IMG/VR virus record: IMGVR_UViG_3300035670_000585
Span: 1-38,886 of that record
From: a virus
DNA length: 38,886 nt
Strand: one strand, 5' to 3'
Shown: in pieces, positions 1 through 38,886 of the stretch
How the letters are laid out: the number at the start of each line of letters is the position of its first letter
Numbering within the stretch: position 1 is the stretch's first letter
Made by a program: the position numbers and the translations under genes
Notes under the pieces: generated by a model
Databases searched by the model: none
The model's input: only the letters and a program-made list of their open reading frames with translations
What the model was told of the DNA's origin: nothing

Positions 1-127
1 AAGCGACCCGGATCCCGTTCCACCATAATTTATATTCTCTTAAAAGGGCGATCATGTCGTCAGGGACTATTGATGTACGTTCAGCACCATTTGTTTTTAA
101 TTCGCCCTCAAATGTGCCTTTTCGCTT
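1..127. repeat. Terminal direct repeat, copy 1 (circular-assembly overlap)
   Basis: Bases 1-127 are identical to 38760-38886. The repeat lies inside the integrase reading frame, so the ends join to give one intact gene. Confidence 0.95.
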
Positions 128-883
128 TGTATACTGCATTGATCTCATGGTTGTTATGGATTTGTTTGCAAAGTTTATATCCCTCCAGCGCAGCCCCATG
201 ATCTCCTCCCGGCGAAACCCTGTGAATATTGCCAGCCAAATCATAACCCTATACTTGAGCTCATCAGCTGTGAGATCGTCTACTGCATCTATGAGTTGTT
301 GCACCTGGTCAATGGTATACATATTATTTTCACGTTCTTTTTTTGCTGCCAGTTCTGCCTTGGTCGGCTGCGGTGGCTTTACCCGTTCACAAGGATTCTC
401 AGTAATATACTGCCATTGTACGGCTTGAGAGAAAATCATGGACAACGCAGTGTGATGATGTTTTATATTTGTTGTGTGCAATCCACCCGGCTTACCATCC
501 AATCTGGATCCGTCCTGCTGCAATAGGTCATAAAAGTCTAGTAGGTGAGTGGGGCGAATGTCTTTTAGTTTTTTATTGCCCAGGTATTTTATTAGCCTTG
601 GTTTGCATCCTAGAAACCAGTTTATGGACTTCTCTTTCATGTTCTTTTCAGCGTAACGCTCAAACCAGTAGTCAATAAACTCAGACAGTTTAACCCGGTC
701 TTTGTCATGCACGTCAATTCGTCCCTGTTCTGACACAAAAAGAGCCAACAACTTTTCAGCCTCCCTTGGTCCAGAGGCATCAACTATTTTATACTTTCGG
801 ATCCGTTTACCGACCATGTCATACCCAATATGGACGGTAAGCTCCCATTTGCCATTTTTAAGCTGCCTATATGATCCAGCCAT
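1..883 (-). CDS. int: Tyrosine integrase, N-terminal and central part (continues through the junction into 38380-38759)
   Basis: The minus-strand frame is open from ATG 883 (SD GGAGGG upstream) to the window edge. Translation starts MAGSYRQLKNGKWELTVHIGYDM and includes LAIFTGFRREEIMGLRW (catalytic Arg region). It is in frame with the 38380-38814 ORF via the 127-bp overlap. It is absent from the ORF track because it runs off the edge. Confidence 0.9.
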   Translation of the reverse strand, partial: MAGSYRQLKNGKWELTVHIGYDMVGKRIRKYKIVDASGPREAEKLLALFVSEQGRIDVHDKDRVKLSEFIDYWFERYAEKNMKEKSINWFLGCKPRLIKYLGNKKLKDIRPTHLLDFYDLLQQDGSRLDGKPGGLHTTNIKHHHTALSMIFSQAVQWQYITENPCERVKPPQPTKAELAAKKERENNMYTIDQVQQLIDAVDDLTADELKYRVMIWLAIFTGFRREEIMGLRWRDINFANKSITTMRSMQYTKRKGTFEGELKTNGAERTSIVPDDMIALLREYKLWWNGIRVA

Positions 884-979
884 GACAATCCCTCCTGAAA
901 TAAAATAATTGAAATCATATCATATATTCTGTCTGAAACTAGATGAATTTATTGAAATGTAATAATTCGTGATTGAAAT

Positions 980-1003
980 AAAAAAAGTGGGGGAGATCCC
1001 CAC
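980..1003 (-). terminator. Rho-independent terminator upstream of int (ends repressor transcript)
   Basis: Stem GTGGGG (987-992) pairs with CCCCAC (998-1003). The A-run at 980-986 is a T-run on the minus strand after the stem. Confidence 0.5.
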
Positions 1004-1394
1004 GCCTTGTCGAAAACTTATTATTATCATTTCAATCAAGAAAAACGTTGTTTCAATCAAAAGTTATGCGTTCATTAAATTTACATGTAAAATGAGTAGT
1101 TAAAGTTATTTTTAAAAAGGTATGTTTTGTTTTTTTTTTTTGTAAGTTTTGACAATTCATTAATATTAATCTGTTTTTTATATGTATTTGTGACATTGCG
1201 CTGTCAAAATATGTTTTGTAAATACAGTGTTTTCTTGTATATAATACATTTTGCATCAGGCACCCACGCAAACGGTAACACGGTAGCAGGTTAGTTGATT
1301 TATCAAATAACAGGGGGTAACGTTATGCAGTGTTTAACTTGTAAATGTCTTTCACTTTCAAATGACATAGTTGAAATAAAAACGCCTATAGGGA

Positions 1395-1838
1395 TTATTC
1401 AGAATCCTTCTTGTCATTCAGCTCCTTTAGCTTTTTCATACTCTCTACATAGCCTTTTAGAACGATTCTTGCCTGATCAGGAGTTAGATGAAATTCTTCA
1501 AGAGACTTAACCAGCGTAATGGTTGATTGTGAAAATTCTTTTTTGAAATATTTAAGGTCCTCTGGGAGTGGAGTGTATTTTACATCAGATTGTTTTCTGA
1601 TGTCCGATTCACCTAAAAGAAAAGCCTGGTCAACATCAAAATAGTTTGCCAATGCCTCTATCATATCCTTTTTGATGTTTAGGGATCCAGAAACGAACCG
1701 AGACAAGGATGCTTTGTTGCTCCCGACAGCTTTGGCAATTTCTTCAAGTGTTACATCTTTTTCTACTTTCAAAAACATAAAACGCTCTTTAAATGTAGCC
1801 ACTCTGCCACCTCTTCTTAAAACAGCATTTGTAAACAT
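1395..1838 (-). CDS. CI-like repressor, XRE-family HTH
   Basis: VTLEEIAKAVGSNKASLSRFVSG is an HTH motif. ATG 1838 is preceded by GAGGGGG. The gene is divergent from the Cro-like gene and adjacent to int. Confidence 0.8.
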   Translation of the reverse strand: MFTNAVLRRGGRVATFKERFMFLKVEKDVTLEEIAKAVGSNKASLSRFVSGSLNIKKDMIEALANYFDVDQAFLLGESDIRKQSDVKYTPLPEDLKYFKKEFSQSTITLVKSLEEFHLTPDQARIVLKGYVESMKKLKELNDKKDSE

Positions 1839-1919
1839 AGTATTCCCCCTCAATAATATAATAGTATTTTAATATTTAAAATAATTTTGCTATAAATAAA
1901 ACAAATTTAATTAAACATG

Positions 1920-1948
1920 TTGACTTGTTGCTAAAAATAAAATATAAT
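1920..1948 (+). promoter_or_regulatory. Early rightward sigma-A type promoter
   Basis: TTGACT (1920-1925), a 17-nt spacer, then TATAAT (1943-1948), upstream of the Cro-like gene. Confidence 0.65.
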
Positions 1949-2013
1949 GAATTTACAGTTAAGATTTATTTATCATAAGTTAGTTCAGAAATTTGTAGAA
2001 AGGTGGTGCAAGC

Positions 2014-2244
2014 ATGTCAAATAAATTAAAATCACTGTTGGCATTAAAAGGATTTAGTGTAAGATCCTTTTCGGCGGCTTTAAACAAAGACTATGTTACT
2101 GTTTGGAGAAAAGTCAAAGAACCTGAGAAAATAGAGATTAAAGACATCGAAGAATGGCAAAAGGTTTTAAATTTAACTCAAAAAGAGTTGATTGAATTTT
2201 TTTTGCCCTTTGCGTTGCAAAATGTAAAACAAGAAACAGAATAG
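2014..2244 (+). CDS. Cro/antirepressor-like small HTH protein
   Basis: 76 aa, SD AAAGGTGG, first gene of the rightward operon facing the repressor. The LKGFSVRSFSAALNKDYVTVWR segment is HTH-like. Confidence 0.65.
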   Translation: MSNKLKSLLALKGFSVRSFSAALNKDYVTVWRKVKEPEKIEIKDIEEWQKVLNLTQKELIEFFLPFALQNVKQETE

Positions 2245-2274
2245 TTACACTTTATAAAATCAGGAGGTTTTAAC

Positions 2275-2478
2275 ATGGTACCAGCAATTGGAGAACACCC
2301 AATTAGATTTACAATCAAAGAAATTTGTGAACAGAGATACCAGGGCAAGATCAGCGAGGCAACAATCTGGAGGTTAGTCAGATCAGGACAACTGAAAGCA
2401 TACAGGTTGTCACCAAGGCGGTTGTTAATCTCACTGGAGGAGCTAGAGAAATATGAGGCATCAACACTGGGCAAATGA
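2275..2478 (+). CDS. Excisionase-family (MerR/AlpA-like) DNA-binding protein
   Basis: FTIKEICEQ...SEATIWRLVRSGQLKAYRLSPRRLLISLEELEKY is typical of Xis-type HTH_17 proteins. Confidence 0.7.
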   Translation: MVPAIGEHPIRFTIKEICEQRYQGKISEATIWRLVRSGQLKAYRLSPRRLLISLEELEKYEASTLGK

Positions 2479-2513
2479 TTTACAAAAGGGGGCGTAACAG
2501 AAAGGAGAAACTT

Positions 2514-2696
2514 ATGAGCAATAAGGAGTATTACGAGTATGTTAAGCAGTTCAACCAGCTTGTTAGTGAGAAAAAGATCAAGGAAGCAGAAGCCCTTTTG
2601 CAACAGAAGCAATTTCAGGACAGGAATTTGAATCAAGGCGAGGTTGATGTATTAGTTTGCGGCTTTAAAAAAATTCAAATTGAAAAGGCGGTGTAA
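2514..2696 (+). CDS. Hypothetical early protein
   Basis: ATG 2514 follows AAAGGAG, and the ORF is packed tightly in the operon. Confidence 0.5.
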   Translation: MSNKEYYEYVKQFNQLVSEKKIKEAEALLQQKQFQDRNLNQGEVDVLVCGFKKIQIEKAV

Positions 2697-2699
2697 TTT

Positions 2700-2828
2700 A
2701 TGGCAAACCCAATCAAACTTATCTTGGATCGTAAAGAAATGGAAAAGCAGCAGAAGGAAGCTGCAAAGAAGTTTGCAGAGATCATGAGAATTAATAATTC
2801 AATCATGGATGGGGGGAAGAAGAAATGA
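2700..2828 (+). CDS. Hypothetical small protein (42 aa)
   Basis: Read by eye as MANPIKLILDRKEMEKQQKEAAKKFAEIMRINNSIMDGGKKK. It shares an ATGA overlap with the next ORF. It is below the track size cutoff. Confidence 0.4.
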   Translation: MANPIKLILDRKEMEKQQKEAAKKFAEIMRINNSIMDGGKKK

Positions 2829-2971
2829 AGGTCAAAACGTACATGGTATTGTTGCCGAACCAGCAAAGAGAATACATTATTGGCAAGGATTACGAAGATG
2901 CTAGGCTTTACGCTCTTCATGTTTGGGGCGATAGGATAAAAGGTATCATTGAGATCCCAAGGGGGTGCTAA
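2825..2971 (+). CDS. Hypothetical small protein (48 aa)
   Basis: Begins MKVKTYMVLLPNQQREYIIGKDYEDARLYALHVWG. Its start and stop overlap the neighbouring ORFs. Confidence 0.4.
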   Translation: MKVKTYMVLLPNQQREYIIGKDYEDARLYALHVWGDRIKGIIEIPRGC

Positions 2972-2972
2972 T

Positions 2973-3161
2973 GTGGATAAACAGTCGTATAGAACTGTGA
3001 TTGAAGCACATGCAGGTGAAATGGAGGACGAAGATTTTGAATTGATTTGGCGGGCAGTACAAAAGGTTATTAACGACAGGTCAACAAGGAACATTCCTGT
3101 CCCGGAAAGATTTGTTATTAGGGCCGGAATTGATTTAAAGAAAGTGCTGGGGGTGAAGTAG
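2973..3161 (+). CDS. Hypothetical protein
   Basis: GTG 2973 lies 7 nt after AAGGGGG. It is in the same frame as the tracked ORF 2949-3161. Confidence 0.45.
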   Translation: MDKQSYRTVIEAHAGEMEDEDFELIWRAVQKVINDRSTRNIPVPERFVIRAGIDLKKVLGVK

Positions 3162-3307
3162 TGCAAGAGTATTACATGAATTACAAGTTTGAACGAATTG
3201 AGTTATTGTCGGAAGCATTTGATGAGGTAAATGATTACTTTAACAATCAAAAGGAACCGTGCGCCAACACGGTTCCAGATGAAACAATTGAACTATCCTG
3301 GGATTAA
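3161..3307 (+). CDS. Hypothetical small protein
   Basis: GTG 3161 overlaps the previous stop; an alternative ATG is at 3176. It contains a 9-bp hairpin (3251-3276). Confidence 0.35.
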   Translation: MQEYYMNYKFERIELLSEAFDEVNDYFNNQKEPCANTVPDETIELSWD

Positions 3308-3346
3308 AAAATATTAACATCTTTATTTTACAGGGAGATTTCAAAA

Positions 3347-3982
3347 ATGACAAGAGAGCAATGGTTACAAGAGAGAAAAAATGGAATTGGCGGTTCTGAA
3401 GCCAGTTCCATAGTCGGAATGAACCCATACAAAACAAACGTCAGGTTGTGGGAAGAAAAAACAGGGCGTGTTGAGCCAGACGATATTGGACACAAGTCCT
3501 ATGTTCAGTATGGCGTAAATGCTGAACATCACCTAAGAGAGCTATTTAAACTTGATTACCCACAGTACCAGGTCAATTATCAGGAATTCAAAATACATCG
3601 AAACGAGAAACACCCTTTTGTTTTTGCAACACTGGATGGTGAATTGATCTGTCCTGATACTGGAGAAAGCGGAATTCTTGAAATCAAAACTACAAACATC
3701 CTTCAGTCAATGCAGAAAGAAAAGTGGAATGACAAAATTCCTGACAATTATTACATTCAGTGCCTACATCAATTACTTGCTACAGGATGGGACTTTGTAA
3801 TCTTAAAAGCTCATTTAAAGTCAGATTGGGCTGGAGAGATTAGAATTACCACAAAGCACTACATAATCAAAAGGGAAGATGTGAGATGTGACCTGGACTT
3901 TCTGCTTCAAAAGGAGATTGAGTTCTGGACTGAATACGTCATGAAAGACCGAAAACCAAATCTTATATTACCGAATATCTAA
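3347..3982 (+). CDS. YqaJ-like viral recombinase exonuclease (PD-(D/E)XK)
   Basis: N-terminus WLQERKNGIGGSEASSIVGMNPYKT, plus ATLDG...LEIKTT. It sits in the same module as RecT. Confidence 0.8.
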   Translation: MTREQWLQERKNGIGGSEASSIVGMNPYKTNVRLWEEKTGRVEPDDIGHKSYVQYGVNAEHHLRELFKLDYPQYQVNYQEFKIHRNEKHPFVFATLDGELICPDTGESGILEIKTTNILQSMQKEKWNDKIPDNYYIQCLHQLLATGWDFVILKAHLKSDWAGEIRITTKHYIIKREDVRCDLDFLLQKEIEFWTEYVMKDRKPNLILPNI

Positions 3983-3994
3983 GGGGGAACATCC

Positions 3995-4570
3995 ATGAAA
4001 AACAGGTACATTACACTACTACAGACTGTCAATAGACCAGGTATTTTTGACCTTATCGACTACCTTGAAAACAAAACAGACTTCTTTTCAGCACCATCTA
4101 GCACCAGGTTCCACGGAGCTTTTGAAGGTGGATTACTTATCCATAGCCTTAATGTATTCGACTGCTTAATGGAATTATCACTTACACCAGCGTTTTCAAG
4201 TCAAAATCTTTCACATGATTCAATTGTTATCGCTTCTTTACTCCATGATCTGTGCAAAACAAACTTCTACAAAATATCCTACAGGAACGCCAAAAACAAA
4301 GAAGGTGTATGGGTTCAGGTTCCATTCTATGAGGTAGAGGACACCCACCCATATGGACACGGTGAATGCTCTGTCATGCTTGCGGAGCAATTCATTAAGC
4401 TTACTGATGATGAAAAGTATGCTATCCGTTGGCACATGGGCGGATTTGATGAAAGTGTGAGGGGTGGAAGTTATGCCTTGGGAGCAGCCTATAAAAAATA
4501 TCCTCTTACTCTGGCTTTGCATATGGCAGACATGACAGCAACATACATTTACGAAAAGGAGGCTAAATAA
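3995..4570 (+). CDS. HD-domain phosphohydrolase
   Basis: Carries LLHDLCK, HPYGHGE and RWHMG motifs. Confidence 0.7.
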   Translation: MKNRYITLLQTVNRPGIFDLIDYLENKTDFFSAPSSTRFHGAFEGGLLIHSLNVFDCLMELSLTPAFSSQNLSHDSIVIASLLHDLCKTNFYKISYRNAKNKEGVWVQVPFYEVEDTHPYGHGECSVMLAEQFIKLTDDEKYAIRWHMGGFDESVRGGSYALGAAYKKYPLTLALHMADMTATYIYEKEAK

Positions 4571-4572
4571 AC

Positions 4573-5418
4573 ATGGAATTAATAATTCATAGCCCTTCTG
4601 AGGAAGGATTCATTCAGGAAATAACCTTCAATCATGAAGAAATCAAAAAAGAGCTTACAACAAGGCTAGAAAAGTACAAGGGGCTTGTCTATTCAGAAGA
4701 GGAAATAAAACTTGCAAAAACAGACCGGGCAACCCTGAACAAGTTCAAGGAAGCCATTGAAAGCAAGCGTAAAGAAATTAAGGCATTATGCCTAAAACCT
4801 TACGATGAATTTGAAATCAAGATCAAAGAGATTGTAAACCTTGTCAATGAGCCAGTTAAAGATATTGACAACCAAGTAAAGGCATTTGAAGAGAAGCAAA
4901 AACAGGATAAAAAGAAAGTCATTGAAGGTATGTACTCTGATATGATTGGTGATCTTATCGAGATCCTACCCCTGAAAACTCTCTGGAATGAAAAATGGCT
5001 GAATGCAACATATAAGCTTGCTACCATATCGGACGAACTCAGGAAAGAAATTGAACGTGTATCCAGTGACCTAAAGCATATTGAGTCAATCAAGTCAAAG
5101 TTTGAAACTGAAATGAAAAACACTTATCTTAACACCCTGTTGTTAAGTGAAGCCCTTGCAATCAAAACACGTCTGGAAGATCAGGAAATAAAGTTGGAAG
5201 AGTTTAAGGCAAAGCAGGAAGCAGAAAAGAAACCAGAACCACCACCTGAATTTCCTGCTACACCAGCACCAACTTTCAGCCAAGCAATGGAAATGGAACA
5301 GGTGATCGAGCCTGAATTAGAGGTTATAGAATTTAGGCTTTGGGTTACGCCTGAACAGAAGGCTTTTTTACGGAACTATATTTTCGAAAATAATATCAAA
5401 TTTGGAAAGGTACGGTGA
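4573..5418 (+). CDS. DUF1351-like protein (RecT-associated)
   Basis: Coiled-coil-rich 281-aa protein directly upstream of RecT. The N-terminus has the shape of DUF1351 proteins from Gram-positive phages. Confidence 0.5.
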   Translation: MELIIHSPSEEGFIQEITFNHEEIKKELTTRLEKYKGLVYSEEEIKLAKTDRATLNKFKEAIESKRKEIKALCLKPYDEFEIKIKEIVNLVNEPVKDIDNQVKAFEEKQKQDKKKVIEGMYSDMIGDLIEILPLKTLWNEKWLNATYKLATISDELRKEIERVSSDLKHIESIKSKFETEMKNTYLNTLLLSEALAIKTRLEDQEIKLEEFKAKQEAEKKPEPPPEFPATPAPTFSQAMEMEQVIEPELEVIEFRLWVTPEQKAFLRNYIFENNIKFGKVR

Positions 5419-5423
5419 TTAAA

Positions 5424-6272
5424 ATGGCAGTTAACAATAGCTTAGTAAAGCAAGCAGCAAAACCAACATTTTCAGTATTCATTACTCAGGGAGCAGTAAA
5501 GCAGAAGATCAATGAAATGATGGGTGGAGAGTCTGGACAAAGGTTTATGACTCAAATTATTTCAGCTGTTACAGCAAACCCAAACCTTGCAACATGTGAG
5601 CACATGTCAATCCTTAATTGTGCATTCCTTGGGGAGTCGCTAAAACTATCACCATCCCCTCAACTGGGTCAATATTACATGGTTCCTTTTGAGGATCGTA
5701 AAAACAACCGCACTGTCGCAACATTTCAGTTAGGTTACAAAGGATACATTCAACTTGCATTAAGGTCAGGGTACTATAAAAAATTGAATGTCCTGGCAAT
5801 CAAAGAGGGGGAGCTTGCCAACTATGATCCCCTGAACGAGGAAATTACCTGTAATATTATCCAGGACGAAGCACAAAGGGAAGCAGCACCAACTATTGGG
5901 TACTATGCTATGTTTGAATATCTGAATGGATTCAGAAAGGCAATGTACTGGTCAAAGGCTAAAATGGAATCCCATGCATTGAAATACTCGCAGGGTTATG
6001 CAGCAGACAAGAAAAAAGGAACCGCGTGGACTTTCTGGACAAAGGACTTTGATGGGATGGCGTATAAAACCATGCTTCGCCAACTTATATCAAAATGGGG
6101 CGTAATGTCCATTGATCTCCAAAATGCTTTTGAAAGCGATATGACATTTAAGGACTCATCTGGAACAACCTCTTATGTAGAGGAAACACCAGACACTCAA
6201 GAACAAATACCTCAACCTGACCAGCAACAGGAACAACCTTCAGAAAACGATACTCCAGATTTTTTGAAATAA
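5424..6272 (+). CDS. recT: RecT-family single-strand annealing protein
   Basis: Contains CAFLGESLKLSPSPQLGQYYMVPF and ATFQLGYKGYIQLALRSGYY. An alternative GTG start is at 5415. Confidence 0.85.
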   Translation: MAVNNSLVKQAAKPTFSVFITQGAVKQKINEMMGGESGQRFMTQIISAVTANPNLATCEHMSILNCAFLGESLKLSPSPQLGQYYMVPFEDRKNNRTVATFQLGYKGYIQLALRSGYYKKLNVLAIKEGELANYDPLNEEITCNIIQDEAQREAAPTIGYYAMFEYLNGFRKAMYWSKAKMESHALKYSQGYAADKKKGTAWTFWTKDFDGMAYKTMLRQLISKWGVMSIDLQNAFESDMTFKDSSGTTSYVEETPDTQEQIPQPDQQQEQPSENDTPDFLK

Positions 6273-6334
6273 AACCAAATAAGCATTGGGTGCAGTGATG
6301 CCCCATTATCATGTAAATTTGTGAGGTGGAAGAA

Positions 6335-7189
6335 ATGGAAGGCTGGATAAAACTTCATCGTAAACTTTTAGAAAATCCAATATTTTTGAAACCTGAATTA
6401 CTTCAATTATTTGTGTATTGTCTTTTGAAAGCCAACCATGAGCCAAACAAGATTATATTCAATAATAAAGAACAGATTATTGAACGCGGTCAATTCATTA
6501 CAGGAAGGGACGTTCTGAGTAATGACTTAAAGCAAAATGGGCGTACTACCTACGATAGACTGAAAATTCTTGAGAACTTGAAAATTATCACCATCAAATC
6601 CAACAACAAATTTAGCCTTGTAAGCATTGTAAATTATGACTTGTACCAGATGAGAGAAGAAGAATCCAACAACAAACCCAACAACCAGCCAACAACCAGC
6701 CAACAACCAGCCAACACAAACAAGAATGATAAGAATGATAAGAATGATAAGAATGATAAGAAGGAGGAGGAAGAAGGGCTCACCAAAATTATCCAGTTTT
6801 ATCAAAACAATTATCTTCAATCAGTAACACAACAAACAGCCGAGGAGATTGGACATATTTTGGATGATGGAATAACACCGGAGCTATTCATTGAAGTTAT
6901 GAAGGATTCCCTTGAACCATCAATCACCCATAAATGGAAATGGACAAGCAAAGTCCTAATAACGGCACATAGCAAAGGAATATTGACAGTAGAGCAGTAC
7001 CAGCAGCACAAAAAGGCAGAGGAATTGAGACGGGAAAAGGAAAAACAACAGAGACAACCGATTCCTTTTAGTCCAAAGCCAAGGATAAAAGCAGAGTTTA
7101 CAGCAGAAGATTGTTGGTTTGAAGTGGGTTCTATTGCTGAAAGATACAAACGGAAAAGAGAGGAGGAGAACAAAATTGACCAGGGATGA
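6335..7189 (+). CDS. Replisome organizer with C-terminal DnaD/DnaB_2-like domain
   Basis: N-terminus GWIKLHRKLLENPIF; C-terminus IIQFYQNNY...KWTSKVLITAHSKGILTVEQY. ATG 6335 follows GAGGTGG. Confidence 0.75.
   Translation: MEGWIKLHRKLLENPIFLKPELLQLFVYCLLKANHEPNKIIFNNKEQIIERGQFITGRDVLSNDLKQNGRTTYDRLKILENLKIITIKSNNKFSLVSIVNYDLYQMREEESNNKPNNQPTTSQQPANTNKNDKNDKNDKNDKKEEEEGLTKIIQFYQNNYLQSVTQQTAEEIGHILDDGITPELFIEVMKDSLEPSITHKWKWTSKVLITAHSKGILTVEQYQQHKKAEELRREKEKQQRQPIPFSPKPRIKAEFTAEDCWFEVGSIAERYKRKREEENKIDQG
6678..6757. repeat. Iteron-like tandem repeats inside the replisome organizer gene (candidate ori)
   Basis: CCAACAACCAG occurs 3 times (6678-6710) plus a partial 4th copy. AAGAATGAT then occurs 4 times (6722-6757). 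Confidence 0.8.
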
Positions 7190-7766
7190 AGCAAACAACA
7201 TTTTTAAAATTTACAGGAACTATTACAAGACAGCAAGTCATGATCCATTTGAAAATCAAGAAGTACGGAACCTATACGGCAATTTTTTCTTGAAACAGGA
7301 TTACGACTTTATGATGAACTCCCTTGATGAGGTGTTCACAACCTTTAAATTTTGCCCAAAATTAGCAGAACTAAAAGACTTTTGCGAAAGTAAAACAGCA
7401 ACGGTTAGTGATCCAAAAATGGCAGTGTGGCAACAGGAAAGAACAATCAAGTGCTATGTGTGCATGGACAGGGGGGCAATCTTGCACAGGTTGTCAGATG
7501 GTTATGAATACGCACTACATTGTGAATGTGAAATTGGAAAATCGGCCATGTATGACGGTAGAACTTTGACAGAGCATCAATCGCCATATATGACCGAACC
7601 AATCGGGAAATATCTCGATACCAGAATACTAAGGGATGAAAACAAAAAAGTCAACCAGGGAACTGGTGGTCGAGAGGCAGCAATCGCAGAAGCAAAAAGA
7701 TTAGGATTTAATCTTAAAATCCTGATGAATCCACCGGAAAGGACGCGTGAAAAATGCCCATTTTAA
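7176..7766 (+). CDS. Hypothetical protein with Cys cluster (CYVCMD...HCEC)
   Basis: TTG 7176 lies 7 nt after GAGGAGGAG. It is in frame with tracked ORF 7119-7766 and overlaps the previous stop. Confidence 0.55.
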   Translation: MTRDEANNIFKIYRNYYKTASHDPFENQEVRNLYGNFFLKQDYDFMMNSLDEVFTTFKFCPKLAELKDFCESKTATVSDPKMAVWQQERTIKCYVCMDRGAILHRLSDGYEYALHCECEIGKSAMYDGRTLTEHQSPYMTEPIGKYLDTRILRDENKKVNQGTGGREAAIAEAKRLGFNLKILMNPPERTREKCPF

Positions 7767-7957
7767 AACAGCAATATAACGCGTTACTTGAAAGGCACTA
7801 TAAAGCAGCTGCATACCTGGACAATCAATCAATCCAGATTGATGAAAGGGAAAAATGGGTTCCGTCTTATCGGGAGTTGGTGAAAGAGCTGGGGAGAGTG
7901 CTGGATAAGATAGGACTGTATTCTGATATTGAAGCAATGGAGGGATTTGAGGTATGA
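7754..7957 (+). CDS. Hypothetical protein
   Basis: 67-aa ORF that overlaps both neighbours (operon packing). Confidence 0.5.
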   Translation: MPILKQQYNALLERHYKAAAYLDNQSIQIDEREKWVPSYRELVKELGRVLDKIGLYSDIEAMEGFEV

Positions 7958-8724
7958 GAAGACTTACACACTTTTCACTCTTCACGGGTATTGGCGGAAT
8001 AGACCTAGCTGCAGAGTGGGCAGGATTTGAAACGATTGGACAAGTTGAATGGGCAGATTACCCGACACGGGTATTAGAAAAACATTGGCCTAATGTGCCG
8101 AGATGGAGGGATATTCGTGATGTATCAGGAGATGAAGTCAAAAGAATTTCAAGGGTTCAATCAGTTGACGTTGTTTCAGGAGGATTCCCTTGCCAACCTT
8201 ACAGTGTTGCCGGGAAGCGCAAAGGCGAAGAAGATGACCGTTTCCTCTGGCCTGAAATGCTTAGAGTTATTTCAGAAATCAAACCGCTTTGGGTTATTGG
8301 TGAAAATGTTGCTGGAATCCTCAATATGGGAATCGAAAATTACTTATCTCAATTGGAAGATAAAGGTTATATCGGGGGGGTATTTCTTATTCCAGCTTGC
8401 GCCGTCAAAGCACCGCACAGACGAGACAGAGTTTTCATTGTCGCACATGATGCCAACGCCGACCGCATCGGATACAAGGGGTTTGAACGATTACAAAAAA
8501 ACAATAGAAAAGCTGAAAAATAGAGAGAGAGCACACTTGGGGCAGTTGCCAAATTATTTGATGATATTGACTGGAAAGAGAGGGCGAAGCAATCCTGCTT
8601 TTTGGGAGGAGATGCAAGGGTTCCCAACCGGATGGACAGACTTAAATGCTTAGGTAATGCTGTAGTACCGCAGCAAATATATCCAATACTTAAGGCTATA
8701 GCAGATATTGAAAAGGGGGATTGA
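7954..8724 (+). pseudogene. DNA (cytosine-5)-methyltransferase with interrupted reading frame
   Basis: Frame 1 carries FTGIGG (motif I), GFPCQPYS (IV), ENV (VI) and HRRDRVFIV (VIII), then a TAG at 8521. After the TAG the same frame continues to [13 protein letters not shown] (motif X) and stops at 8724, 1 nt before the next gene. Frame 2 (8093-8653) also carries MTase-like strings ([17 protein letters not shown]). Confidence 0.7.
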
Positions 8725-8725
8725 C

Positions 8726-9031
8726 ATGAACAGGGCACAGAAACGAGCAATAGTGCAAAGCAATCATAAGATATACACAGAGCCAGAAGTCAGAACGTTG
8801 CTGGAAAACATGAGGCGTACTACTCAGGAGAAAACATTACTTAAATCTTATGAAATCTATGTAGAGGTATTCAAAATGGCACTCAGGGACGAATTCGATT
8901 TTGGATCATCCCGGATGCAGCGAGTATTTGACAAAGTGAACACGATATTCAAGGCACTGGATAAAAAAGAATTGACACTAGAAATGATAAAAGAGGCAAT
9001 GGCAGAGGAATTGAAGGTAACAGTAAGATAA
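8726..9031 (+). CDS. Hypothetical protein
   Basis: ATG 8726 follows AAAAGGGGGA. Confidence 0.55.
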   Translation: MNRAQKRAIVQSNHKIYTEPEVRTLLENMRRTTQEKTLLKSYEIYVEVFKMALRDEFDFGSSRMQRVFDKVNTIFKALDKKELTLEMIKEAMAEELKVTVR

Positions 9032-9049
9032 ACATTTTAGGAGGAACCT

Positions 9050-9295
9050 ATGAACGCACTAAAGGCACTGCCAAACCATCCAGAGATACAAAAGTTTAAA
9101 ACTCTAACAAAGGGTGACATCGTGACCGTATACAGAAAAATGCCAAAACGAGCAACACGAAAGCCGGATTCAGGTGTCATACTCCAGATTGATAGATACA
9201 AGGTAGTCATCCGGTTCCTGTCAGGAGTTGAATCATTCACCACGGCGGATATTTTGGACAAGACCATTTTATTTGAAAAGGGGGAAGGGAAGTGA
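9050..9295 (+). CDS. Hypothetical protein
   Basis: ATG follows TAGGAGGAA. Confidence 0.55.
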   Translation: MNALKALPNHPEIQKFKTLTKGDIVTVYRKMPKRATRKPDSGVILQIDRYKVVIRFLSGVESFTTADILDKTILFEKGEGK

Positions 9296-9489
9296 AATAT
9301 CGCATATTCAAGCAATCGGATGTTGATCCAGGATACATACTGGGTGAATTTGATACCAGAGACGCAGCAAAGGCACTGGTTGAAATGATGACAAAAAATT
9401 TGAAATATGAAAACAAACAGCTTGTTAAAAAAGGTAGACCGCCATTTGAAACGACATACAAAATTATTGAAAGCGAGGTGATGAAATGA
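9292..9489 (+). CDS. Hypothetical protein
   Basis: GTG start overlaps the previous stop. SD is GGGGAAGGGA. Confidence 0.5.
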   Translation: MKYRIFKQSDVDPGYILGEFDTRDAAKALVEMMTKNLKYENKQLVKKGRPPFETTYKIIESEVMK

Positions 9490-9668
9490 GGTGTCCATTG
9501 TGCGGTATGGTAATGGCAACAGTAAACAACAGGCATTACGTTAAGCATAAAATAACCAGGCAAGAATGGCTGAAGGTTAACAACGTAAGACAAAACGAAC
9601 CCGGATTTCATAAATACATATTCAATGCAAACGAAAAGCCGTTCACGAGCAAAAGCAGGGTACTTTAA
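9486..9668 (+). CDS. Hypothetical small protein (N-terminal CPLC)
   Basis: ATGA overlap with the upstream ORF. Confidence 0.45.
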   Translation: MRCPLCGMVMATVNNRHYVKHKITRQEWLKVNNVRQNEPGFHKYIFNANEKPFTSKSRVL

Positions 9669-9687
9669 AAAACTGGAGGTAAAACAA

Positions 9688-9963
9688 ATGAAAATGCCAA
9701 TTATATGGATTAATGACTTTGACGCAGGAGAGCAGCTAAATAAAATTGAGGAGGAGCTGGACGAATTAATACTGGAGGATGAGGGCACACCGGAGGAGTT
9801 GGCAGAGGCTCTGGACATTATACAGGCAACGCTGACCTACATATTGCACGTCCATCCAATTGCAGCCATAGAAAAAGCGTTAGACGAACATTATAAAAAA
9901 ATAACCGGCAGGAAACACGATGTTGGAGGAGTTTTAAACTTTACTAGTCTGGAGGTGCTGTAA
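9688..9963 (+). CDS. Hypothetical protein, possibly MazG-like all-alpha NTP pyrophosphohydrolase
   Basis: ATG 9688 follows CTGGAGGT. The acidic helix pair IEEELDELILE...EELAEALDIIQ resembles MazG-type metal-binding helices. This is a weak call. Confidence 0.35.
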   Translation: MKMPIIWINDFDAGEQLNKIEEELDELILEDEGTPEELAEALDIIQATLTYILHVHPIAAIEKALDEHYKKITGRKHDVGGVLNFTSLEVL

Positions 9964-10334
9964 TGGTTTTTCATGAATCAGCCGAACAAAAATCATTAAT
10001 GCAATGGGTCAAGTATAACGAGGAGCGCATACCAGAGTTAAAACTTATTTACCACATCCCAAACGGGGGTAGGAGGGACGCAAGAGAAGCAGCAAGGTTT
10101 AAAGCAGAGGGAGTTAAGGCAGGAGTGCCAGACCTATGTTTCCCGGTTTCAAGAGGCAAGTACAATGGATTATACATCGAGATGAAATCTAAAGACGGCA
10201 AATTGTCAGACAACCAAAAATGGTGGATTGTTCGCCTAGAGGAGCAGGGGCATAAAGTCGCAGTATGTTACAGCTGGGTAGAGGCAAAAGAGGAGATTGA
10301 ACGCTATTTAAGCCGGGAGGTATTAGCCAAATGA
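9963..10334 (+). CDS. VRR-NUC domain nuclease
   Basis: Carries IPNGGRR, GVPDLCF, YIEMKSKDGKLSDNQKWW and LEEQGHKV. Confidence 0.7.
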   Translation: MVFHESAEQKSLMQWVKYNEERIPELKLIYHIPNGGRRDAREAARFKAEGVKAGVPDLCFPVSRGKYNGLYIEMKSKDGKLSDNQKWWIVRLEEQGHKVAVCYSWVEAKEEIERYLSREVLAK

Positions 10335-10843
10335 AAATTACTGACGCACTCAAGAAATACCGCATCAAAAAGGCCGAGTTAGACAGTACATACGCCAGAA
10401 TTGCAGTATATGAGCAAGCGTTAAAAAGTAATAATTTACACATCCTTGGCTATTACACAAAGCAGTCACCTGATGCAGGCATGCCACGCGCAAGACGAAA
10501 TATTTCAATGGTTGAGGCTGAATATTTCGCAACTGATACCGAATCTCAATTAACAAGAGAACTGGTTGACGAATGGATCCGAGAGGAGCATGACCGCATC
10601 TACATGAAACGCATCGAGGTTGAGCAGATCGAGGCGGCTATGAACAGCCTGACGAAACAGGAGAGGTTCATTGTTGAGTGTAAATACTTTGACCTCATGA
10701 GTTGGCGAGACATCGAAATCAGCTATTTCAACACGTTCAAAGAGCCAATCATTGACAAGTCACTCCAGGCTAAAAATGGACAGGCACTCACGAAACTTAC
10801 ATTAATACTTATGCCATTTTATGCAAAATTCATTTGCATTTGA
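10331..10843 (+). CDS. ArpU-like / sigma-region-4-like late transcription regulator
   Basis: About 170 aa and the last gene before the packaging module. LTKQERFIVECKYFDLMSWRDIE resembles sigma-70 region 4 and the ArpU family. Confidence 0.5.
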   Translation: MKITDALKKYRIKKAELDSTYARIAVYEQALKSNNLHILGYYTKQSPDAGMPRARRNISMVEAEYFATDTESQLTRELVDEWIREEHDRIYMKRIEVEQIEAAMNSLTKQERFIVECKYFDLMSWRDIEISYFNTFKEPIIDKSLQAKNGQALTKLTLILMPFYAKFICI

Positions 10844-10850
10844 GCAAAAT

Positions 10851-10880
10851 TTAGGAGAATTTTAGGAGTTTTTTAGGAGT
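10851..10880 (+). repeat. Three direct TTAGGAG repeats at 11-12 bp spacing
   Basis: TTAGGAG occurs at 10851, 10862 and 10874, each embedded in T-rich flanks. Confidence 0.8.
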
Positions 10881-10923
10881 TTTTCATAAAAAAACAGTTT
10901 AGAATGGTAATATGGGTTGATGT

Positions 10924-10983
10924 AAAAAACTTCGGTGGGGATGCGATTGACTTGGGCAATCGAATGGGGACCGGAGTTTTTTT
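10924..10983 (+). terminator. Large A/T-flanked hairpin (end of early operon)
   Basis: AAAAAACTTCGGT (10924-10936) pairs with ACCGGAGTTTTTT (10970-10982). An inner hairpin CGATTG/CAATCG is flanked by GGGGATG and AATGGGG. Confidence 0.6.
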
Positions 10984-11000
10984 ACGTTCAAAAATAACAT

Positions 11001-11072
11001 CTGATGTCAGCTAAGGGTAAGCGCATGGGGTTGGTTGCTCCATGATCCAGGGTTCAAGTCCCTGGCATCGGT
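11001..11072 (+). ncRNA. tRNA-like element (non-canonical cloverleaf)
   Basis: 7-bp acceptor stem CTGATGT/GCATCGG with 2 G-U pairs. T arm is CAGGG-TTCAAGT-CCCTG, and the D loop contains GGG. The anticodon stem is 7 bp with loop TTGGTTG (GGT), the variable region is 3 nt, and U8 is missing. Confidence 0.3.
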
Positions 11073-11196
11073 CTAAATGGAGTTAGCAGACACAGGATCA
11101 TATGGTCCTGTTATGTTTAGGGAAACGGTACATCACGATGGTAAGCGCAGGGGTGGGAGTGCTGTGATGTAAAGCAAAATTTATTTGAGGTGTTAT

Positions 11197-12396
11197 ATGG
11201 ATTTCAGGAAAATTAACGTAAAAAAACTGATACCGGCAGACTATAACCCAAGAAAAGATTTAAAGCCAGGGGATAAAGAATATGAAAAAATTAAACGGTC
11301 AATAGAGGAGTTTGGATACATTGACCCAATAATTTGCAATAAAGATATGACAGTTGTCGGTGGTCACCAGAGACTTAAAGTATTAAAGGATTTGGGGCAT
11401 ACAGAGGTAGAATGTGTTGTTGTTGACGTGGATAAGACGCGTGAAAAAGCTCTCAATATTGCGCTGAATAAAATTAGCGGCGAGTGGGATTTTGAGGCGT
11501 TAAAGGATTTGTTGCAGGAGATAGACACTGGCGAAATTGATATGGAGTTGACTGGATTTGATATGTCAGAGATAGAAAACCTTATGAGTCAATTTCATGA
11601 TGGAGATGTTAAAGAGGATGATTTTGACGCTGATAAAGCGTTGGAAGAAATAGTCGAGCCGATAACAAGGCGTGGGGATATATGGCAACTTGGACGGAAC
11701 CGGTTAATGTGTGGGGACAGTACACTAAAGAAAGATACAGAAAAGTTACTTGATGGAAATAAGGCTCATATGTGTTTCACTGATCCACCATATAACATAA
11801 ATTATGGAAATATAAAACATCCAAAATTTAAACAAAGAGAAATACAGAACGATAACATGTCAAAACAAGAATTTAAGAAATTTTGTTTTGAATTTACTTC
11901 GAGAATAAAAGAAAATGTTTTAGGTTGCGTATATATGGCAGGCCCTCCGGTCCCGGAGGGCCGAATAATGTTTACTGTTGCAGATGAATTATTGCATTGC
12001 AGTACAACGATTATATGGAACAAAGATCAATTTACTCTTGGCAGAAGCAAATACCAGAACAAATATGAACCCATTTGGTTTGGTTGGGTTGAGAATGGGT
12101 CAAGATTTTCACAAGACAGAACTCTTGTGAATGTTTGGGATATTAAAAGGCCAAAATCAAGCGATCTTCACCCAACAATGAAACCAATAGAACTTGTATC
12201 AAAAGCAATAAATGACGCAAGTTTAAGCGGAGATATAGTTTTAGATTTGTTTGGTGGATCAGGTTCAACACTAATAGCCTGCGAACAAATAAACCGCATC
12301 TGCTACATGATGGAACTGGATGAAAAATATTGCGATGTCATTATAAAGCGTTGGGAAACTTTAACGGGTAAGAAAGCTGAATTGATAAAGGGGTGA
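11197..12396 (+). CDS. ParB-like nuclease domain fused to N6/N4 DNA methyltransferase
   Basis: N-terminus LIPADYNPRK...VVGGHQRLKVLKDLG (ParBc), then FTDPPYNINYG (DPPY) and a C-terminal LDLFGGSGSTLIA (AdoMet motif). Confidence 0.85.
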   Translation: MDFRKINVKKLIPADYNPRKDLKPGDKEYEKIKRSIEEFGYIDPIICNKDMTVVGGHQRLKVLKDLGHTEVECVVVDVDKTREKALNIALNKISGEWDFEALKDLLQEIDTGEIDMELTGFDMSEIENLMSQFHDGDVKEDDFDADKALEEIVEPITRRGDIWQLGRNRLMCGDSTLKKDTEKLLDGNKAHMCFTDPPYNINYGNIKHPKFKQREIQNDNMSKQEFKKFCFEFTSRIKENVLGCVYMAGPPVPEGRIMFTVADELLHCSTTIIWNKDQFTLGRSKYQNKYEPIWFGWVENGSRFSQDRTLVNVWDIKRPKSSDLHPTMKPIELVSKAINDASLSGDIVLDLFGGSGSTLIACEQINRICYMMELDEKYCDVIIKRWETLTGKKAELIKG

Positions 12397-12400
12397 GAAC

Positions 12401-12889
12401 ATGAGTAAATATGAAACGCATGTCGAGCCTTATTTAGATAAAATAGCGTACTGGCGCAAAGACGGGTTAACAGAAGAACAGATTGCAAAAGACAAATTAC
12501 ATATAGCCTATTCAACATTAAATTTGTATAAAAAACAAAAATCGGAACTTTCGGAAGCATTAAAAGACGGGAAAGACGATTTAATAAGAGAGTTAAAAGA
12601 AAGCCTATATAAAAGAGCTATGGGGCATGAGGTCGAGGAAACAAAGACATATATTGAAAAAGACGACTCAGGCAAAGAAAAGAAAAAGGTTGAAAAAACA
12701 AAGCGAATGATACACTCAGACACATGTTTAATATTCGCATTAAAAAACCTCGACCCTGAAAACTTTAAGGATCGGCGAGAGTTAAAGCAAGAAGTAAACC
12801 AGACTATACGCACACTCGGCTTTGATCTGGTTGATGAAAATGGGAACGTAATTGATTTAAAAGAGGGCGTTGCAGATGTTGATTTATGA
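12401..12889 (+). CDS. terS: Terminase small subunit
   Basis: Lies directly upstream of and overlaps the large terminase. It has an N-terminal HTH-like segment (GLTEEQIAKDKLHIAYSTLNLY) and is basic and acidic. Confidence 0.7.
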   Translation: MSKYETHVEPYLDKIAYWRKDGLTEEQIAKDKLHIAYSTLNLYKKQKSELSEALKDGKDDLIRELKESLYKRAMGHEVEETKTYIEKDDSGKEKKKVEKTKRMIHSDTCLIFALKNLDPENFKDRRELKQEVNQTIRTLGFDLVDENGNVIDLKEGVADVDL

Positions 12890-14120
12890 CCGTCCAAAAG
12901 TTGACCGCCGGGCATTTAATGACGCATACTGGCCTTATTTAAAATACAATACCAGGACGCAGATATATTTCGGTGGTTCATCGTCAGGGAAAAGTTATTT
13001 CCTCGCGCAGCGTACAATTTTAGATGTAATTTACAACGATAGAAACTACCTCATATGCAGAAATACAGCATCAACGATAAAACGGTCTGTTTTCAACGAA
13101 ATAGTCAAAGCAATAATAAACTATAACGCTTACTCTATTTTCAACATAAACAAAACCGACATGGTGATAACGTGCTTGATAAACAGCAAGCAAATTTTGT
13201 TTTGTGGCCTTGACGATCCAGAGAAAATAAAGTCCATAACTCCAATCAATGGGGTTATAACAGATATATGGGTTGAGGAGGCAACAGAAACAGAATACAC
13301 CGCAGTAAAACAACTCCAAAAACGTTTGAGAGGTATGAGCGCATCAAAAAAACGGTTAGTGTTATCGTTTAACCCAATTTTGCAAACACACTGGATTTAT
13401 AACGAATATTTTGGCAAGTGGGATGATAATAAGACGGTTTATGAGTCCAGTGATTTATTTATTCTTAAAACGACGTATTTAGATAACAAATTCTTAACAG
13501 ATGATGACCGCCGCGCACTCGAAAATGAAAAAGACCCATATTATTACCAAGTTTACACGCTCGGCAACTGGGGTGTGCTTGGTGCTGTCATATACAAAAA
13601 CTGGGGTATTGAGGATTTGAGTGATGTTAAAGCATCGTTTGATAAATATAAGATTGGTCTCGACTTTGGATTTGCTCAAGACCCATCCGCTCTGATCGTG
13701 ACGCATTACGACAAGGCCAGAAAGCGCATATATGTTTTCGATGAGGTCTACGCAACCAACCTTGACAATGAGGAGCTGGCAATGATCATCCGTGAAAAGG
13801 TGGACAAAAAGCCAGTAACGTGTGACAGTGCAGAGCCGAAAAGTATTGCCGAGTTAAAAAAATACGGGGTATATGCCATTGGTGCAAAAAAAGGGCCGGA
13901 CAGCATTGATTATGGCATCAAGTTTCTGCAAAAGCACGAGATTATAATTGATGTGAAATGCCAGAACTTTAAAAACGAAATCCAGCAGTACAAATGGAAA
14001 GAGGATAAAACCGGAAACGTATTACCTGTTCCTATTGACAAAAATAACCATTTGTTGGATGGGTTACGTTACGCATATGAGGACGAAATGAAAGAATCGC
14101 AAGGAATATATTTTATATAA
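12876..14120 (+). CDS. terL: Terminase large subunit (PBSX/Terminase_3-like)
   Basis: Walker A is GGSSSGKS, followed by a C-terminal nuclease region. ATG 12876 lies 8 nt after AAAGAGGG; the track start 12870 is a TTG. Confidence 0.85.
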   Translation: MLIYDRPKVDRRAFNDAYWPYLKYNTRTQIYFGGSSSGKSYFLAQRTILDVIYNDRNYLICRNTASTIKRSVFNEIVKAIINYNAYSIFNINKTDMVITCLINSKQILFCGLDDPEKIKSITPINGVITDIWVEEATETEYTAVKQLQKRLRGMSASKKRLVLSFNPILQTHWIYNEYFGKWDDNKTVYESSDLFILKTTYLDNKFLTDDDRRALENEKDPYYYQVYTLGNWGVLGAVIYKNWGIEDLSDVKASFDKYKIGLDFGFAQDPSALIVTHYDKARKRIYVFDEVYATNLDNEELAMIIREKVDKKPVTCDSAEPKSIAELKKYGVYAIGAKKGPDSIDYGIKFLQKHEIIIDVKCQNFKNEIQQYKWKEDKTGNVLPVPIDKNNHLLDGLRYAYEDEMKESQGIYFI

Positions 14121-14130
14121 ATAAATTTTG

Positions 14131-14195
14131 GCATAGACATGTTGCAACATGCACAAGGGCCGAACGTCTCCCGGCCCTTTTTCTATGCCTTTTTA
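14131..14195 (+). terminator. Nested hairpin / terminator between terminase and portal
   Basis: The outer stem GGCATAGA/TCTATGCC encloses the palindrome CATGTTGCAACATG and the stem AGGGCCG/CGGCCCT. T-runs follow. Confidence 0.55.
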
Positions 14196-14247
14196 TAGGA
14201 TTTAAATATAGACTAATTGATTAATAGTAAAAACAGGCGGTGATAAA

Positions 14248-16302
14248 GTGGGATTTATAGACAAGTTAATGGGTCAGTTTCAGCGCAAAATGACACAGTA
14301 TACATACCAATGGAACTATGGCAAGCCAGTTTGGGCAACTCAAAAAGATGAGGCATACATACGTGAGGCATATAATAAGGTTGTCTGGGTTTATGCTTGT
14401 GTTGCCATGATTGCCAGTTGCACATCCTCTGTGCCTTGGGTGCTATACCGTAAGCGCGGCGGTAAACTAAACGAGATACCAGATCATCCAATTTTAAACA
14501 TTGTTAACAACAGAGTGAATCCTTGGCTGTCAAGCCGGGACTTTTTTGATTTGTGGGCCACATATTTGGCTCTACAAGGCAAATTTTATGCCGAAATGAA
14601 TAATCCGACAATCCCGACACAATTGTCACCTATTTACCCCCATTTTGTCAGCCCTGTGCCTGATAAAAAACAATTTGTCTCCGGGTTTGAGTTTCAAATG
14701 GGTAGTGACAAAATTATTTACCCGGCTGATTCGGTGATCTGGTCAAAGTTTAATGATCCATTAGATCTTTACCAAGGGTTGTCACCAATCAGGGCAATGG
14801 CGAGAACAATTGACACAGAGAATCAGGCTGTCGATTGGAATAAAACCACATTGCAAAATGCAGCGGTACCACCGGGAGCAATTTCGGCGGTAAACATTTC
14901 ACCAGAGACAAAAGAGAAGCTGCGTGAGGATTGGCTGAATAGGTACGGTGGCTCAAATAATGCTAGGGTGCCATTGCTATTGGATGCTGAGAGGATTCAA
15001 TACACATCCTTTGGACTAAGCCCTGTTGATATGGATTTCTTGAATCAGCGCAAGTTGAACCGCATAGAAATATGTTCGGCTTTTGGTGTGCCTGGTCAGG
15101 TGGTCGGGGATCCAGAGGGACAAACATATGCAAATTATGAGGAGGCACTAAAATCATTCTGGCAAAACACTATAGTGCCGAGGTACCTGGACAACATCAA
15201 ATCTACACTAAATAGTGACTTAGTTGCCAGATACGCGGACAATTTAGTGTTGGATTACAACCTCGATGACATAACCGTCTTACACGAATCAATTGATGCC
15301 ATCTCTGACAGGGTAACAAAATTATTCGTCAACAACATTATAACCAGAGAAGAAGCGAGAGAGGCTTTAGGCTATGAGGCAGAGGCTGACGGCGAATATT
15401 ATGCCGAGGTTGCATCAAAAATATTGCAGGGTGGCAAGACTAATCCGGTGCAAACTGGGGACGATGCTGACCAGAGCCTGACAGAAACAGATGATACCTT
15501 GGACGATGGTGAGACTGACAGAGTAAAAAAAAACTTAAAATCCGTTGACATGACGGAGGAGCAAAAAGCACTCTACTGGAAAGCATACGAGGGCAAGCGG
15601 TCAAAGTATTACAGCCGGCTTGAAAGCAAAGTTAAAGGTTTGTTTGATGATGAGCGCAAAAAAATTTCCAGTGTAGAGGCTGAAACTTATTCGGTATACA
15701 GGGCACAGGTTAATGCGGTGATCAGCAAAGGACAGGTTGATTGGCGAAACACATTGACAGCCGCTTATATTGCCATAATTGACGATTTTGGCTCAGAGGT
15801 TTACAGAGACCTGGAGAGCAAAAAGGCATTTGGTTTCAGTGTTTTTGCACAGGCTATAATGCAGTTCGTTTCATCAACCGTTGCTGAGATGGTGGTCAAT
15901 ATTACTGACACGACAAAGACCCATATTAAGCAGAGGATTGATGAGGGAATAACAGAGGGTATGCCAATCGCTAAAATAGCGAAATGGATTGACAACCTCT
16001 ACCTGGACGAAATTATACCAAACAGGTCAAAGGTTATTGCACAGACAGAGACCATCCGGGCATCAAATTACGGTTCATATGCAGCTGCACAGCAAGCAAG
16101 TTCAAACGTGAAAAAGATATGGATTCCAACCTATGACCAGAGGACACGGGATACGCATTTTGCTATGGGTGCTCATGCTCCTGTTGATATGGACGGATAT
16201 TTTACAGTGGGTGACAGCCGTATGCAGTACCCGGGAGACCCAAACGGGTCAGCAAAGGAGACAATCAACTGTCGGTGTGCAATAGGCTATGTTAGAAAAT
16301 AG
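14248..16302 (+). CDS. Portal protein fused to Mu F / SPP1 gp7-like head morphogenesis domain
   Basis: The N-terminal roughly 430 aa are portal-like. The C-terminus has IAQTETIRASNYG...DQRTRDTHFAMGAH...INCRCAIGY (Phage_Mu_F signature). Confidence 0.8.
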   Translation: MGFIDKLMGQFQRKMTQYTYQWNYGKPVWATQKDEAYIREAYNKVVWVYACVAMIASCTSSVPWVLYRKRGGKLNEIPDHPILNIVNNRVNPWLSSRDFFDLWATYLALQGKFYAEMNNPTIPTQLSPIYPHFVSPVPDKKQFVSGFEFQMGSDKIIYPADSVIWSKFNDPLDLYQGLSPIRAMARTIDTENQAVDWNKTTLQNAAVPPGAISAVNISPETKEKLREDWLNRYGGSNNARVPLLLDAERIQYTSFGLSPVDMDFLNQRKLNRIEICSAFGVPGQVVGDPEGQTYANYEEALKSFWQNTIVPRYLDNIKSTLNSDLVARYADNLVLDYNLDDITVLHESIDAISDRVTKLFVNNIITREEAREALGYEAEADGEYYAEVASKILQGGKTNPVQTGDDADQSLTETDDTLDDGETDRVKKNLKSVDMTEEQKALYWKAYEGKRSKYYSRLESKVKGLFDDERKKISSVEAETYSVYRAQVNAVISKGQVDWRNTLTAAYIAIIDDFGSEVYRDLESKKAFGFSVFAQAIMQFVSSTVAEMVVNITDTTKTHIKQRIDEGITEGMPIAKIAKWIDNLYLDEIIPNRSKVIAQTETIRASNYGSYAAAQQASSNVKKIWIPTYDQRTRDTHFAMGAHAPVDMDGYFTVGDSRMQYPGDPNGSAKETINCRCAIGYVRK

Positions 16303-16317
16303 AAAGGTGGTGCATCA

Positions 16318-16983
16318 ATGTTTGAATATAAGAGCTTTGACTTTGAGATTAAGGCTCAAGAGGACGGAGTGTTTGAAGGTTATGCCTCGATGTTCAATAA
16401 TCTGGACAGCTACAGGGATATAGTCGTTAAAGGGGCATTTAACAGGACCATAAATAATAACAGTAACAGGGTTAAGGTATTGTGGCAGCATGATATAAGC
16501 GAGCCAATCGGCAAGCCGATCATGATGGCTGAGGACGAAAAAGGATTACACGTCAAAGCGAAACTTTGCCTTGGTACTGAAAAAGGCCGACAATGCTTTG
16601 AGCTTATGAAAGACGGTGTTATAAATGAGTTGTCGATTGGATATGACACCATACAAGACGAATACGATTCAAAGAATAGAATCAGGTATTTGAAAGAGGT
16701 CCGTTTGTGGGAGTTTTCGGCAGTTACATTCGCCGCCAATGATATGGCCAAGGTCAACAATGTAAAGCGATTTGACAGATTACTCGATGAGCTGAAATCG
16801 GGGAGGGTATTGTCATCGACCAACAGAAGCAGGATTCAAGAAACGATTGACGCACTAATGGCACTCTTGATTGAGACTGACCCGGAGAGATCCACTCAGA
16901 CTCTTGAAGATCCGCCTAAAAATAGCGATATTGACCCGGACACCGTCCACTCAATACTCGAAGCAATTAAGCAGTACAAGTAA
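16318..16983 (+). CDS. HK97-family prohead protease
   Basis: FEGYASMFNNLDSYRDIVVKGAF...VKVLWQHD...PIGK, located between portal and capsid. Confidence 0.85.
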   Translation: MFEYKSFDFEIKAQEDGVFEGYASMFNNLDSYRDIVVKGAFNRTINNNSNRVKVLWQHDISEPIGKPIMMAEDEKGLHVKAKLCLGTEKGRQCFELMKDGVINELSIGYDTIQDEYDSKNRIRYLKEVRLWEFSAVTFAANDMAKVNNVKRFDRLLDELKSGRVLSSTNRSRIQETIDALMALLIETDPERSTQTLEDPPKNSDIDPDTVHSILEAIKQYK

Positions 16984-17010
16984 AAATTACAACTAAACAG
17001 AAGCAATGCG

Positions 17011-17037
17011 AAACGCCGAAAGTGGGCGTTTTTTTGT
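17011..17037 (+). terminator. Hairpin plus T-run between protease and capsid genes
   Basis: AACGCC-GAAAGTG-GGCGTT followed by TTTTTT. Confidence 0.5.
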
Positions 17038-17066
17038 TGCCCAAAATTTTGAAAGGAGTGTGTCAG

Positions 17067-18293
17067 ATGGAGACTAAAAACAACCAAACGCAGGTTGACG
17101 TTTTGCTTGCTGAGATTAAGGCAATCGCCGAAGGCAAAGCAAACAAAGATGATTACAACAGTAAAATGGCCGAGTTAAAAGAGGCTATGGACAACAGAAA
17201 CAAAGAGGTTGACCGTCAGATTGGTGACGTTGAAACCAAGTTCGAACAGCGCATGGCTAAAATGACAGATTCGATTACAAACGGTTTCAAGGCAGTTCAT
17301 CAGCCTGCAATTGCACCAGAGCAGAAGTATGGTAAGAGCTTTGGTGAGTTCCTGAGAAATGTTAAGTCAAAAGCAATGGAAATTAAGGATTTAGCAGAAG
17401 GAACTGGCGCGTCCGGTGGATACCTGGTGCCTGACCAGTTCATGGCTGAAATTCTTAAGGTAGACCTTGAGCAATCCGTTGTCAGATCCAACGGTGCAAG
17501 AATCATCAACATGACATCAAATAAGCTGATGATCCCGGCACTGGACATGGACACTAATGCAGCCGGTTCAATTTACGGTGGAGTTGCTGCTTATTGGGGC
17601 TCTGAAAATGGGACTATGACAGAAACACAGCCTACTTTCAAGAGGGTTACTCTTGAACCCAAAAAATTATACGGATACTGCGAAGATCCCAACGAACTCG
17701 AAGCTGATGCCATTGTTTCTATGGGCAGCCTGTTAACCCAGATGTTCGGTGAGGTTCTGGCGTTCGAGGAAGATTACGCTTTCTTGACAAACGCAACACC
17801 TGGCAGACCTCAAGGGATTATTACCGCACCTGCTTACATCACAGTAAGCCGCGCAACCTCCTCACAGGTCAACACAACCGACATCATCAACATGATGGCA
17901 AGGTTTAAGGGCAATATGAGCAGAGCAAAATTCTTTGTGAATCAATCTGTTCTGCCTTACATCTATGCACTGCAAGATCCAAATGGTTCATATATTTGGG
18001 CACCTTCAGCAGCTGCAGGATCACCCGGCACCCTGTACGGCAGACCTATTGTCGTAACAGAAAAACTGCCTGCGCTTGGCACAACCGGAGATGTTCTGCT
18101 TGCCGACATGGGATTCTACCTCATCGGTGACAGGGCTGGAATGTCTGTCATGACATCCGAGCATTTCAAATTCCAGAATGACCAGATGGCCTACAGAGTG
18201 ACCAAGAGAGTTGACGGTCAGGTATGGCTTGACAGCGCAATAACACCACGAGCAGGAGGCAGCACTCTGTCACCGTTCGTTGGAATCGGTTAA
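17067..18293 (+). CDS. Major capsid protein, HK97 fold family
   Basis: ATG 17067 follows AAAGGAG. It has an N-terminal coiled delta-like region followed by a capsid body of about 300 aa, in the position after the protease. Confidence 0.85.
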   Translation: METKNNQTQVDVLLAEIKAIAEGKANKDDYNSKMAELKEAMDNRNKEVDRQIGDVETKFEQRMAKMTDSITNGFKAVHQPAIAPEQKYGKSFGEFLRNVKSKAMEIKDLAEGTGASGGYLVPDQFMAEILKVDLEQSVVRSNGARIINMTSNKLMIPALDMDTNAAGSIYGGVAAYWGSENGTMTETQPTFKRVTLEPKKLYGYCEDPNELEADAIVSMGSLLTQMFGEVLAFEEDYAFLTNATPGRPQGIITAPAYITVSRATSSQVNTTDIINMMARFKGNMSRAKFFVNQSVLPYIYALQDPNGSYIWAPSAAAGSPGTLYGRPIVVTEKLPALGTTGDVLLADMGFYLIGDRAGMSVMTSEHFKFQNDQMAYRVTKRVDGQVWLDSAITPRAGGSTLSPFVGIG

Positions 18294-18312
18294 GAGAGGG
18301 GGATAACATACG

Positions 18313-18699
18313 ATGAATAAAATCATGGAAGGTATTACTGTTTCTACACAGGTGTTCCCAACGGCTACAACTGGAATCAGCGGATCAGCAACTGTTGACA
18401 TGCTGAACTACCATAAGGCCGTGGCGAAGCTTTTCGCTCACCGTTTGCCTGATGCAAAGGGCGAAGGCGTTATAACATTATCGCTGTACGAACACACCGC
18501 CGCAGCAGCTGCAGGAACTCAGGTTGCTGCATCTGTTGTAACAGGTTCTATCACATCCGCATCAGATGTATACCTTGAGGCAGAAATTGATGCTACAAGC
18601 CTGACCAAACGTTATGTTTATGCCCGTGTCGTGTCTGCAACAGGGACTGTTGTGGCTGCAACAATCGAAAGAGCAGAACCAAGATACGAGCCCGTTTAA
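18313..18699 (+). CDS. Small Ala/Thr/Val-rich head-associated protein (unknown function)
   Basis: 128-aa ORF directly after the capsid gene with SD GAGGGGG. Contains HTAAAAAGTQVAASVVTGS. Confidence 0.6.
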   Translation: MNKIMEGITVSTQVFPTATTGISGSATVDMLNYHKAVAKLFAHRLPDAKGEGVITLSLYEHTAAAAAGTQVAASVVTGSITSASDVYLEAEIDATSLTKRYVYARVVSATGTVVAATIERAEPRYEPV

Positions 18700-18715
18700 T
18701 TTAAACTGATTCAAA

Positions 18716-18769
18716 TGCCGTGGATAGGCTTGCAACCGAAAAGAGGGTTCCTGACCTCCTGCCACGGCA
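18716..18769 (+). other. Conserved hairpin element A (related to element B)
   Basis: The stem TGCCGTGG/CCACGGCA encloses GTGG-a-TAGG...C-GAAAAG-a-G-GTT...CTCC-TGCCAC. It lies in the gap upstream of the first glycosyltransferase. Confidence 0.6.
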
Positions 18770-18815
18770 GACTTTTCAGGAATATATTCAAACACTTACA
18801 GGAGGTGTTTTTTTT

Positions 18816-19709
18816 ATGCAACTTTTTAAAAATATTATTAACTTTTTCATCAAAGTATATTTAAATCAATACAAATCAAAATATTTTGAGTTGTTACAAC
18901 AGCATCAACAATACAAGGCGTTCAAAGATAACGAAATTCAAAATATTAAAAATGTTTTAAGTGCAATTGAAAAAAAACAAAGTGCAGAACAATCAGCAAT
19001 TTCTCCTCTCAATAAAACAACAAATATTTGTATCGGCATCCCCCACATGGGGATATTTCATTGGCAAACACTAAGCGCGCTTTTGTCGCTCAGAGTGCCG
19101 CCAAACTGCGTTATTAAATACCACATGGTTGGCAGTTCGTTGGTATATGAGGCGAGAGACAGCATAGCCAAATTTGCGATTGAAAATGATTGCGATTATG
19201 TGCTTTACCTTGACAGTGACATGGTGCCGCCAAGCGACATGATTATGAAAATGTTAAACACATTCGATCAGCGACCAGAATCGGGGTTGGTGACAGGCAT
19301 GGCATTTAAGCGGATACCACCGTTTCAGCCGTGTTTCTATACTAAAGTTACATACGACACAAAGATGATGAGACCTACACTGGAGAGCCCGATTGAGTTC
19401 CCGGATGAAGGGCTTATTGAGATTCAAGGTTGCGGAATGGCCTGTTGCATGATTAAAACTGAGGTATTCAGACAGGTTGATGCTGAATTGATTGGAGACA
19501 GAAAACATTATTTTTTCCCACTGCCGAACATGGGCGAGGATTTGACGTTCTGCCTAAAAGCAAAGCACAAGGCAATTAAAATGTATGTTGACTTGTCAAT
19601 TGACGTTGGTCATATTTCATCCATGCCAATAGTCAGGGATCATTTCAGGGCATGTTATAACGAATATAAGTCCAAAAACACCTCTGAACCGTTATTTAAG
19701 GAGGTGTAA
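18816..19709 (+). CDS. GT-A fold glycosyltransferase (GT2-like)
   Basis: ATG 18816 follows ACAGGAGG. Has YLDSDM (DxD), GCGMACCMIK and MGEDLTFC. Confidence 0.7.
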   Translation: MQLFKNIINFFIKVYLNQYKSKYFELLQQHQQYKAFKDNEIQNIKNVLSAIEKKQSAEQSAISPLNKTTNICIGIPHMGIFHWQTLSALLSLRVPPNCVIKYHMVGSSLVYEARDSIAKFAIENDCDYVLYLDSDMVPPSDMIMKMLNTFDQRPESGLVTGMAFKRIPPFQPCFYTKVTYDTKMMRPTLESPIEFPDEGLIEIQGCGMACCMIKTEVFRQVDAELIGDRKHYFFPLPNMGEDLTFCLKAKHKAIKMYVDLSIDVGHISSMPIVRDHFRACYNEYKSKNTSEPLFKEV

Positions 19710-20293
19710 TGATGCATATAAAAAAATATTGGGACAGCAGCAGAGACGACTTTTCAAACAGACCTACAATTTTATTTCAGCCTGACCATTTGGGATTCTT
19801 GTCGGAGTGCAAAAAAATAATTGACCTTGGATCTGGCAATGGGATCCTCGTGAACAAATTAAACGAGATGGGACACCAGGCACACGGCATCACATACAAC
19901 CAAGGCGAGGTAAATCAGCGAGTACACCAAAATGTTATATTTGGTGATATGCAGGATATACCGTTTGAGGATGACACTTTTGACGGATTCGTAATGTGGG
20001 ACAGCCTAGAACATTGTCCATCGGCTTATATTGCGCTTTGTGAGGCAAGGCGAGTTGTAAAGGATAATGGCAAAGGCTTAATTTTTATGCCGGGGCTCAA
20101 CTGGTTGAACTGCCATTGCCATATAACATGTTACACTGTGCCACAGATGGAGCAGTTATTTAGACAGTCAGGATGGACACTTAATAAAGTACATGAGAAA
20201 AAATACCCAAACGAGCCAAACAAATACTGTGAGGGCATGGCTGTTTATGAGGTTATAAACGTGCCCGGTTACAAGGCGGTGTTTGAACAATGA
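19709..20293 (+). CDS. Class I SAM-dependent methyltransferase
   Basis: IIDLGSGNGIL (motif I) and FDGFVMWDSLEHC. Its start overlaps the previous stop. Confidence 0.75.
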   Translation: MMHIKKYWDSSRDDFSNRPTILFQPDHLGFLSECKKIIDLGSGNGILVNKLNEMGHQAHGITYNQGEVNQRVHQNVIFGDMQDIPFEDDTFDGFVMWDSLEHCPSAYIALCEARRVVKDNGKGLIFMPGLNWLNCHCHITCYTVPQMEQLFRQSGWTLNKVHEKKYPNEPNKYCEGMAVYEVINVPGYKAVFEQ

Positions 20294-20976
20294 TTCATGG
20301 GATGATGTTGGTCAGAAACGAATCAGGACGCTGGCTTGAGCAAGTGTTAAAACAAATGAACCAAATATGTGACCGTGTTGTTATTCTGGACGATGCCAGT
20401 ACAGACAACACGGTTTCTATTTGCGAGGAGTTTGGCGAGGTATTTAGATCCAATAAACAAAAATGGACAACAAACGAGCTGGAGGCGCGACAAAAACTCT
20501 GGCAGCTAACGACAAACAAAGCAAGCGACAACGATTGGATCCTCTGCCTCGATGCTGATGAATTATTTGTTGACGGGCATATTGATTACATCAAATATTT
20601 ATTTCACGTTTTACCAACAGAGGTTGATGCCGTTGGTTTTAGGTTGCATGACATGTGGTCAGACACTCATTACAGGGATGACCAGTTATGGCAGGCACAT
20701 CGTTATATTTGGCCAATGGCAGTAAGGTATAAGGAGCGGTTCATTTACCACTGGCTGAATAAAAAACTGCATTGCGGACGGTTCCCTGGCAACGCATCAC
20801 AAAAATGTTACCCGACGATGATACCGATAAAGCACATGGGATGGAGCCGAGAGGCTGACAGGATTAAAAAGCACGAAAGATATTTACAGTGTGATCCTGA
20901 CGGTAAAAATGGCATTATGGAGCAGTATATAAGCATTATGGATACCAATCCAACGTTAAAATTGTTTGGTACATAG
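20290..20976 (+). CDS. Family 2 glycosyltransferase
   Basis: MLVRNESGRWLEQVL...VVILDDASTDNT and LCLDADELF. ATGA overlap with the upstream gene. Confidence 0.75.
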   Translation: MIHGMMLVRNESGRWLEQVLKQMNQICDRVVILDDASTDNTVSICEEFGEVFRSNKQKWTTNELEARQKLWQLTTNKASDNDWILCLDADELFVDGHIDYIKYLFHVLPTEVDAVGFRLHDMWSDTHYRDDQLWQAHRYIWPMAVRYKERFIYHWLNKKLHCGRFPGNASQKCYPTMIPIKHMGWSREADRIKKHERYLQCDPDGKNGIMEQYISIMDTNPTLKLFGT

Positions 20977-20982
20977 GCAGTT

Positions 20983-21042
20983 AATTTGTGGCTAGGTCGA
21001 CGGACTGAAAAGGAGTTACCCCCTTTCTCCCTGCCACAAATT
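20983..21042 (+). other. Conserved hairpin element B (related to element A)
   Basis: The 10-bp stem AATTTGTGGC/GCCACAAATT encloses TAGG...C-GAAAAG-GA-GTT...CTCCCTGCCAC. It lies in the gap upstream of the rSAM gene. Confidence 0.6.
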
Positions 21043-21076
21043 TATCTATAAGGGGCTTAACGAAAGGGGCGTTATT

Positions 21077-23101
21077 ATGAATGTTATATTGTGTTACCCA
21101 CCAAAGAGAAATTATCCCGGCTATGGTCAAGACAAAAGATGGTTGCCTTTAGGTATTGCATCACTTGGGGCATATATAAGGCAAGAATTACCGGATTTAA
21201 AAGTGACGTTGCTGGATTTGTTTGAATACAGCATGGATGAGGCTTTTGCAAAAATATTCAAAAGTATTAATCCAGACGACACCAATATATTAGGTTTTAC
21301 TTGTTTCACAGAACAAAGGAATAGTGCTTTTGAGCTATGTAAACGGGTTAAATCAATAAGACTTTTTGATGATTCAATGGCAAAGTATTGGGGAATTGAC
21401 AAAAGCGACTATAATGTTGGTCAAATAATTACTGTCGTTGGTGGACCACACGCTTTTATAATGGCGAATCAAATTGCCGAGCATTACCCTTATATTGACC
21501 ACATCATGAAAGGTGAGGGAGAGCGGTCTATTGTCAACTTAATCAAAAATTATATCGACGGTAGAGAGTCAAAGCGCATTATTGAGGCTGACATAATTCA
21601 TAACCTTGATGAATTACCTCACTGTATAGACGGATTTGACCTATTTGCCAACGTCAGCAATATGGTCGAGGCAGAAGCACCGATTATATTCAGTCGAGGT
21701 TGCACAGATTATTGTTCATTTTGCAGCACGACAAAATTTTGGCATGGATACCGCAGCCGGTCAGCTGAAAACGTATTTGCCGAAATGATGAAATATAACC
21801 AGCGGTATGGGACGACGAAATTTAAATTTCACGATGACGCATCCACCGCAGATTTAGACAACTGGAAACGGTTATGTGGATTCATTGTAGATTATAAATT
21901 TGAATACGAAATAACAGCCAGAGCAGACCAGTTTGACGATGAACTGATTGACTTACTCGCTCGATCTGGATGCAAACGTGTTGCAGTCGGCATTGAATCA
22001 GGCAACGAAAATCTTAGAAATGCCATGAATAAGCGGCTTGACATGGACGTTGCCAAAGCTAACATGAAGAAGCTAATGGCAGCAGGCATCGAGGTTGTAA
22101 TGCTGTTTATTATTGGTTATCCAGGTGAAACAGACGGAACCATACAAGAGACCATCGACCTGATCCGAGAGGTTAAGCCGTCAAGTTGGTGTTGCCAACC
22201 ACTAATGATATTCCCCGGCACAAAAGTTTATCGTGATTGTGTTAAGTCAGGATGGATGAAGGATGATTACTGGCTGCAGGATTTACCACAGCCATACTAC
22301 ATAAAGGATGTACCATTTCGGCAGCTGCAGGAGTGGACAAGACAGGTTCAAACGTGCATGAAAAAAACTAATGTTCTAATAGCTGCACCAGTGCGCCAAA
22401 ATGAGGTCAAATTCAAGCTATACATAGATAGCCTTAATAATTTGACCATACCGGACAATGTAAACGTGCAGCGACTTTTTGTTCTCCACAACAGCGAGCA
22501 TCTGAAACAGTATTTGTCACCAACTGACACCGTTGCAATAGCCAATACAGATGATGATTATATTTGCGATGAAAAGACGCATCAATGGAAGCAGCACAAC
22601 CTCAATTTTGTGGCAAACATCAAAAATCAAATCATAGAAATTGCGGTTAAAAACGGCTTTGACTATGTTTTCTTTGTGGACAGTGACCTGATACTGCATC
22701 CTGATACATTGTCGAATCTGTTGAGCCTTGACCTAGACATCGTGGCAGAAATATTTTGGACAGCTTGGGATCCGGGATCTCCATTGATGCCAAACGCATG
22801 GGATTATGACCACTATAGTTTTCTGCCTGGTACCATTGAAAAGTATAAAACGCCGGGTGTGTACCAATGCGGAGGCACTGGCGCAGCAATATTAATTAAT
22901 CGGCGTGTATTTGATGCAGGAGTAAACTACAACAACATACCAAACCTTTCTATGTGGGGAGAGGACAGGCATTTCAGCATCAGGGCAATGGCAGCAGGAT
23001 ACCCGATACACATTGACACTCATTACCCAGCAGTGCATTTATACAGAGAAAGTGACGTTGAAAAAGTATTAAAGGAGCGTGAACAAATTGCTGACAAGTA
23101 A
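21077..23101 (+). CDS. B12-binding radical SAM enzyme fused to a C-terminal GT-A-like glycosyltransferase domain
   Basis: N-terminus has VVGGPHAF and KGEGERS (cobalamin-binding domain) and GCTDYCSFC (CxxxCxxC). From about aa 430 onward: FVDSDL (DxD), GGTGAAILINRRVF and WGEDRHFS. Confidence 0.75.
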   Translation: MNVILCYPPKRNYPGYGQDKRWLPLGIASLGAYIRQELPDLKVTLLDLFEYSMDEAFAKIFKSINPDDTNILGFTCFTEQRNSAFELCKRVKSIRLFDDSMAKYWGIDKSDYNVGQIITVVGGPHAFIMANQIAEHYPYIDHIMKGEGERSIVNLIKNYIDGRESKRIIEADIIHNLDELPHCIDGFDLFANVSNMVEAEAPIIFSRGCTDYCSFCSTTKFWHGYRSRSAENVFAEMMKYNQRYGTTKFKFHDDASTADLDNWKRLCGFIVDYKFEYEITARADQFDDELIDLLARSGCKRVAVGIESGNENLRNAMNKRLDMDVAKANMKKLMAAGIEVVMLFIIGYPGETDGTIQETIDLIREVKPSSWCCQPLMIFPGTKVYRDCVKSGWMKDDYWLQDLPQPYYIKDVPFRQLQEWTRQVQTCMKKTNVLIAAPVRQNEVKFKLYIDSLNNLTIPDNVNVQRLFVLHNSEHLKQYLSPTDTVAIANTDDDYICDEKTHQWKQHNLNFVANIKNQIIEIAVKNGFDYVFFVDSDLILHPDTLSNLLSLDLDIVAEIFWTAWDPGSPLMPNAWDYDHYSFLPGTIEKYKTPGVYQCGGTGAAILINRRVFDAGVNYNNIPNLSMWGEDRHFSIRAMAAGYPIHIDTHYPAVHLYRESDVEKVLKEREQIADK

Positions 23102-23744
23102 GTTTTTTTATGGCGATGATGAACGATTTGACAGTTTGGATGGTTTTGAGCTGCCATCTGATTGGTGGAGCAGACCGCACGAATATGCCTGGGCAAGTAA
23201 GTTTTTGAAAGACGATGAAATAATAATTGATGCCGGTTGTGGGACAAATCACCCATTCAAGGATTATGCAGCTGCCAGGGTAAAAAAGATTTTTGCAATT
23301 GACAAAGATCCTGCAATCAAACAGTTTAATGACACAGATACATTGATGCACGTCCACAGCGATATTTGCAAGTTGGATGGTGATTTTGCACCGAAATCAA
23401 TTGACAAGGTGTTTTGCATCAGCGTTTTAGAGCACATGTACCCGGTTAACATTGTTGATGCCTTGAAACAATTTAAAACGGTGCTCAAGGATGACGGACA
23501 GATTATATTGACCATGGATTACCCTTATTTGATGCCTGAGACACTTATAAGCTTGGTCAATGATGCAGGTTTATGTTTTGCTGGATCTGTTGACTATGAT
23601 TTTGACAAACACAAGGCAATCAAAGGGTCATACGGAAACTTAAAATGTTACCGGGCAGTATTGTGCAAGCCAGAGGACGAAACAGAAACAAAACCGGTAG
23701 CACCAAAAGAAACTAAGCCAGTTAAACCTAAAAAGACTAAATAG
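23079..23744 (+). CDS. Class I SAM-dependent methyltransferase with Lys/Pro-rich C-terminal tail
   Basis: IIIDAGCGTNH (motif I) and ISVLEHM, with tail ETKPVAPKETKPVKPKKTK. GTG 23079 or TTG 23088 start overlaps the rSAM gene end. Confidence 0.7.
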   Translation: MNKLLTSKFFYGDDERFDSLDGFELPSDWWSRPHEYAWASKFLKDDEIIIDAGCGTNHPFKDYAAARVKKIFAIDKDPAIKQFNDTDTLMHVHSDICKLDGDFAPKSIDKVFCISVLEHMYPVNIVDALKQFKTVLKDDGQIILTMDYPYLMPETLISLVNDAGLCFAGSVDYDFDKHKAIKGSYGNLKCYRAVLCKPEDETETKPVAPKETKPVKPKKTK

Positions 23745-23755
23745 GAGGGATGACC

Positions 23756-24295
23756 ATGCCGAATCCAATGGCAACAGCTAAAGACTTTGTAACACAGGCA
23801 TTTAGGACAATTGAGGTTGAGCATAACAACATCCATGAGGGTGTATTTTTTGAGTACCCAATAATAGGTAGTTTACCGGCAGCTGGAACATTTGTTTTTT
23901 CTTTAAAAACACCAGCCGAAGAGTATGTACATTATCGCAACGAAAAACTAGCATGTAGCGGAGATAAATTGTCGATAGCCTTGCAAGAAGGAGCAACATT
24001 AACAGGTGGAACTACCGTTTCAGCAATTAACCACAATAGAGTATCATCAAAAGTATCATCTATGATAGTAAAAGTTGACGCAACGCTTACCACAGCTGGA
24101 ACAACTATATCAATAGGATATATAGGCGGTGGTACTGGTGTAGGTGGCACAAGAGGAGGAGGAGAAACTAGTCAAAGTAATGAATATGTATTAAAAAGAG
24201 ATACTGTGTACGCTGTTATTGTTACCAACAACAGCGCAGCGACAAACACAATAGTATTAAGCCCACAATGGTATGAAGAAGGAGCCAGTGGATAA
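23756..24295 (+). CDS. Beta-rich Gly/Thr-rich protein of unknown function (probable virion protein)
   Basis: ATG 23756 follows TAGGAGGGA. It has a GGGTGVGGTRGGGE loop and lies between the enzyme cassette and the head-tail connector. Confidence 0.6.
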   Translation: MPNPMATAKDFVTQAFRTIEVEHNNIHEGVFFEYPIIGSLPAAGTFVFSLKTPAEEYVHYRNEKLACSGDKLSIALQEGATLTGGTTVSAINHNRVSSKVSSMIVKVDATLTTAGTTISIGYIGGGTGVGGTRGGGETSQSNEYVLKRDTVYAVIVTNNSAATNTIVLSPQWYEEGASG

Positions 24296-24308
24296 GGGGT
24301 GATATTAC

Positions 24309-24998
24309 TTGGCTAATTGGAACAGGAAAAGCGAAAAACCAGATTTATACCAGCCATATAAACCACAGCAAAATATTAAACTGACACTTGTCACGGGTCC
24401 AACCTTGTCAATTGTAAGCAGGTCTGAGGCTAAAAACTACATCAAAATAGGCACTGACACAACAGATGATTCTCTTGTTGATGATTTGATTGACGCGGCA
24501 ACTAGAATCATTGAAAGTGAAGCTGGTGGCATTGCTATATGTGAACAGACTTGGAAACAAACGCAAACTGGCGGCACTGATGTCATAAAGCTAATGCGGC
24601 AGCCTGTGATTGGCGTACCAACTGTCAGCTATTACGATGACTTTACAACGGTTACGGCCACAAACATTACATATTCATCTTATTTTCGTGTTGTGCAGCC
24701 AAATGTACTTGTACATGTCGATGGTTATTTTGAGGAGGGTCGGGAGCAGGACGGGTATGAGGTTATGTTTAAAGCCGGGATGTTTACGGCGTCAACTTAT
24801 ACCAATTCTGCCGATCAGCGGTTACAAATTTTTAAAACCGCAATTCTCAGAACTATTGCATGGATGTATGAGAACAGAGAGGAATACGTCAATTTTGTCG
24901 GAGAGGGAAAGCTGCAAGTCACTTATGACAATAAAGAACTACCACTTGGGATTAAACGGCTTATAATGCCAGTTCATTCAGGAGAGGGGCTGATATAA
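24309..24998 (+). CDS. Head-tail connector (gp6-like / DNA-packaging QLRG-type)
   Basis: EAKNYIKIGTDTTDDSLVDDLIDAATRIIE matches the gp6-like N-terminal motif. TTG start. Confidence 0.6.
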   Translation: MANWNRKSEKPDLYQPYKPQQNIKLTLVTGPTLSIVSRSEAKNYIKIGTDTTDDSLVDDLIDAATRIIESEAGGIAICEQTWKQTQTGGTDVIKLMRQPVIGVPTVSYYDDFTTVTATNITYSSYFRVVQPNVLVHVDGYFEEGREQDGYEVMFKAGMFTASTYTNSADQRLQIFKTAILRTIAWMYENREEYVNFVGEGKLQVTYDNKELPLGIKRLIMPVHSGEGLI

Positions 24999-25315
24999 TG
25001 CTGACACGGTTACGGCATCGGGTAAGCGTTATGTCTCAAACCTTAACGACAGCATCCGGCGGCATCTATACGACAAGCTGGGTGACAGCATCAAATGAAT
25101 GGGCGAACTGTCAGCGATACTCTACGAAAGAGGAAACGCAATACGGAGAAAAGCAGCAGTATACAAAATGGGTTGTCGTGATGAGGTCACAGGTTAACGT
25201 TGACAACCACAGCCGAATTATTTTTGGCAGCTCAATTTTGACGGTTGAATCTGTCAGTGATCCGACAGCCAGAGGGTATATGATAGAGGTCACCTGCCGG
25301 GAGGAGGTTGATTAA
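24998..25315 (+). CDS. Head closure / head-tail adaptor (SPP1 gp16-like)
   Basis: 105 aa with the LRHRVSV...W..V.A motif pattern; position is consistent. Confidence 0.6.
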   Translation: MLTRLRHRVSVMSQTLTTASGGIYTTSWVTASNEWANCQRYSTKEETQYGEKQQYTKWVVVMRSQVNVDNHSRIIFGSSILTVESVSDPTARGYMIEVTCREEVD

Positions 25316-25729
25316 ATGGTCACTGTACGCGTTGATGCAAGAAAAGTTTTAGCCAGGTCAAAGGTTGTCCAGGCTGAATTAAAAAAACGTTTCAGACAAG
25401 AAATTATTGATACAGCCTTAACAGACATTGAGACTCCGGCAAAAATGAAACTTACTACAGATGGACATATATTGACCGGGAGACTTAGAGCGTCAATACA
25501 TACAGAGTATACAGGCTCTGGGTCTTATACATACCGGGATATGTACGGTAAAGGATTCAAAGGCAATTTTAAAACAGACAGGCCAAGAAACAACATGGAT
25601 ATAGTCGTTGGCACAAATGTAGTATATGCAAGACACATCGAGCGGATTGATTCGTACATATATTACGCATACAAAAAAGCTATGCCAGCACTTAAAAGAC
25701 GTATTAACAATATGATTCGTGGCTTATAG
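25316..25729 (+). CDS. HK97 gp10-family tail-completion protein
   Basis: Size, position and the TGRLRASIH motif. Confidence 0.55.
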   Translation: MVTVRVDARKVLARSKVVQAELKKRFRQEIIDTALTDIETPAKMKLTTDGHILTGRLRASIHTEYTGSGSYTYRDMYGKGFKGNFKTDRPRNNMDIVVGTNVVYARHIERIDSYIYYAYKKAMPALKRRINNMIRGL

Positions 25730-25741
25730 GGAGGTGGAACG

Positions 25742-26158
25742 ATGTCTGCAGCGTGGGAAGTTCAACAAGCCATGTACACAGCTATGGTCGCAGATACTAC
25801 ATTGACAAGCCTTGTTACTGGTGGTATATATGACGAGCCTTTGCCAGATACTACATATCCATACATAACTATTGGCGACATGGTAGAAGTACCAGATAAC
25901 AGGCACAGATACTTGGGATATGACATAAGTCATACTATACACATCTATACTAAACCTTACGGATTGGGATATTCAACAGCAGAGCAGATTCTGGCGCGGT
26001 TAAATGTTGTTCTTAACATGAAACGATTCGCACTGACAAATTACACAATGCTGATTTGTAAATTTGACAGGGCAATGACTGACAGAGAGGGAGACAAGCG
26101 TATTATTTCTGCAAGGTATAACATTATTTGCCACAGTAACACAGCAACGACATATTAA
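25742..26158 (+). CDS. DUF3168-like tail terminator/completion protein
   Basis: LTSLVTGGIYDEPLPDTTYPYITIGD is typical of DUF3168. Confidence 0.55.
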   Translation: MSAAWEVQQAMYTAMVADTTLTSLVTGGIYDEPLPDTTYPYITIGDMVEVPDNRHRYLGYDISHTIHIYTKPYGLGYSTAEQILARLNVVLNMKRFALTNYTMLICKFDRAMTDREGDKRIISARYNIICHSNTATTY

Positions 26159-26180
26159 AATTTGAAAGGATGGGATAATT

Positions 26181-26582
26181 ATGGCAGGTTCTTTTGGTAA
26201 TGGTGGTGTTTTTAAGATTGGGACAACAACTGTAAGTGAGTTGACAAACATTGCGCCTCCCGGGTTTAGTGCAGATGCAATTGACGTTACTACGCACAAC
26301 AACTCTACAAGGTTTCGTGAGTTCGTAAAAGGTTTGATTGACCCCGGTGAGATTACTGTTGAGGGTAATTTCAATTACACTGATTTTGCGACAGTTTATG
26401 CAGCAATGGCAACAACATCACTGCAATCAATTACCGTGACAGTACCAACAGCTCCAAGCACAACAACATTTGTCGCTAATGGTATTTTAACAGGCCTTGA
26501 AGTTGAGGATCCGCATGACGATAAAGTTAGTTTTTCGGCAACAGTAAAAGTCACGGGCAAACCGACAATTACAGTGGCATAG
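26181..26582 (+). CDS. Major tail (tube) protein
   Basis: 133-aa beta-rich protein directly upstream of the G/GT chaperones. Confidence 0.6.
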   Translation: MAGSFGNGGVFKIGTTTVSELTNIAPPGFSADAIDVTTHNNSTRFREFVKGLIDPGEITVEGNFNYTDFATVYAAMATTSLQSITVTVPTAPSTTTFVANGILTGLEVEDPHDDKVSFSATVKVTGKPTITVA

Positions 26583-26595
26583 GAGGTAAATTATT

Positions 26596-26904
26596 ATGAT
26601 TTCAATTGAATTGTCAGGAAAAGAAAGAAACCTTAGATATGACTATAATTCTGTTTGTGATCTTGAAGAGAGAGCAAACAAGGGTATTATTCAGCTCATG
26701 AATGAACAGGCTGGGTTAAATGTTTTACGTCTTTTGTTATGGGCAGGTTTAAAGCATGAGAATAAAGGCTTAACCGTTGATATGGTCGGTTTGTGGATCC
26801 AAAAATACCTGGATGATGGTATGAGCATGGATGCCTTGTTTGAAAAATGCATCACTGCTCTTGCTAAGAGTGGAATACTGGGAAAGCAGAAAGCGGAGGA
26901 GTAG
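26596..26904 (+). CDS. Tail assembly chaperone (G-like)
   Basis: Lies before the tape measure and contains an in-frame slippery GGGAAAG near its end. Confidence 0.75.
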   Translation: MISIELSGKERNLRYDYNSVCDLEERANKGIIQLMNEQAGLNVLRLLLWAGLKHENKGLTVDMVGLWIQKYLDDGMSMDALFEKCITALAKSGILGKQKAEE

Positions 26905-26921
26905 ATGATACATCCTCCGCT
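26880..26921 (+). promoter_or_regulatory. Programmed -1 ribosomal frameshift signal (G GGA AAG plus hairpin)
   Basis: The heptamer at 26880-26886 is in X XXY YYZ phase with the 26596 ORF. A 5-nt spacer precedes the 9-bp hairpin AGCGGAGGA/TCCTCCGCT (26892-26921). The -1 frame is open from 26886 into the 26940-27254 ORF. Confidence 0.8.
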
Positions 26922-27254
26922 TATTTTTCAGATATTGTTATGGAGTGTGAGAAGCGCGCTTACTTTTTAGGTCTTACGCCAGATAAATTCTGGACAATGA
27001 CGCATAGAGAATATGTTGCGTGGGCTGATGAACAGGCAAAACGGATTGAGGCAGAAAACGAAATAACGGATAAAAGGGTTGCTGTAATATTGGCACACAT
27101 GGCCAATTTATTCGCAAAAAAGAAAACTGGTGGTTATAAGGTAGATGATTTTTACAAGCCAAAGAGACGTGCAAAGTCACAGATGTCCCCGGCTGTTATG
27201 GCGGAAGTATTAAAGGCGATAACTATAGCATTGGAAGGTGATATACATGCCTAG
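26886..27254 (+). CDS. T-like extension of tail assembly chaperone (expressed as G-T fusion by -1 frameshift)
   Basis: There are no stops in the -1 frame between 26886 and the tracked ORF 26940-27254. The predicted fusion is about 219 aa. Confidence 0.7.
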   Translation, partial: AESGGVDDTSSAYFSDIVMECEKRAYFLGLTPDKFWTMTHREYVAWADEQAKRIEAENEITDKRVAVILAHMANLFAKKKTGGYKVDDFYKPKRRAKSQMSPAVMAEVLKAITIALEGDIHA

Positions 27255-28749
27255 TCTGGGCGATATGGTTGTTAGAATTACAGGTGATACAAGAGGATTT
27301 GACAGAGCCATTGGAGATGTGCGACAAAAGTCAAGTAAACTCGGAGGCATGATGAGCAATGCCTTGTCATATGCAGGTGGGACATTGCTCGCAGGTGGCG
27401 TATCGTTTTTAGGTACAAAAATGCTTGACGTTGGCAGAAGCGCAGTAATGATGGCATCTGACTTAACGGAGGTACAAAACGTTGTTGATGTTACGTTTGG
27501 CAAGTCAGCAGGACAAATAAATAATTGGTCTCAAACAGTGACAAAAGGGTTCGGATTGTCAGAACTGCAAGCGAAAAAAATGTCAGGGTCAATGGGTGCC
27601 ATGCTTAAATCATCCGGGATCGCTGAAACGGATATGGTTAAGATGTCTACCAGATTAACAGAATTAGCTGGAGATTTTGCATCGTTTTACAACTTGGATC
27701 ATGATGCAGCCTGGATTAAAATAAGATCCGGTATATCTGGAGAAACTGAGCCACTTAAAGAACTTGGCATTAATATGTCCGTTGCAAACATGGAGGCATA
27801 TGCGCTGTCACAAGGCATCACAAAATCATGGCAGTCTATGACGCAGGCAGAACAAACGTTATTAAGGTATAACTATTTAATGACCGTATCAAAAGATGCG
27901 CAGGGCGATTTTGCGCGAACAAGCGGAGGATTTGCAAACCAATTAAGGCTCTTAGAAACACAATTCGGAGCACTTACAGCGTCAATTGGTGTAATGTTAA
28001 TCCCTGCATTAACAGACGCTTTAAAGTGGATGAATGGTTTGATTGAATCGTTTAAAGGGTCTGGATCCGGTATAAATGACATGGTAAAGTCTGCAATGCC
28101 ATTAATGGATTCGTTCAAAAAATCATTTGAGAACTTATACTCAAGCGTTGCTCCAATAATATCAGCGTTAACTGATCTGTATATGTCTAATAAGGTTGCT
28201 ATTGATGCAATGTTATCAGCGACAATCGGAGCAATAAACGGAGTTGTAAATGCGCTCGGTCCATTTATCGTTGCACTGGTCAAAGACGTTGAAGCCGTTA
28301 CGGATCTGTATAAAGCTATAAACGACATTAAGAACTTAAATTTTAAAAGTGCATTTGGGAACATACAATCAGCAGGATCAAACTTGTCACAGGCATTAGG
28401 TGCAGCAGGACAAGGCACAAAAAATTTATATACCGGGTTTGAAAGTGGTTACAAGGCAACACAAAGCCTTTTAAATCCAACAACTGATTATGCCGGGTCA
28501 TATTATGCAAACAAATATGGTGGTGTACCTCGTTATGCATCAGGTACAAGTTATCATCCAGGTGGGCTTGCTATCGTTGGAGAGCGTGGACCTGAACTTT
28601 TGAATTTACCAAGAGGGTCACAAGTAATCCCAATGTCTGGAGCTGGAGTGCAAATCAGCGTAACAGGCAATTACATTGCAGGAGATTATGACGTTGATAG
28701 GATTGCCGCACAAATAACAAAAAAACTGAAACTTGCAGGGGTATATTGA
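27247..28749 (+). CDS. Tape measure protein
   Basis: About 500 aa, Ala/Gly/Ser/Met-rich and helical, located after the G/GT chaperones. Confidence 0.8.
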   Translation: MPSLGDMVVRITGDTRGFDRAIGDVRQKSSKLGGMMSNALSYAGGTLLAGGVSFLGTKMLDVGRSAVMMASDLTEVQNVVDVTFGKSAGQINNWSQTVTKGFGLSELQAKKMSGSMGAMLKSSGIAETDMVKMSTRLTELAGDFASFYNLDHDAAWIKIRSGISGETEPLKELGINMSVANMEAYALSQGITKSWQSMTQAEQTLLRYNYLMTVSKDAQGDFARTSGGFANQLRLLETQFGALTASIGVMLIPALTDALKWMNGLIESFKGSGSGINDMVKSAMPLMDSFKKSFENLYSSVAPIISALTDLYMSNKVAIDAMLSATIGAINGVVNALGPFIVALVKDVEAVTDLYKAINDIKNLNFKSAFGNIQSAGSNLSQALGAAGQGTKNLYTGFESGYKATQSLLNPTTDYAGSYYANKYGGVPRYASGTSYHPGGLAIVGERGPELLNLPRGSQVIPMSGAGVQISVTGNYIAGDYDVDRIAAQITKKLKLAGVY

Positions 28750-28750
28750 T

Positions 28751-29083
28751 ATGGCAAAACTAAAAAACATAGACGGCATAGAGATTACATTTAAGAGGCG
28801 TATTCGTATGCCTCTTTTTTTTGTTTATGAGGTTGAGCTCATAAACACCAGCGATAATAAAGCAAAGTATGATTTGCGGTATATGGTATGCAACGCTGGT
28901 GCAAATGCTTTACTTATAACACCTGTTGTAAACGGTTATGAGTTGTTAGCTGATGGAGAACTAAAATCTGGTGAGTTGGTTAGTGGCTATATTGCGTTTA
29001 TTAAAGGTGACACTGCCACAAATCAGCCTCAGTTTTATTGGATGGGTGGTAAAACAAAAGTTAAGGATAAGGAGTTGATGTAA
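28751..29083 (+). CDS. Hypothetical small tail-tip protein
   Basis: 110-aa beta-rich ORF packed tightly after the tape measure. Confidence 0.5.
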   Translation: MAKLKNIDGIEITFKRRIRMPLFFVYEVELINTSDNKAKYDLRYMVCNAGANALLITPVVNGYELLADGELKSGELVSGYIAFIKGDTATNQPQFYWMGGKTKVKDKELM

Positions 29084-30807
29084 TGGCTGGTGTAGATAGT
29101 AATGTTAAATTGTTGTGTCACTTTAACGGTACTGATGGCAGTACAACAATAGTTGACGATTATGGCGGTAACACACTAACGAGCGCAAATGGCGCAGCCC
29201 TTGAAACCGATGCAAAAAAATTTGGTAGTGCATCATTGAGGCTAAAAGAGCAGATTGATAGTGACAGCTATACAAAATTACTGATGAATTTTGAGGGACA
29301 TGATGAAGGCACAACTTTTTTGGACAAAAGTCCTTCTGCCCATACATTAACAGCCAACGGTGGTGTGCAAACAGAAAGTGCAGAACAACAATTTGGTCAT
29401 ACGTCAGGATATTTTGACGGAAATGGGGATTACATAAGTATACCAGATTCGGATGATTGGAATTTTGGAAGTGGTGATTTTACAATTGAAATGTGGGTAA
29501 GACCATCGCAATTATCAGTTAATGGTAACATATGGTTTTCGCAAGGTGATGACACAAATAATAGATACTCATTTTTTTCAATTAACAGTAAAATTCGTTT
29601 TTTGTTGTATATTGGTGGTGCTGTAAAAGCATTATATGAAACAACGAATAATGTTTTGAGTTTGAATACGTGGGCTCATGTAGCATTTGTGAGAAGTGGT
29701 ACAAATATATATATATTTGTTAATGGTGAATCTAAATCACTTACGGTTACAACGGCTATCAGTACAACAGCAATGCCAAACTTATCGTCTGAGGTTTTTA
29801 TTGGTGCTAGAAACATCGGCGGCACTCCAGATTTATACTATAACGGATACATGGACGATTTGCGAGTATCAAAAGGCATTGCTAGATATACGTCAAATTT
29901 TACAGCACCAACTAAATCATTTGTAACATATGGATATGTAACATTTCCAGCAAATGATAATTTTAATTTTGGCACGGGCGAATATACTATTGATTTTTGG
30001 TTTAAAACAGCAGCGTTATTATCATCATCTAGTAAAGCTCATAGAATTGTTGCATTATTATCGTCAACGGATGTAAATATTTCAATGTCATACAACGCTT
30101 TTAATACTAAAAAAATATATATATTTATTGGTGATGATACATTAAATGAATTAATAAGCACAACAGAATTAACAGCAGATACATGGTATCATATCGCTTT
30201 AGTGCGCAGCGGAACTACAGTTACATTATATATAAATGGCACATCAGAAGATACATATACATCATCAATGAATCATCAATTTGATTTAGGCGGAGGAATC
30301 GGATTCTTTACAGACGAAAATAGTGAAGTCAATTGTTACATTGACGAATTACGCATATCTGATGTAGCAAGATGGACAAGCAATTTTACGCCACCTACAG
30401 AAGAATATTACGATACTTTAAACCAACCTGCTGTGCAAATATCAACAACAACAGGAATTATACAAGTGCTGGAGTTTCAACGAACCGTCAGCATTGAAAC
30501 ATCCACAGAAATAACCGTCACAAGTACAAGCCACGGCATGTCAACAGGTGATTTTATGGTGAACTATAGCAGAAGATCAAATAGCCAGTTAAACGCCGAA
30601 CGTGGCAGCCGTAAAGTTAATGTAGTAGATGCCAATACTTTTACAGTTGCGCCTGCAATAACAAGCATGACAACTGGTGACATTGTAGCTTTGCATAAAT
30701 TCATCGACAGAACAGCTTATTTATTGGACGGGACACTTGACATCCGACTACGATCTGGTGGACAGAATGAGGCAAGTTTTACGCTGAAAACAACTTATAC
30801 ACCGTAA
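29083..30807 (+). CDS. Tail protein with two LamG / concanavalin-A-like lectin domains
   Basis: Internal duplication: DWNFGSGDFTIEMWVRP...WAHVAFVRSGTNIYIFVNG...MDDLRVSKGIARYTSNFTAP matches NFNFGTGEYTIDFWFKT...WYHIALVRSGTTVTLYING...IDELRISDVARWTSNFTPP. Confidence 0.75.
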   Translation: MAGVDSNVKLLCHFNGTDGSTTIVDDYGGNTLTSANGAALETDAKKFGSASLRLKEQIDSDSYTKLLMNFEGHDEGTTFLDKSPSAHTLTANGGVQTESAEQQFGHTSGYFDGNGDYISIPDSDDWNFGSGDFTIEMWVRPSQLSVNGNIWFSQGDDTNNRYSFFSINSKIRFLLYIGGAVKALYETTNNVLSLNTWAHVAFVRSGTNIYIFVNGESKSLTVTTAISTTAMPNLSSEVFIGARNIGGTPDLYYNGYMDDLRVSKGIARYTSNFTAPTKSFVTYGYVTFPANDNFNFGTGEYTIDFWFKTAALLSSSSKAHRIVALLSSTDVNISMSYNAFNTKKIYIFIGDDTLNELISTTELTADTWYHIALVRSGTTVTLYINGTSEDTYTSSMNHQFDLGGGIGFFTDENSEVNCYIDELRISDVARWTSNFTPPTEEYYDTLNQPAVQISTTTGIIQVLEFQRTVSIETSTEITVTSTSHGMSTGDFMVNYSRRSNSQLNAERGSRKVNVVDANTFTVAPAITSMTTGDIVALHKFIDRTAYLLDGTLDIRLRSGGQNEASFTLKTTYTP

Positions 30808-30822
30808 AGGGGGCGTAAATCA

Positions 30823-31962
30823 ATGGCATTAGATTATAAGGTTTATCCTGGTCAATACGTCAAAATAGACCTCAATGGCGTATTGAGATTTGCAGGAGTA
30901 ATAAATGGCACATCAAGCAAAAAAGTACAAAACGGCATTAATACAATATTTCAAGATGTTGAGTGCGTTGGATTTAACAACATACCATCGAGACGCACCA
31001 TAAAAATTGATTATGCAGCAGACACAACAGCTAGCGTTGTTATAGCTGACATGGTTGATGATTTTTTGGTTCAGGATGGTGTCACGTCCGGGACAATTAA
31101 TACTGGCATAGTTTTTAAGGATGAATGGCGAGACGACGTTATTTGCATTGCTGACGTTTTGGACGAATGTGCAGCCAGGTCCGGGTATCAATGGTTTATC
31201 GACAAAAATATGGCTTTGCAGTTTTATCAGGATCCGACAACCGTCAGCACCTCTACATATAACCTAATTGACGGAGATTCTTTTACTGACTACAGAGACG
31301 TGACGGTCAATGAAACCATCGACAACTATGTGAACAAGGTTTTTGTGCTAGGCGGTAATGATGATCACGGGGATCCGATCATTGCCATCCGTGGTGATGC
31401 AACGGCACAGAACGAAATGCAGTCAATTTGTGCAGGAACAGGAGTATATGGACAAGTCCACCGTGATCCAGCAATTGTTGGGCATGAGTACATAACCGCA
31501 GTTTCTGGCACATCACCAACGACTATTGCAGTAGGCGGACATCCATTCGCCACGGGTGATTATTTCTGGAACGTAACACGGAACGCATATTCAATTATAA
31601 CAGACGGTACATCTGACCCGGACTTTGCCGAATGTGAAAGCGTAGCATCTCAAGCCTCTGGTGATGTTATAGAGGTATATGGCGAGGCAAACCAAATAGC
31701 CAGAAACGTGATTAAGAAACAGGCAACCATACCGACAATTGTTGAGTTTTCATCATTCAACATAGATTGGGAGCCCGGCTATAAAATACAGATTAGCCTA
31801 TCGGATGTTAGTGTTTCAGGGTATTTTAACATTGACGAGGTCAGCATCACAGAGGACCAGGCAACATATTTCAAGTCAAAGGTCAAATGTGTAAAGCGCA
31901 ACGAATCAAACTTTAGTACGCAAAAAAATTCAAGTTATGTAGAATTTTTTAGGGGGTTTTAG
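30823..31962 (+). CDS. Tail/baseplate structural protein
   Basis: 379-aa ORF in the tail-tip block. No motif was recognised securely. Confidence 0.5.
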   Translation: MALDYKVYPGQYVKIDLNGVLRFAGVINGTSSKKVQNGINTIFQDVECVGFNNIPSRRTIKIDYAADTTASVVIADMVDDFLVQDGVTSGTINTGIVFKDEWRDDVICIADVLDECAARSGYQWFIDKNMALQFYQDPTTVSTSTYNLIDGDSFTDYRDVTVNETIDNYVNKVFVLGGNDDHGDPIIAIRGDATAQNEMQSICAGTGVYGQVHRDPAIVGHEYITAVSGTSPTTIAVGGHPFATGDYFWNVTRNAYSIITDGTSDPDFAECESVASQASGDVIEVYGEANQIARNVIKKQATIPTIVEFSSFNIDWEPGYKIQISLSDVSVSGYFNIDEVSITEDQATYFKSKVKCVKRNESNFSTQKNSSYVEFFRGF

Positions 31963-31965
31963 CCT

Positions 31966-32160
31966 ATGAGTGCCAGGTCTAGCAGACGAGCAGGGTCAGG
32001 AGTGAACAGGGGTAGCTTGACACCTCAAATATCAGTTATATTATCAGGCACAACGTCAAGCCAGTTCCCTGCGGATCCAAAAACAAAAGACATTGTTATA
32101 GACGCAACATCATCCCCTGTTGTTATTTATGTTTGGGATGGGTCAGTTTGGCAAGTATAG
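31966..32160 (+). CDS. Hypothetical small tail-associated protein
   Basis: 64-aa ORF, the last one before the lysis genes. Confidence 0.45.
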   Translation: MSARSSRRAGSGVNRGSLTPQISVILSGTTSSQFPADPKTKDIVIDATSSPVVIYVWDGSVWQV

Positions 32161-32172
32161 TGGAGGTATAGT

Positions 32173-32250
32173 ATGGAAACGCCATGGGTTGCTTTTGCTG
32201 TGATCATCGTTGTTGCTTTATATATTTCTTATTTCACCTTTAAATCTTAA
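32173..32250 (+). CDS. Very small membrane peptide (25 aa)
   Basis: METPWVAFAVIIVVALYISYFTFKS follows TGGAGGT and has a single TM. It is below the track cutoff. Confidence 0.4.
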   Translation: METPWVAFAVIIVVALYISYFTFKS

Positions 32251-32267
32251 AACACTGGAGGTTGACT

Positions 32268-32534
32268 ATGGAAGAATTAATCAAACTAGCTGCCGGGAAT
32301 GGCGTTTGGGCAGTATTATCAATTATCCTTATCAAATGGATACTGGACACGAACAAAGACCGGGAAGCAAAGCTACAACAGACCATAGCCGACAATCAAC
32401 AGATAATTCTAAGGATGACTGAGAAGCTGGAAGTATTGAACCACCTGAAGGCGGATGTTGATATTATTCTGGAATGCTTAACATGTCCGCCTGAAACAAT
32501 CACTAAAAGGGGGATAACATCGAATGGCAATTAA
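32268..32534 (+). CDS. BhlA/UviB-type holin-like protein
   Basis: N-terminal TM (GVWAVLSIILIKWIL), then DTNKDREAKLQQ and a coiled coil. It lies directly upstream of and overlaps the amidase. Confidence 0.6.
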   Translation: MEELIKLAAGNGVWAVLSIILIKWILDTNKDREAKLQQTIADNQQIILRMTEKLEVLNHLKADVDIILECLTCPPETITKRGITSNGN

Positions 32535-33210
32535 GATTATGCTTGACCCTGGGCATGGTGGCACAGAGCAGGGAGCAACCGCCAACGGATATATTGAAAA
32601 AGACTTGAATCTAAAACTCTCTCTTCTATTAAAATACGAGCTTCAACGGTGTGGATTTACCGTGTACATGACTAGAGAAACGGATATAAATGTTGACTTG
32701 GAATTGAGAGGTAAGCTTGCTACACAGAATCAATGCGACTGCCTTCTGTCTGTTCACTTTAATGCAATGGGACGGGCTAATGTTGCAAAAGGTTTCGAGG
32801 CAATATACAGTTTTCAGAGTGAATCCGCTAAATGGATAGCCTTGTGTATATCAAAGCAGGCTGTTGGATTAGGATTATACGATAGAGGTGTCTGGTCTAA
32901 GGAGAGCGATAATTACAAAGGGCATAACTGGTATGGTGTGTTGAGGTCTTCCGAACCATGCCCTGGTGTTATTCTTGAAGGGCTATTCCTTGATAATGAA
33001 AATGACGTGAGATTTTTGGCTGATCCCGGATTCCTGAAAAAACTGGCCGTTGCTTATTGTAAAGGTGTGTGTGCTGCGTACTCTATCGCATATGTTCCAG
33101 AACCGGTATCGGCTCCTGTAAAACATGATCCAGCAGCAGGCCAAAAAGAAATATTAAATCAGGTAAAAACAAAAATGCAGGAGATAATATCGTTGCTTGA
33201 AAAACTGTAG
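32524..33210 (+). CDS. N-acetylmuramoyl-L-alanine amidase (Amidase_3) endolysin
   Basis: LDPGHGG...GA, EKDLNL and LSVHFNA motifs. Confidence 0.85.
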   Translation: MAIKIMLDPGHGGTEQGATANGYIEKDLNLKLSLLLKYELQRCGFTVYMTRETDINVDLELRGKLATQNQCDCLLSVHFNAMGRANVAKGFEAIYSFQSESAKWIALCISKQAVGLGLYDRGVWSKESDNYKGHNWYGVLRSSEPCPGVILEGLFLDNENDVRFLADPGFLKKLAVAYCKGVCAAYSIAYVPEPVSAPVKHDPAAGQKEILNQVKTKMQEIISLLEKL

Positions 33211-33241
33211 AGACTACTTTTTCATAATAAACCTCACGCTA

Positions 33242-33269
33242 TCCCTGGATTATTCCAGGGAATTTTTTT
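33242..33269 (+). terminator. Rho-independent terminator of the late operon
   Basis: TCCCTGGA-TTAT-TCCAGGGA followed by a T7 run. Confidence 0.8.
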
Positions 33270-33336
33270 GCAATAAATCAAATATATAAATCATCACGAT
33301 GCAATATATTGTATCGGCAAACAAAATTCCCCTGGC

Positions 33337-33585
33337 TTATGCTTGGGGCATTTTTGTTATTCCTGTTTTTATAAATAGTTCCTCGATTGTTTTTATGTCC
33401 GTTTTAATAAAATCATCATTTCCACTTGGACTAACAAGGCATATATCAACCTTATCACGAATCATATCAAACAGTTCATTGGAGTAAAACAACCAACCAA
33501 TCATACCACGATTCTTATTATAAGCGTTTTCAATCGTATCATATAAAAAAACGTGAGCATCCCTATAAAATACTGCTACCATCAT
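33337..33585 (-). CDS. Hypothetical small protein (last gene of accessory operon)
   Basis: 82-aa ORF whose start overlaps the upstream stop within the junction repeat. Confidence 0.55.
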   Translation of the reverse strand: MMVAVFYRDAHVFLYDTIENAYNKNRGMIGWLFYSNELFDMIRDKVDICLVSPSGNDDFIKTDIKTIEELFIKTGITKMPQA

Positions 33586-33875
33586 CCATCCCCCTTCACT
33601 TCTTCAAAAAAACAATCAATTTTACATGCTATGCAAGATCCAGGCTCATCGTAGCAAATACAATCAACATTTAATTGTATATCTTCTATCAAAAATTTCA
33701 GCTTCTGATTCTGCTGGCGTAGTTTTTCGTTTTCATCTTCTATATAATCATATAACTCCTTTGAACCTTCATGGCTCAAACAAGCGACCTTTCTTGATTC
33801 ACAGTCTAATATAATCTGTGCATATATTACCGGTATATCAAATCCGCATATAACGCATTTGTTAGTGTTGTCCAT
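33582..33875 (-). CDS. Small Cys-rich / coiled-coil protein (97 aa), paralog of 34709-34870
   Basis: ATG 33875 overlaps the upstream TGA. Sequence has MDNTNKCVICGFDIPVIYAQIILDC, NEKLRQQNQKL and CIACKIDC, and ends EVKGDG. Confidence 0.6.
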   Translation of the reverse strand: MDNTNKCVICGFDIPVIYAQIILDCESRKVACLSHEGSKELYDYIEDENEKLRQQNQKLKFLIEDIQLNVDCICYDEPGSCIACKIDCFFEEVKGDG

Positions 33876-34282
33876 CACCCATCCCCCTTCACTTCTTTCA
33901 TAAGATTTCTGAATTTCCCGTACTCTACTAAATTTATTTTGCTGTATTTCACCCATTCAAGTGTTTTTTCCAACGCCTCCACCAGCTTCTCATTCTGCTT
34001 GCGAAGTTTATTGACTTCCTTTGTTAATGCTTCAATTATTTCCTTTAGTTCAATATCTTGAAACTCTGAATTAATATCCATTCGATCATCCTCACTTTCT
34101 GGATTCAATTTTTCATCATGCATTACTTTTACAATGTCAGCTATATCAACCGAATATGAGATATTTTTATCAATATCTTTTAAAATCAAATACCCATTTC
34201 TAATTTTCAGAACTCCGCTTTTAAATTCAACATTAAATCCCTTTTTTAATCTCTTTGATTGCTCAAAACGAATATCCATCAT
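33875..34282 (-). CDS. Small coiled-coil protein (135 aa)
   Basis: Contains KEVNKLRKQNEKLVEALEK and ends EVKGDG. ATGA junction. Confidence 0.6.
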   Translation of the reverse strand: MMDIRFEQSKRLKKGFNVEFKSGVLKIRNGYLILKDIDKNISYSVDIADIVKVMHDEKLNPESEDDRMDINSEFQDIELKEIIEALTKEVNKLRKQNEKLVEALEKTLEWVKYSKINLVEYGKFRNLMKEVKGDG

Positions 34283-34542
34283 CCCTCACCCTCGCTTTCT
34301 AATAGTTCAAACGGACTATATGCACACTTCCTGCAATCATTCCAATACTCATACATTTCTGTAATTTTTTGCTTTAATTGTTCATTTTCTTTTTTTAGAT
34401 TATCCATTTCTTTTCCAAGGTTTAATATTCTGTCTAATAAAGTTGGATTATCTCCTCTACATTGCGACAAATCCGCACATAAATTACATGGAAACCCAAC
34501 CGTATTTGGATATTTACCAAAACATTCTCTTTTATCCATCAT
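34279..34542 (-). CDS. Small Cys-rich / coiled-coil protein (87 aa)
   Basis: Contains CFGKYPNTVGFPCNLCADLSQC and MDNLKKENEQLKQK, and ends ESEGEG. Confidence 0.6.
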   Translation of the reverse strand: MMDKRECFGKYPNTVGFPCNLCADLSQCRGDNPTLLDRILNLGKEMDNLKKENEQLKQKITEMYEYWNDCRKCAYSPFELLESEGEG

Positions 34543-34712
34543 CCCTCACCCTCGCTTTCATTTAGTTTTGTGTCTATAAAATTTTTATTAAATATATAAA
34601 AATCTGTGCAATTCATAGGGTTTGGTTCACAGTCTTTCTTTCTACCACTGCATTCCTTGCAACACTCCATTGATTTCGGTTGATGTGGAAATTCTGATAA
34701 TTTAACTTTCAT
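34539..34712 (-). CDS. Small Cys-rich protein (57 aa, not in ORF track)
   Basis: Translated by hand as MKVKLSEFPHQPKSMECCKECSGRKKDCEPNPMNCTDFYIFNKNFIDTKLNESEGEG. Both ends are ATGA junctions. Confidence 0.5.
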   Translation of the reverse strand: MKVKLSEFPHQPKSMECCKECSGRKKDCEPNPMNCTDFYIFNKNFIDTKLNESEGEG

Positions 34713-34870
34713 CCCTCACCCTCGCTTTCTTCGATGTAGTCTGACAGTTCCTTTGTTCCCTCATGACATAAACAGGCAACTTTTCCTGATTTATAGTCTA
34801 ATATAATCTGTGCATATGCTACTGGTATATCAAATCCGCATATAACGCATTTGTTAGTGTTATCCATCAT
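34709..34870 (-). CDS. Small Cys-rich protein (53 aa, not in ORF track), paralog of 33582-33875 N-terminus
   Basis: Translated by hand as MMDNTNKCVICGFDIPVAYAQIILDYKSGKVACLCHEGTKELSDYIEESEGEG. Confidence 0.5.
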   Translation of the reverse strand: MMDNTNKCVICGFDIPVAYAQIILDYKSGKVACLCHEGTKELSDYIEESEGEG

Positions 34871-35052
34871 CCATCACCCTCGCTTTCTTCTGGAACAAAA
34901 ACAGTATTTACTTCTTCATAGTCAGATTCGTTAAATTTTTCTTGACAAGCTATGCAAATAAATCTTTCTCCAGTCCATGAAATTGAATAATAATTTCCCT
35001 TCACAAAGAAGATTTTATCTGATTCGCAATTTGGGCATATTAACTTAATCAT
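34867..35052 (-). CDS. Small zinc-ribbon protein (61 aa)
   Basis: Contains CPNC...CIAC and ends ESEGDG. Confidence 0.55.
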   Translation of the reverse strand: MIKLICPNCESDKIFFVKGNYYSISWTGERFICIACQEKFNESDYEEVNTVFVPEESEGDG

Positions 35053-35261
35053 CCCTCACCATCCTCTGAATCTATTAAATTAATTTCAAATCCAATTTTG
35101 TTTAATAGTGTATTAATATCTGTCAAAATTTCATTTTTTTCATTTTCTTGTTTTACTAAAATATCTGTAGAATTTTCAAGTTCTATTTTCAATCTTACGT
35201 TTTCTTTAATTAACTTTGCATTTCTTTCTTCCAACTCTTTGATATATTCCTCCATCATCAC
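35049..35261 (-). CDS. Small coiled-coil protein (70 aa)
   Basis: Contains EERNAKLIKENVRLKIELEN and ends SEDGEG. Confidence 0.55.
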   Translation of the reverse strand: MMMEEYIKELEERNAKLIKENVRLKIELENSTDILVKQENEKNEILTDINTLLNKIGFEINLIDSEDGEG

Positions 35262-35265
35262 TCAC

Positions 35266-35718
35266 TCACTTTCCAATATTTTCATACCATCCAGGAAACA
35301 ATATATTTGACAAAATCAACAAATTCGATGCCCAAATCAATTTATATATAATACTCTCTCCCATTGACCCACATCTAATATTTAAAGCTGTTGTAACCAG
35401 ATCAATCAACAGATGTGACGCAGCACCGATGCACAGGAACAACAAATATTTATGACCCTGGATTAAGTATATCGAAAAGAGTAGAATCGGTGTTCCCCAG
35501 TGTATGATTCCCCTGTGCTTGGTTAGACTGTCGATTAATGCTCCTACAAATGGAAATAATGAAGATATAGTGCTCTTTGAACTATCAAAATCAGATAATA
35601 GTGCACCGATCCCGGCATAAACTATCGCATCGGGACCGGATGTTTTCATTAGTTCTTTTGCAACCAGACCGACAAGCAATCCAGCAGCCACATGTGTTTT
35701 ACCTGTCGATTCAATCAC
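35266..35718 (-). CDS. YdjM/DUF457-like membrane-bound metal-dependent hydrolase
   Basis: Multi-TM protein with THVAAG at the N-terminus, plus KHRGIIHW and AASHLLIDL. Confidence 0.6.
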   Translation of the reverse strand: MIESTGKTHVAAGLLVGLVAKELMKTSGPDAIVYAGIGALLSDFDSSKSTISSLFPFVGALIDSLTKHRGIIHWGTPILLFSIYLIQGHKYLLFLCIGAASHLLIDLVTTALNIRCGSMGESIIYKLIWASNLLILSNILFPGWYENIGK

Positions 35719-35932
35719 CTTCTTTTATCTTTTGTATTTCATCCTTCACAATCTTTCGTATTCTCTCGTCAAGGTTTTTCATTTGGAGCTGATTATATAC
35801 AGCCACATTCACGAATGATGAAAAGTCACCCGGAGGAATTTCGTTTATCTCCTGTAAATATTCTCCCAGTATAGGTAATATTTTAAAACTTGCCCTATCA
35901 CCTAATTTGTATAACTTCCGTTCTTTTCCCAT
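35711..35932 (-). CDS. Small protein, first gene of the accessory operon (possible regulator)
   Basis: ATG 35932; the tracked ORF extends to a TTG at 35965. It ends KEGD with its stop overlapping the next start. Confidence 0.5.
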   Translation of the reverse strand: MGKERKLYKLGDRASFKILPILGEYLQEINEIPPGDFSSFVNVAVYNQLQMKNLDERIRKIVKDEIQKIKEGD

Positions 35933-35979
35933 TCCCCCAACCCCTTTAATTTTATTTTCCTCCAATCTTATAGTATTTT

Positions 35980-36042
35980 TGTGTGCAAATCTAGTATACG
36001 ACCATTATATTACTTGATTGTGTGCAAATCAAGTGTTAAAAT
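35980..36042. promoter_or_regulatory. Overlapping divergent promoters with repeated 12-mer operator
   Basis: Rightward promoter: TTGATT 36014-36019, 17-nt spacer, TAAAAT 36037-36042. Leftward promoter: TTGATT (reverse complement of 36027-36032), 17-nt spacer, TATAAT (reverse complement of 36004-36009). TGTGTGCAAATC occurs at 35980-35991 and 36019-36030. Confidence 0.65.
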
Positions 36043-36074
36043 GTATTTATTAAATATTTTTAAGGGGGTATTAT

Positions 36075-37244
36075 ATGAAATTATTAAATCGTGGTACTCT
36101 GTTTTTGTCTCTAATTGCCGGGATTGTTCTTATTATCATCAGCCTGGTGTTCACCTGGTCATTTTTCTATTCACTTTCAACCGGATTCCTTGCTTTCTGT
36201 TTTGCCATCTTTGGGGTTGTGAATGATTTTGGCAAGGTAATATTCCTCCCTGCCGTAATTGTGGCTGCAAGTCAAAATAAACGTGGTCACGCTTTCTTTT
36301 TTAGTGTTATATGGACAATATGTTTCGTGATCTCGCTGGTTGCCTCCCAATCGTTTGACCTCAACCAGAAAAATGACATCAAAAATAAGAACTTGATTGA
36401 ATCATCCAGCTATAAGCGGCAGGCTGAAATATTTGAAACAACAAAGGATTCTATTGTCAATTTAAAAAATGATATTGTCAACTTAAAAAAGAATCGTGTT
36501 GACGATGAAAAAAGGATACGCGAAAACTATGCTCCCCGGATTGAGACGGCCAGAAAATTGAATATGTTGACCATCAATCCTGAATCTGTTGCAGAGATCA
36601 GTAAACGCAGAGACAAAGAAATCAAGGATTTGGATGTAGTTATTGAAATGAAACAAAAACAACTATTAGAAAAAGAATCTGCCCTGTCATCCATCAACAA
36701 CCAATTTGCAGATGTGGGAAAAAAGGTTGAGCATACAGAGGGACTACTTTCTTTTTCACATTGGCTGGCTGGTATATTTGGAGGTAACCCAGACAACTTG
36801 ATCGGATGGTTTTACATACTCAAAAATGTTTTTAGTGAATTTTTAGCACTCGGTCTCCTGCTGTTGGGTGGTATGGAGCTGGAGCAAAAATCAACAAAAC
36901 TACTCCCAACCTCCCCAGATGACAAGCCAAGAAAAAAATCAACAGACATGGATGACCAGCCAACTGAAAAATCAACCAAGCTGGATGAGCCTAAATTTAA
37001 GCCTCAGTTAAGTTTAGTCAAGTCAAAAGAACAGGAGTTTAATCAACTTGTTAAATTGTACATAGACAATATGGAGGATCCAAATCAACCAGGCACCTGT
37101 CTTGGTTATCAGAAAATAGGTAAAAAAATTGGTGTGTCATCTTACCAAGCATCAAAAATCAAAGGGCACCTTGAAAATTTAGGTATAATTAAGGTAGTAG
37201 ATGGTCAAACAATAATCACAAACAAAAAGGCTAAACTTGCTTAA
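36075..37244 (+). CDS. Membrane protein with coiled coil and C-terminal winged-helix-like domain
   Basis: About 4 N-terminal TM segments, a coiled coil (aa ~110-230), another TM, a linker with 3 KST repeats, and a C-terminus GYQKIGKKIGVSSYQASKIKGHLENLGIIKV. Confidence 0.7.
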   Translation: MKLLNRGTLFLSLIAGIVLIIISLVFTWSFFYSLSTGFLAFCFAIFGVVNDFGKVIFLPAVIVAASQNKRGHAFFFSVIWTICFVISLVASQSFDLNQKNDIKNKNLIESSSYKRQAEIFETTKDSIVNLKNDIVNLKKNRVDDEKRIRENYAPRIETARKLNMLTINPESVAEISKRRDKEIKDLDVVIEMKQKQLLEKESALSSINNQFADVGKKVEHTEGLLSFSHWLAGIFGGNPDNLIGWFYILKNVFSEFLALGLLLLGGMELEQKSTKLLPTSPDDKPRKKSTDMDDQPTEKSTKLDEPKFKPQLSLVKSKEQEFNQLVKLYIDNMEDPNQPGTCLGYQKIGKKIGVSSYQASKIKGHLENLGIIKVVDGQTIITNKKAKLA

Positions 37245-37269
37245 ATTTAAGGATGATCAATCTTTATTT

Positions 37270-37290
37270 AACCGACCAAAAACCGACCAA
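37270..37290 (+). repeat. Two direct AACCGACCAA repeats (putative integrase arm-type sites, left)
   Basis: Copies at 37270-37279 and 37281-37290. Confidence 0.6.
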
Positions 37291-37409
37291 CTCATGAATT
37301 TTTGTGAATTTTTTGCAAGTTAGATGTAAATATTTAACATTGATGTGCCTTGAAAGTATTGATTTTATGCTGATCTTGAAAAATAAGCGGGTAGATGAAA
37401 TATAAAAAA

Positions 37410-37456
37410 ACCGGCTCATAACCGGTTGGTCCCGGGTTCGAGTCCCTGAGGGCCCA
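37410..37456 (+). other. 3' half of a tRNA(CAT) gene: putative attP core
   Basis: Anticodon arm ACCGG-CTCATAA-CCGGT, variable region TGGTC, T arm CCGGG-TTCGAGT-CCCTG (one mismatch) and acceptor 3' strand AGGGCCC-A. There is no matching 5' acceptor or D arm upstream. Confidence 0.6.
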
Positions 37457-37469
37457 CTAAAGTGAAATA

Positions 37470-37504
37470 GCGACTTCCGAGAAATTGGAGGTCGTTATTT
37501 TTTT
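37470..37504 (+). terminator. Hairpin plus T-run downstream of the tRNA fragment
   Basis: GCGACTTCC pairs with GGAGGTCGT over 9 bp (2 G-U pairs), followed by a T7 run. Confidence 0.55.
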
Positions 37505-37510
37505 GCCTAA

Positions 37511-37532
37511 AACCGACCAAATCACCGACCAA
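37511..37532 (+). repeat. Two more ACCGACCAA repeats (putative arm-type sites, right)
   Basis: AACCGACCAA at 37511-37520 and CACCGACCAA at 37523-37532, in the same orientation as the left pair. Confidence 0.6.
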
Positions 37533-37592
37533 AAACAAAAAACCGCTATTTTAGCGGCTTTGATGGTTATATAAATAATTTGAATAAAAATA

Positions 37593-37621
37593 TTGACTTG
37601 TACGCACAATAGATGTACAAT
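37593..37621 (+). promoter_or_regulatory. Near-consensus sigma-A promoter with embedded inverted repeat
   Basis: TTGACT 37593-37598, 17-nt spacer, TACAAT 37616-37621. TTGTAC and GTACAA form an inverted repeat across it. Confidence 0.65.
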
Positions 37622-37675
37622 ATATTTAGAGGTTGAGCAAACGACCTACTAAAACAAATAAAGGGGATAAAAAAC

Positions 37676-37942
37676 ATGGAAATGAAAATTTTAAACAAAA
37701 CAGTTAAATTTAATGTAGTAAAGCATCTTGAATTTACATTTTGCGATGAAATACCAGAAATCATACAAATATTAGAGGATGTTGATTTTGGAAATAAGAA
37801 ACTTATTGCAAATAAATTCTACTGGCATTATGAAGAAAGAGCAGACATTTACGGAAAACATCCAGCAGTTGGATTTGAAACGGCTGAAGAAGCTGAAAAG
37901 GCTTGCAGAAAAGAAATAGCTGACATAGTTATAAATGGATGA
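37676..37942 (+). CDS. Hypothetical protein (moron gene 1)
   Basis: 88-aa ORF following AAAGGGGA. It has its own promoter. Confidence 0.55.
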   Translation: MEMKILNKTVKFNVVKHLEFTFCDEIPEIIQILEDVDFGNKKLIANKFYWHYEERADIYGKHPAVGFETAEEAEKACRKEIADIVING

Positions 37943-37950
37943 GGTGGAAT

Positions 37951-38307
37951 ATGAAAACAGTACGTAAAGATCTACGCTTGACAGAGCAAACAAAAAACCG
38001 GCTTGAATGGCTGGCTGAACAGCTAGGTATGACGGAATCAGCAGTAATTGATTTAACAATAAATGAAAAATACTTGATGATGAAAAAGGAGACGATTACT
38101 ATGAAAATTATTGAATGTAACGATTTAATGTTTGAAGTGCCAAAGGAAGTTGACGATATTATTTATGATGGAAATGAATACCTTGTAATTATGGCAGATG
38201 GTAAATCCAAAAATTATAACATCAATGATTTAAAGCACATTTACAACATAAAACCTGTTCCTGGTGGTTATTACTCAGACAAAGCATGGTCAGATTTATA
38301 CACTTAA
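37951..38307 (+). CDS. Ribbon-helix-helix (CopG-like) N-terminal domain protein
   Basis: ATG 37951 follows GAGGTGG. KDLRLTEQTKNRLEWLAEQLGMTESAVIDLTI is RHH-like. A possible internal restart is at 38101. Confidence 0.5.
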   Translation: MKTVRKDLRLTEQTKNRLEWLAEQLGMTESAVIDLTINEKYLMMKKETITMKIIECNDLMFEVPKEVDDIIYDGNEYLVIMADGKSKNYNINDLKHIYNIKPVPGGYYSDKAWSDLYT

Positions 38308-38312
38308 AACTG

Positions 38313-38334
38313 GAGCCGAATGGCTCTTTTTTTT
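38313..38334 (+). terminator. Rho-independent terminator
   Basis: GAGCC-GAAT-GGCTC followed by a T8 run. Confidence 0.75.
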
Positions 38335-38342
38335 ATACACAA

Positions 38343-38366
38343 AAAAATAACCGCTTTTATGCGGCT
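38343..38366 (-). terminator. Terminator of int (minus strand)
   Basis: The minus strand reads GCCGC-ATAAAA-GCGGTT followed by ATTTTTTT, just after the int stop. Confidence 0.5.
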
Positions 38367-38379
38367 TTGAATGGTTTTC

Positions 38380-38886
38380 TCATTTGGCTTGTTTTTCTCT
38401 GTTTTTCAAAAGTGCGTTCTCCATTTTTATTGAAACCTCGGCTGACTTTTCTTTGACCTTGTGTCTATACTTTTGAATAATCATTTGAGTGGATGCGTGC
38501 CCAGCATCATCTGCTATTGTACCAAAATCTAAACCAGATTCAACCAAAATTGAAATATGCAAATGCCTGAGGCCATGAAAGTTTAAATGGGGGAGCTGCA
38601 GTTTTTGTTTTTGCTCTGCTGTCATCTCTGGATCAGCAAGAATCTTTTTATTGATTCGCTGAATGAATTTTGGAAACCATGACGATATTGTGTCAACGTG
38701 CATAGGCTTACCGCTCCACTGGATGAAAAGGTTATCTGTATTGTGCCATTTTTGACCACAAGCGACCCGGATCCCGTTCCACCATAATTTATATTCTCTT
38801 AAAAGGGCGATCATGTCGTCAGGGACTATTGATGTACGTTCAGCACCATTTGTTTTTAATTCGCCCTCAAATGTGCCTTTTCGCTT
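38380..38886 (-). CDS. int: Tyrosine integrase, C-terminal catalytic part
   Basis: Contains HGLRHLHIS (HxxR) and GHASTQMIIQKYRH (His plus catalytic Tyr). It continues upstream into 1-883, giving a joined length of 1263 nt (420 aa). Confidence 0.9.
   Translation of the reverse strand, partial: KRKGTFEGELKTNGAERTSIVPDDMIALLREYKLWWNGIRVACGQKWHNTDNLFIQWSGKPMHVDTISSWFPKFIQRINKKILADPEMTAEQKQKLQLPHLNFHGLRHLHISILVESGLDFGTIADDAGHASTQMIIQKYRHKVKEKSAEVSIKMENALLKNREKQAK
38760..38886. repeat. Terminal direct repeat, copy 2 (circular-assembly overlap)
   Basis: Exact copy of 1-127. Confidence 0.95.

Follow-up and report, generated by a model that had tools for sequence, protein, structure and literature searches.

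Two structured elements in the sugar-modification cassette of a phage head operon

The window, i.e. the whole 38,886-nucleotide stretch of DNA that was analysed, covers a complete 38.9-kb phage genome. The phage is a temperate siphophage. Its terminase, endolysin and replication genes suggest a host that is Gram-positive or Thermotoga-like, probably a Gram-positive anaerobe. A sugar-modification cassette lies inside the head operon, and each of its two halves is preceded by a structured element (A and B), both on the coding strand of the neighbouring genes:

18313-18699, + strand: ORF, small head-module gene (128 aa), directly upstream of A
18716-18769, + strand: element A core, int-alpA three-way junction (Rfam RF02996, 40.6 bits; our own model R1, 54.4 bits)
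18816-20976, + strand: first half of the cassette (Pfam and PHROG matches)
18816-19709, + strand: glycosyltransferase (37% identity to the L011 glycosyltransferase)
19709-20293, + strand: SAM methyltransferase (Pfam and PHROG)
20290-20976, + strand: GT2 glycosyltransferase (Pfam and PHROG)
20983-21042, + strand: element B core, int-alpA three-way junction (Rfam RF02996, 56.8 bits; R1, 60.7 bits)
21077-24295, + strand: second half of the cassette
21077-23101, + strand: B12-binding radical-SAM domain fused to an Anp1-like glycosyltransferase
23079-23744, + strand: methyltransferase of the second half
23750-24295, + strand: 181-aa ORF, unassigned
from 24309: head-tail adaptor gene, the next after the cassette

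The 128-aa gene has no match in Pfam and PHROG searches and is 35% identical to a 130-aa gene at the equivalent position in L011. A blastn search of the cassette region against GenBank phages returned no match, a search of genome contigs with the capsid protein yielded no relative, and a search of the same kind with the glycosyltransferase matched only one short MAG contig.

In good agreement with the preliminary description of the locus, the elements occupy the only sizeable non-coding gaps of the cassette (18700-18815 for A and 20977-21076 for B), all the remaining gene junctions being overlapping or at most 14 nt long. A begins 16 nt past the upstream stop codon and ends 46 nt short of ATG 18816, and B begins 6 nt past the stop codon and ends 34 nt short of ATG 21077. 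Neither is followed by a T-run and no terminator-like call was made 3' of them; the tails, which read GACUUUUCAGG after A and UAUCUAUAAGG after B, do not combine a GC-rich hairpin with a U-run as an intrinsic terminator would. A and B are thus not ordinary terminators, in line with the preliminary description. A search for a promoter or terminator belonging to the elements themselves found no site above background.

Family assignment and fold

Both elements are members of the int-alpA family (Rfam RF02996). The curated gathering score of 35.8 bits is exceeded by A as well as by B (E-values for the whole window of 3.7e-5 and 2.4e-9, respectively), and the complete genome holds no third RF02996 match even at E<=5. 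No other Rfam family matches at A and B, even at E<=10. The preliminary description had rightly recognised two related copies of a structured motif with conserved nucleotides outside the stems but had found no known consensus to fit them; the Rfam scan supplies one.

The motif comes from a survey of 224 candidate structured RNAs (Weinberg et al. 2017, PMC5737381), and the main text of that paper does not discuss it. Our literature search on int-alpA and RF02996 returned a gene-order phrase and a list entry, and nothing on function. Int-alpA is one of many orphan structured RNAs, in the catalogue since 2017 without a function assigned to it; here it is encountered outside its name-giving setting and twice in one phage late operon, each copy heading a sugar-modifying enzyme module. 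The name-giving context, an integrase gene plus alpA in proteobacterial mobile elements, is descriptive and not a component of the covariance model. It is not found around A and B, whose neighbours are head-module and enzyme genes: the integrase of the phage is encoded at the end of the genome, on the strand opposite to the elements, and there is no AlpA among the scanned proteins of this phage.

The coordinates, closing stems and shared internal pattern described earlier were all confirmed on the sequence. The P1 closing stem of A is TGCCGTGG/CCACGGCA and that of B AATTTGTGGC/GCCACAAATT. Both share the pattern TAG ... GAAAAG ... CCTG, and the conserved int-alpA junction nucleotides, namely (C/A)UAG, (C)GAAAAG and CCUG, are present in each. 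Part by part, the elements and their 3' tails read as follows:

18716-18723 with 18762-18769, + strand: A, P1 (sequence reading)
18724-18727, + strand: A, J1/2, AUA(G)
18727-18737, + strand: A, P2, a short GG...CC stem
18738-18743, + strand: A, J2/3, GAAAAG
18743-18746 (GAGG) with 18755-18758 (CCUC), + strand: A, P3, with its loop at 18747-18754
18770-18782, + strand: A, linker followed by the pseudoknot partner X
18790-18818, + strand: A, expression platform; hairpin AAACACUU (18790-18797) with AGGUGUUU (18803-18810)
20983-20992 with 21033-21042, + strand: B, P1
20993-20994, + strand: B, J1/2, UA
20995-20998 (GGUC) with 21003-21006 (GACU), + strand: B, P2
21007-21011, + strand: B, J2/3, GAAAA
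21012-21015 (GGAG) with 21027-21030 (CUCC), + strand: B, P3, with its loop at 21016-21026
21031-21032, + strand: B, J3/1, CU
21043-21055, + strand: B, linker followed by the pseudoknot partner X
21058-21079, + strand: B, expression platform; hairpin UAACG (21058-21062) with CGUUA (21070-21074)

A and B are ~57% identical, with double (compensatory) changes in P1 and P3, and a repeat search did not return them as a repeat pair. The identity level and the compensatory stem differences indicate constrained structures and not one recent duplication, the scenario that had been named earlier as fatal to the idea of a functional motif.

The RF02996 model has a 14-nt 3' tail ending in AAGGG, and complementarity between the P3 loop and this tail is present in both elements; A and B share with the Rfam family the same three stems, the junction letters and a 3' tail that pairs with the P3 loop. 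In A, X (UCAGGAA, 18776-18782) pairs with the loop sequence UUCCUGA (18748-18754) in a duplex of -11.3 kcal/mol; in B, X (AAGGGG, 21050-21055) pairs with CCCCUU (21020-21025) at -9.5 kcal/mol. The platform hairpin of A displays ACAGGAGG, the Shine-Dalgarno (SD) site X', followed by ATG 18816, and the alternative pairing of the P3 loop to X' amounts to -8.4 kcal/mol. The platform hairpin of B has X' (AAAGGGG) as its loop, followed by ATG 21077, with the P3 loop to X' pairing at -14.1 kcal/mol. Pairing of the linker (CUUUUC) with J2/3 (GAAAAG) was also considered and rejected: A would form it perfectly (-6.1 kcal/mol), but B lacks it (-0.7), and in L003 J2/3 has become GACACG while the linker is still CUUUUC.

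Relatives, covariation and placement before the start codon

In ~25 uncultivated phage contigs the leader recurs with a ~130-aa head gene on one side and the same glycosyltransferase on the other, a ~130-aa ORF being found upstream of it in most of the related phages; these relatives carry one element as compared with two in the present genome. A second group of copies resides in proteobacterial islands (n=53, a canonical set gathered by a sequence pattern that fixes J2/3 and P3 and hence biased), usually directly after an integrase gene; of 33 upstream ORFs, 29 are integrases. Copies of int-alpA were found in 18 of 101 Burkholderiales genomes and in 0 of 151 sampled genomes of a Clostridia-containing phylum; Aeromonas and Acidovorax are among the genera with genomes that carry an island copy. 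A and B thus share their fold with the name-giving copies but differ in setting, since the latter follow P4-type integrase genes and the former lie inside a siphophage head operon.

The phage clade varies at the junctions: J2/3 reads GAAAAG, GAAAG, GACAAG, GAUAAG or GACACG and J3/1 is either CCUG or UUU, while UAG and G-A-x-A-A-G are kept across the variants. Many relatives of the clade carry such variants, and 14 of the 20 scanned phage-clade loci miss the Rfam cut-off; a complete clade of phage members is thus under-represented among the matches to the RF02996 model. The family itself is known; what is new here is the late-operon glycosylation context, the probable Gram-positive host and the junction variants missed by the model. 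A TAGG:CCT pairing suggested for A and B in the preliminary description does not survive this comparison, as relatives do not conserve it. Their 3' junction reads UUU, and of these three bases only the final U is paired; its partner is the initial A of AUAG, which lengthens P1 by one pair.

The core fold is well supported by covariation. Among the phage relatives 96.8% of cells are paired, as compared to 35-46% in slid-register controls, with both-sided changes in 13 of 17 pairs; for 43 mixed sequences the figures are 90.1% and 14 of 17. The other outcome named in advance as refuting a functional motif, namely no further copies and no covariation, was therefore not what we found: copies exist at the same position in related phages and their stems covary.

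The pseudoknot was scored without an alignment, by comparing cognate and non-cognate duplex energies, because a full-leader MAFFT alignment shifted the registers. Over 62 leaders, the loop-tail duplexes average -7.8 kcal/mol for cognate and -4.9 kcal/mol for non-cognate combinations, with 0 of 2000 permutations as good; since permutation ignores relatedness, this significance is overstated, and ~8-10 independent loop classes carry the support. Covarying loop/X pairs include CCUUCA/UGAAGG, CCCUG/CAGGG, CAGCCU/AGGCUG, CCGUG/CACGG and CCCUA/UAGGG, to which A and B add UUCCUGA/UCAGGAA and CCCCUU/AAGGGG. Directly after X, a hairpin is present in 52/62 leaders (25 +/- 3.9 in shuffles; 44 distinct stem sequences) when called with a strict finder, a more permissive one having accepted 44/62 shuffled tails. 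The loop of this hairpin carries a purine tract, and the start codon follows ~1-14 nt further on. The P3 loop also matches this second site, X' (cognate -7.45, non-cognate -5.79; 0 of 5000 permutations as good, with the same overstatement), and the match extends to letters that are not part of the SD, e.g. AGGCUG/GAGCUG and CACGG/ACGG. X is the stronger partner of the P3 loop in 43 of 48 leaders.

The element is always oriented like the downstream gene. An ATG lies ~30-50 nt after P1 in every phage copy, and an SD-preceded ORF start is found 33-45 nt past CCUG in 30 of 36 parsed island copies. Taken together, these comparisons of sequences show family membership, the fold, the pseudoknot, an SD-presenting hairpin, loop-to-SD complementarity and a fixed placement before the start codon, in a layout that is kept across phyla. 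On the upstream side the spacing is looser: the stop codon precedes P1 by 6-40 nt in the phage clade and the element by 8-30 nt after many island integrase genes, while in roughly half of the island copies hundreds of nt separate the element from the upstream ORF. The 6-40 nt spacing, along with the lack of promoter- or terminator-like sites above background, fits co-transcription with the upstream gene. The genes downstream of the island copies (n=29) have almost no Pfam matches and are mutually unrelated. Many homologous glycosyltransferase cassettes have no int-alpA leader and carry a plain hairpin followed by a U-run in the same slot, which indicates that the leader is not required for the enzymes.

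A model for translational control and its alternatives

Translational control was one of several options listed in the preliminary description, and loop-SD pairing, the SD hairpin and the fixed position all favour it. We consider A and B to be, more likely than not but with clear room for doubt, cis-acting translational leaders within a long late (head-gene) mRNA. Each is a compact three-way junction whose pyrimidine-rich P3 loop resembles an anti-SD sequence. The purine-rich site X in the 3' tail captures this loop to yield the pseudoknot, and the small hairpin directly behind X presents the true SD, X', in its loop a few nt before the start codon. As X' is a near copy of X, the P3 loop has two possible partners. 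In our model, a loop bound to X would leave the ribosome-binding site exposed and translation on, and a loop bound to X' would mask that site. In this way the leader could set or gate the translation level of the enzyme genes without regard to that of the upstream capsid genes, which are heavily translated, and since the loop, X and X' sequences differ between A and B, the two halves of the cassette might be controlled separately. Note that we infer the action on translation, the identity of the on state and any input that flips it from the sequences, and that most of the data would also agree with a leader that is fixed and unregulated. Rfam types RF02996 as an sRNA gene and not as cis-regulatory, which counts against a cis-acting leader.

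A parallel to such a leader is offered by the repZ/repA leaders of IncI-alpha and IncB plasmids, where the start of translation depends on a tertiary pairing between a hairpin loop and a sequence immediately 5' of the SD. As in this activator pseudoknot, the P3 loop of A and B pairs upstream of the SD of the controlled gene. However, the IncI-alpha/IncB pseudoknot forms only after translation of a leader peptide and is blocked by an antisense RNA; at A and B neither a leader peptide nor an antisense partner was seen, and there is no match to an Rfam family of this kind.

The sRNA typing agrees better with a processed antisense RNA of the P1 C4 or P4 CI type, an alternative to which we assign a small probability. 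The junction would be excised, e.g. by a cut within the U/C-rich linker or by RNase P acting on the acceptor-like P1, and would repress its own cassette in cis or in trans via loop:X' pairing, X serving as an intramolecular partner in the precursor. C4 and CI RNAs, with their a'/b' sites and RNase P processing, are likewise small multi-hairpin RNAs derived from the transcript of the target, and they carry a loop whose sequence is complementary to the next gene's ribosome-binding region; they agree in shape as well, with a closing stem and two hairpins, and a second copy of the site is nearby. The loop and target sequences differ between A and B, just as they do among heteroimmune C4 RNAs. Furthermore, C4 is an antisense RNA that shares one operon with icd and ant, the targets that it represses (PMC8198154). 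The resemblance is, however, one of mechanism on paper and not of membership: a sequence or structure match is undetectable, neither the C4 model nor any other Rfam family being matched at A or B even at E<=10. In int-alpA there is only one loop, and its partner site follows in cis after a few nt; X, located 6-10 nt after P1 and usually the stronger partner, favours an intramolecular fold, and no consistent RCCA is found in the tail after P1.

A riboswitch-like sensor would be a special case of the cis-acting leader: UAG, GAAAAG and CCUG would form a pocket for a small molecule or host factor, the binding of which stabilises the pseudoknot and so decides on SD masking. A compact junction with a pseudoknot and conserved unpaired nucleotides, followed by an expression platform, is indeed what translational riboswitches look like, and in SAM-II and preQ1-II compact SD-linked pseudoknots use the ribosome-binding site as the read-out. 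In int-alpA, by contrast, the pseudoknot uses a copy of the SD and not the SD itself. The downstream genes lack a coherent function (29 island genes; a glycosyltransferase or radical-SAM gene here) and hence a common ligand logic, and J2/3 and J3/1 are variable in the phage clade; we know of no aptamer pocket that tolerates variation as large as this. A sensor of this kind is therefore improbable in our estimate. We hold an mRNA processing or stability element to be equally improbable. Such an element would either shield the head-gene mRNA against 3' exonucleases or be cleaved by an RNase, so that capsid and enzyme messages could differ in level, in the manner of T7 RNase III sites or REP elements. 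It would suit both the location directly 3' of a stop codon (6 and 16 nt here, 6-40 nt in the phage clade, 8-30 nt in many islands) and the plain hairpin with a U-run that fills the same slot in other glycosyltransferase phages. Yet a protective hairpin needs no conserved junctions, tail pseudoknot, SD-presenting hairpin or loop-SD covariation, and about every second island copy is separated from the upstream ORF by hundreds of nt. Finally, a DNA-level site, i.e. a recombination scar or an attC-like single-strand structure bordering two acquired modules, is highly improbable. The two elements do mark the 5' border of each half of the accessory cassette, relatives have only one, and motif searches cannot separate single-stranded DNA from RNA motifs (as noted in PMC5737381). 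Nevertheless, through the P3-loop partners and the SD hairpin the element is linked to the ribosome-binding site and the initiation codon of the next gene, invariably on the coding strand; no integron-type integrase is present, the phage integrase being at the genome end on the other strand, and the modules have no repeat at their 3' border. The recombination scar that had been among the options initially listed is thus not supported.

For the translational leader, the loop, the decoy X, the SD copy X' and the presenting hairpin make up a concrete and cheaply testable model, one that would explain how mobile elements translate inserted accessory genes at a set level from a transcript that is not their own. 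If confirmed, it would give int-alpA a function and provide a natural, sequence-programmable translation insulator or switch. A more ambitious version, which we put forward tentatively and regard as less likely to be true than false, is that int-alpA is a portable cross-phylum translational switch: the anti-SD-like loop would toggle between the decoy and the true ribosome-binding site, flipped by an input, and mobile elements would gate accessory cassettes behind it, in this case two separately addressed halves of a virion-glycosylation cassette. Candidate inputs are a ligand, the ribosome itself and RNA processing. An upstream terminating ribosome that opens P1 was considered as the general trigger and rejected, given stop-to-P1 distances of 6-40 nt and the half of the island copies that lie far from any upstream ORF.

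The arrangement resembles the morons and accessory cassettes of tailed phages and the virion glycosylation cassettes of mycobacteriophages, in which enzyme genes have been placed between those for the head and the connector, with an int-alpA leader here at the 5' edge of each inserted module. Classical morons bring their own promoter and terminator; neither is detectable in this case, where the genes seem to depend for their expression on the late transcript together with the leader.

Family and genomic setting of elements A and B

Elements A and B both belong to the int-alpA RNA family (RF02996) catalogued by Weinberg et al. 2017 (PMC5737381), for which the searchable literature assigns no function. 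Against a curated cut-off of 35.8 bits, B reaches 56.8 and A 40.6; the window holds no third match at E≤5, and the two sites match no other Rfam family at E≤10. In the model, a three-way junction, an 8-bp closing stem (P1) encloses two hairpins, the short P2 and P3 with its 9-nt loop; the joining strands are UA before P2, GAAAA between P2 and P3 and CU after P3, and a 14-nt tail terminating in AAGGG follows. The preliminary description of A and B as two hairpin elements sharing a closing stem and an ordered internal pattern was borne out on reading the sequence. So was its view that they are not ordinary terminators: no terminator-like site stands out at either element, and neither does a promoter-like one. 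The two copies are about 57% identical, P1 and P3 differ between them by paired substitutions that keep the stems intact, and they are not detected as a direct repeat, on which grounds we rejected a recent duplication as their origin. Judged from their sequences, A and B are old, constrained copies.

Features of the head operon and enzyme cassette
12870-14120, +, large terminase
14248-16302, +, portal
16318-16983, +, prohead protease
17022-18293, +, HK97-type major capsid protein
18313-18699, +, 128-aa gene without family match, between capsid gene and element A
18716-18769, +, element A
18816-19709, +, glycosyltransferase, first gene after element A
19709-20293, +, methyltransferase
20290-20976, +, GT2 glycosyltransferase, last gene before element B
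20983-21042, +, element B
21077-23101, +, B12-binding radical-SAM domain fused to Anp1-like glycosyltransferase, first gene after element B
23079-23744, +, methyltransferase
23750-24295, +, 181-aa unknown
from 24309, +, head-tail adaptor, then head closure, tail completion, tail tube and tape measure

Flanked by head genes on one side and the head-tail adaptor gene on the other, the enzyme genes therefore interrupt the head-morphogenesis operon as an insert of ~5.5 kb. The only two non-coding gaps of this cassette (18816-24295 and its 5' edge) are the sites of A and B. The cassette, which comprises two glycosyltransferases, two methyltransferases, the radical-SAM/Anp1-like glycosyltransferase fusion and the 181-aa unknown, resembles a pathway for glycosylating the virion or modifying sugars. 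For the fusion we found no close viral relative, the match being limited to its C-terminal glycosyltransferase part.

The genome is a complete virus record of 38,886 bp with a 127-bp terminal repeat and a G+C content of 39.6%. Its terminase has its nearest relatives in Clostridium (64%), Marinitoga (59%) and Thermoanaerobacterium phages, and it also encodes an Amidase_3 endolysin, DnaB_2/DnaD-type replication, DUF1351 and RecT/YqaJ genes and an integrase. From this gene content we infer a temperate siphophage whose host is probably a Gram-positive (or Thermotoga-like) anaerobe. The integrase ORF (2-883, -) runs off the left end and a same-strand open frame (38380-38886, -) enters from the right; together with the terminal repeat, this split frame may mean that the record was assembled as a closed circle and opened within the integrase gene. 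A tRNA-Thr (GGU) gene scoring slightly under the Rfam tRNA cut-off lies at 11001-11073.

Relatives in phages and in bacterial islands

A glycosyltransferase profile search retrieved 80 viral loci. In 25 sources, our own covariance model R1, run with a shortened calibration and hence rough E-values, matched the coding strand directly 5' of the enzyme gene. About ten further copies missed by the filters, with GACAAG, GAUAAG or ACAAAG in the P2-P3 junction strand J2/3, were recognised by reading the remaining upstream regions; only 6 of 20 scanned loci pass the Rfam cut-off. When the phage copies are aligned to the model, 96.8% of cells are paired (35-46% in slid controls) and 13 of 17 pairs have changed on both sides.

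At the same genome position, the relative L011 has a capsid gene, a 130-aa gene (35% identical to that of the window), an int-alpA match of 41.7 bits and a glycosyltransferase (37% identical). In L003, the closest capsid relative (68% identity), a 133-aa gene is followed by a diverged element (J2/3 GACACG), unscored by Rfam, and the same glycosyltransferase; at 2850-2925, between its capsid gene and the 133-aa gene, stands a hairpin that looks like a terminator and carries an A/T run. This Ala/Thr/Ser-rich gene of ~130 aa (window 18313-18699, L011 5351-5743, L003 2942-3343) is conserved and invariably placed after the capsid gene and before the leader and glycosyltransferase; it matches nothing in Pfam or PHROG and may encode a decoration protein or a glycosylation target. 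Whole-record R1 searches of three related virus records found one copy in each, and the window is unusual in its second copy, which heads the extra radical-SAM module. In other phages with such a glycosyltransferase the same slot is taken by a plain GC-rich hairpin and U-run, and the leader is therefore one among several solutions there. In the leaderless loci L141-L150 and L193-L209 this hairpin lies ~100 nt 5' of the glycosyltransferase start, and some of these cassettes have TTG...TATAAT-like hexamers, a terminator/promoter solution.

Beyond phages, a pattern scan, with each species represented by a single genome, yielded 120 loci, a set biased by the search pattern used to collect it, of which 53, mostly from Burkholderiales and other Proteobacteria, parse as complete elements of genomic islands. 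Among 33 same-strand upstream ORFs, 29 encode a P4-type tyrosine integrase, often ending 8-30 nt 5' of P1. The downstream ORFs are mutually unrelated with hardly any Pfam hits; across L012-L131, the first gene behind the integrase-adjacent RNA is hypervariable (almost no Pfam hits among 29 genes). RF02996 exceeds its cut-off in 18/101 sampled Burkholderiales genomes and in 0/151 sampled genomes of a Clostridiales MAG's phylum. Particular to the window are the leaders' placement inside a head operon, beside a cassette that probably glycosylates the virion, two copies with different addresses each heading one cassette module, a probable non-proteobacterial host, and a phage clade with junction variants under the Rfam cut-off.

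A P3 loop matched to two downstream sites

All complete copies, whether from GC-rich islands or AT-rich phages, share a layout extending past the Rfam model. The P1 3' strand and a short U/C-rich linker lead to X, a purine-rich site complementary to the P3 loop, and directly 3' of X stands a 4-9-bp hairpin with the SD sequence, X', in its loop, about 1-14 nt before the start codon. Pairing of the loop with X forms a pseudoknot, and the two partners covary.

P3 loop and X partners
CCUUCA, UGAAGG, island copies
ACUUCA, UGAAGU, island copies
CCCUG, CAGGG, island copies
CAGCCU, AGGCUG, island copies
CCGUG, CACGG, island copies
CCCUA, UAGGG, island copies
CCUGUA, UACAGG, phage copies
UUCCUGA, UCAGGAA, element A
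CCCCUU, AAGGGG, element B

Cognate loop-X duplexes average -7.8 kcal/mol versus -4.9 for other loop classes (as good in 0/2000 permutations) and cognate loop-X' pairings -7.45 versus a permuted -5.79 ± 0.23 (0/5000), in tests that ignore shared ancestry and for which independent support amounts to roughly 8-10 distinct loop classes. X' copies X, non-SD letters included (AGGCUG then GAGCUG; CACGG then ACGG; UGAGGGAG twice). Of 62 leaders, 52 have the hairpin immediately 3' of X (shuffled sequences: 25 ± 3.9, at most 38), and 44 distinct stem sequences occur; the stem reads AAACACUU/AGGUGUUU with loop ACAGG in element A and UAACG/CGUUA with loop AAAGGGG in element B. Two leader copies (L164 2877-2990, L156 1762-1880) have an extra hairpin (GGGACATTTATGTCC) between X and the SD hairpin, and the island copies L103, L104 and L033, which lack a recognisable X site, may be decayed.

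Translational control and competing explanations

The element always lies on the coding strand at a narrow distance from the start codon, and together with its one variable loop, matched to both X and the ribosome-binding site, this suggests that it controls, as RNA, the initiation of translation at the next cistron. The same strand- and SD-linked features contradict a DNA-level recombination site, including the recombination scar entertained in the preliminary description. An mRNA processing or stability element would leave the pseudoknot and SD covariation unexplained, and a riboswitch sensing a ligand or factor sits poorly with junction letters that vary and downstream genes that are unrelated. 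A processed C4/CI-like antisense RNA would follow the same logic as the int-alpA leader, but there is no match to such a model. On balance, we favour with moderate confidence a cis-acting translational leader.

In the phage clade, the upstream stop codon lies only 6-40 nt 5' of P1 and no promoter stands out; in the window phage the leaders are therefore probably internal parts of the late polycistronic mRNA. There they would uncouple translation of enzymes needed in catalytic amounts from that of the capsid genes. In a specific two-state toggle, which we put forward tentatively and regard as rather doubtful, the P3 loop would pair with X in the on state, with the SD displayed in its hairpin loop, and with X' in the off state, masking the SD; the balance would be set by the two pairing strengths, possibly shifted by further input. 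With the SD hairpin held closed, X is the stronger loop partner in 43 of 48 leaders; the loop energies are -11.3 (X) versus -8.4 (X') for element A and -9.5 (X) versus -14.1 (X') for element B.

Follow-up and report, generated by a model that had tools for sequence, protein, structure and literature searches.

What are five enzyme genes doing among the head genes of a tailed phage? The question is raised by positions 18816-23744 of the window, a 38,886-nucleotide stretch of viral DNA (IMGVR_UViG_3300035670_000585). The region holds five co-directional plus-strand ORFs, tightly packed and all intact. ORF reading, together with Pfam and PHROG matches, bore out all the ORFs and all the domain calls by which the initial annotation had recognized an enzyme cassette: GT-A glycosyltransferase 1 (18816..19709; phrog_12406 glycosyltransferase, phrog_1574), class I SAM methyltransferase 1 (19709..20293), a GT2 glycosyltransferase (20290..20976), a fusion of a radical SAM enzyme with a second GT-A domain (21077-23101; Radical_SAM, B12-binding, Anp1), and class I SAM methyltransferase 2 (23079..23744, with a likely TTG start at 23088). 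The start/stop overlaps that had been claimed were read directly: TAATG at 19709 overlaps the methyltransferase 1 start with the GT-A 1 stop, ATGA at 20290 overlaps the GT2 start with the end of methyltransferase 1, and there is an overlap of 14 to 23 nt at 23079-23101. The ATG of GT-A 1 at 18816 has AGGAGG 9 nt upstream, making a longer ORF from GTG 18720 unlikely.

The cassette is, as annotated, embedded in a head-morphogenesis operon. Upstream lie an S78 protease gene (16318-16983), the gene for an HK97-fold major capsid protein (17067..18293, plus strand; Phage_capsid E = 1e-51, phrog_10), whose start matches those of its homologues, and a gene for a 128-amino-acid protein (18313..18699, plus strand). 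Downstream, on the same strand, are genes for a 181-amino-acid Ser/Thr- and Gly-rich protein (23750..24295, likely start 23756; phrog_5335, E = 4e-14) and for a head-tail adaptor (24309..24998; phrog_442, phrog_40, Phage_connect_1), which bounds the slot. The tail tube gene follows at 26181..26582 (plus strand; orthologues in L009-L013 match Pfam Phage_TTP_11 faintly).

GT-A 1 is Anp1/GT62- and GT25-like, and its DxD motif, LDSD, is invariant in 16 homologues. Its Pfam match to Anp1 is weak; by family profile, its closest relatives are Mnn9 (1.7e-9), the collagen galactosyltransferase COLGALT1 (7e-7), and the STIV viral glycosyltransferase A197 (1.4e-4). GT-A 2, the C-terminal part of the fusion (22322..23101; DxD = VDSD), is a paralogue of GT-A 1 that is encoded by a separate stand-alone gene in phages with two glycosyltransferases. 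It matched Anp1 above the cutoff (E = 9e-8, residues 416-650 of the fusion protein) and COLGALT1 by profile (2e-6), with fold matches to COLGALT1, the LH3 glycosyltransferase domain, Mnn9, RmlT, and TarP. The GT2 enzyme matched Glycos_transf_2 above the cutoff (E = 2e-9), and its DDxSxD and LDADE motifs are invariant. Profile comparison relates it to protein and peptide glycosyltransferases: the closest entries in PDB were GmaR (6.7e-10), SunS (2e-7), and ThuS (4e-5), with TarS ranked behind, and a match to the NCBIfam SunS family (E = 2e-6) fell below the cutoff. Like GmaR, the Listeria flagellin O-GlcNAc transferase, and the glycocin S-glycosyltransferases SunS and ThuS, it has the nucleotide-sugar-binding half, including DxD. 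However, the similarity spans only ~100 residues, the acceptor-binding half is unrelated, and the TPR and peptide-binding domains are missing. Methyltransferase 1 has a conserved motif I and matched Methyltransf_11 above the curated cutoff (E = 1e-14); methyltransferase 2 matched the same family (E = 1e-10) and, weakly, CpaM in NCBIfam. None of the five enzymes, GT-A 1 included, has a predicted membrane-spanning hydrophobic segment.

The N-terminal part of the fusion (21077..22321) comprises a B12-binding-like Rossmann domain and a radical SAM core. The protein matched Radical_SAM with E = 6e-29 and B12-binding with 33.4 bits (cutoff, 32.1). The cysteines of CxxxCxxC (C209, C213, and C216) are invariant in 45 sequences, as are GGxH and EGE, the latter within a conserved GEGE. 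In an AlphaFold model of the fusion (pLDDT 90.6), the radical SAM part matched the folds of TsrM, AprD4, MgmA, MiaB, OxsB, TokK, and CysS, and with OxsB and MgmA the profile alignment also spanned the Rossmann domain. The Rossmann-then-radical SAM order and CxxxCxxC are shared with the class B enzymes TsrM, TokK, CysS, OxsB, and MgmA and with AprD4, which is B12-domain-like. Fold and profile matches to these enzymes reach E = 1e-18 to 1e-24, whereas identity is only 13-19% and the phage enzyme carries a fused GT-A domain. Among solved structures, the nearest in sequence is AprD4, which dehydrates sugar 1,2-diols without cobalamin. Next are OxsB and MgmA, a protein glutamine C-methylase that acts on methyl-coenzyme M reductase. 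The radical SAM domain scored below all NCBIfam equivalog cutoffs. The C-methylated glycan proposed in the initial annotation thus stands as only one option, given that a sugar dehydratase matches best by sequence; the chemistry could be methylation, dehydration, or rearrangement. The clade is phage-specific, in that the best match among 185,579 species genomes had 28-32% identity.

The block recurs elsewhere: ~38 full-length homologues of the fusion (37-63% identity) were found on phage-sized metagenomic contigs of 17-101 kb, with the same gene order. In L009-L013, the order is capsid, small protein, GT-A, methyltransferase/GT2, radical SAM-GT, methyltransferase, and adaptor. The same slot holds no glycosyltransferase gene in L126 and L128, one in L107 and L110, two in L001-L008, L124, and many others, and five enzyme genes in the group to which the window belongs. 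The place of the slot in the head module is constant despite 40-60% protein divergence, and it is kept in an unrelated lineage as well. Unrelated larger phages carry an unfused set of GT2, radical SAM, and methyltransferase genes in the head region; a 106-kb phage has a multi-glycosyltransferase, the radical SAM enzyme, and both methyltransferases between terminase and portal. In L015, the module is near the terminase. The L014 locus also contains genes for an SDR and a nucleotidyltransferase, a sign of sugar-nucleotide chemistry. Methyltransferase 2 accompanies the radical SAM enzyme in every lineage examined, with orthologues in L009-L015 and L178-L180; in L178 and L179, its gene is not part of the late operon and runs in the opposite direction. 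Two-glycosyltransferase phages encode a homologue of the 181-amino-acid protein between portal/MuF and protease, and this protein is probably head associated.

A correction to the initial annotation concerns the gaps at 18700-18815 and 20977-21076, each of which contains a structured RNA that exceeds the gathering score (35.8 bits) of Rfam family RF02996, int-alpA. One copy (copy 2, 18717..18781, plus strand) forms the leader of the GT-A 1 gene and scored 40.6 bits (E = 3.7e-5), or 53.6 bits with our own model, R2; the segment 18697-18818 has a fold z score of -3.1, and the position is filled in 17 related loci. The other (copy 1, 20985..21054, plus strand) forms the leader of the radical SAM-GT gene and scored 56.8 bits (E = 2.4e-9); its position is filled in L009, L200, and L226. 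As in other int-alpA RNAs, the three-way junction (P1 and two hairpins) and the UAG and GA(A/C)AAG joints are kept, with heavy covariation. The motif takes its name from the integrase and alpA genes with which it is associated. Here, in contrast, it is the 5′ leader of glycosyltransferase genes in a phage late operon and has no integrase or alpA neighbor.

These RNAs bear on the earlier proposal that the cassette lacks a promoter and is translated together with the late genes. Promoter-like matches were not enriched over shuffled sequences (48 versus 39.4 ± 6.4); terminator-like matches were not enriched either (11 versus 13.0 ± 4.1). The proposal is too simple: a covarying RNA occupies both gaps, and in a sister branch the same gap has a TGnTATAAT motif preceded by a terminator-like hairpin, which points to regulation of the enzymes separately from the capsid genes. 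Because these elements precede the cassette, its independent expression is possible. At the 3′ end, we found no terminator, and the last enzyme gene lies 5 nt from the next structural gene here and overlaps the adaptor gene in L012 and L013. Hence, any cassette transcript would continue into the adaptor and tail genes.

Which virion proteins might be modified? The strongest acceptor candidate in this analysis is a tail tube protein loop with the motif P89-T-A-P-S93 (nt 26445-26459), in which T90, P92, and S93 are nearly invariant. An xTxPS motif was present in all 38 loci with two GT-A genes (25 distinct proteins) and absent from all 18 loci with one or none. Since this association is confined to one clade, shared ancestry alone may explain it. 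The tail tube gene also has a stand-alone radical SAM gene immediately upstream in L178 and L179, and at a distance of a few genes in L180. The 128-amino-acid protein is probably a head decoration protein and is a second candidate. It had no Pfam or PHROG match; its predicted model (pLDDT 74) is a jelly-roll/TNF-like beta-sandwich, with jelly-roll-like matches (TM 0.72-0.75) to small uncharacterized phage proteins. Its gene, with 55 homologues, always follows the capsid gene immediately and precedes the glycosyltransferase genes; it also occurs in phages without glycosyltransferases. Ser and Thr make up 20% of the protein, an enrichment that is slight and confounded. The major capsid protein is a possible acceptor; its C-terminal TLSPFV motif also occurs in relatives without glycosyltransferases and is not specific to phages that have them.

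The closest terminase relatives belong to phages of Clostridium, Marinitoga, and Thermoanaerobacterium, which suggests an anaerobic host, a setting that would suit an oxygen-sensitive radical SAM enzyme. The host is probably a Gram-positive anaerobe of the Bacillota type rather than an actinobacterium. Judged by its gene content, the phage is tailed and temperate; the contig encodes part of an integrase and a protein resembling HTH repressors, as well as two methylases, one for C5 of cytosine and one of the N6/N4 type.

The best reading, which we consider somewhat more probable than not, is that the cassette is a module for virion-protein glycosylation and glycan tailoring, expressed with the structural genes. 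Three observations favor it: the kinship of the glycosyltransferases to enzymes that glycosylate proteins, the strict co-occurrence of xTxPS with the GT-A pair, and a layout shared with validated cassettes of mycobacteriophages. It would act late in infection, in the cytoplasm. The two paralogous GT-A enzymes would be the ancestral core, fed by host nucleotide sugars, and would initiate and then lengthen an O-linked glycan at exposed Ser/Thr residues of virion proteins, the tail tube loop and the Ser/Thr-rich jelly-roll protein being the candidates. The GmaR/SunS-like GT2 would add a further sugar, and the two SAM methyltransferases would methylate the glycan. The radical SAM enzyme, since it is tethered to the second GT-A enzyme, would act on the same substrate, using radical chemistry at a sugar C-H bond for either a cobalamin-dependent C-methylation or a deoxygenation like that of AprD4. 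The int-alpA-type leaders would separate enzyme levels from those of the capsid genes, which by contrast would be very highly expressed. The likely benefit would be a masked or stabilized virion surface or tuned adhesion.

The enzymes might instead modify a host envelope glycopolymer (wall teichoic acid, a polysaccharide of the cell wall, or the glycan of an S-layer or flagellum), either in the prophage state or late in infection, so as to block superinfection or to keep progeny from binding debris. The weaker GT-A and GT2 matches include the wall teichoic acid glycosyltransferases TarP (prophage encoded), TarS, and RmlT, and such folds also use non-protein acceptors. The temperate lifestyle, the sister-branch hairpin and TGnTATAAT, the moron-like position of methyltransferase 2 in L178 and L179, and the integrase/alpA association behind the name of the leader family are further points in its favor. 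We nevertheless regard it as unlikely: a cassette transcript would run into adaptor and tail genes, the slot is fixed in the head module even in an unrelated lineage, the top GT2 relatives are protein glycosyltransferases, and Pfam and membrane-segment prediction revealed no flippase, polyprenol-type glycosyltransferase, or membrane segment among the cassette enzymes. TarP, also a phage-borne soluble GT-A enzyme, serves lysogenic conversion and is a single accessory gene in its genomic setting, unlike five enzyme genes in a structural operon with no terminator before the downstream structural genes.

A role in which the radical SAM enzyme and the methyltransferases act on virion-protein residues in a RiPP-like manner (e.g., by C-methylation), with glycosylation separate, appears quite improbable. 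MgmA is among the best relatives, RiPP radical SAM families were matched (ApyD, 131 bits; the RiPP C-methyltransferase TIGR03975), GT2 resembles SunS, and a stand-alone radical SAM gene lies upstream of the tail tube gene, directly in L178 and L179 and with few genes between in L180. All of these family scores, however, are far under curated cutoffs, and the glycosyltransferase fusion, the genes added in L014, and the match to AprD4 point to sugar chemistry. Least credible, and very improbable, is hypermodification of phage DNA by base glycosylation and methylation. Phage glycosyltransferases commonly glucosylate DNA, according to statements in reviews, the phage carries two DNA methylase genes, and the module lies close to the terminase in L015. 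Against this, Pfam searches covering the large ORFs on the 38.9-kb contig revealed no dCMP/dUMP hydroxymethylase, TET/JBP dioxygenase, or base kinase, in keeping with the doubts of the initial annotation; moreover, the cassette sits among the head genes, far away from those for replication, and none of the glycosyltransferase relatives is a DNA glycosyltransferase.

If virion glycosylation is the correct reading, it extends beyond mycobacteriophages, with radical chemistry added. Consistent with what had been anticipated, neither the 50,697 phage records nor the literature searched yielded a description of a radical SAM enzyme in such a head-operon cassette. The analogy to mycobacteriophages drawn earlier proved apt, in that Corndog and Cluster J glycosyltransferase and methyltransferase genes sit in comparable head-region slots. 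Virion O-glycosylation has been described for Corndog (gp35-gp38), Che8, and Myrna (Freeman et al. 2023, as cited in PMC11600133 and PMC12363180); the Corndog methyltransferase and three glycosyltransferases are reported by the citing articles to modify capsid and tail tube. Corndog, with the gene order portal, methyltransferase, three glycosyltransferases, and capsid, likewise has glycosyltransferases and a methyltransferase (an O-methyltransferase) inside the head-morphogenesis operon. Sequence similarity between gp35-38 and the cassette enzymes was not detected. Only the cassette has a GT-fused B12-type radical SAM enzyme, a second methyltransferase, and a structured RNA leader, and its host is apparently of the anaerobic Bacillota type, whereas that of Corndog is an actinobacterium. 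Cluster J phages have 8 to 10 glycosyltransferase and methyltransferase genes between capsid and connector, including several glycosyltransferases and a SAM methyltransferase, but, unlike the cassette, they encode a kinase and a zinc protease and lack a radical SAM enzyme. The function of their insertion, Thibault gp11-gp19, was given as unknown (Pope et al. 2013, PMC3706429). Of the Thibault proteins, gp11 falls within the GT-A family of the cassette (25% identity; 69.8 bits with profile A6), and gp19 and gp14 are weakly related to GT2.

The five enzyme genes named in the initial annotation were all recovered, between the capsid gene (17067-18293) with its 128-amino-acid (aa) neighbor (18313-18699) and the head-tail adaptor gene (24309-24998). 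They encode a GT-A glycosyltransferase (GT) that we call GT-A 1 (18816-19709), a class I methyltransferase, MT1 (19709-20293), a GT2-type glycosyltransferase (20290-20976), a radical SAM enzyme fused to a second GT-A domain (21077-23101), and a further class I methyltransferase, MT2 (from 23079 or 23088 to 23744). Direct reading of the gene junctions showed TAATG at 19709, ATGA at 20290, an overlap of 14 to 23 nucleotides (nt) at 23079-23101, and a gap of just 5 nt between MT2 and the next gene, which encodes a 181-aa protein (from 23750 or 23756 to 24295). The cassette genes have strong AGGAGG-type ribosome sites, and none of the five enzymes has a membrane-like hydrophobic segment.

Four of the five genes passed curated Pfam cut-offs. 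GT2 scored 37.8 bits against PF00535 (gathering score, 23.3), with D34, D35, and the D88-A-D90-E motif invariant, and MT1 and MT2 scored 55.1 and 42.3 bits against Methyltransf_11 (cut-off, 21.2), with motif I conserved. The Pfam Anp1 cut-off was passed only by the GT-A domain of the fusion and not by GT-A 1. Assignment of GT-A 1 is supported by PHROGs, by an invariant LDSD motif, and by its family profile (A6), which matches Mnn9 (E = 1.7e-9), COLGALT1, and the STIV glycosyltransferase A197; the DSD aspartate, D242, and H266 show no variation. MT2 ends in a nonconserved tail rich in Lys, Pro, Glu, and Thr (23670-23741; KPEDETETKPVAPKETKPVKPKKTK).

The radical SAM-GT fusion carries a CxxxCxxC [4Fe-4S]/SAM motif (PF04055, E = 6e-29). 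When 45 family members were aligned, C209, C213, and C216 never varied, nor did a GGxH motif or an EGE motif inside a conserved GEGE. In an AlphaFold model of the fusion (pLDDT, 90.6), the N-terminal two-thirds is predicted to fold like the class-B-type enzymes TsrM, OxsB, TokK, CysS, and MgmA and also like MiaB and AprD4. The best solved relative by sequence is AprD4, a sugar 1,2-diol dehydratase, across the radical SAM core only; for MgmA and OxsB, the profile alignment extends through the Rossmann domain too. The B12-binding profile PF02310 scored 33.4 bits (cut-off, 32.1), a match to be read knowing that a comparable domain in AprD4 is cobalamin-free, and five stand-alone orthologues (P0047 to P0051) gave no Pfam B12-binding match. 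No NCBIfam equivalog was approached: the best, ApyD, reached 131 bits against a cut-off of 750, and the AprD4 equivalog NF033070 reached 71 bits against 500. No AprD3-like SDR partner was present among the window open reading frames (ORFs) scanned; among the related loci, an SDR lies beside the orthologue in L014 only. Because AprD4 is the best sequence match and no equivalog was approached, “B12-type radical SAM” is a fair label for the predicted fold, and cobalamin use and methyl transfer are putative. The C-terminal third is a GT-A domain, a paralogue of GT-A 1, whose model matches the collagen hydroxylysine galactosyltransferase COLGALT1, the GT domain of LH3, and Mnn9.

We searched for the cassette in other genomes. 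No near-identical DNA was found among isolated phages, and 50,697 deposited phage records held no similar system, only distant radical SAM homologues. Streptomyces phage SF3 gp36, considered as a relative, belongs to a different family and adjoins thymidylate kinase and NUDIX genes, a nucleotide context. In a set of 185,579 species, each represented by a single genome, there was no close prophage copy; the best matches had 28 to 32% identity and covered the radical SAM portion only. These distant cellular homologues gave no hint of function, since they lie in multi-paralogue radical SAM arrays without GT or MT partners. Metagenomes yielded approximately 38 distinct full-length fusions (37 to 63% identity; contigs of up to 101 kb) and approximately 13 stand-alone radical SAM orthologues.

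All five genes together retain their place between the gene for the small post-capsid protein and the adaptor gene within a lineage whose capsid proteins share only 42 to 59% identity; in two related loci, L012 and L013, the last MT gene overlaps the adaptor gene. The same slot is empty of enzyme genes in L126 and L128, contains a single GT-A gene in L107 and L110 and just the two GT-A paralogues in over 25 IMG/VR contigs, and carries the full set in the group of the window. From this graded series, comparison of the loci identifies the GT-A pair as the predicted core of the cassette and GT2, the radical SAM enzyme, and the MTs as an add-on, with the radical SAM enzyme fused onto the second GT-A. 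The add-on was found alone in two unrelated larger phages, L014 and L015, where a 1,004-aa multi-GT protein (with a GT2 orthologue), the radical SAM enzyme, and both MTs occur together; it lies between terminase and portal in L015, and in L014 an SDR, a DUF2284 protein, and a nucleotidyltransferase lie beside it. In a sister lineage (L178 to L180), the set is dispersed and the radical SAM enzyme is unfused (L178, 610-1839; L179, 10001-11266; L180, 10001-11260). In L178 and L179, the unfused gene is immediately followed by the tail tube gene; in L180, a few genes, including one for an ERF recombinase, separate it from the tail tube gene downstream. The orthologue of MT2 in L178 and L179 follows the endolysin gene and is encoded on the opposite strand. 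MT2 is present with the radical SAM enzyme in every lineage; MT1 is not.

Several other features of the related loci were recorded. L009 has a TnpB-like gene (Cas12f1-like_TNB) inserted between terminase and portal (1445-2713) and two large extra genes (842 and 638 aa) between cassette and adaptor (14373-18831). Rha-family antirepressor-like genes occur inside the cassette in L179 (3913-4656) and beside the terminase in L012 (2543-3286 and 20913-21638). In the unrelated 106-kb L015, the large terminase is apparently encoded by two ORFs followed by an HNH endonuclease gene (1245-5080), which may be an intein or homing-endonuclease arrangement. The RAGATH-18 RNA motif (RF03064) was found in the tail-gene region of L011 (18270-18337), L013 (14056-14123), and L200 (19866-19933), at 68 to 73 bits against a gathering score of 44.9, and not in the window.

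The gaps upstream of the GT-A 1 gene (18700-18815) and the radical SAM-GT gene (20977-21076) are not featureless, which amends the initial annotation: both match the Rfam int-alpA motif (RF02996) on the plus strand above its gathering score of 35.8, at 18717-18781 (40.6 bits, E = 3.7e-5) and 20985-21054 (56.8 bits, E = 2.4e-9), and these are the only Rfam matches in the window. The same positions match in L009 (9914-9980 and 7824-7884) and L124 (880-944), and the element was recorded in 17 further loci; scores of 46.8 and 42.9 bits were obtained in relatives. Two rounds of covariance models identified 22 copies in 692 kb of related loci, every one on the sense strand; 17 are directly 5′ of the first GT-A gene, 4 are directly 5′ of the radical SAM-GT gene, and 1 is elsewhere. 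Covariance models were used because alignment with MAFFT and RNAalifold misaligned the 3′ half of the element; a hand-written regular expression was too strict and noisy, with 10 matches compared to 6 in shuffled sequence. Across 21 distinct sequences, 96.8% of cells in the modeled three-way junction pair, and compensatory changes affecting both sides are seen for 14 of the 16 pairs. The covariation score was 0.807, compared to 0.24 for shuffles and 0.09 to 0.16 for slid partners, in an alignment that was fitted to the model and so favors the structure. We conclude that the three-way junction is strongly supported by covariation. In 13 of 15 leaders, the element is followed by a short covarying hairpin with the Shine-Dalgarno sequence in the loop or at its edge. 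This hairpin lies directly before the start codon, at 18790-18818 and 21055-21079 in the window and also in L001, L008, L009, L098, L186, L209, L216, and L219.

In the other branch with the full cassette, the RNA element is replaced. The gap after the small protein gene instead contains a terminator-like hairpin plus T run and then TGnTATAAT, which resembles an extended −10 element. We saw this pair by eye in eight loci (L012, L013, L101, L130, L179, L200, L205, and L226); in L012, hairpins occur in both gaps (7552-7620 and 9957-9973), and in L013 the hairpin and motif are at about 7710-7790. It looks like punctuation of the late operon. Since the gaps hold either the int-alpA element or the terminator-like hairpin with TGnTATAAT, a predicted regulatory element separates the enzyme genes from the highly expressed capsid genes in every lineage; it could act by attenuation, processing, stabilization, or ligand sensing. 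The top-ranked terminator-like hairpin of our scan lies between the prohead protease and capsid genes (17010-17032; GAAACGCC...GGCGTTTT, then TTTG). The capsid/decoration gene pair is flanked by this hairpin on one side and, beyond the 128-aa gene, by the RNA element on the other.

Cassette position and gene products together point to glycosylation of virion proteins with a tailored glycan, a reading that is on balance probable and the best supported of those considered. It draws on the fixed position inside the head module in two unrelated lineages, on the translational coupling of the cassette genes to structural genes, on the nature of the nearest solved relatives of GT2, which are protein or peptide glycosyltransferases, and on the precedent of the same layout in mycobacteriophage Corndog. 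The GT2 profile matched GmaR (6.7e-10), SunS (2e-7), and ThuS (4e-5), all ahead of the teichoic acid enzyme TarS. The radical SAM enzyme would carry out a radical reaction on a glycan sugar or sugar donor, leading to C-methylation, deoxygenation, or rearrangement.

Candidate acceptors were sought among the virion proteins. The tail tube protein has a nearly invariant xTxPS loop motif (here PTAPS, residues 89 to 93; 26445-26459). All 38 loci with a GT-A pair encode the motif, in 25 distinct proteins, and all 18 loci with one GT-A or none lack it. This association is striking; we treat it as a lead and not as proof because it is confined to one clade and confounded by phylogeny. A search of the PDB for a solved tube structure onto which to map the loop gave no significant match. 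The 128-aa protein is a Ser/Thr-rich jelly-roll protein, plausibly a decoration protein judging from its modeled fold, and is also present in phages without GTs. Its Ser/Thr enrichment in GT-bearing phages was rejected as evidence, being only 20 to 28% versus 16 to 21% and phylogeny confounded. The capsid C-terminal extension, considered by analogy with mycobacteriophages, was likewise rejected as specific evidence because its TLSPFV motif also occurs in relatives that lack GTs. Collagen-like repeats, suggested by the similarity to COLGALT1, were absent from the window.

The main alternative, that the cassette modifies host envelope polymers, is unlikely in our view. Promoter-like or terminator-like sites are not enriched in the window, and no terminator follows the cassette; the sister loci have the hairpin and TGnTATAAT upstream but likewise lack a 3′ terminator, and their last gene overlaps the adaptor gene. 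Transcripts would therefore run on into the adaptor and tail genes, which argues against a classical moron. The genes may still be expressed from a prophage. DNA hypermodification had already been judged less likely, and the searches bore this out: Pfam scans of the large window ORFs found no gene for a hydroxymethylase, TET/JBP dioxygenase, or 5-hmdU kinase, although small or unannotated ORFs could hide one. For this reason we consider it very improbable.

Direct action of the radical SAM enzyme on protein residues is more exotic than sugar chemistry, and we give it little credence. A broader proposal, which we put forward tentatively, is that virion structural proteins (the tail tube xTxPS loop, the jelly-roll head protein, or both) might be the substrates of the radical SAM enzyme, either receiving a C-methylated, deoxy, or rearranged sugar or being modified at the residue itself, with a dedicated RNA leader that would control the enzymes and might sense SAM, cobalamin, or a nucleotide sugar. 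If so, this would be the first radical-SAM-dependent posttranslational modification of a virion.

Virion glycosylation in mycobacteriophages, with O-linked glycans at C-terminal acceptor segments of capsid and tail tube subunits, shields particles against antibodies. To our knowledge, it has been demonstrated among bacteriophages for mycobacteriophages only. The gene arrangement associated with it, one or more GTs, often with an MT, within or next to the virion structural operon, was found here. Corndog has an MT and three GTs between portal and capsid. Papers citing the original work report that the Corndog enzymes modify subunits of the capsid and tail tube (PMC11600133, PMC12363180). Searches of Corndog gp35 to gp38, among which the transferases gp36 to gp38 are experimentally validated, with the window enzymes, by blastp and by profile, gave no match below E = 0.03. 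Cluster J mycobacteriophages have 8 to 10 GT/MT genes between capsid and connector (PMC3706429), and gp11 of Thibault, a Cluster J phage, is in the same GT-A family as the window GT-As. Among the mycobacteriophage proteins compared, only Cluster J gp11, gp14, and gp19, themselves functionally uncharacterized, are related to the window enzymes.

Both virion glycosylation and the occurrence of GT/MT cassettes within head operons of phages are thus already known. As the initial annotation had supposed, a literature search found no description of a head-operon cassette with a class-B radical SAM enzyme and two MTs. Nor did it find a GT-fused B12-type radical SAM enzyme or a second MT in such a cassette, an occurrence outside actinobacteriophages, a graded natural series, or an int-alpA-type leader. 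Here, a conserved cassette of greater complexity occurs in uncultured phages whose host is different and probably an anaerobic Gram-positive bacterium. If our reading is correct, glycan coats on phage particles are more widespread and chemically richer than thought, and the fusions make up a new enzyme family, B12-type radical SAM proteins joined to a GT, whose substrate can be sought from a defined genetic context. The natural series of 0, 1, 2, and 5 enzymes offers a means to dissect how glycans are built, and the orphan int-alpA motif gains its first functional context, as a leader of glycosyltransferase genes. Phage therapy and phage display would have a practical interest in programmable virion glycans.

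The 38,886-bp metagenomic contig is a temperate siphophage-like genome. Its recombination/replication module encodes YqaJ, RecT, a DnaD-like protein, VRR-NUC, and two DNA methylases; its structural modules encode terminase, a portal-MuF fusion, S78 protease, HK97-type capsid, connector, tail tube, and tape measure, and they are accompanied by a lectin-domain tail protein, a BhlA holin, an Amidase_3 endolysin, and an integrase fragment. A Bacillota-type host is suggested by the genes for the holin, the lysin, and the DnaD-like protein. The nearest terminases are those of Clostridium tetani phage phiCT453A (64% identity), Marinitoga viruses, and a Thermoanaerobacterium phage, and hence the host is probably an anaerobe.

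A tRNA-Thr gene (anticodon GGT; 11001-11073) lies between the replication and packaging modules; the proposed acceptor virion proteins are Thr rich. The C5 cytosine DNA methylase ORF (7954-8523; 189 aa) covers the N-terminal half of the Pfam profile only and may be split or frameshifted, and an N6/N4 DNA methylase is fused to a ParB-N-terminal domain (11185-12396). The tail protein encoded at 29083-30807 has two concanavalin A-like lectin (Laminin_G_3) domains, suggesting carbohydrate binding at the tail tip. The integrase C-terminal fragment is at the contig end (38380-38814, minus strand); the contig could represent either a permuted genome or a prophage that was cut at the attachment site.

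Follow-up and report, generated by a model that had tools for sequence, protein, structure and literature searches.

The stretch of DNA analysed here (38,886 nucleotides, hereafter the window) represents the whole circular genome, 38.8 kb, of a siphophage. The phage is temperate (an integrase fragment is located at positions 38380-38814) and known from metagenomes only; a search for close cultured relatives based on its major capsid protein (MCP) returned none, the best match being 39% identical over part of the MCP. An island of glycosyltransferase (GT) and methyltransferase (MT) genes is situated among the head genes, and one of its members encodes a B12-type radical SAM module joined to a GT-A domain. 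The sequence-only reading had pointed out this fusion ORF but overlooked its genomic context, namely the circular siphophage genome and the conserved island. The features of the region are as follows.

17022-18293, + strand: MCP of HK97 type, bounding the island upstream; candidate acceptor
18313-18699, + strand: p128, a conserved 128-aa beta-sandwich protein, always between the MCP and the island
18816-19709, + strand: GT-A paralogue of the C-terminal domain of the fusion; the island's first GT
19709-20293, + strand: MT1, class I SAM methyltransferase (Methyltransf_11; Pfam), kept in all related islands
20290-20976, + strand: GT2-family glycosyltransferase (Glycos_transf_2 / Glyco_tranf_2_4; Pfam, PHROG), conserved
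20985-21054, + strand: int-alpA RNA motif match (Rfam) in the 100-nt gap immediately 5' of the fusion gene
21077-23101, + strand: fusion gene, B12-type radical SAM and GT-A glycosyltransferase, 674 aa (ORF, Pfam, alignment, model)
21077-21646, + strand: Rossmann domain of the cobalamin-binding type, residues 1-190 (Pfam, domain-only profile, model)
21647-22357, + strand: radical SAM core and C-terminal helices, residues 191-427 (Pfam, invariant residues, PDB matches)
22358-23098, + strand: GT-A domain, residues 428-674, from the putative relic start codon M428
23079-23744, + strand: MT2, class I SAM methyltransferase; 23-nt overlap with the 3' end of the fusion gene
24309-24998, + strand: head-tail adaptor, bounding the island downstream

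Between the MCP and the head-tail adaptor the order is GT-A paralogue, methyltransferase, GT2, fusion and methyltransferase; counted over the whole island, there are three GT domains and one B12-type radical SAM domain, besides the two class I methyltransferases. The first GT is 23% identical to the C-terminal domain of the fusion (E 2e-8), and its true start is probably the ATG at 18816, present behind an AGGAGG, instead of the listed GTG at 18720. For MT1 and MT2, only weak generic matches were found that bear on the substrate class (sugar or protein). All island genes lie on the same strand, neighbours overlapping or being separated by short gaps. A scan of the island for promoters and terminators gave counts equal to the shuffled expectation. 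The int-alpA match scores 56.8 bits (cut-off 35.8) and is absent from the related loci, and the gap 5' of the fusion gene contains neither a SAM nor a cobalamin riboswitch. In the window, two int-alpA-like elements bracket the first part of the island. A Gtr-type membrane glycosylation system was considered and rejected because transmembrane segments are absent from every island protein. The neighbouring p128 is possibly a head decoration protein and is a candidate glycan acceptor; its model, of medium confidence (pLDDT 73.7), weakly resembles TNF-like lectins and viral jelly rolls, and these matches are not decisive for an acceptor role.

An intact chain with two conserved halves

The fusion ORF begins with an ATG and carries only one stop, at its end, so that the single polypeptide described by the sequence-only reading is borne out, with a length of 674 aa. 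The motifs quoted there are all present (VVGGPHA 120-126, KGEGER 145-150, CTDYCSFC 209-216, FVDSDL 533-538, GGTGA 599-603 and GEDR 628-631), and the proposed division of about 430 and 240 aa proves accurate, as unfused radical SAM orthologues stop at a position corresponding to residue ~428-430 of the fusion. All three Pfam domains score above their gathering thresholds, and in the AlphaFold2 model of the fusion (pLDDT 90.7, pTM 0.80) both halves are packed.

Another 37 homologues of full length (646-737 aa, 37-63% identity) were found in JGI, ENA, Logan and NCBI assemblies, all of them one uninterrupted chain in one frame with no linker. Both halves are conserved to a similar degree, and the catalytic residues of both are invariant in 36 aligned sequences. 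A hidden stop between the domains, which the sequence-only reading had named as a possible refutation, can be ruled out, since the fusion is retained by about 37 homologues that were assembled independently. The first residues of stand-alone GT-A homologues, 'MKKVLIAAPVRQN', correspond to M428-KKTNVLIAAPVRQN of the fusion. An assembly or sequencing artefact masking a stop or frameshift between two genes might be suspected from this ATG exactly at the junction and from the stand-alone homologues of each half, but it has a negligible chance of being correct given the homologues from four data sources, the similar conservation of the halves and their packing, and an M428 that is not preceded by a strong ribosome-binding site. 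The fusion may rather have originated when a radical SAM gene was read through into an adjacent GT gene at its start codon, of which M428 would be the relic.

The fusion is rare. Of 1.84 billion representatives, only two match end to end, each standing for one 50%-identity cluster; the fusion is absent from 185,579 genomes, where the GT half alone was found, and from 50,697 phage records. A tblastn search against cultured phages returned no fusion, the best match having 52% query coverage and 22% identity. The architecture also has no characterised member, as the sequence-only reading had supposed: no NCBIfam model is reached, and the PHROG matches are of unknown function.

In the model, the N-terminal domain has five strands (residues 2-7, 42-47, 70-75, 117-122 and 142-145) and five main helices, with the motifs GGPH at 122-125 and GEGE at 146-149. 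Such a five-strand, five-helix Rossmann layout is the definition of class I B12-dependent radical SAM enzymes (PMC12931638). The Pfam B12-binding family (PF02310) matches residues 116-155 with 33.4 bits (cut-off 32.1), and a profile made from this domain alone matches the cobalamin-binding domains of OxsB (E 3.3e-7) and TokK (E 0.019) and gives no match to AprD4. Profile and model thus place the domain with Rossmann domains homologous to the cobalamin-binding ones, as in class I cobalamin-dependent radical SAM enzymes, and the N-terminal half probably uses cobalamin. However, AprD4 binds no cobalamin, so that membership of this similarity network is no guarantee of cobalamin binding (PMC12931638).

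The following core carries the CxxxCxxC motif at residues 209-216 (nucleotides 21701-21724), whose cysteines C209, C213 and C216 do not vary among 36 fused and 6 unfused sequences, together with a GIESG motif (305-309) and a conserved DDYWLxDxPQPYY segment (396-408). Pfam Radical_SAM (PF04055) covers residues 203-363 with 101.7 bits (cut-off 29.5), and TsrM, AprD4, QCMT, OxsB and TokK are Foldseek matches of the N-terminal half, with a probability of 1.00 for several radical SAM structures. Motif, profile and predicted fold agree in assigning the fusion to the radical SAM superfamily. Among the NCBIfam models, the best partial matches are ApyD, HpnJ, PhpK and BchE, which are peptide-, lipid- and phosphonate-modifying B12-dependent radical SAM enzymes, all far under their cut-offs. 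The proposal of a class-B methylase in the sequence-only reading thus stands as regards the B12-type radical SAM module; methylation as such is not established, the closest solved core being that of the cobalamin-free dehydratase AprD4.

The GT-A fold that the sequence-only reading had suggested for the C-terminal part agrees with the Foldseek matches over ~245 columns, to COLGALT1 (2e-12, rmsd 4.3 A), the GT domain of LH3 (3.5e-9), RmlT (1e-7), Mnn9 (4e-7) and TarP (7e-7); a profile search against the PDB also finds COLGALT1 (E 1.2e-7). Four motifs are present in canonical order and are invariant in 36 sequences: the DxD (D535-S-D537, nucleotides 22679-22687), the G-loop (599-603, with G599-G-T-G602, nucleotides 22871-22885), the xED (628-630, nucleotides 22958-22966) and the C-His (H654, nucleotides 23036-23038). 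In GT-A enzymes the xED provides the catalytic base at the start of helix alpha-F, the other defining motifs being the DxD, G-loop and C-His (PMC7185993). Here E629-D630 opens the helix 629-639, which corresponds to the alpha-F position. Because all four motifs are intact, the domain is predicted to be metal-dependent and inverting, and sugar transfer by this half is well supported by motifs and modelled fold.

Assignment to a known GT family is less direct. Pfam Anp1/GT62 (PF03452) matches residues 416-582 with 32.3 bits (cut-off 28.8), but with only positions 6-189 of the 263-position profile aligned, and because this match is partial we file the domain as GT-A and not as GT62. Weak Pfam GT2 matches extend over residues 513-668, and Mnn9 is found with E 0.013 by profile and by fold ranks below COLGALT1, LH3 and RmlT. 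A place in GT25 (COLGALT1-type) was not accepted either, since that family is defined by a catalytic GT2 domain with EDD, whereas our matches fall on chain residues ~12-165 of COLGALT1, its non-catalytic GT1 domain.

Conservation and relatives of the island

The island is confined to phages, and in 10/10 fused loci with both flanks visible it is located between MCP-p13x and the head-tail adaptor, even though the MCPs of these phages are only 39-56% identical. Its GT and methyltransferase genes are thus clustered with virion structural genes, as in virion glycosylation islands of the mycobacteriophage type. Accordingly, the aminoglycoside pathways to which the sequence-only reading had compared the gene are the wrong frame for it.

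Unfused radical SAM orthologues (44-48% identity) are found directly after multi-GT proteins of ~1000 aa and are followed by a sugar-1-phosphate nucleotidylyltransferase, an SDR and homologues of MT1 and MT2. In two such loci (L001 and L002), the SDR reductase comes directly after the radical SAM gene and fragments of a C5-methylase gene are present just upstream of it. A 301-aa protein beside the unfused radical SAM gene in L001 was considered as the missing GT half and rejected, as it shows no similarity. In two other loci (L006 and L047), an orthologue with the radical SAM part only is located immediately upstream of the tail-tube gene, and in L047 it is ~4 kb away from the GT. One related phage has the island and lacks the radical SAM gene altogether. 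These arrangements bear on the channelling between sugar transfer and radical chemistry that the sequence-only reading took the fusion to imply: with orthologues unfused, distant from the GT or missing, it is conjectural.

The GT-A half has its closest cellular homologues (36-43% identity) in chromosomal two-GT proteins of Bacillota, whose genes adjoin a SAM-dependent methyltransferase or a UDP-GlcNAc 2-epimerase. This GT-A subfamily has independently been fused, in either order, to the GT2 type that the island encodes separately. One such protein of a related phage (P0143, GT2-GT-A) holds the same island position, and another (P0139) joins the GT-A to GT2 and a class I methyltransferase. These fusions, and the location of unfused radical SAM genes beside multi-GT and NDP-sugar genes, count for a role in glycan synthesis; island position, the radical SAM orthologues at the tail-tube gene, the shared strand and the lack of transmembrane segments count for a link to the virion. 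On the other side, the unfused clusters of L001, L002 and L046 are not flanked by head genes resembling those of the window, and the similar-fold soluble GT-A enzymes act on teichoic acid (TarP, RmlT) or DNA.

Possible roles of the fusion and comparison with known systems

We tentatively favour, at slightly less than even chances, a reading in which the fusion is a bifunctional tailoring glycosyltransferase of a virion-glycosylation island that equips a virion protein with a short methylated glycan. The soluble, late-expressed enzymes of this temperate siphophage would act on the capsid, p128 and/or the tail tube during particle assembly in the cytoplasm. The GT-A half would transfer a sugar from a nucleotide sugar, and the N-terminal module, through a [4Fe-4S]/SAM-derived 5'-deoxyadenosyl radical, would alter an unactivated carbon of the transferred sugar, acting either before transfer, on the NDP-sugar, or afterwards, on the glycan. 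The radical step would most likely be a cobalamin-mediated C-methylation. Gene position and analogy are what suggest a virion acceptor, and the nature of the sugar is likewise conjectural. Two systems provide the analogy: in mycobacteriophages, islands of GTs and O-methyltransferases are described as modifying proteins of the capsid and the tail tube (Freeman 2023, as cited in PMC11600133), and the Chlorovirus A064R is a GT-GT-MT enzyme that builds a capsid glycan (PMC9614988). Two observations on the halves themselves count against this reading: AprD4 is the best solved match of the radical SAM core, with NCBIfam partial matches of mixed substrate type, and structurally the GT half is best matched by a non-catalytic domain.

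A less probable version keeps the island and its glycan role but gives the radical SAM half a non-methylating or cobalamin-independent chemistry, such as an AprD4-like 1,2-diol dehydration, an epimerisation, an OxsB-like rearrangement or another reaction. AprD4 and AprD3 form a dehydratase-reductase pair, and an AprD4-like step would yield a keto- or deoxy-sugar handed to or from the GT-A half. AprD4 is the top sequence match of the radical SAM core (E 4e-17 with a single sequence, 8.5e-24 with a profile) and superposes best on this half (rmsd 4.8 A, TM 0.68), the SDR after the unfused orthologue in L001 and L002 recalls the AprD4/AprD3 pair, and OxsB, a non-methylating B12-dependent radical SAM enzyme, is the best match of the N-terminal domain. 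However, the NCBIfam model of the AprD4 family (NF033070) gives 71 bits against a cut-off of 500 and aligns only core residues 206-397, for which the family was rejected, the N-terminal domain matches true cobalamin binders instead, and the island of the window has no SDR that could reduce a keto-product.

It is rather unlikely that the island modifies a host envelope glycopolymer, such as wall teichoic acid, for lysogenic conversion or superinfection exclusion and has no role in the virion. The phage is temperate, the GT-A half resembles the prophage-encoded TarP as well as RmlT (E ~1e-7), the nearest cellular homologues are the Bacillota two-GT proteins beside a methyltransferase or an epimerase, and, like TarP-type enzymes, the island proteins are all soluble. 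However, conversion genes are normally located near the lysogeny or lysis modules, whereas this island is fixed within the late head operon despite MCP divergence to ~40% identity. Its overlapping gene junctions, with no enrichment of own promoters or terminators, and the orthologues adjoining the tail-tube gene also argue against an envelope target.

A little less likely still, the radical SAM half might act on the acceptor protein, by C-methylation of a side chain or by making or activating the residue that the GT-A half glycosylates. The MCR-modifying enzymes Mmp10 and QCMT are precedents for side-chain C-methylation, and the protein glutamine C-methyltransferase QCMT (9CCB) is a strong match of this half (profile E 2.6e-16, Foldseek 2.8e-16). 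Among the top NCBIfam partial matches are the RiPP enzymes ApyD and rSAM_ocin_1, the GT half is structurally nearest to the collagen hydroxylysine GTs COLGALT1 and LH3, the orthologues consisting of the radical SAM part only stand directly 5' of a tail-tube gene with the GT elsewhere, and L230 and LH3 are precedents for a side-chain-modifying enzyme fused to a GT. In its most specific form, an improbable one, the radical SAM half would functionalise a side-chain carbon of a virion protein without oxygen and the GT-A half would then glycosylate it, as an anaerobic counterpart of LH3 and L230. Yet we know of no radical SAM protein hydroxylase of this kind. The structural proteins of the window contain no collagen-like or other repeat acceptor and no G-X-Y repeats (the Ser plus Thr content of p128, p181 and the tail tube is moderate, 20-24%), the unfused radical SAM genes accompany NDP-sugar enzymes and multi-GT proteins, and the COLGALT1 match falls on its non-catalytic domain.

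Hypermodification of phage DNA is very unlikely. Under this scheme, a methylated base would be functionalised by the radical SAM half, which would replace TET/5mYOX enzymes without requiring oxygen, and would then receive a sugar from the GT-A half. Phage DNA GTs are known to include GT-A enzymes with DxD and ED motifs and TarP as top PDB match (bioRxiv 10.1101/2023.12.21.572611), the window encodes two DNA methyltransferases, and C5-methylase fragments precede the unfused gene in L001 and L002. However, the annotated ORFs of the window contain no 5mYOX/TET dioxygenase, ThyS-type hydroxymethylase or base-kinase gene, and a DNA-glycosylation pathway (C5-MT with 5mYOX or ThyS, and a GT) was rejected on this ground and on that of the head-gene flanks. 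The island lies in the head and not in the replication module, its methyltransferases are of the small-molecule type (Methyltransf_11), the cellular GT homologues are not in DNA-modification contexts, and radical SAM enzymes are not mentioned in the paper on the DNA-GT pathway (bioRxiv 10.1101/2023.12.21.572611).

If the fusion is a tailoring enzyme of virion glycans, as we favour, it combines elements of several known systems. With class I B12-dependent radical SAM enzymes (TokK, TsrM, OxsB and QCMT/MgmA, and GenK and GenD1 for sugar C-methylation), it has in common the N-terminal five-strand Rossmann domain with GGPH and GEGE followed by a CxxxCxxC TIM-barrel core, with significant sequence and fold matches; however, none of these has a glycosyltransferase domain or is known from a virus structural module, and the fusion reaches none of their family models. 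AprD4 (PDB 6FD2, from apramycin biosynthesis) has the closest solved core and acts on sugar, and the SDR of the unfused orthologue parallels AprD3. AprD4 is a sugar 1,2-diol dehydratase without cobalamin whose N-terminal domain is only remotely Rossmann-like, whereas that of the fusion matches OxsB and TokK (PMC12931638).

Both LH3/PLOD3 and the mimivirus L230 share with the fusion the concept of a side-chain- or substrate-modifying oxidoreductase joined to a GT-A domain, and the GT domains of COLGALT1 and LH3 are structurally nearest to that of the fusion. They differ in that the partner in LH3 and L230 is an O2/Fe/2-oxoglutarate dioxygenase, a lysyl hydroxylase, and in that the matched GT1 domain of COLGALT1 is non-catalytic while the fusion keeps its xED. 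The Bacillota two-GT proteins (Terribacillus, Metaclostridioides mangenotii) and phage P0143 contain the same GT-A subfamily with a second GT, or a methyltransferase and a GT, as partner and never a radical SAM domain.

To our knowledge, no radical SAM component has been reported for the mycobacteriophage islands. These islands (Cluster O, F1 and others; Freeman et al. 2023, in the account given in PMC11600133) resemble the present one in having tandem GTs and an O-methyltransferase in siphophages, and differ in their aerobic actinobacterial hosts. The Chlorovirus PBCV-1 A064R is a multidomain virus enzyme that couples sugar transfer with tailoring for the capsid N-glycan, as proposed for the fusion, and A061L, a separate second methyltransferase, parallels MT1 and MT2 (PMC9614988). 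The likeness of A064R is one of architecture and role, as its tailoring domain is a class I O-methyltransferase and its host eukaryotic.

If our reading is correct, the fusion would be the first radical SAM enzyme, probably B12-dependent, linked to glycosylation of virus particles and the first fused to a glycosyltransferase. It would extend B12-dependent radical SAM chemistry beyond antibiotics, lipids, cofactors and peptides to protein-linked glycans, and the sugars displayed by such phages would be altered at unactivated carbons, a change that is hard to make otherwise. Virion glycans are described as influencing how antibodies recognise therapeutic phages (Freeman 2023, as cited in PMC11600133), and new tailoring chemistries therefore matter for phage engineering. 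As a compact enzyme of 674 aa, the fusion is a tractable target for enzymology, and its fused, adjacent, separated and absent forms provide a natural comparative series on what fusion adds to two-step tailoring.

The two halves of the fusion protein

The open reading frame at 21077-23101 (plus strand) starts with ATG and encodes 674 amino acids without interruption, as the sequence-only reading had claimed for a single chain joining a B12-binding radical SAM domain to a glycosyltransferase (GT) domain, and all the motifs quoted there are found in the translation. That domain reading is borne out by Pfam, where three families lie above their curated cut-offs: B12-binding (33.4 bits against 32.1), Radical_SAM (101.7 against 29.5) and the GT-A family Anp1 (32.3 against 28.8), with additional weak GT2 matches in residues 513-668. 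The AlphaFold2 model built from 36 family members has a mean pLDDT of 90.7 and a pTM of 0.80. Because this pTM is high for a two-domain chain, the model suggests that the two domains (430 and 245 residues) hold a defined mutual arrangement.

Motifs of the fusion protein (residues)
122-125, GGPH
146-149, GEGE
209-216, CTDYCSFC
535-537, DSD, the DxD motif of the GT-A core
599-603, GGTGA, the G-loop
628-631, GEDR; xED at 628-630 starts helix 629-639, the alpha-F position in the model
654, H, the C-His

Comparison of the family profile with solved structures matches the N-terminal half to AprD4 (E 8.5e-24, core only), OxsB (2.4e-17, across Rossmann domain and core), QCMT (9CCB, 2.6e-16) and TsrM (3.8e-6); Foldseek returns the same four together with TokK, CysS and MiaB. 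AprD4 lies inside the similarity network of B12-type radical SAM enzymes yet does not bind cobalamin (PMC12931638), and residues 1-195 were therefore searched with a separate profile. Its matches are the OxsB cobalamin domain (E 3.3e-7) and, over the equivalent GGPH...GEGE segment, TokK (0.019); AprD4 is not among them. In the model, this domain is a Rossmann fold of five strands and five helices, arranged as in class I B12-type radical SAM enzymes. Together, these matches and this layout place the half by homology among class-B-type radical SAM modules, with predicted cobalamin use and a predicted reaction. The match to the AprD4 core would also suit AprD4-like or other non-methylating chemistry, against which the profile of residues 1-195 may be set, as may the NCBIfam AprD4 model (71 bits, 500 required). 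No NCBIfam family model is reached by this half; the best partial matches are ApyD, HpnJ, PhpK, BchE and a ladderane enzyme. P0121-P0131, among the representative proteins searched, are giant proteins of 1500-2300 aa with three or four tandem related B12-type radical SAM modules.

The profile of the C-terminal half matches COLGALT1 (1.2e-7) and Mnn9 (0.013), and Foldseek matches it to COLGALT1 (2e-12, rmsd 4.3 A) and the GT domain of LH3 (3.5e-9), with further matches to RmlT, Mnn9, TarP and ppGalNAcT-2. The portion of COLGALT1 involved is its GT1 domain, a non-catalytic domain that has no catalytic base (PMC12003778). In contrast, the fusion keeps the full set of GT-A core motifs in the definition of Taujale et al. 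(PMC7185993), and all four are invariant in the alignment (n=36). We accept the GT-A fold proposed earlier for this region, and its motifs predict an inverting, metal-dependent enzyme. The Anp1/GT62 label was not adopted, the Pfam match being partial. The LH3 and QCMT matches would fit a further alternative, in which the radical SAM half acts on a protein side chain (LH3/L230-like or QCMT-like); the NDP-sugar enzymes and multi-GT proteins that accompany unfused radical SAM orthologues are more readily read with a glycan substrate.

The phage genome and its glycan island

The first and last 127 nt (1-127 and 38760-38886) are an identical direct repeat, and the window is therefore a complete, circularly assembled genome of 38,759 bp. 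It belongs to a siphophage. Gene order runs from RecE/RecT and a DnaD-like loader through DNA methyltransferases and tRNA-Thr to the small and large terminase, a portal-MuF fusion, an S78 protease and an HK97-type major capsid protein (MCP, 17022-18293), followed by head-tail adaptor, head closure protein, tail tube, tape measure, endolysin and an integrase fragment. The portal-MuF fusion (14248-16302, 684 aa) corresponds to separate portal and MuF genes in the homologous loci L003-L005, and just upstream of the terminase a ParB-N domain is fused to an N6/N4 DNA methyltransferase (11185-12396). A 9-nt tandem repeat, AAGAATGAT, occurs in about five copies within the DnaD-like helicase-loader gene (6713-6774) and encodes a short K-N-D peptide repeat. 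The minus-strand region 33579-34908, of low GC and inverted skew, carries a family of 39-45-nt repeats, CCATCATCC(C/A)TCACCCTCGCTTTC..., and a 162-nt pair (33736-33897 and 34728-34889, 81% identity); several small minus-strand ORFs have these repeats at their 5' ends, an arrangement suggestive of duplicated small genes or regulatory sites in a lysogeny/accessory arm.

Genes of the island, its left flank and the contig end
18313-18699, plus, conserved 128-aa protein, always directly after MCP
18816-19709, plus, GT-A paralogue, 23% identical to the C-terminal domain of the fusion
19709-20293, plus, class I methyltransferase MT1
20290-20976, plus, GT2
21077-23101, plus, fusion gene, between GT2 and MT2
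23079-23744, plus, class I methyltransferase MT2
38380-38814, minus, integrase fragment, adjoining the circular junction

The fusion gene thus lies inside a five-gene island between MCP with the 128-aa protein and the head-tail adaptor (24309); a 181-aa protein of no assigned function lies downstream. The island genes share one strand with short or overlapping junctions, their products have no transmembrane segments, and promoter-like and terminator-like sites in the island are not enriched over shuffled sequence. Two intergenic matches to the Rfam int-alpA motif (RF02996; 56.8 and 40.6 bits, cut-off 35.8) lie directly upstream of the fusion gene (20985-21054, plus) and of the first GT gene (18717-18781, plus), each with a U-rich stretch and then an AGG(G/A) Shine-Dalgarno-like end. 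This motif is described near integrase/alpA genes, and we know of no function for it. Nine related loci gave no match to it, L001-L006 at the gathering threshold and L003, L035 and L041 at an E-value threshold. The mechanical start of the first GT (GTG 18720) overlaps the element; ATG 18816, giving 297 aa, is the more likely start because it is in frame behind a strong AGGAGG site (18800-18805). Another RNA motif, RAGATH-18, is matched in the tail modules of two related phages, L004 (12056-12123) and L005 (16270-16337), at 68.5 and 72.7 bits (cut-off 44.9).

Comparison of the window proteins with 17 related loci by tblastn places the island between MCP-p13x (p13x being the 128-aa protein) and adaptor in all ten fused loci with both flanks visible; MCP identity across these phages is only 39-56%. 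Nine of the ten have the order MCP, p13x, GT-A paralogue, GT2, MT1, fusion, MT2, adaptor; in L005 MT1 precedes GT2 and the paralogue is not detected. Three loci (L001, L002 and L046) carry an unfused radical SAM protein (48% identity) after a multi-GT protein of about 1000 aa that includes a homologue of the island's GT2, with MT1 and MT2 homologues downstream. In L001 (9340-11337) and L002 (4609-6606) the neighbours of the unfused radical SAM protein include a FabG-like SDR, a sugar-1-phosphate nucleotidylyltransferase and a DUF2284 protein, which is predicted to bind metal and which one NCBIfam model describes as fused to an arsenite methyltransferase; the radical SAM-SDR pair resembles AprD4/AprD3. 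MT1, MT2 and this nucleotidyltransferase weakly match the NCBIfam families 'DVU_1556' and 'DVU_1551'. L047, of the same phage lineage as the window, has an Anp1-like GT downstream of MCP; its radical SAM gene is about 4 kb beyond, directly upstream of the tail-tube gene as in L006.

In a related phage (L049, L050), the same slot holds a GT2-GT-A fusion and a methyltransferase, and the radical SAM gene is absent. Elsewhere, the same GT-A subfamily is fused to the island's GT2 type in either order, and P0139 joins it to a class I methyltransferase and GT2 in one chain. Joined by independent fusions, GT-A, GT2 and methyltransferase form one glycan-building module, with the radical SAM enzyme as an optional tailoring part. 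Two-GT proteins encoded on Bacillota chromosomes have this GT-A subfamily as their N-terminal half; in those of Terribacillus (L009 9998-11548) and Metaclostridioides mangenotii (L024 9974-11893), both chromosomal and non-prophage, that half is the closest cellular relative of the fusion's GT domain (~40% identity). Their neighbours are a SAM methyltransferase or a UDP-GlcNAc 2-epimerase. This setting may indicate which cellular glycan pathway the island was drawn from, and that the host is in the Bacillota. The TarP match would suit modification of a host wall polymer by the island, and the DNA methyltransferases encoded elsewhere in the genome would suit DNA hypermodification; the constant position beside MCP is more readily read with a virion acceptor.

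Authenticity and origin of the fusion

Among 5.8 billion protein clusters searched, 37 more full-length homologues (37-63% identity, 646-737 aa) were recovered from four independent data sources, mostly on contigs of 20-57 kb, and neither half varies in its catalytic residues across the 36 aligned sequences. We regard the fusion as real with near certainty, and an assembly artefact can be set aside.

Close orthologues that have only the radical SAM half measure 408-489 aa, at 43-50% identity, and stop at the equivalent of residue ~428-430, and stand-alone homologues of the GT half start 'MKKVLIAAPVRQN', the sequence found after M428 at the junction 'C427-M428-KKTNVLIAAPVRQN'. By these termini, the fusion has a linker-less origin in read-through of the radical SAM gene into the GT start codon, with the upstream stop lost. 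M428 (22358-22360) is the relic start codon, ahead of which no strong ribosome-binding site is left. Exhaustive HMMER search of 1.84 billion representatives at 50% identity found only two proteins matching the profile end to end, and none was found in 185,579 species genomes or 50,697 deposited phage records; IMG/VR holds ten fused loci and one unfused. The architecture, which the sequence-only reading did not recognise from characterised enzymes, is rare and counts no characterised protein among its members.

Proposed function of the island

The island most likely decorates a virion protein with a short, methylated glycan, which would be built during cytoplasmic assembly. The GT-A half would add a sugar, of which the radical SAM half would modify an unactivated carbon. 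Both halves are very probably catalytically competent. For the radical step, cobalamin-mediated C-methylation is the most probable single reaction, and we propose methylation tentatively. Precedents support the virion-glycan reading: in mycobacteriophages, capsid and tail-tube proteins are the targets of islands of GTs and O-methyltransferases (Freeman 2023, as cited in PMC11600133), and chlorovirus A064R is a GT-GT-methyltransferase enzyme for the capsid glycan (PMC9614988).

That the acceptor is a virion protein we favour only slightly. Collagen-like repeats, which would be candidate acceptor tracts, are absent from the window's structural proteins. The 128-aa protein belongs to no Pfam or PHROG family, and its 54 homologous clusters all lack an annotation name. 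Its model is a beta-sandwich of medium confidence (pLDDT 73.7), weakly matching (E ~2e-4, TM ~0.5) viral jelly-roll protrusion domains and TNF-like lectins, namely the trimeric fucose lectins BC2L-C-N and PLTL. It is possible that it is a surface/capsid decoration or lectin-like protein beside the glycosylation island, and a candidate acceptor.

The component chemistries are already known, as is the concept of virus-encoded multidomain glycan-tailoring enzymes; the fusion itself is likely to have a role in glycan assembly.

Follow-up and report, generated by a model that had tools for sequence, protein, structure and literature searches.

Repeated gene-boundary sequences in phage genomes

Phage genomes are mosaic, with breakpoints at gene boundaries, and the roles of short conserved linkers versus random illegitimate recombination followed by selection in generating these have long been debated. 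Within their operons, as in those of bacteria, an overlap of stop and start codons (AUGA) combined with a Shine-Dalgarno (SD) sequence inside the upstream gene is a classic arrangement. The classical examples of the linkers envisaged by the modular theory are those of lambdoid coliphages, which lie between functional modules. Two further types of repeated sequence appear by analogy to be the closest counterparts of the locus described here. The SAS repeats of Cluster K mycobacteriophages are short, asymmetric elements that contain an SD core; a genome carries many of them, a few bases before the starts of non-structural genes only. These genes belong to different families, and the repeat sometimes holds the upstream stop codon (PMC3203893). 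SAS repeats are distributed over half a genome, about half of them with an upstream 17-bp inverted repeat (ESAS), and are conserved beyond what pairing with 16S rRNA accounts for, for which selection on initiation was the explanation first offered (PMC3203893). The PeSL (promoter-early stem-loop) cassettes of T4-type phages are repeated regulatory sequences around small ORFan genes in variable regions, for which modular shuffling by recombination between copies has been shown (PMC2839356, PMC4122927).

The window, i.e., the whole stretch of 38,886 nucleotides analyzed here (IMG/VR record IMGVR_UViG_3300035670_000585), contains a minus-strand array (33337-35261) of eight ORFs, o1-o8, placed end to end, with a junction between them that comes in two variants, GAAAGCGAGGGTGAGGGATGA and GAAGTGAAGGGGGATGGRTGATG, neither of which is expected to occur even once by chance. 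Like SAS, the array repeats share one orientation and lie a few bp before the starts of non-structural genes of different families. Unlike SAS, they occupy consecutive junctions of one operon, lack an inverted repeat, encode an in-frame peptide tail, and have a different sequence (GAAAGCGAGGGTGAGGGATGA and GAAGTGAAGGGGGATGG versus the 13-bp SAS consensus GGGATAGGAGCCC) in a phage of another host phylum. Membership in SAS was rejected on account of this sequence and the Bacillota-type phage, and the likeness is limited to a similar working. As in PeSL cassettes, the repeats flank small ORFans, and a shuffling role can be proposed for them; however, a PeSL is an intergenic promoter plus terminator, whereas the array junction is embedded in coding sequence without promoter or hairpin and would act, if at all, on translation rather than on transcription. 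We rejected PeSL membership because the array contains no terminator-like hairpin or inverted repeat and has promoter-like matches at shuffle level (23 versus 25.8 in shuffled sequences). The linkers of the modular theory, together with relaxed homologous recombination by Rad52-like recombinases (PMC3945230 and references therein), are comparable in that the window phage likewise has short common boundary sequences and a RecT/exonuclease pair, and in that related loci have their mosaic breakpoints where genes meet, but in the array it is a ribosome-binding junction that is repeated between single small genes, and this in Bacillota phages. The preliminary description had not recognized the organization as a described system; it is better viewed as apparent translational coupling with a repeated start-associated sequence, which has analogs in SAS and PeSL and a widespread core.

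The operon and its genes

The window was assembled as a circle and is the genome of a temperate phage, with a 127-nt terminal overlap and an independent Logan contig that bridges its ends, rather than a prophage with the array near attR as had been thought. The phage is probably siphovirus-like with a low-GC Gram-positive (Bacillota) host; no close relative was found in database searches. The array constitutes genes 3-10 of a ten-gene minus-strand operon, the first two being a gene of 73-84 aa and a YdjM-like gene. The operon and its flanks comprise:

36014-36042, plus strand: divergent second promoter candidate, serving a gene for a 389-aa protein
36004-36032, minus strand: sigma-70-like promoter candidate of the operon, TTGATT-17-TATAAT, 10/12 matches, by consensus match only
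35980-35991 and 36019-36030: two exact copies of the operator-like TGTGTGCAAATC, the only exact ones in the window
35711-35965, minus strand: first operon gene, 84 aa from TTG
35266-35718, minus strand: YdjM-like inner-membrane protein, 150 aa (Pfam PF04307)
35049-35261, minus strand: o1, 70 aa, predicted coiled coil; tail SEDGEG-stop
34867-35052, minus strand: o2, 61 aa, CxxC...CxxC, zinc-ribbon-like; tail ESEGDG-stop
34709-34870, minus strand: o3, 53 aa with a C-x2-C...C-x2-H domain, paralogous to the N-terminal part of o7; tail ESEGEG-stop
34539-34712, minus strand: o4, 57 aa, Cys-rich family CC.EC...KDC.PNP.NC.DFY; tail ESEGEG-stop
34279-34542, minus strand: o5, 87 aa, Cys-rich N-terminus and coiled coil; tail ...PFELLESEGEG-stop
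33875-34282, minus strand: o6, 135 aa, coiled-coil segment; tail EVKGDG-stop
33582-33878, minus strand: o7, 98 aa from the junction start (mechanical ORF of 124 aa); tail EVKGDG-stop
33337-33585, minus strand: o8, 82 aa, last operon gene, without junction tail
33242-33261: GC-rich hairpin separating o8 from the convergent endolysin gene; plus-strand terminator by score

With a codon model trained on the large genes of the window phage, all eight array ORFs score as coding, each in its own frame only, and the o3/o7 paralog pair shows a dN/dS of 0.09 (dS about 1.0); the small ORFs are real genes, and the previously listed set of eight minus-strand ORFs of 53-135 aa, head to tail, stands in both number and position. 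The first operon gene likewise scores as coding in its own frame only, ends in ...KEGD-stop, and overlaps the YdjM-like gene by 8 nt (GTGA-type); its start is more likely the ATG at 35932 than the TTG, giving the 73-aa form that was called in the Logan assembly, and it has no match to a Pfam family. The YdjM-like protein matches PF04307 with 48.9 bits (E = 6.9e-13), above the gathering threshold of 29 bits, and has homologs of 35-47% identity in three other loci (L014, L015, and L016). A search of o1 against 1.84 billion representative proteins recovered nothing beyond itself, as did the protein searches with o6 and with o2, whose Pfam zinc-ribbon matches are all sub-threshold. The remaining products have relatives, namely at least 15 for o4 (the best, P0009, at 77%), P0025 for o5 (40%), P0024, P0027, and P0030 for o7, and P0013, P0016, and P0029 for o8. 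The o7 protein combines an o3-like zinc domain, a long helix, and a Cys-rich C-terminus; its AlphaFold2 model (pLDDT 80-94 for the N-terminal domain and helix) retrieved only small zinc-domain matches with Foldseek, all of them non-significant. The o8 product is predicted to be a small alpha/beta protein (pLDDT 78), whose model has no Foldseek match. The o5 tail resembles the C-termini of YopX proteins (...NPELLESEG-stop).

Not all cassettes are unrelated, but apart from the two relationships that follow, cassette comparisons gave no significant similarity. The exceptions are o3, which is paralogous to the first 45 aa of o7 (162 nt at 81%, 45 aa at 82%), and a 64-nt coiled-coil stretch common to o6 and o7. 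For the coiled-coil module proposed earlier, the similarity among o1, o5, o6, and o7 is weak (z 3.7-5.2). The families o3/o7, o4, o5, and o8 are distinct and have separate origins, and their members elsewhere can carry other tails (P0009 ends in ...FKDCN-stop and P0012 in ...LVGQA-stop); in the window phage, these cassettes have probably taken over the tail and junction already in use there.

Position and probable timing of expression

The operon lies between the endolysin gene (32524-33210) and the integrase gene. It converges on the lysis genes and shares its strand with int and the cI-like repressor gene, the late genes being on the other strand. A tyrosine integrase of phage type, about 3 kb from the array with other genes in-between, is the sole integrase; after integration the array would lie roughly 5 kb from attR, if attP is just downstream of int. 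This endolysin-integrase position fits that of lysogenic-conversion (moron) loci, which are found between the lysis genes and the attachment site and have a promoter and terminator of their own; in the window, promoter and terminator are candidates recognized by consensus match only. The array had been credited with its own promoter, but the sole good candidate precedes the entire ten-gene operon, in its only sizeable intergenic gap (35966-36074). There, the second TGTGTGCAAATC copy falls inside a palindrome, CTTGATT-N7-AATCAAG, that overlaps the -35 hexamers of both divergent candidates, and we consider the TGTGTGCAAATC repeats a putative operator. No operator common to the operon and the cI/cro region was seen, which is neutral as to repressor control. 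The hairpin at 33242-33261 may terminate the minus-strand operon as well.

In other phages, the counterparts of o4, o5, o7, and the membrane-protein/YdjM module occur in early lytic operons, beside replication and recombination genes, and homologs of o3/o7, o4, o5, and o8 are carried in early lytic regions. In locus L009, the o4 homolog belongs to an early region beside YopX, MazG, and RusA genes, and an o5 homolog is found upstream of HNH and terminase genes. This synteny makes early lytic growth the most likely time of expression for the operon, and lysogen-specific expression of the array is hence not supported.

The junctions

The eight junctions, all on the minus strand and directly before the starts of small non-structural genes, are:

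35252-35274, minus strand: J1, weak version, GGAAAGTGAGTGAGTGATGATGG; stop of the YdjM-like gene, then GTG/ATG/ATG starts of o1
35049-35072, minus strand: J2, partial type A, GATTCAGAGGATGGTGAGGGATGA; the fifth, partial copy
34865-34887, minus strand: J3, type A with 1 mismatch
34707-34729, minus strand: J4, type A, 21 nt exact and then ATGAAA
34537-34559, minus strand: J5, type A, exact
34277-34299, minus strand: J6, type A, exact
33873-33895, minus strand: J7, type B, GTGATG start
33580-33602, minus strand: J8, type B, exact

The type A 23-mer, GAAAGCGAGGGTGAGGGATGATG, is exact at J5 and J6 and has one mismatch at J3 and two at J4, its first 21 nt being exact at three junctions; the type B junction is exact at both J7 and J8. 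Sequence matching thus confirms the earlier tally of three identical copies, a fourth with one mismatch, a partial fifth, and a sister version at two more. J1 is aligned to J6 with 81.8% identity over 33 columns, 2 of them gaps, and here the GTG/ATG/ATG starts follow the stop of the YdjM-like gene within 5-11 nt. All seven internal junctions (J2-J8) have an ATGA or GTGA overlap of stop and start. A degenerate core, GRKGRKGRRTGA, has seven matches, every one within the array, as against 0.3 expected. When 28-nt windows around starts are compared, pairs of array junctions have on average 20.3 of 28 bases alike (maximum 25), versus 10.8 +/- 2.6 (maximum 19) for the 1035 pairs among 46 other gene starts of the genome, and the five other ATGA-overlap junctions of the genome are unrelated in sequence. 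Conservation reaches beyond the 21-24 nt described earlier, over about 28-35 nt, including the ATG ATG GAT (MMD) with which o3, o5, o6, and o7 begin.

Predicted ribosome binding and translational coupling

Each junction would supply an extended SD at the very end of the upstream coding sequence: GAA AGC GAG GGT GAG GGA reads Glu-Ser-Glu-Gly-Glu-Gly, after which the TGA stop shares bases with the ATG of the next gene (ATGA), and a second ATG often comes directly behind it. The claim that the same 21-24 nt hold a C-terminal tail, a strong SD, a stop, and the next start is borne out. In the predicted pairing with 16S rRNA, AGAAAG and GAGG/GGUGA contact the anti-SD with the variable core base bulged, the SD lying inside the upstream ORF, 6 nt from the first ATG and 9 nt from the second. 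For J2-J8, which precede o2-o8, the predicted energies are -12.7 to -16.8 kcal/mol, and for J1 ahead of o1 the value is -12.2, all computed with an assumed Bacillota-type 16S 3' tail that may differ from that of the host and whose canonical form is supported through the fit of the other SDs of the phage.

This organization is that of classic translational coupling, by which a ribosome ending one small protein would be passed directly to the next start, and one mRNA, its genes abutting without gaps, would yield all the cassette proteins. No new biological mechanism is shown here, the translational part being textbook coupling: the array has ATGA/GTGA overlaps at its seven internal junctions with the SD inside the preceding ORF, and other operons of the window phage use ATGA overlaps too. 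What sets the array apart from ordinary coupling is that one boundary after another, between genes that are unrelated, has almost the same 21-28 nt, so that the upstream proteins end in a common peptide, ESEGEG or EVKGDG, whereas ordinary coupled junctions of the genome show no identity beyond background. The acidic, Gly-rich tails would be mostly a by-product of the in-frame reading of the ribosome-binding site. Since the 46 other genes pair equally or more strongly with the same 16S tail (mean -12.5, minimum -19.9) by means of unrelated sequences, SD function, as predicted, does not force the junctions to be identical.

The junction core in other phages

The core GAAAG(C/T/A)GAGGG was recovered in 34 IMG/VR contigs and in several other fetched loci, the contigs with the core ranging from 33 to 62% GC; it usually yields ESEG-stop tails where small, unrelated ORFs meet. 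Of 87 core sites in these sequences, 57 have both a stop in frame no more than 7 codons downstream and a start codon no more than 14 nt away, and the ESEG frame is used at 46 of the 66 sites with an assignable upstream ORF (out of 78 in the 34 IMG/VR contigs), although many of these contigs are related to one another and the site counts are accordingly not independent. Among within-locus ORF pairs sharing a junction in these phages, 0 of 36 are paralogous. The 12 nt after the core are alike at 7.2 positions within a phage versus 4.1 between phages, a difference reached in 0 of 2000 permutations, indicating that the post-core sequence comes in phage-specific variants. The same core is present in L009, L010, L016, and in L014, a distant syntenic relative with about 40% identity in YdjM and about 45% in the tail proteins, whose junctions separate different cassettes and give the tails KEREG-stop, KESEG-stop, and QESEGE-stop. 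The core thus flanks different cassettes in other phages, as the preliminary description had proposed to check for the junction. The junction is a real but fairly ordinary feature, its core occurring in dozens of other phages, and that of the array would be a local variant of a core-stop-start unit that recurs in their small-gene arrays.

How the junctions might be kept alike

As junction identity exceeds what ribosome binding needs, we propose that the near-identity over 21-28 nt is probably maintained by duplication, gene conversion, or short-homology recombination at the junctions. The window phage encodes RecT and a RecE/YqaJ-like exonuclease, a pair that could catalyze such exchange, and Rad52-like phage recombinases are known to recombine short, diverged sequences (PMC3945230). 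Recombination at the junctions would automatically preserve both reading frames and coupling. The suggestion that these linkers permit gain, loss, and shuffling of cassettes finds indirect support: L009 and L010 have only one cassette in common, with breakpoints at junctions, and a methylase gene in L016 is flanked by an exact 24-nt junction duplication, these two examples coming from other phages with partly other junction sequences; in the window, the high-identity o3/o7 tract begins at a junction. Our preferred reading as a whole, a translationally coupled operon of small accessory genes with junctions homogenized by recombination, has a probability of roughly 0.65.

The junction identity could alternatively stem from the binding of a phage-specific factor, as proposed for SAS. 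A reading in which recombination has no part, the junction being simply optimal for initiation or for a host or phage factor that binds it, would account for its high complementarity to the anti-SD, for the coincidence of the variable core base with the predicted bulge, and for the persistence of one core across contigs of such different GC content, and has a precedent in the conservation of SAS beyond the need for SD pairing (PMC3203893). We nevertheless regard it as unlikely: equally good or better pairing is achieved by unrelated sequences elsewhere in the genome, conservation reaches the first downstream codons and synonymous positions of the tail, exact junction duplications surround the inserted gene in L016, and a post-core part common within a phage but different between phages fits concerted evolution better. 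The o3/o7 and o6/o7 relationships, together with the combination of Cys clusters and coiled-coil segments in several cassettes, might instead point to a single small gene that was tandemly duplicated, its copies diverging except at the doubly constrained junctions. This is very improbable given that the other cassettes lack significant similarity, that o3/o7, o4, o5, and o8 are separate families found singly and with other tails in unrelated phages, and that junction-sharing pairs elsewhere are not paralogous. Moreover, synonymous sites of o3/o7 are near saturation, and their upstream junctions are only 64% alike, as against up to 96% between non-homologous cassettes.

Direct repeats of 21-39 nt at a spacing of 158-408 nt also evoke non-coding systems, such as CRISPR, integron attC sites, or mobile miniature elements, and the break of the Logan assembly of the same sample within the array could hint at an assembly artifact. 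Integron arrays have an IntI-type integrase, attI, and attC sites that are imperfect inverted repeats of about 60-140 bp, and CRISPR arrays consist of non-coding repeats of 23-47 nt with uniform spacers of about 26-72 nt. The former was rejected because the array has 21-35 nt direct repeats devoid of inverted symmetry and a phage-type tyrosine integrase only, and the latter on the basis of the spacing and the protein-coding intervals. With protein-coding intervals of varying length that evolve under purifying selection, repeats with no inverted repeat, hairpin, or mapped Rfam family, and no adjacent IntI-type integrase or cas gene, the non-coding reading is effectively refuted by the coding evidence, and two independent assemblies agree at 100% across J3-J7. 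The preliminary description had favored a new cassette system of lysogen-expressed immunity, superinfection-exclusion, or counter-defense genes at the attR end of a prophage. Consistent with this, the operon is a separate unit on the strand of int and the cI-like repressor gene, opposite to the late genes and between endolysin and integrase, with a separate promoter-like site and operator-like repeats, so that prophage expression is possible; anti-defense loci typically hold small orphan proteins rich in zinc-binding motifs, and none of the eight array proteins has a known function. We consider this quite unlikely, however, as the genome is that of a circular phage rather than an integrated prophage, the homologs of o4, o5, o7, and the membrane-protein/YdjM module adjoin and are co-directional with replication and recombination genes in other phages, and PADLOC defense-system models gave no matches to o1-o8, the YdjM-like protein, or the 389-aa protein. 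A counter-defense role in early infection is possible, and would be compatible with the preferred reading of a coupled, recombination-homogenized operon.

Implications for phage modularity

A further-reaching version of that reading, which is possible but doubtful, is that the ESEG junction serves many Bacillota phages as a portable in-frame linker of roughly 20-30 nt that combines translational coupling with homology for RecT-type recombination. If so, single small genes could be inserted, deleted, duplicated, or swapped between phages in ready-to-express form, amounting to an integrase-independent cassette system for early accessory and possibly counter-defense genes, and the junctions would directly support, at the sequence level, the modular theory of phage evolution in its linker form. 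Independently of this, junction arrays offer a tractable system for the question of mosaic breakpoints, as they combine unrelated small genes and phage-specific variants with a common core. The core with its ESEG-stop tail marks early accessory arrays, where host-takeover and counter-defense proteins are expected, and provides an easy means to detect very small genes that escape gene callers and ORF cut-offs, and to assign their starts correctly.

A circular temperate phage genome

The first 127 bases of the window equal its last 127, and L006, a Logan contig assembled independently from run SRR11566350, spans the window ends at 100% identity. On account of this terminal identity and of the contig bridging both ends, the window is a circularly closed genome of ~38.76 kb without host flanks, which displaces the prophage setting in which the preliminary description had placed the array. 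Matches to PHROG and Pfam families give the genome a temperate siphovirus-like layout:

Main genes of the window phage, from PHROG/Pfam matches
38380 through the end to ~883, minus strand: tyrosine integrase
1395-1853, minus strand: cI-like HTH repressor
2014: cro-like gene
3347: RecE/YqaJ-like exonuclease
5415: RecT
6335: DnaD-like helicase loader
9963: RusA-like resolvase (methyltransferases also lie in the RecE-to-RusA early region)
12870: terminase
14248: portal (tail genes also lie in the late region)
32524-33210: endolysin

The DnaD-type loader, the Shine-Dalgarno (SD) usage, and the low GC content point to a host among the Bacillota. A 9-nt tandem repeat (AAGAATGAT, ~5 copies) is present within the helicase-loader ORF (6713-6774), and a tRNA-Thr gene (anticodon GGT; 11001-11073, plus strand) separates the early region from the genes for the ParB-methyltransferase and terminase. 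The int-alpA RNA motif (Rfam RF02996) occurs twice on the plus strand (18717-18781 and 20985-21054; 40.6 and 56.8 bits, both exceeding the gathering score), each time in the gap 5' of a late-region structural gene.

Anatomy and conservation of the junctions

The eight minus-strand ORFs (o1-o8 in transcription order; 33337-35261) and the junctions preceding them (J1-J8) are present as first described. The type A 23-mer (J3-J6) is exact at two junctions, with one mismatch at a third and two at a fourth, and at three of them no mismatch falls within its first 21 nt, bearing out the reported identity of a 21-nt junction at three sites; J2 is a partial type A, and type B is exact at two junctions (J7, J8). 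A degenerate junction core occurs seven times in the genome, in the array only, against 0.3 expected. Over 28-nt windows, pairs of junctions have on average 20.3 of 28 bases in common (maximum 25), as against 10.8 +/- 2.6 (maximum 19) for 1035 pairwise comparisons of the genome's other gene starts, and the five further ATGA-overlap junctions of the phage have mutually unrelated sequences. The conservation spans 28-35 nt, taking in the initial codons ATG ATG GAT of four downstream genes. The junction repeat array is real and statistically solid.

At the mRNA level, AGAAAG-C-GAGG-G-UGA can pair, with two single-base bulges, with 3'-UCUUUCCUCCACU-5', the 16S tail canonical for Bacillota, the predicted duplexes ranging from -12.7 to -16.8 kcal/mol at the junctions before o2-o8 and reaching -12.2 kcal/mol at J1. 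Counted from the final G of the GGAGG-equivalent, the first ATG, itself overlapping the TGA stop, is 6 nt downstream and the second 9 nt. Judged from these signals, the junction has the anatomy of standard translational coupling, and the ESEGEG and EVKGDG tails are the SD translated in frame, so that, as proposed at the outset, a single sequence supplies the upstream C-terminal tail, a strong SD, the stop, and the next start. However, 46 other genes of the phage pair equally well or better (mean -12.5, minimum -19.9) using very different sequences; hence SD strength fails to explain the identity of the junctions, and an exceptionally strong SD is excluded as their complete explanation. An integron attC array, a CRISPR-like array, and an assembly artefact were considered and rejected, as was a structured RNA, with Rfam giving no matches in the array region.

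The cassettes as genes

A codon model trained on 15 of the phage's large genes gives all ten ORFs of the operon, which extends upstream of o1, a positive score in their own frame and negative scores in the remaining five. o3 is paralogous to the N-terminal domain of o7 (45 aa, 82% identity), with a dN/dS of 0.09 and a dS of ~1.0. An exhaustive phmmer search against 1.84 billion representative proteins, with the concatenated proteins as query, recovered at least 15 members for the o4 family (best 77%), three each for the o8 and o3/o7-domain families, and one for the o5 N-terminus; o1, o2, and o6 matched only themselves, and in a word-indexed protein search o6 again matched itself alone. Frame-specific coding scores, the constrained o3/o7 pair, and homolog families for four cassettes all uphold the reading of these small ORFs as real genes.

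The o3/o7 domain retains a C-x2-C...C-x2-H pattern, and the AlphaFold2 model of o7 shows a small zinc-finger-like beta domain that leads into a long helix; for this model Foldseek returned only non-significant matches to small zinc domains. The o8 model (pLDDT 78) had no Foldseek match. Nothing significant was found for o1-o8 in PHROGs, Pfam, NCBIfam, or PADLOC, or for the o3/o7, o4, and o8 families in a profile search of the PDB. Hence, family, structure, and defence-system matches assign no function to o1-o8.

Spread of the junction core

At the DNA level, blastn against 50,697 GenBank phages recovered no relatives of the array and, for the late region, just a 79-nt methyltransferase match. 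No close relative of the phage was found in GenBank phages, viral_contigs, genome_contigs, or metagenome_contigs as searched, and single queries of viral_contigs with o7, with the YdjM-like protein, and with a 389-aa protein encoded divergently from the operon gave no locus match. In genome_contigs and metagenome_contigs, a degenerate 24-mer gave no more than single matches to high-GC or unrelated contigs (a cyanobacterium, a Woesearchaeote, and contig L004), which we judge to be due to chance. The Logan contigs L001 and L006 are the window phage again, from the same sample at 100% identity, and carry no comparative information. That assembly breaks within the array at the o3/o7 repeat (34832-34853); junction arrays of this kind are likely fragmented, and hence under-represented, in short-k assemblies.

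The key distant relative is L014 (Logan, SRR23950823), which has homologs of o8, the 389-aa protein, YdjM (~40% identical), and the tail genes (~45% identical) in the convergent arrangement with lysis genes seen in the window. Its junctions AAAGAAAGAGAGGGTTGAGGATG, AAAGAAAGCGAGGGTTGAGGATG, and CAAGAAAGCGAGGGCGAGTAGATGGAT, with the tails KEREG, KESEG, and QESEGE directly before the stop, separate cassettes other than those of the window. The core GAAAGNGAGGG, followed by stop and start, also occurs in the phage loci L009, L010, and L016, and the type B core GTGAAGGGGGATGG is absent from all other fetched loci. The expectation that other phages carry the same linker between different cassettes thus holds for the core, which joins unlike cassettes in L014 and others, but not for the exact and degenerate junction patterns, which were not found in viral_contigs.

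Scanning IMG/VR for pairs of cores spaced 146-176 nt yielded 34 contigs, against a rough random-sequence expectation of about one, estimated for a collection whose size is not given. With the caveat that the core-bearing contigs are partly interrelated, so that site counts do not represent independent events, an in-frame stop within seven codons and a start within 14 nt follow 57 of 87 core sites; the 34 contigs hold 78 sites, and the frame GAA-AGN-GAG-GGN is used at 46 of the 66 with an assignable upstream ORF, ESEG-stop being the most frequent tail (27 sites). The 36 ORF pairs compared within loci include no paralogs. The 12 nt 3' of the core agree at 7.2 positions within a phage versus 4.1 between phages, a difference reached in 0 of 2000 label permutations. 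Many core sites form the C-termini of YopX-family proteins (...NPELLESEG-stop, with GAAAGYGAGGG as the last codons; IMG/VR loci L027, L035, L042, L022, L031, and L034), and o5 of the window ends similarly in ...PFELLESEGEG-stop, yet is no YopX protein. Successive small ORFs in L053 end in ESEVEEG and ESEGEEG.

Cassette origins and possible exchange at the junctions

Homologs of o4 end in ...FKDCN, ...LVGQA, and so on, and not in ESEGEG, the homology ceasing about nine codons 5' of the o4 tail; in o3 the tail comes immediately after the o7-type zinc domain. The cassettes are thus of separate origin and have taken on the local junction. Their reported unrelatedness stands for the separate families of o3/o7, o4, o5, and o8, but not within the paralogous o3/o7 pair. 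A single recent tandem duplication, which would make the cassettes homologous throughout, was rejected, given the o3/o7 dS of ~1.0 and these separate families.

The type A junction upstream of o3 is up to 96% like those of its non-homologous neighbours and 64% like that of its paralog o7. The first ~75 nt of the o3 and o7 ORFs are ~95% identical and the remainder ~72% (the split point was picked post hoc; a split after codon 17 gives a Fisher p of ~0.008 at synonymous sites), and this 5' stretch resembles a tract of conversion or recombination, one boundary of which falls within the junction. Comparable boundaries occur elsewhere. The otherwise unrelated contigs L009 and L010 share a single stretch, an o4-homolog cassette encoding 55 aa (215 nt, 98.6%; L009 9968-10181, L010 779-992), with both breakpoints at a repeated junction motif, TAAGATTTTxGTGxGG. 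In L016, a DNA cytosine methylase gene is inserted between a 47-aa ORF and YdjM, just upstream of the latter, and on either side of it stands an exact copy of a 24-nt sequence, GGAGGTTTCAAATGACAAGTAAAA (4939-4962 and 5993-6016), which takes in the tail of the preceding ORF (EVSNDK), the SD, the start codon, and the four initial codons (MTSK). L013 and L014, too, carry repeated linkers of their own (25 nt and 56 nt). The window phage itself encodes RecT and a RecE/YqaJ-like exonuclease, and such recombinases act on short, diverged sequences and drive phage mosaicism (PMC3945230). We propose that RecT-type recombination at the junctions might exchange cassettes; their shuffling at these sites is plausible on the comparative evidence.

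The preliminary description did not recognise the organisation as a known system; however, coupled junctions and start-associated repeats are both of known kinds. The closest likeness is to the SAS of Cluster K mycobacteriophages (PMC3203893): both are repeats that contain an SD, lie at gene starts, and accompany non-structural genes from various families. The array differs in sequence and host, however, lacks the ESAS inverted repeat, and is not a member. It resembles PeSL (PMC2839356) as a repeated regulatory unit flanking ORFans and a potential driver of modular shuffling, but lacks its promoter and terminator. The mechanism of translation, predicted to be coupling, is ordinary; the concerted phage-specific junctions, unrelated cassettes, and widely shared core offer a concrete handle on gene-boundary mosaicism.

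The wider operon and its expression

A 73-84 aa gene and one for a YdjM-like membrane protein (PF04307, E = 6.9e-13) precede o1 on the same strand, likewise joined through overlapping or abutting stop/start signals, and the array is accordingly predicted to be part of a larger operon. The product of the 73-84 aa gene, the first in the operon, is ribbon-helix-helix-like by eye, with no Pfam hit.

Promoter region of the operon
36032-36004, minus strand: TTGATT-17-TATAAT, a consensus match and the sole good promoter-like site, in the sole real intergenic gap
35966-36074: region of the divergent promoters, where TGTGTGCAAATC is present in two exact copies and, with the palindrome CTTGATT-N7-AATCAAG, overlaps both -35 hexamers

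The TTGATT-17-TATAAT site is divergent from the candidate promoter of the 389-aa membrane protein gene. Promoter-like matches within the array are no commoner than in shuffled sequence, so that a promoter of the array's own, as had been supposed, is not supported, the only good candidate lying 5' of the YdjM-like and 73-84 aa genes. The repeats and palindrome look like an operator for a dedicated regulator. No operator common to the cI/cro region and the operon promoter was seen in the window, and no LexA (Cheo) box was seen by eye in the promoter-region sequence.

The array had also been ascribed to lysogenic expression, which the contexts of its homologs do not support. The closest homolog of o4 follows RecT amid YopX, MazG, DUF3310, and RusA genes, o7 homologs adjoin G39P, RusA, and VRR-NUC genes, the o5 homolog precedes HNH and terminase genes, and the membrane-protein/YdjM module comes first in operons for replication or recombination (L015 and L016) or after a cro-like gene (L014), all of which suggest early lytic expression. 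In the window, the unit appears to have been relocated between the lysis genes and int as an operon of its own, and the 389-aa gene has the opposite orientation to its counterparts in L014-L016. Expression from the prophage is therefore conceivable, though nothing observed supports it.

The conserved membrane protein, ~370-390 aa long, has a coiled coil in its middle part and an HTH-like segment at its C-terminus, and its gene always adjoins the YdjM-like gene in these four phages:

Genes for the membrane protein
Window 36075-37244, plus strand (the inverted copy)
L014 3835-4932
L015 1374-2507
L016 3390-4508

L015 additionally has an 18-nt tandem repeat of at least 17 copies (5438-5884), encoding the hexapeptides CSFAE(E/W/R/G) in a 216-aa phage ORF.
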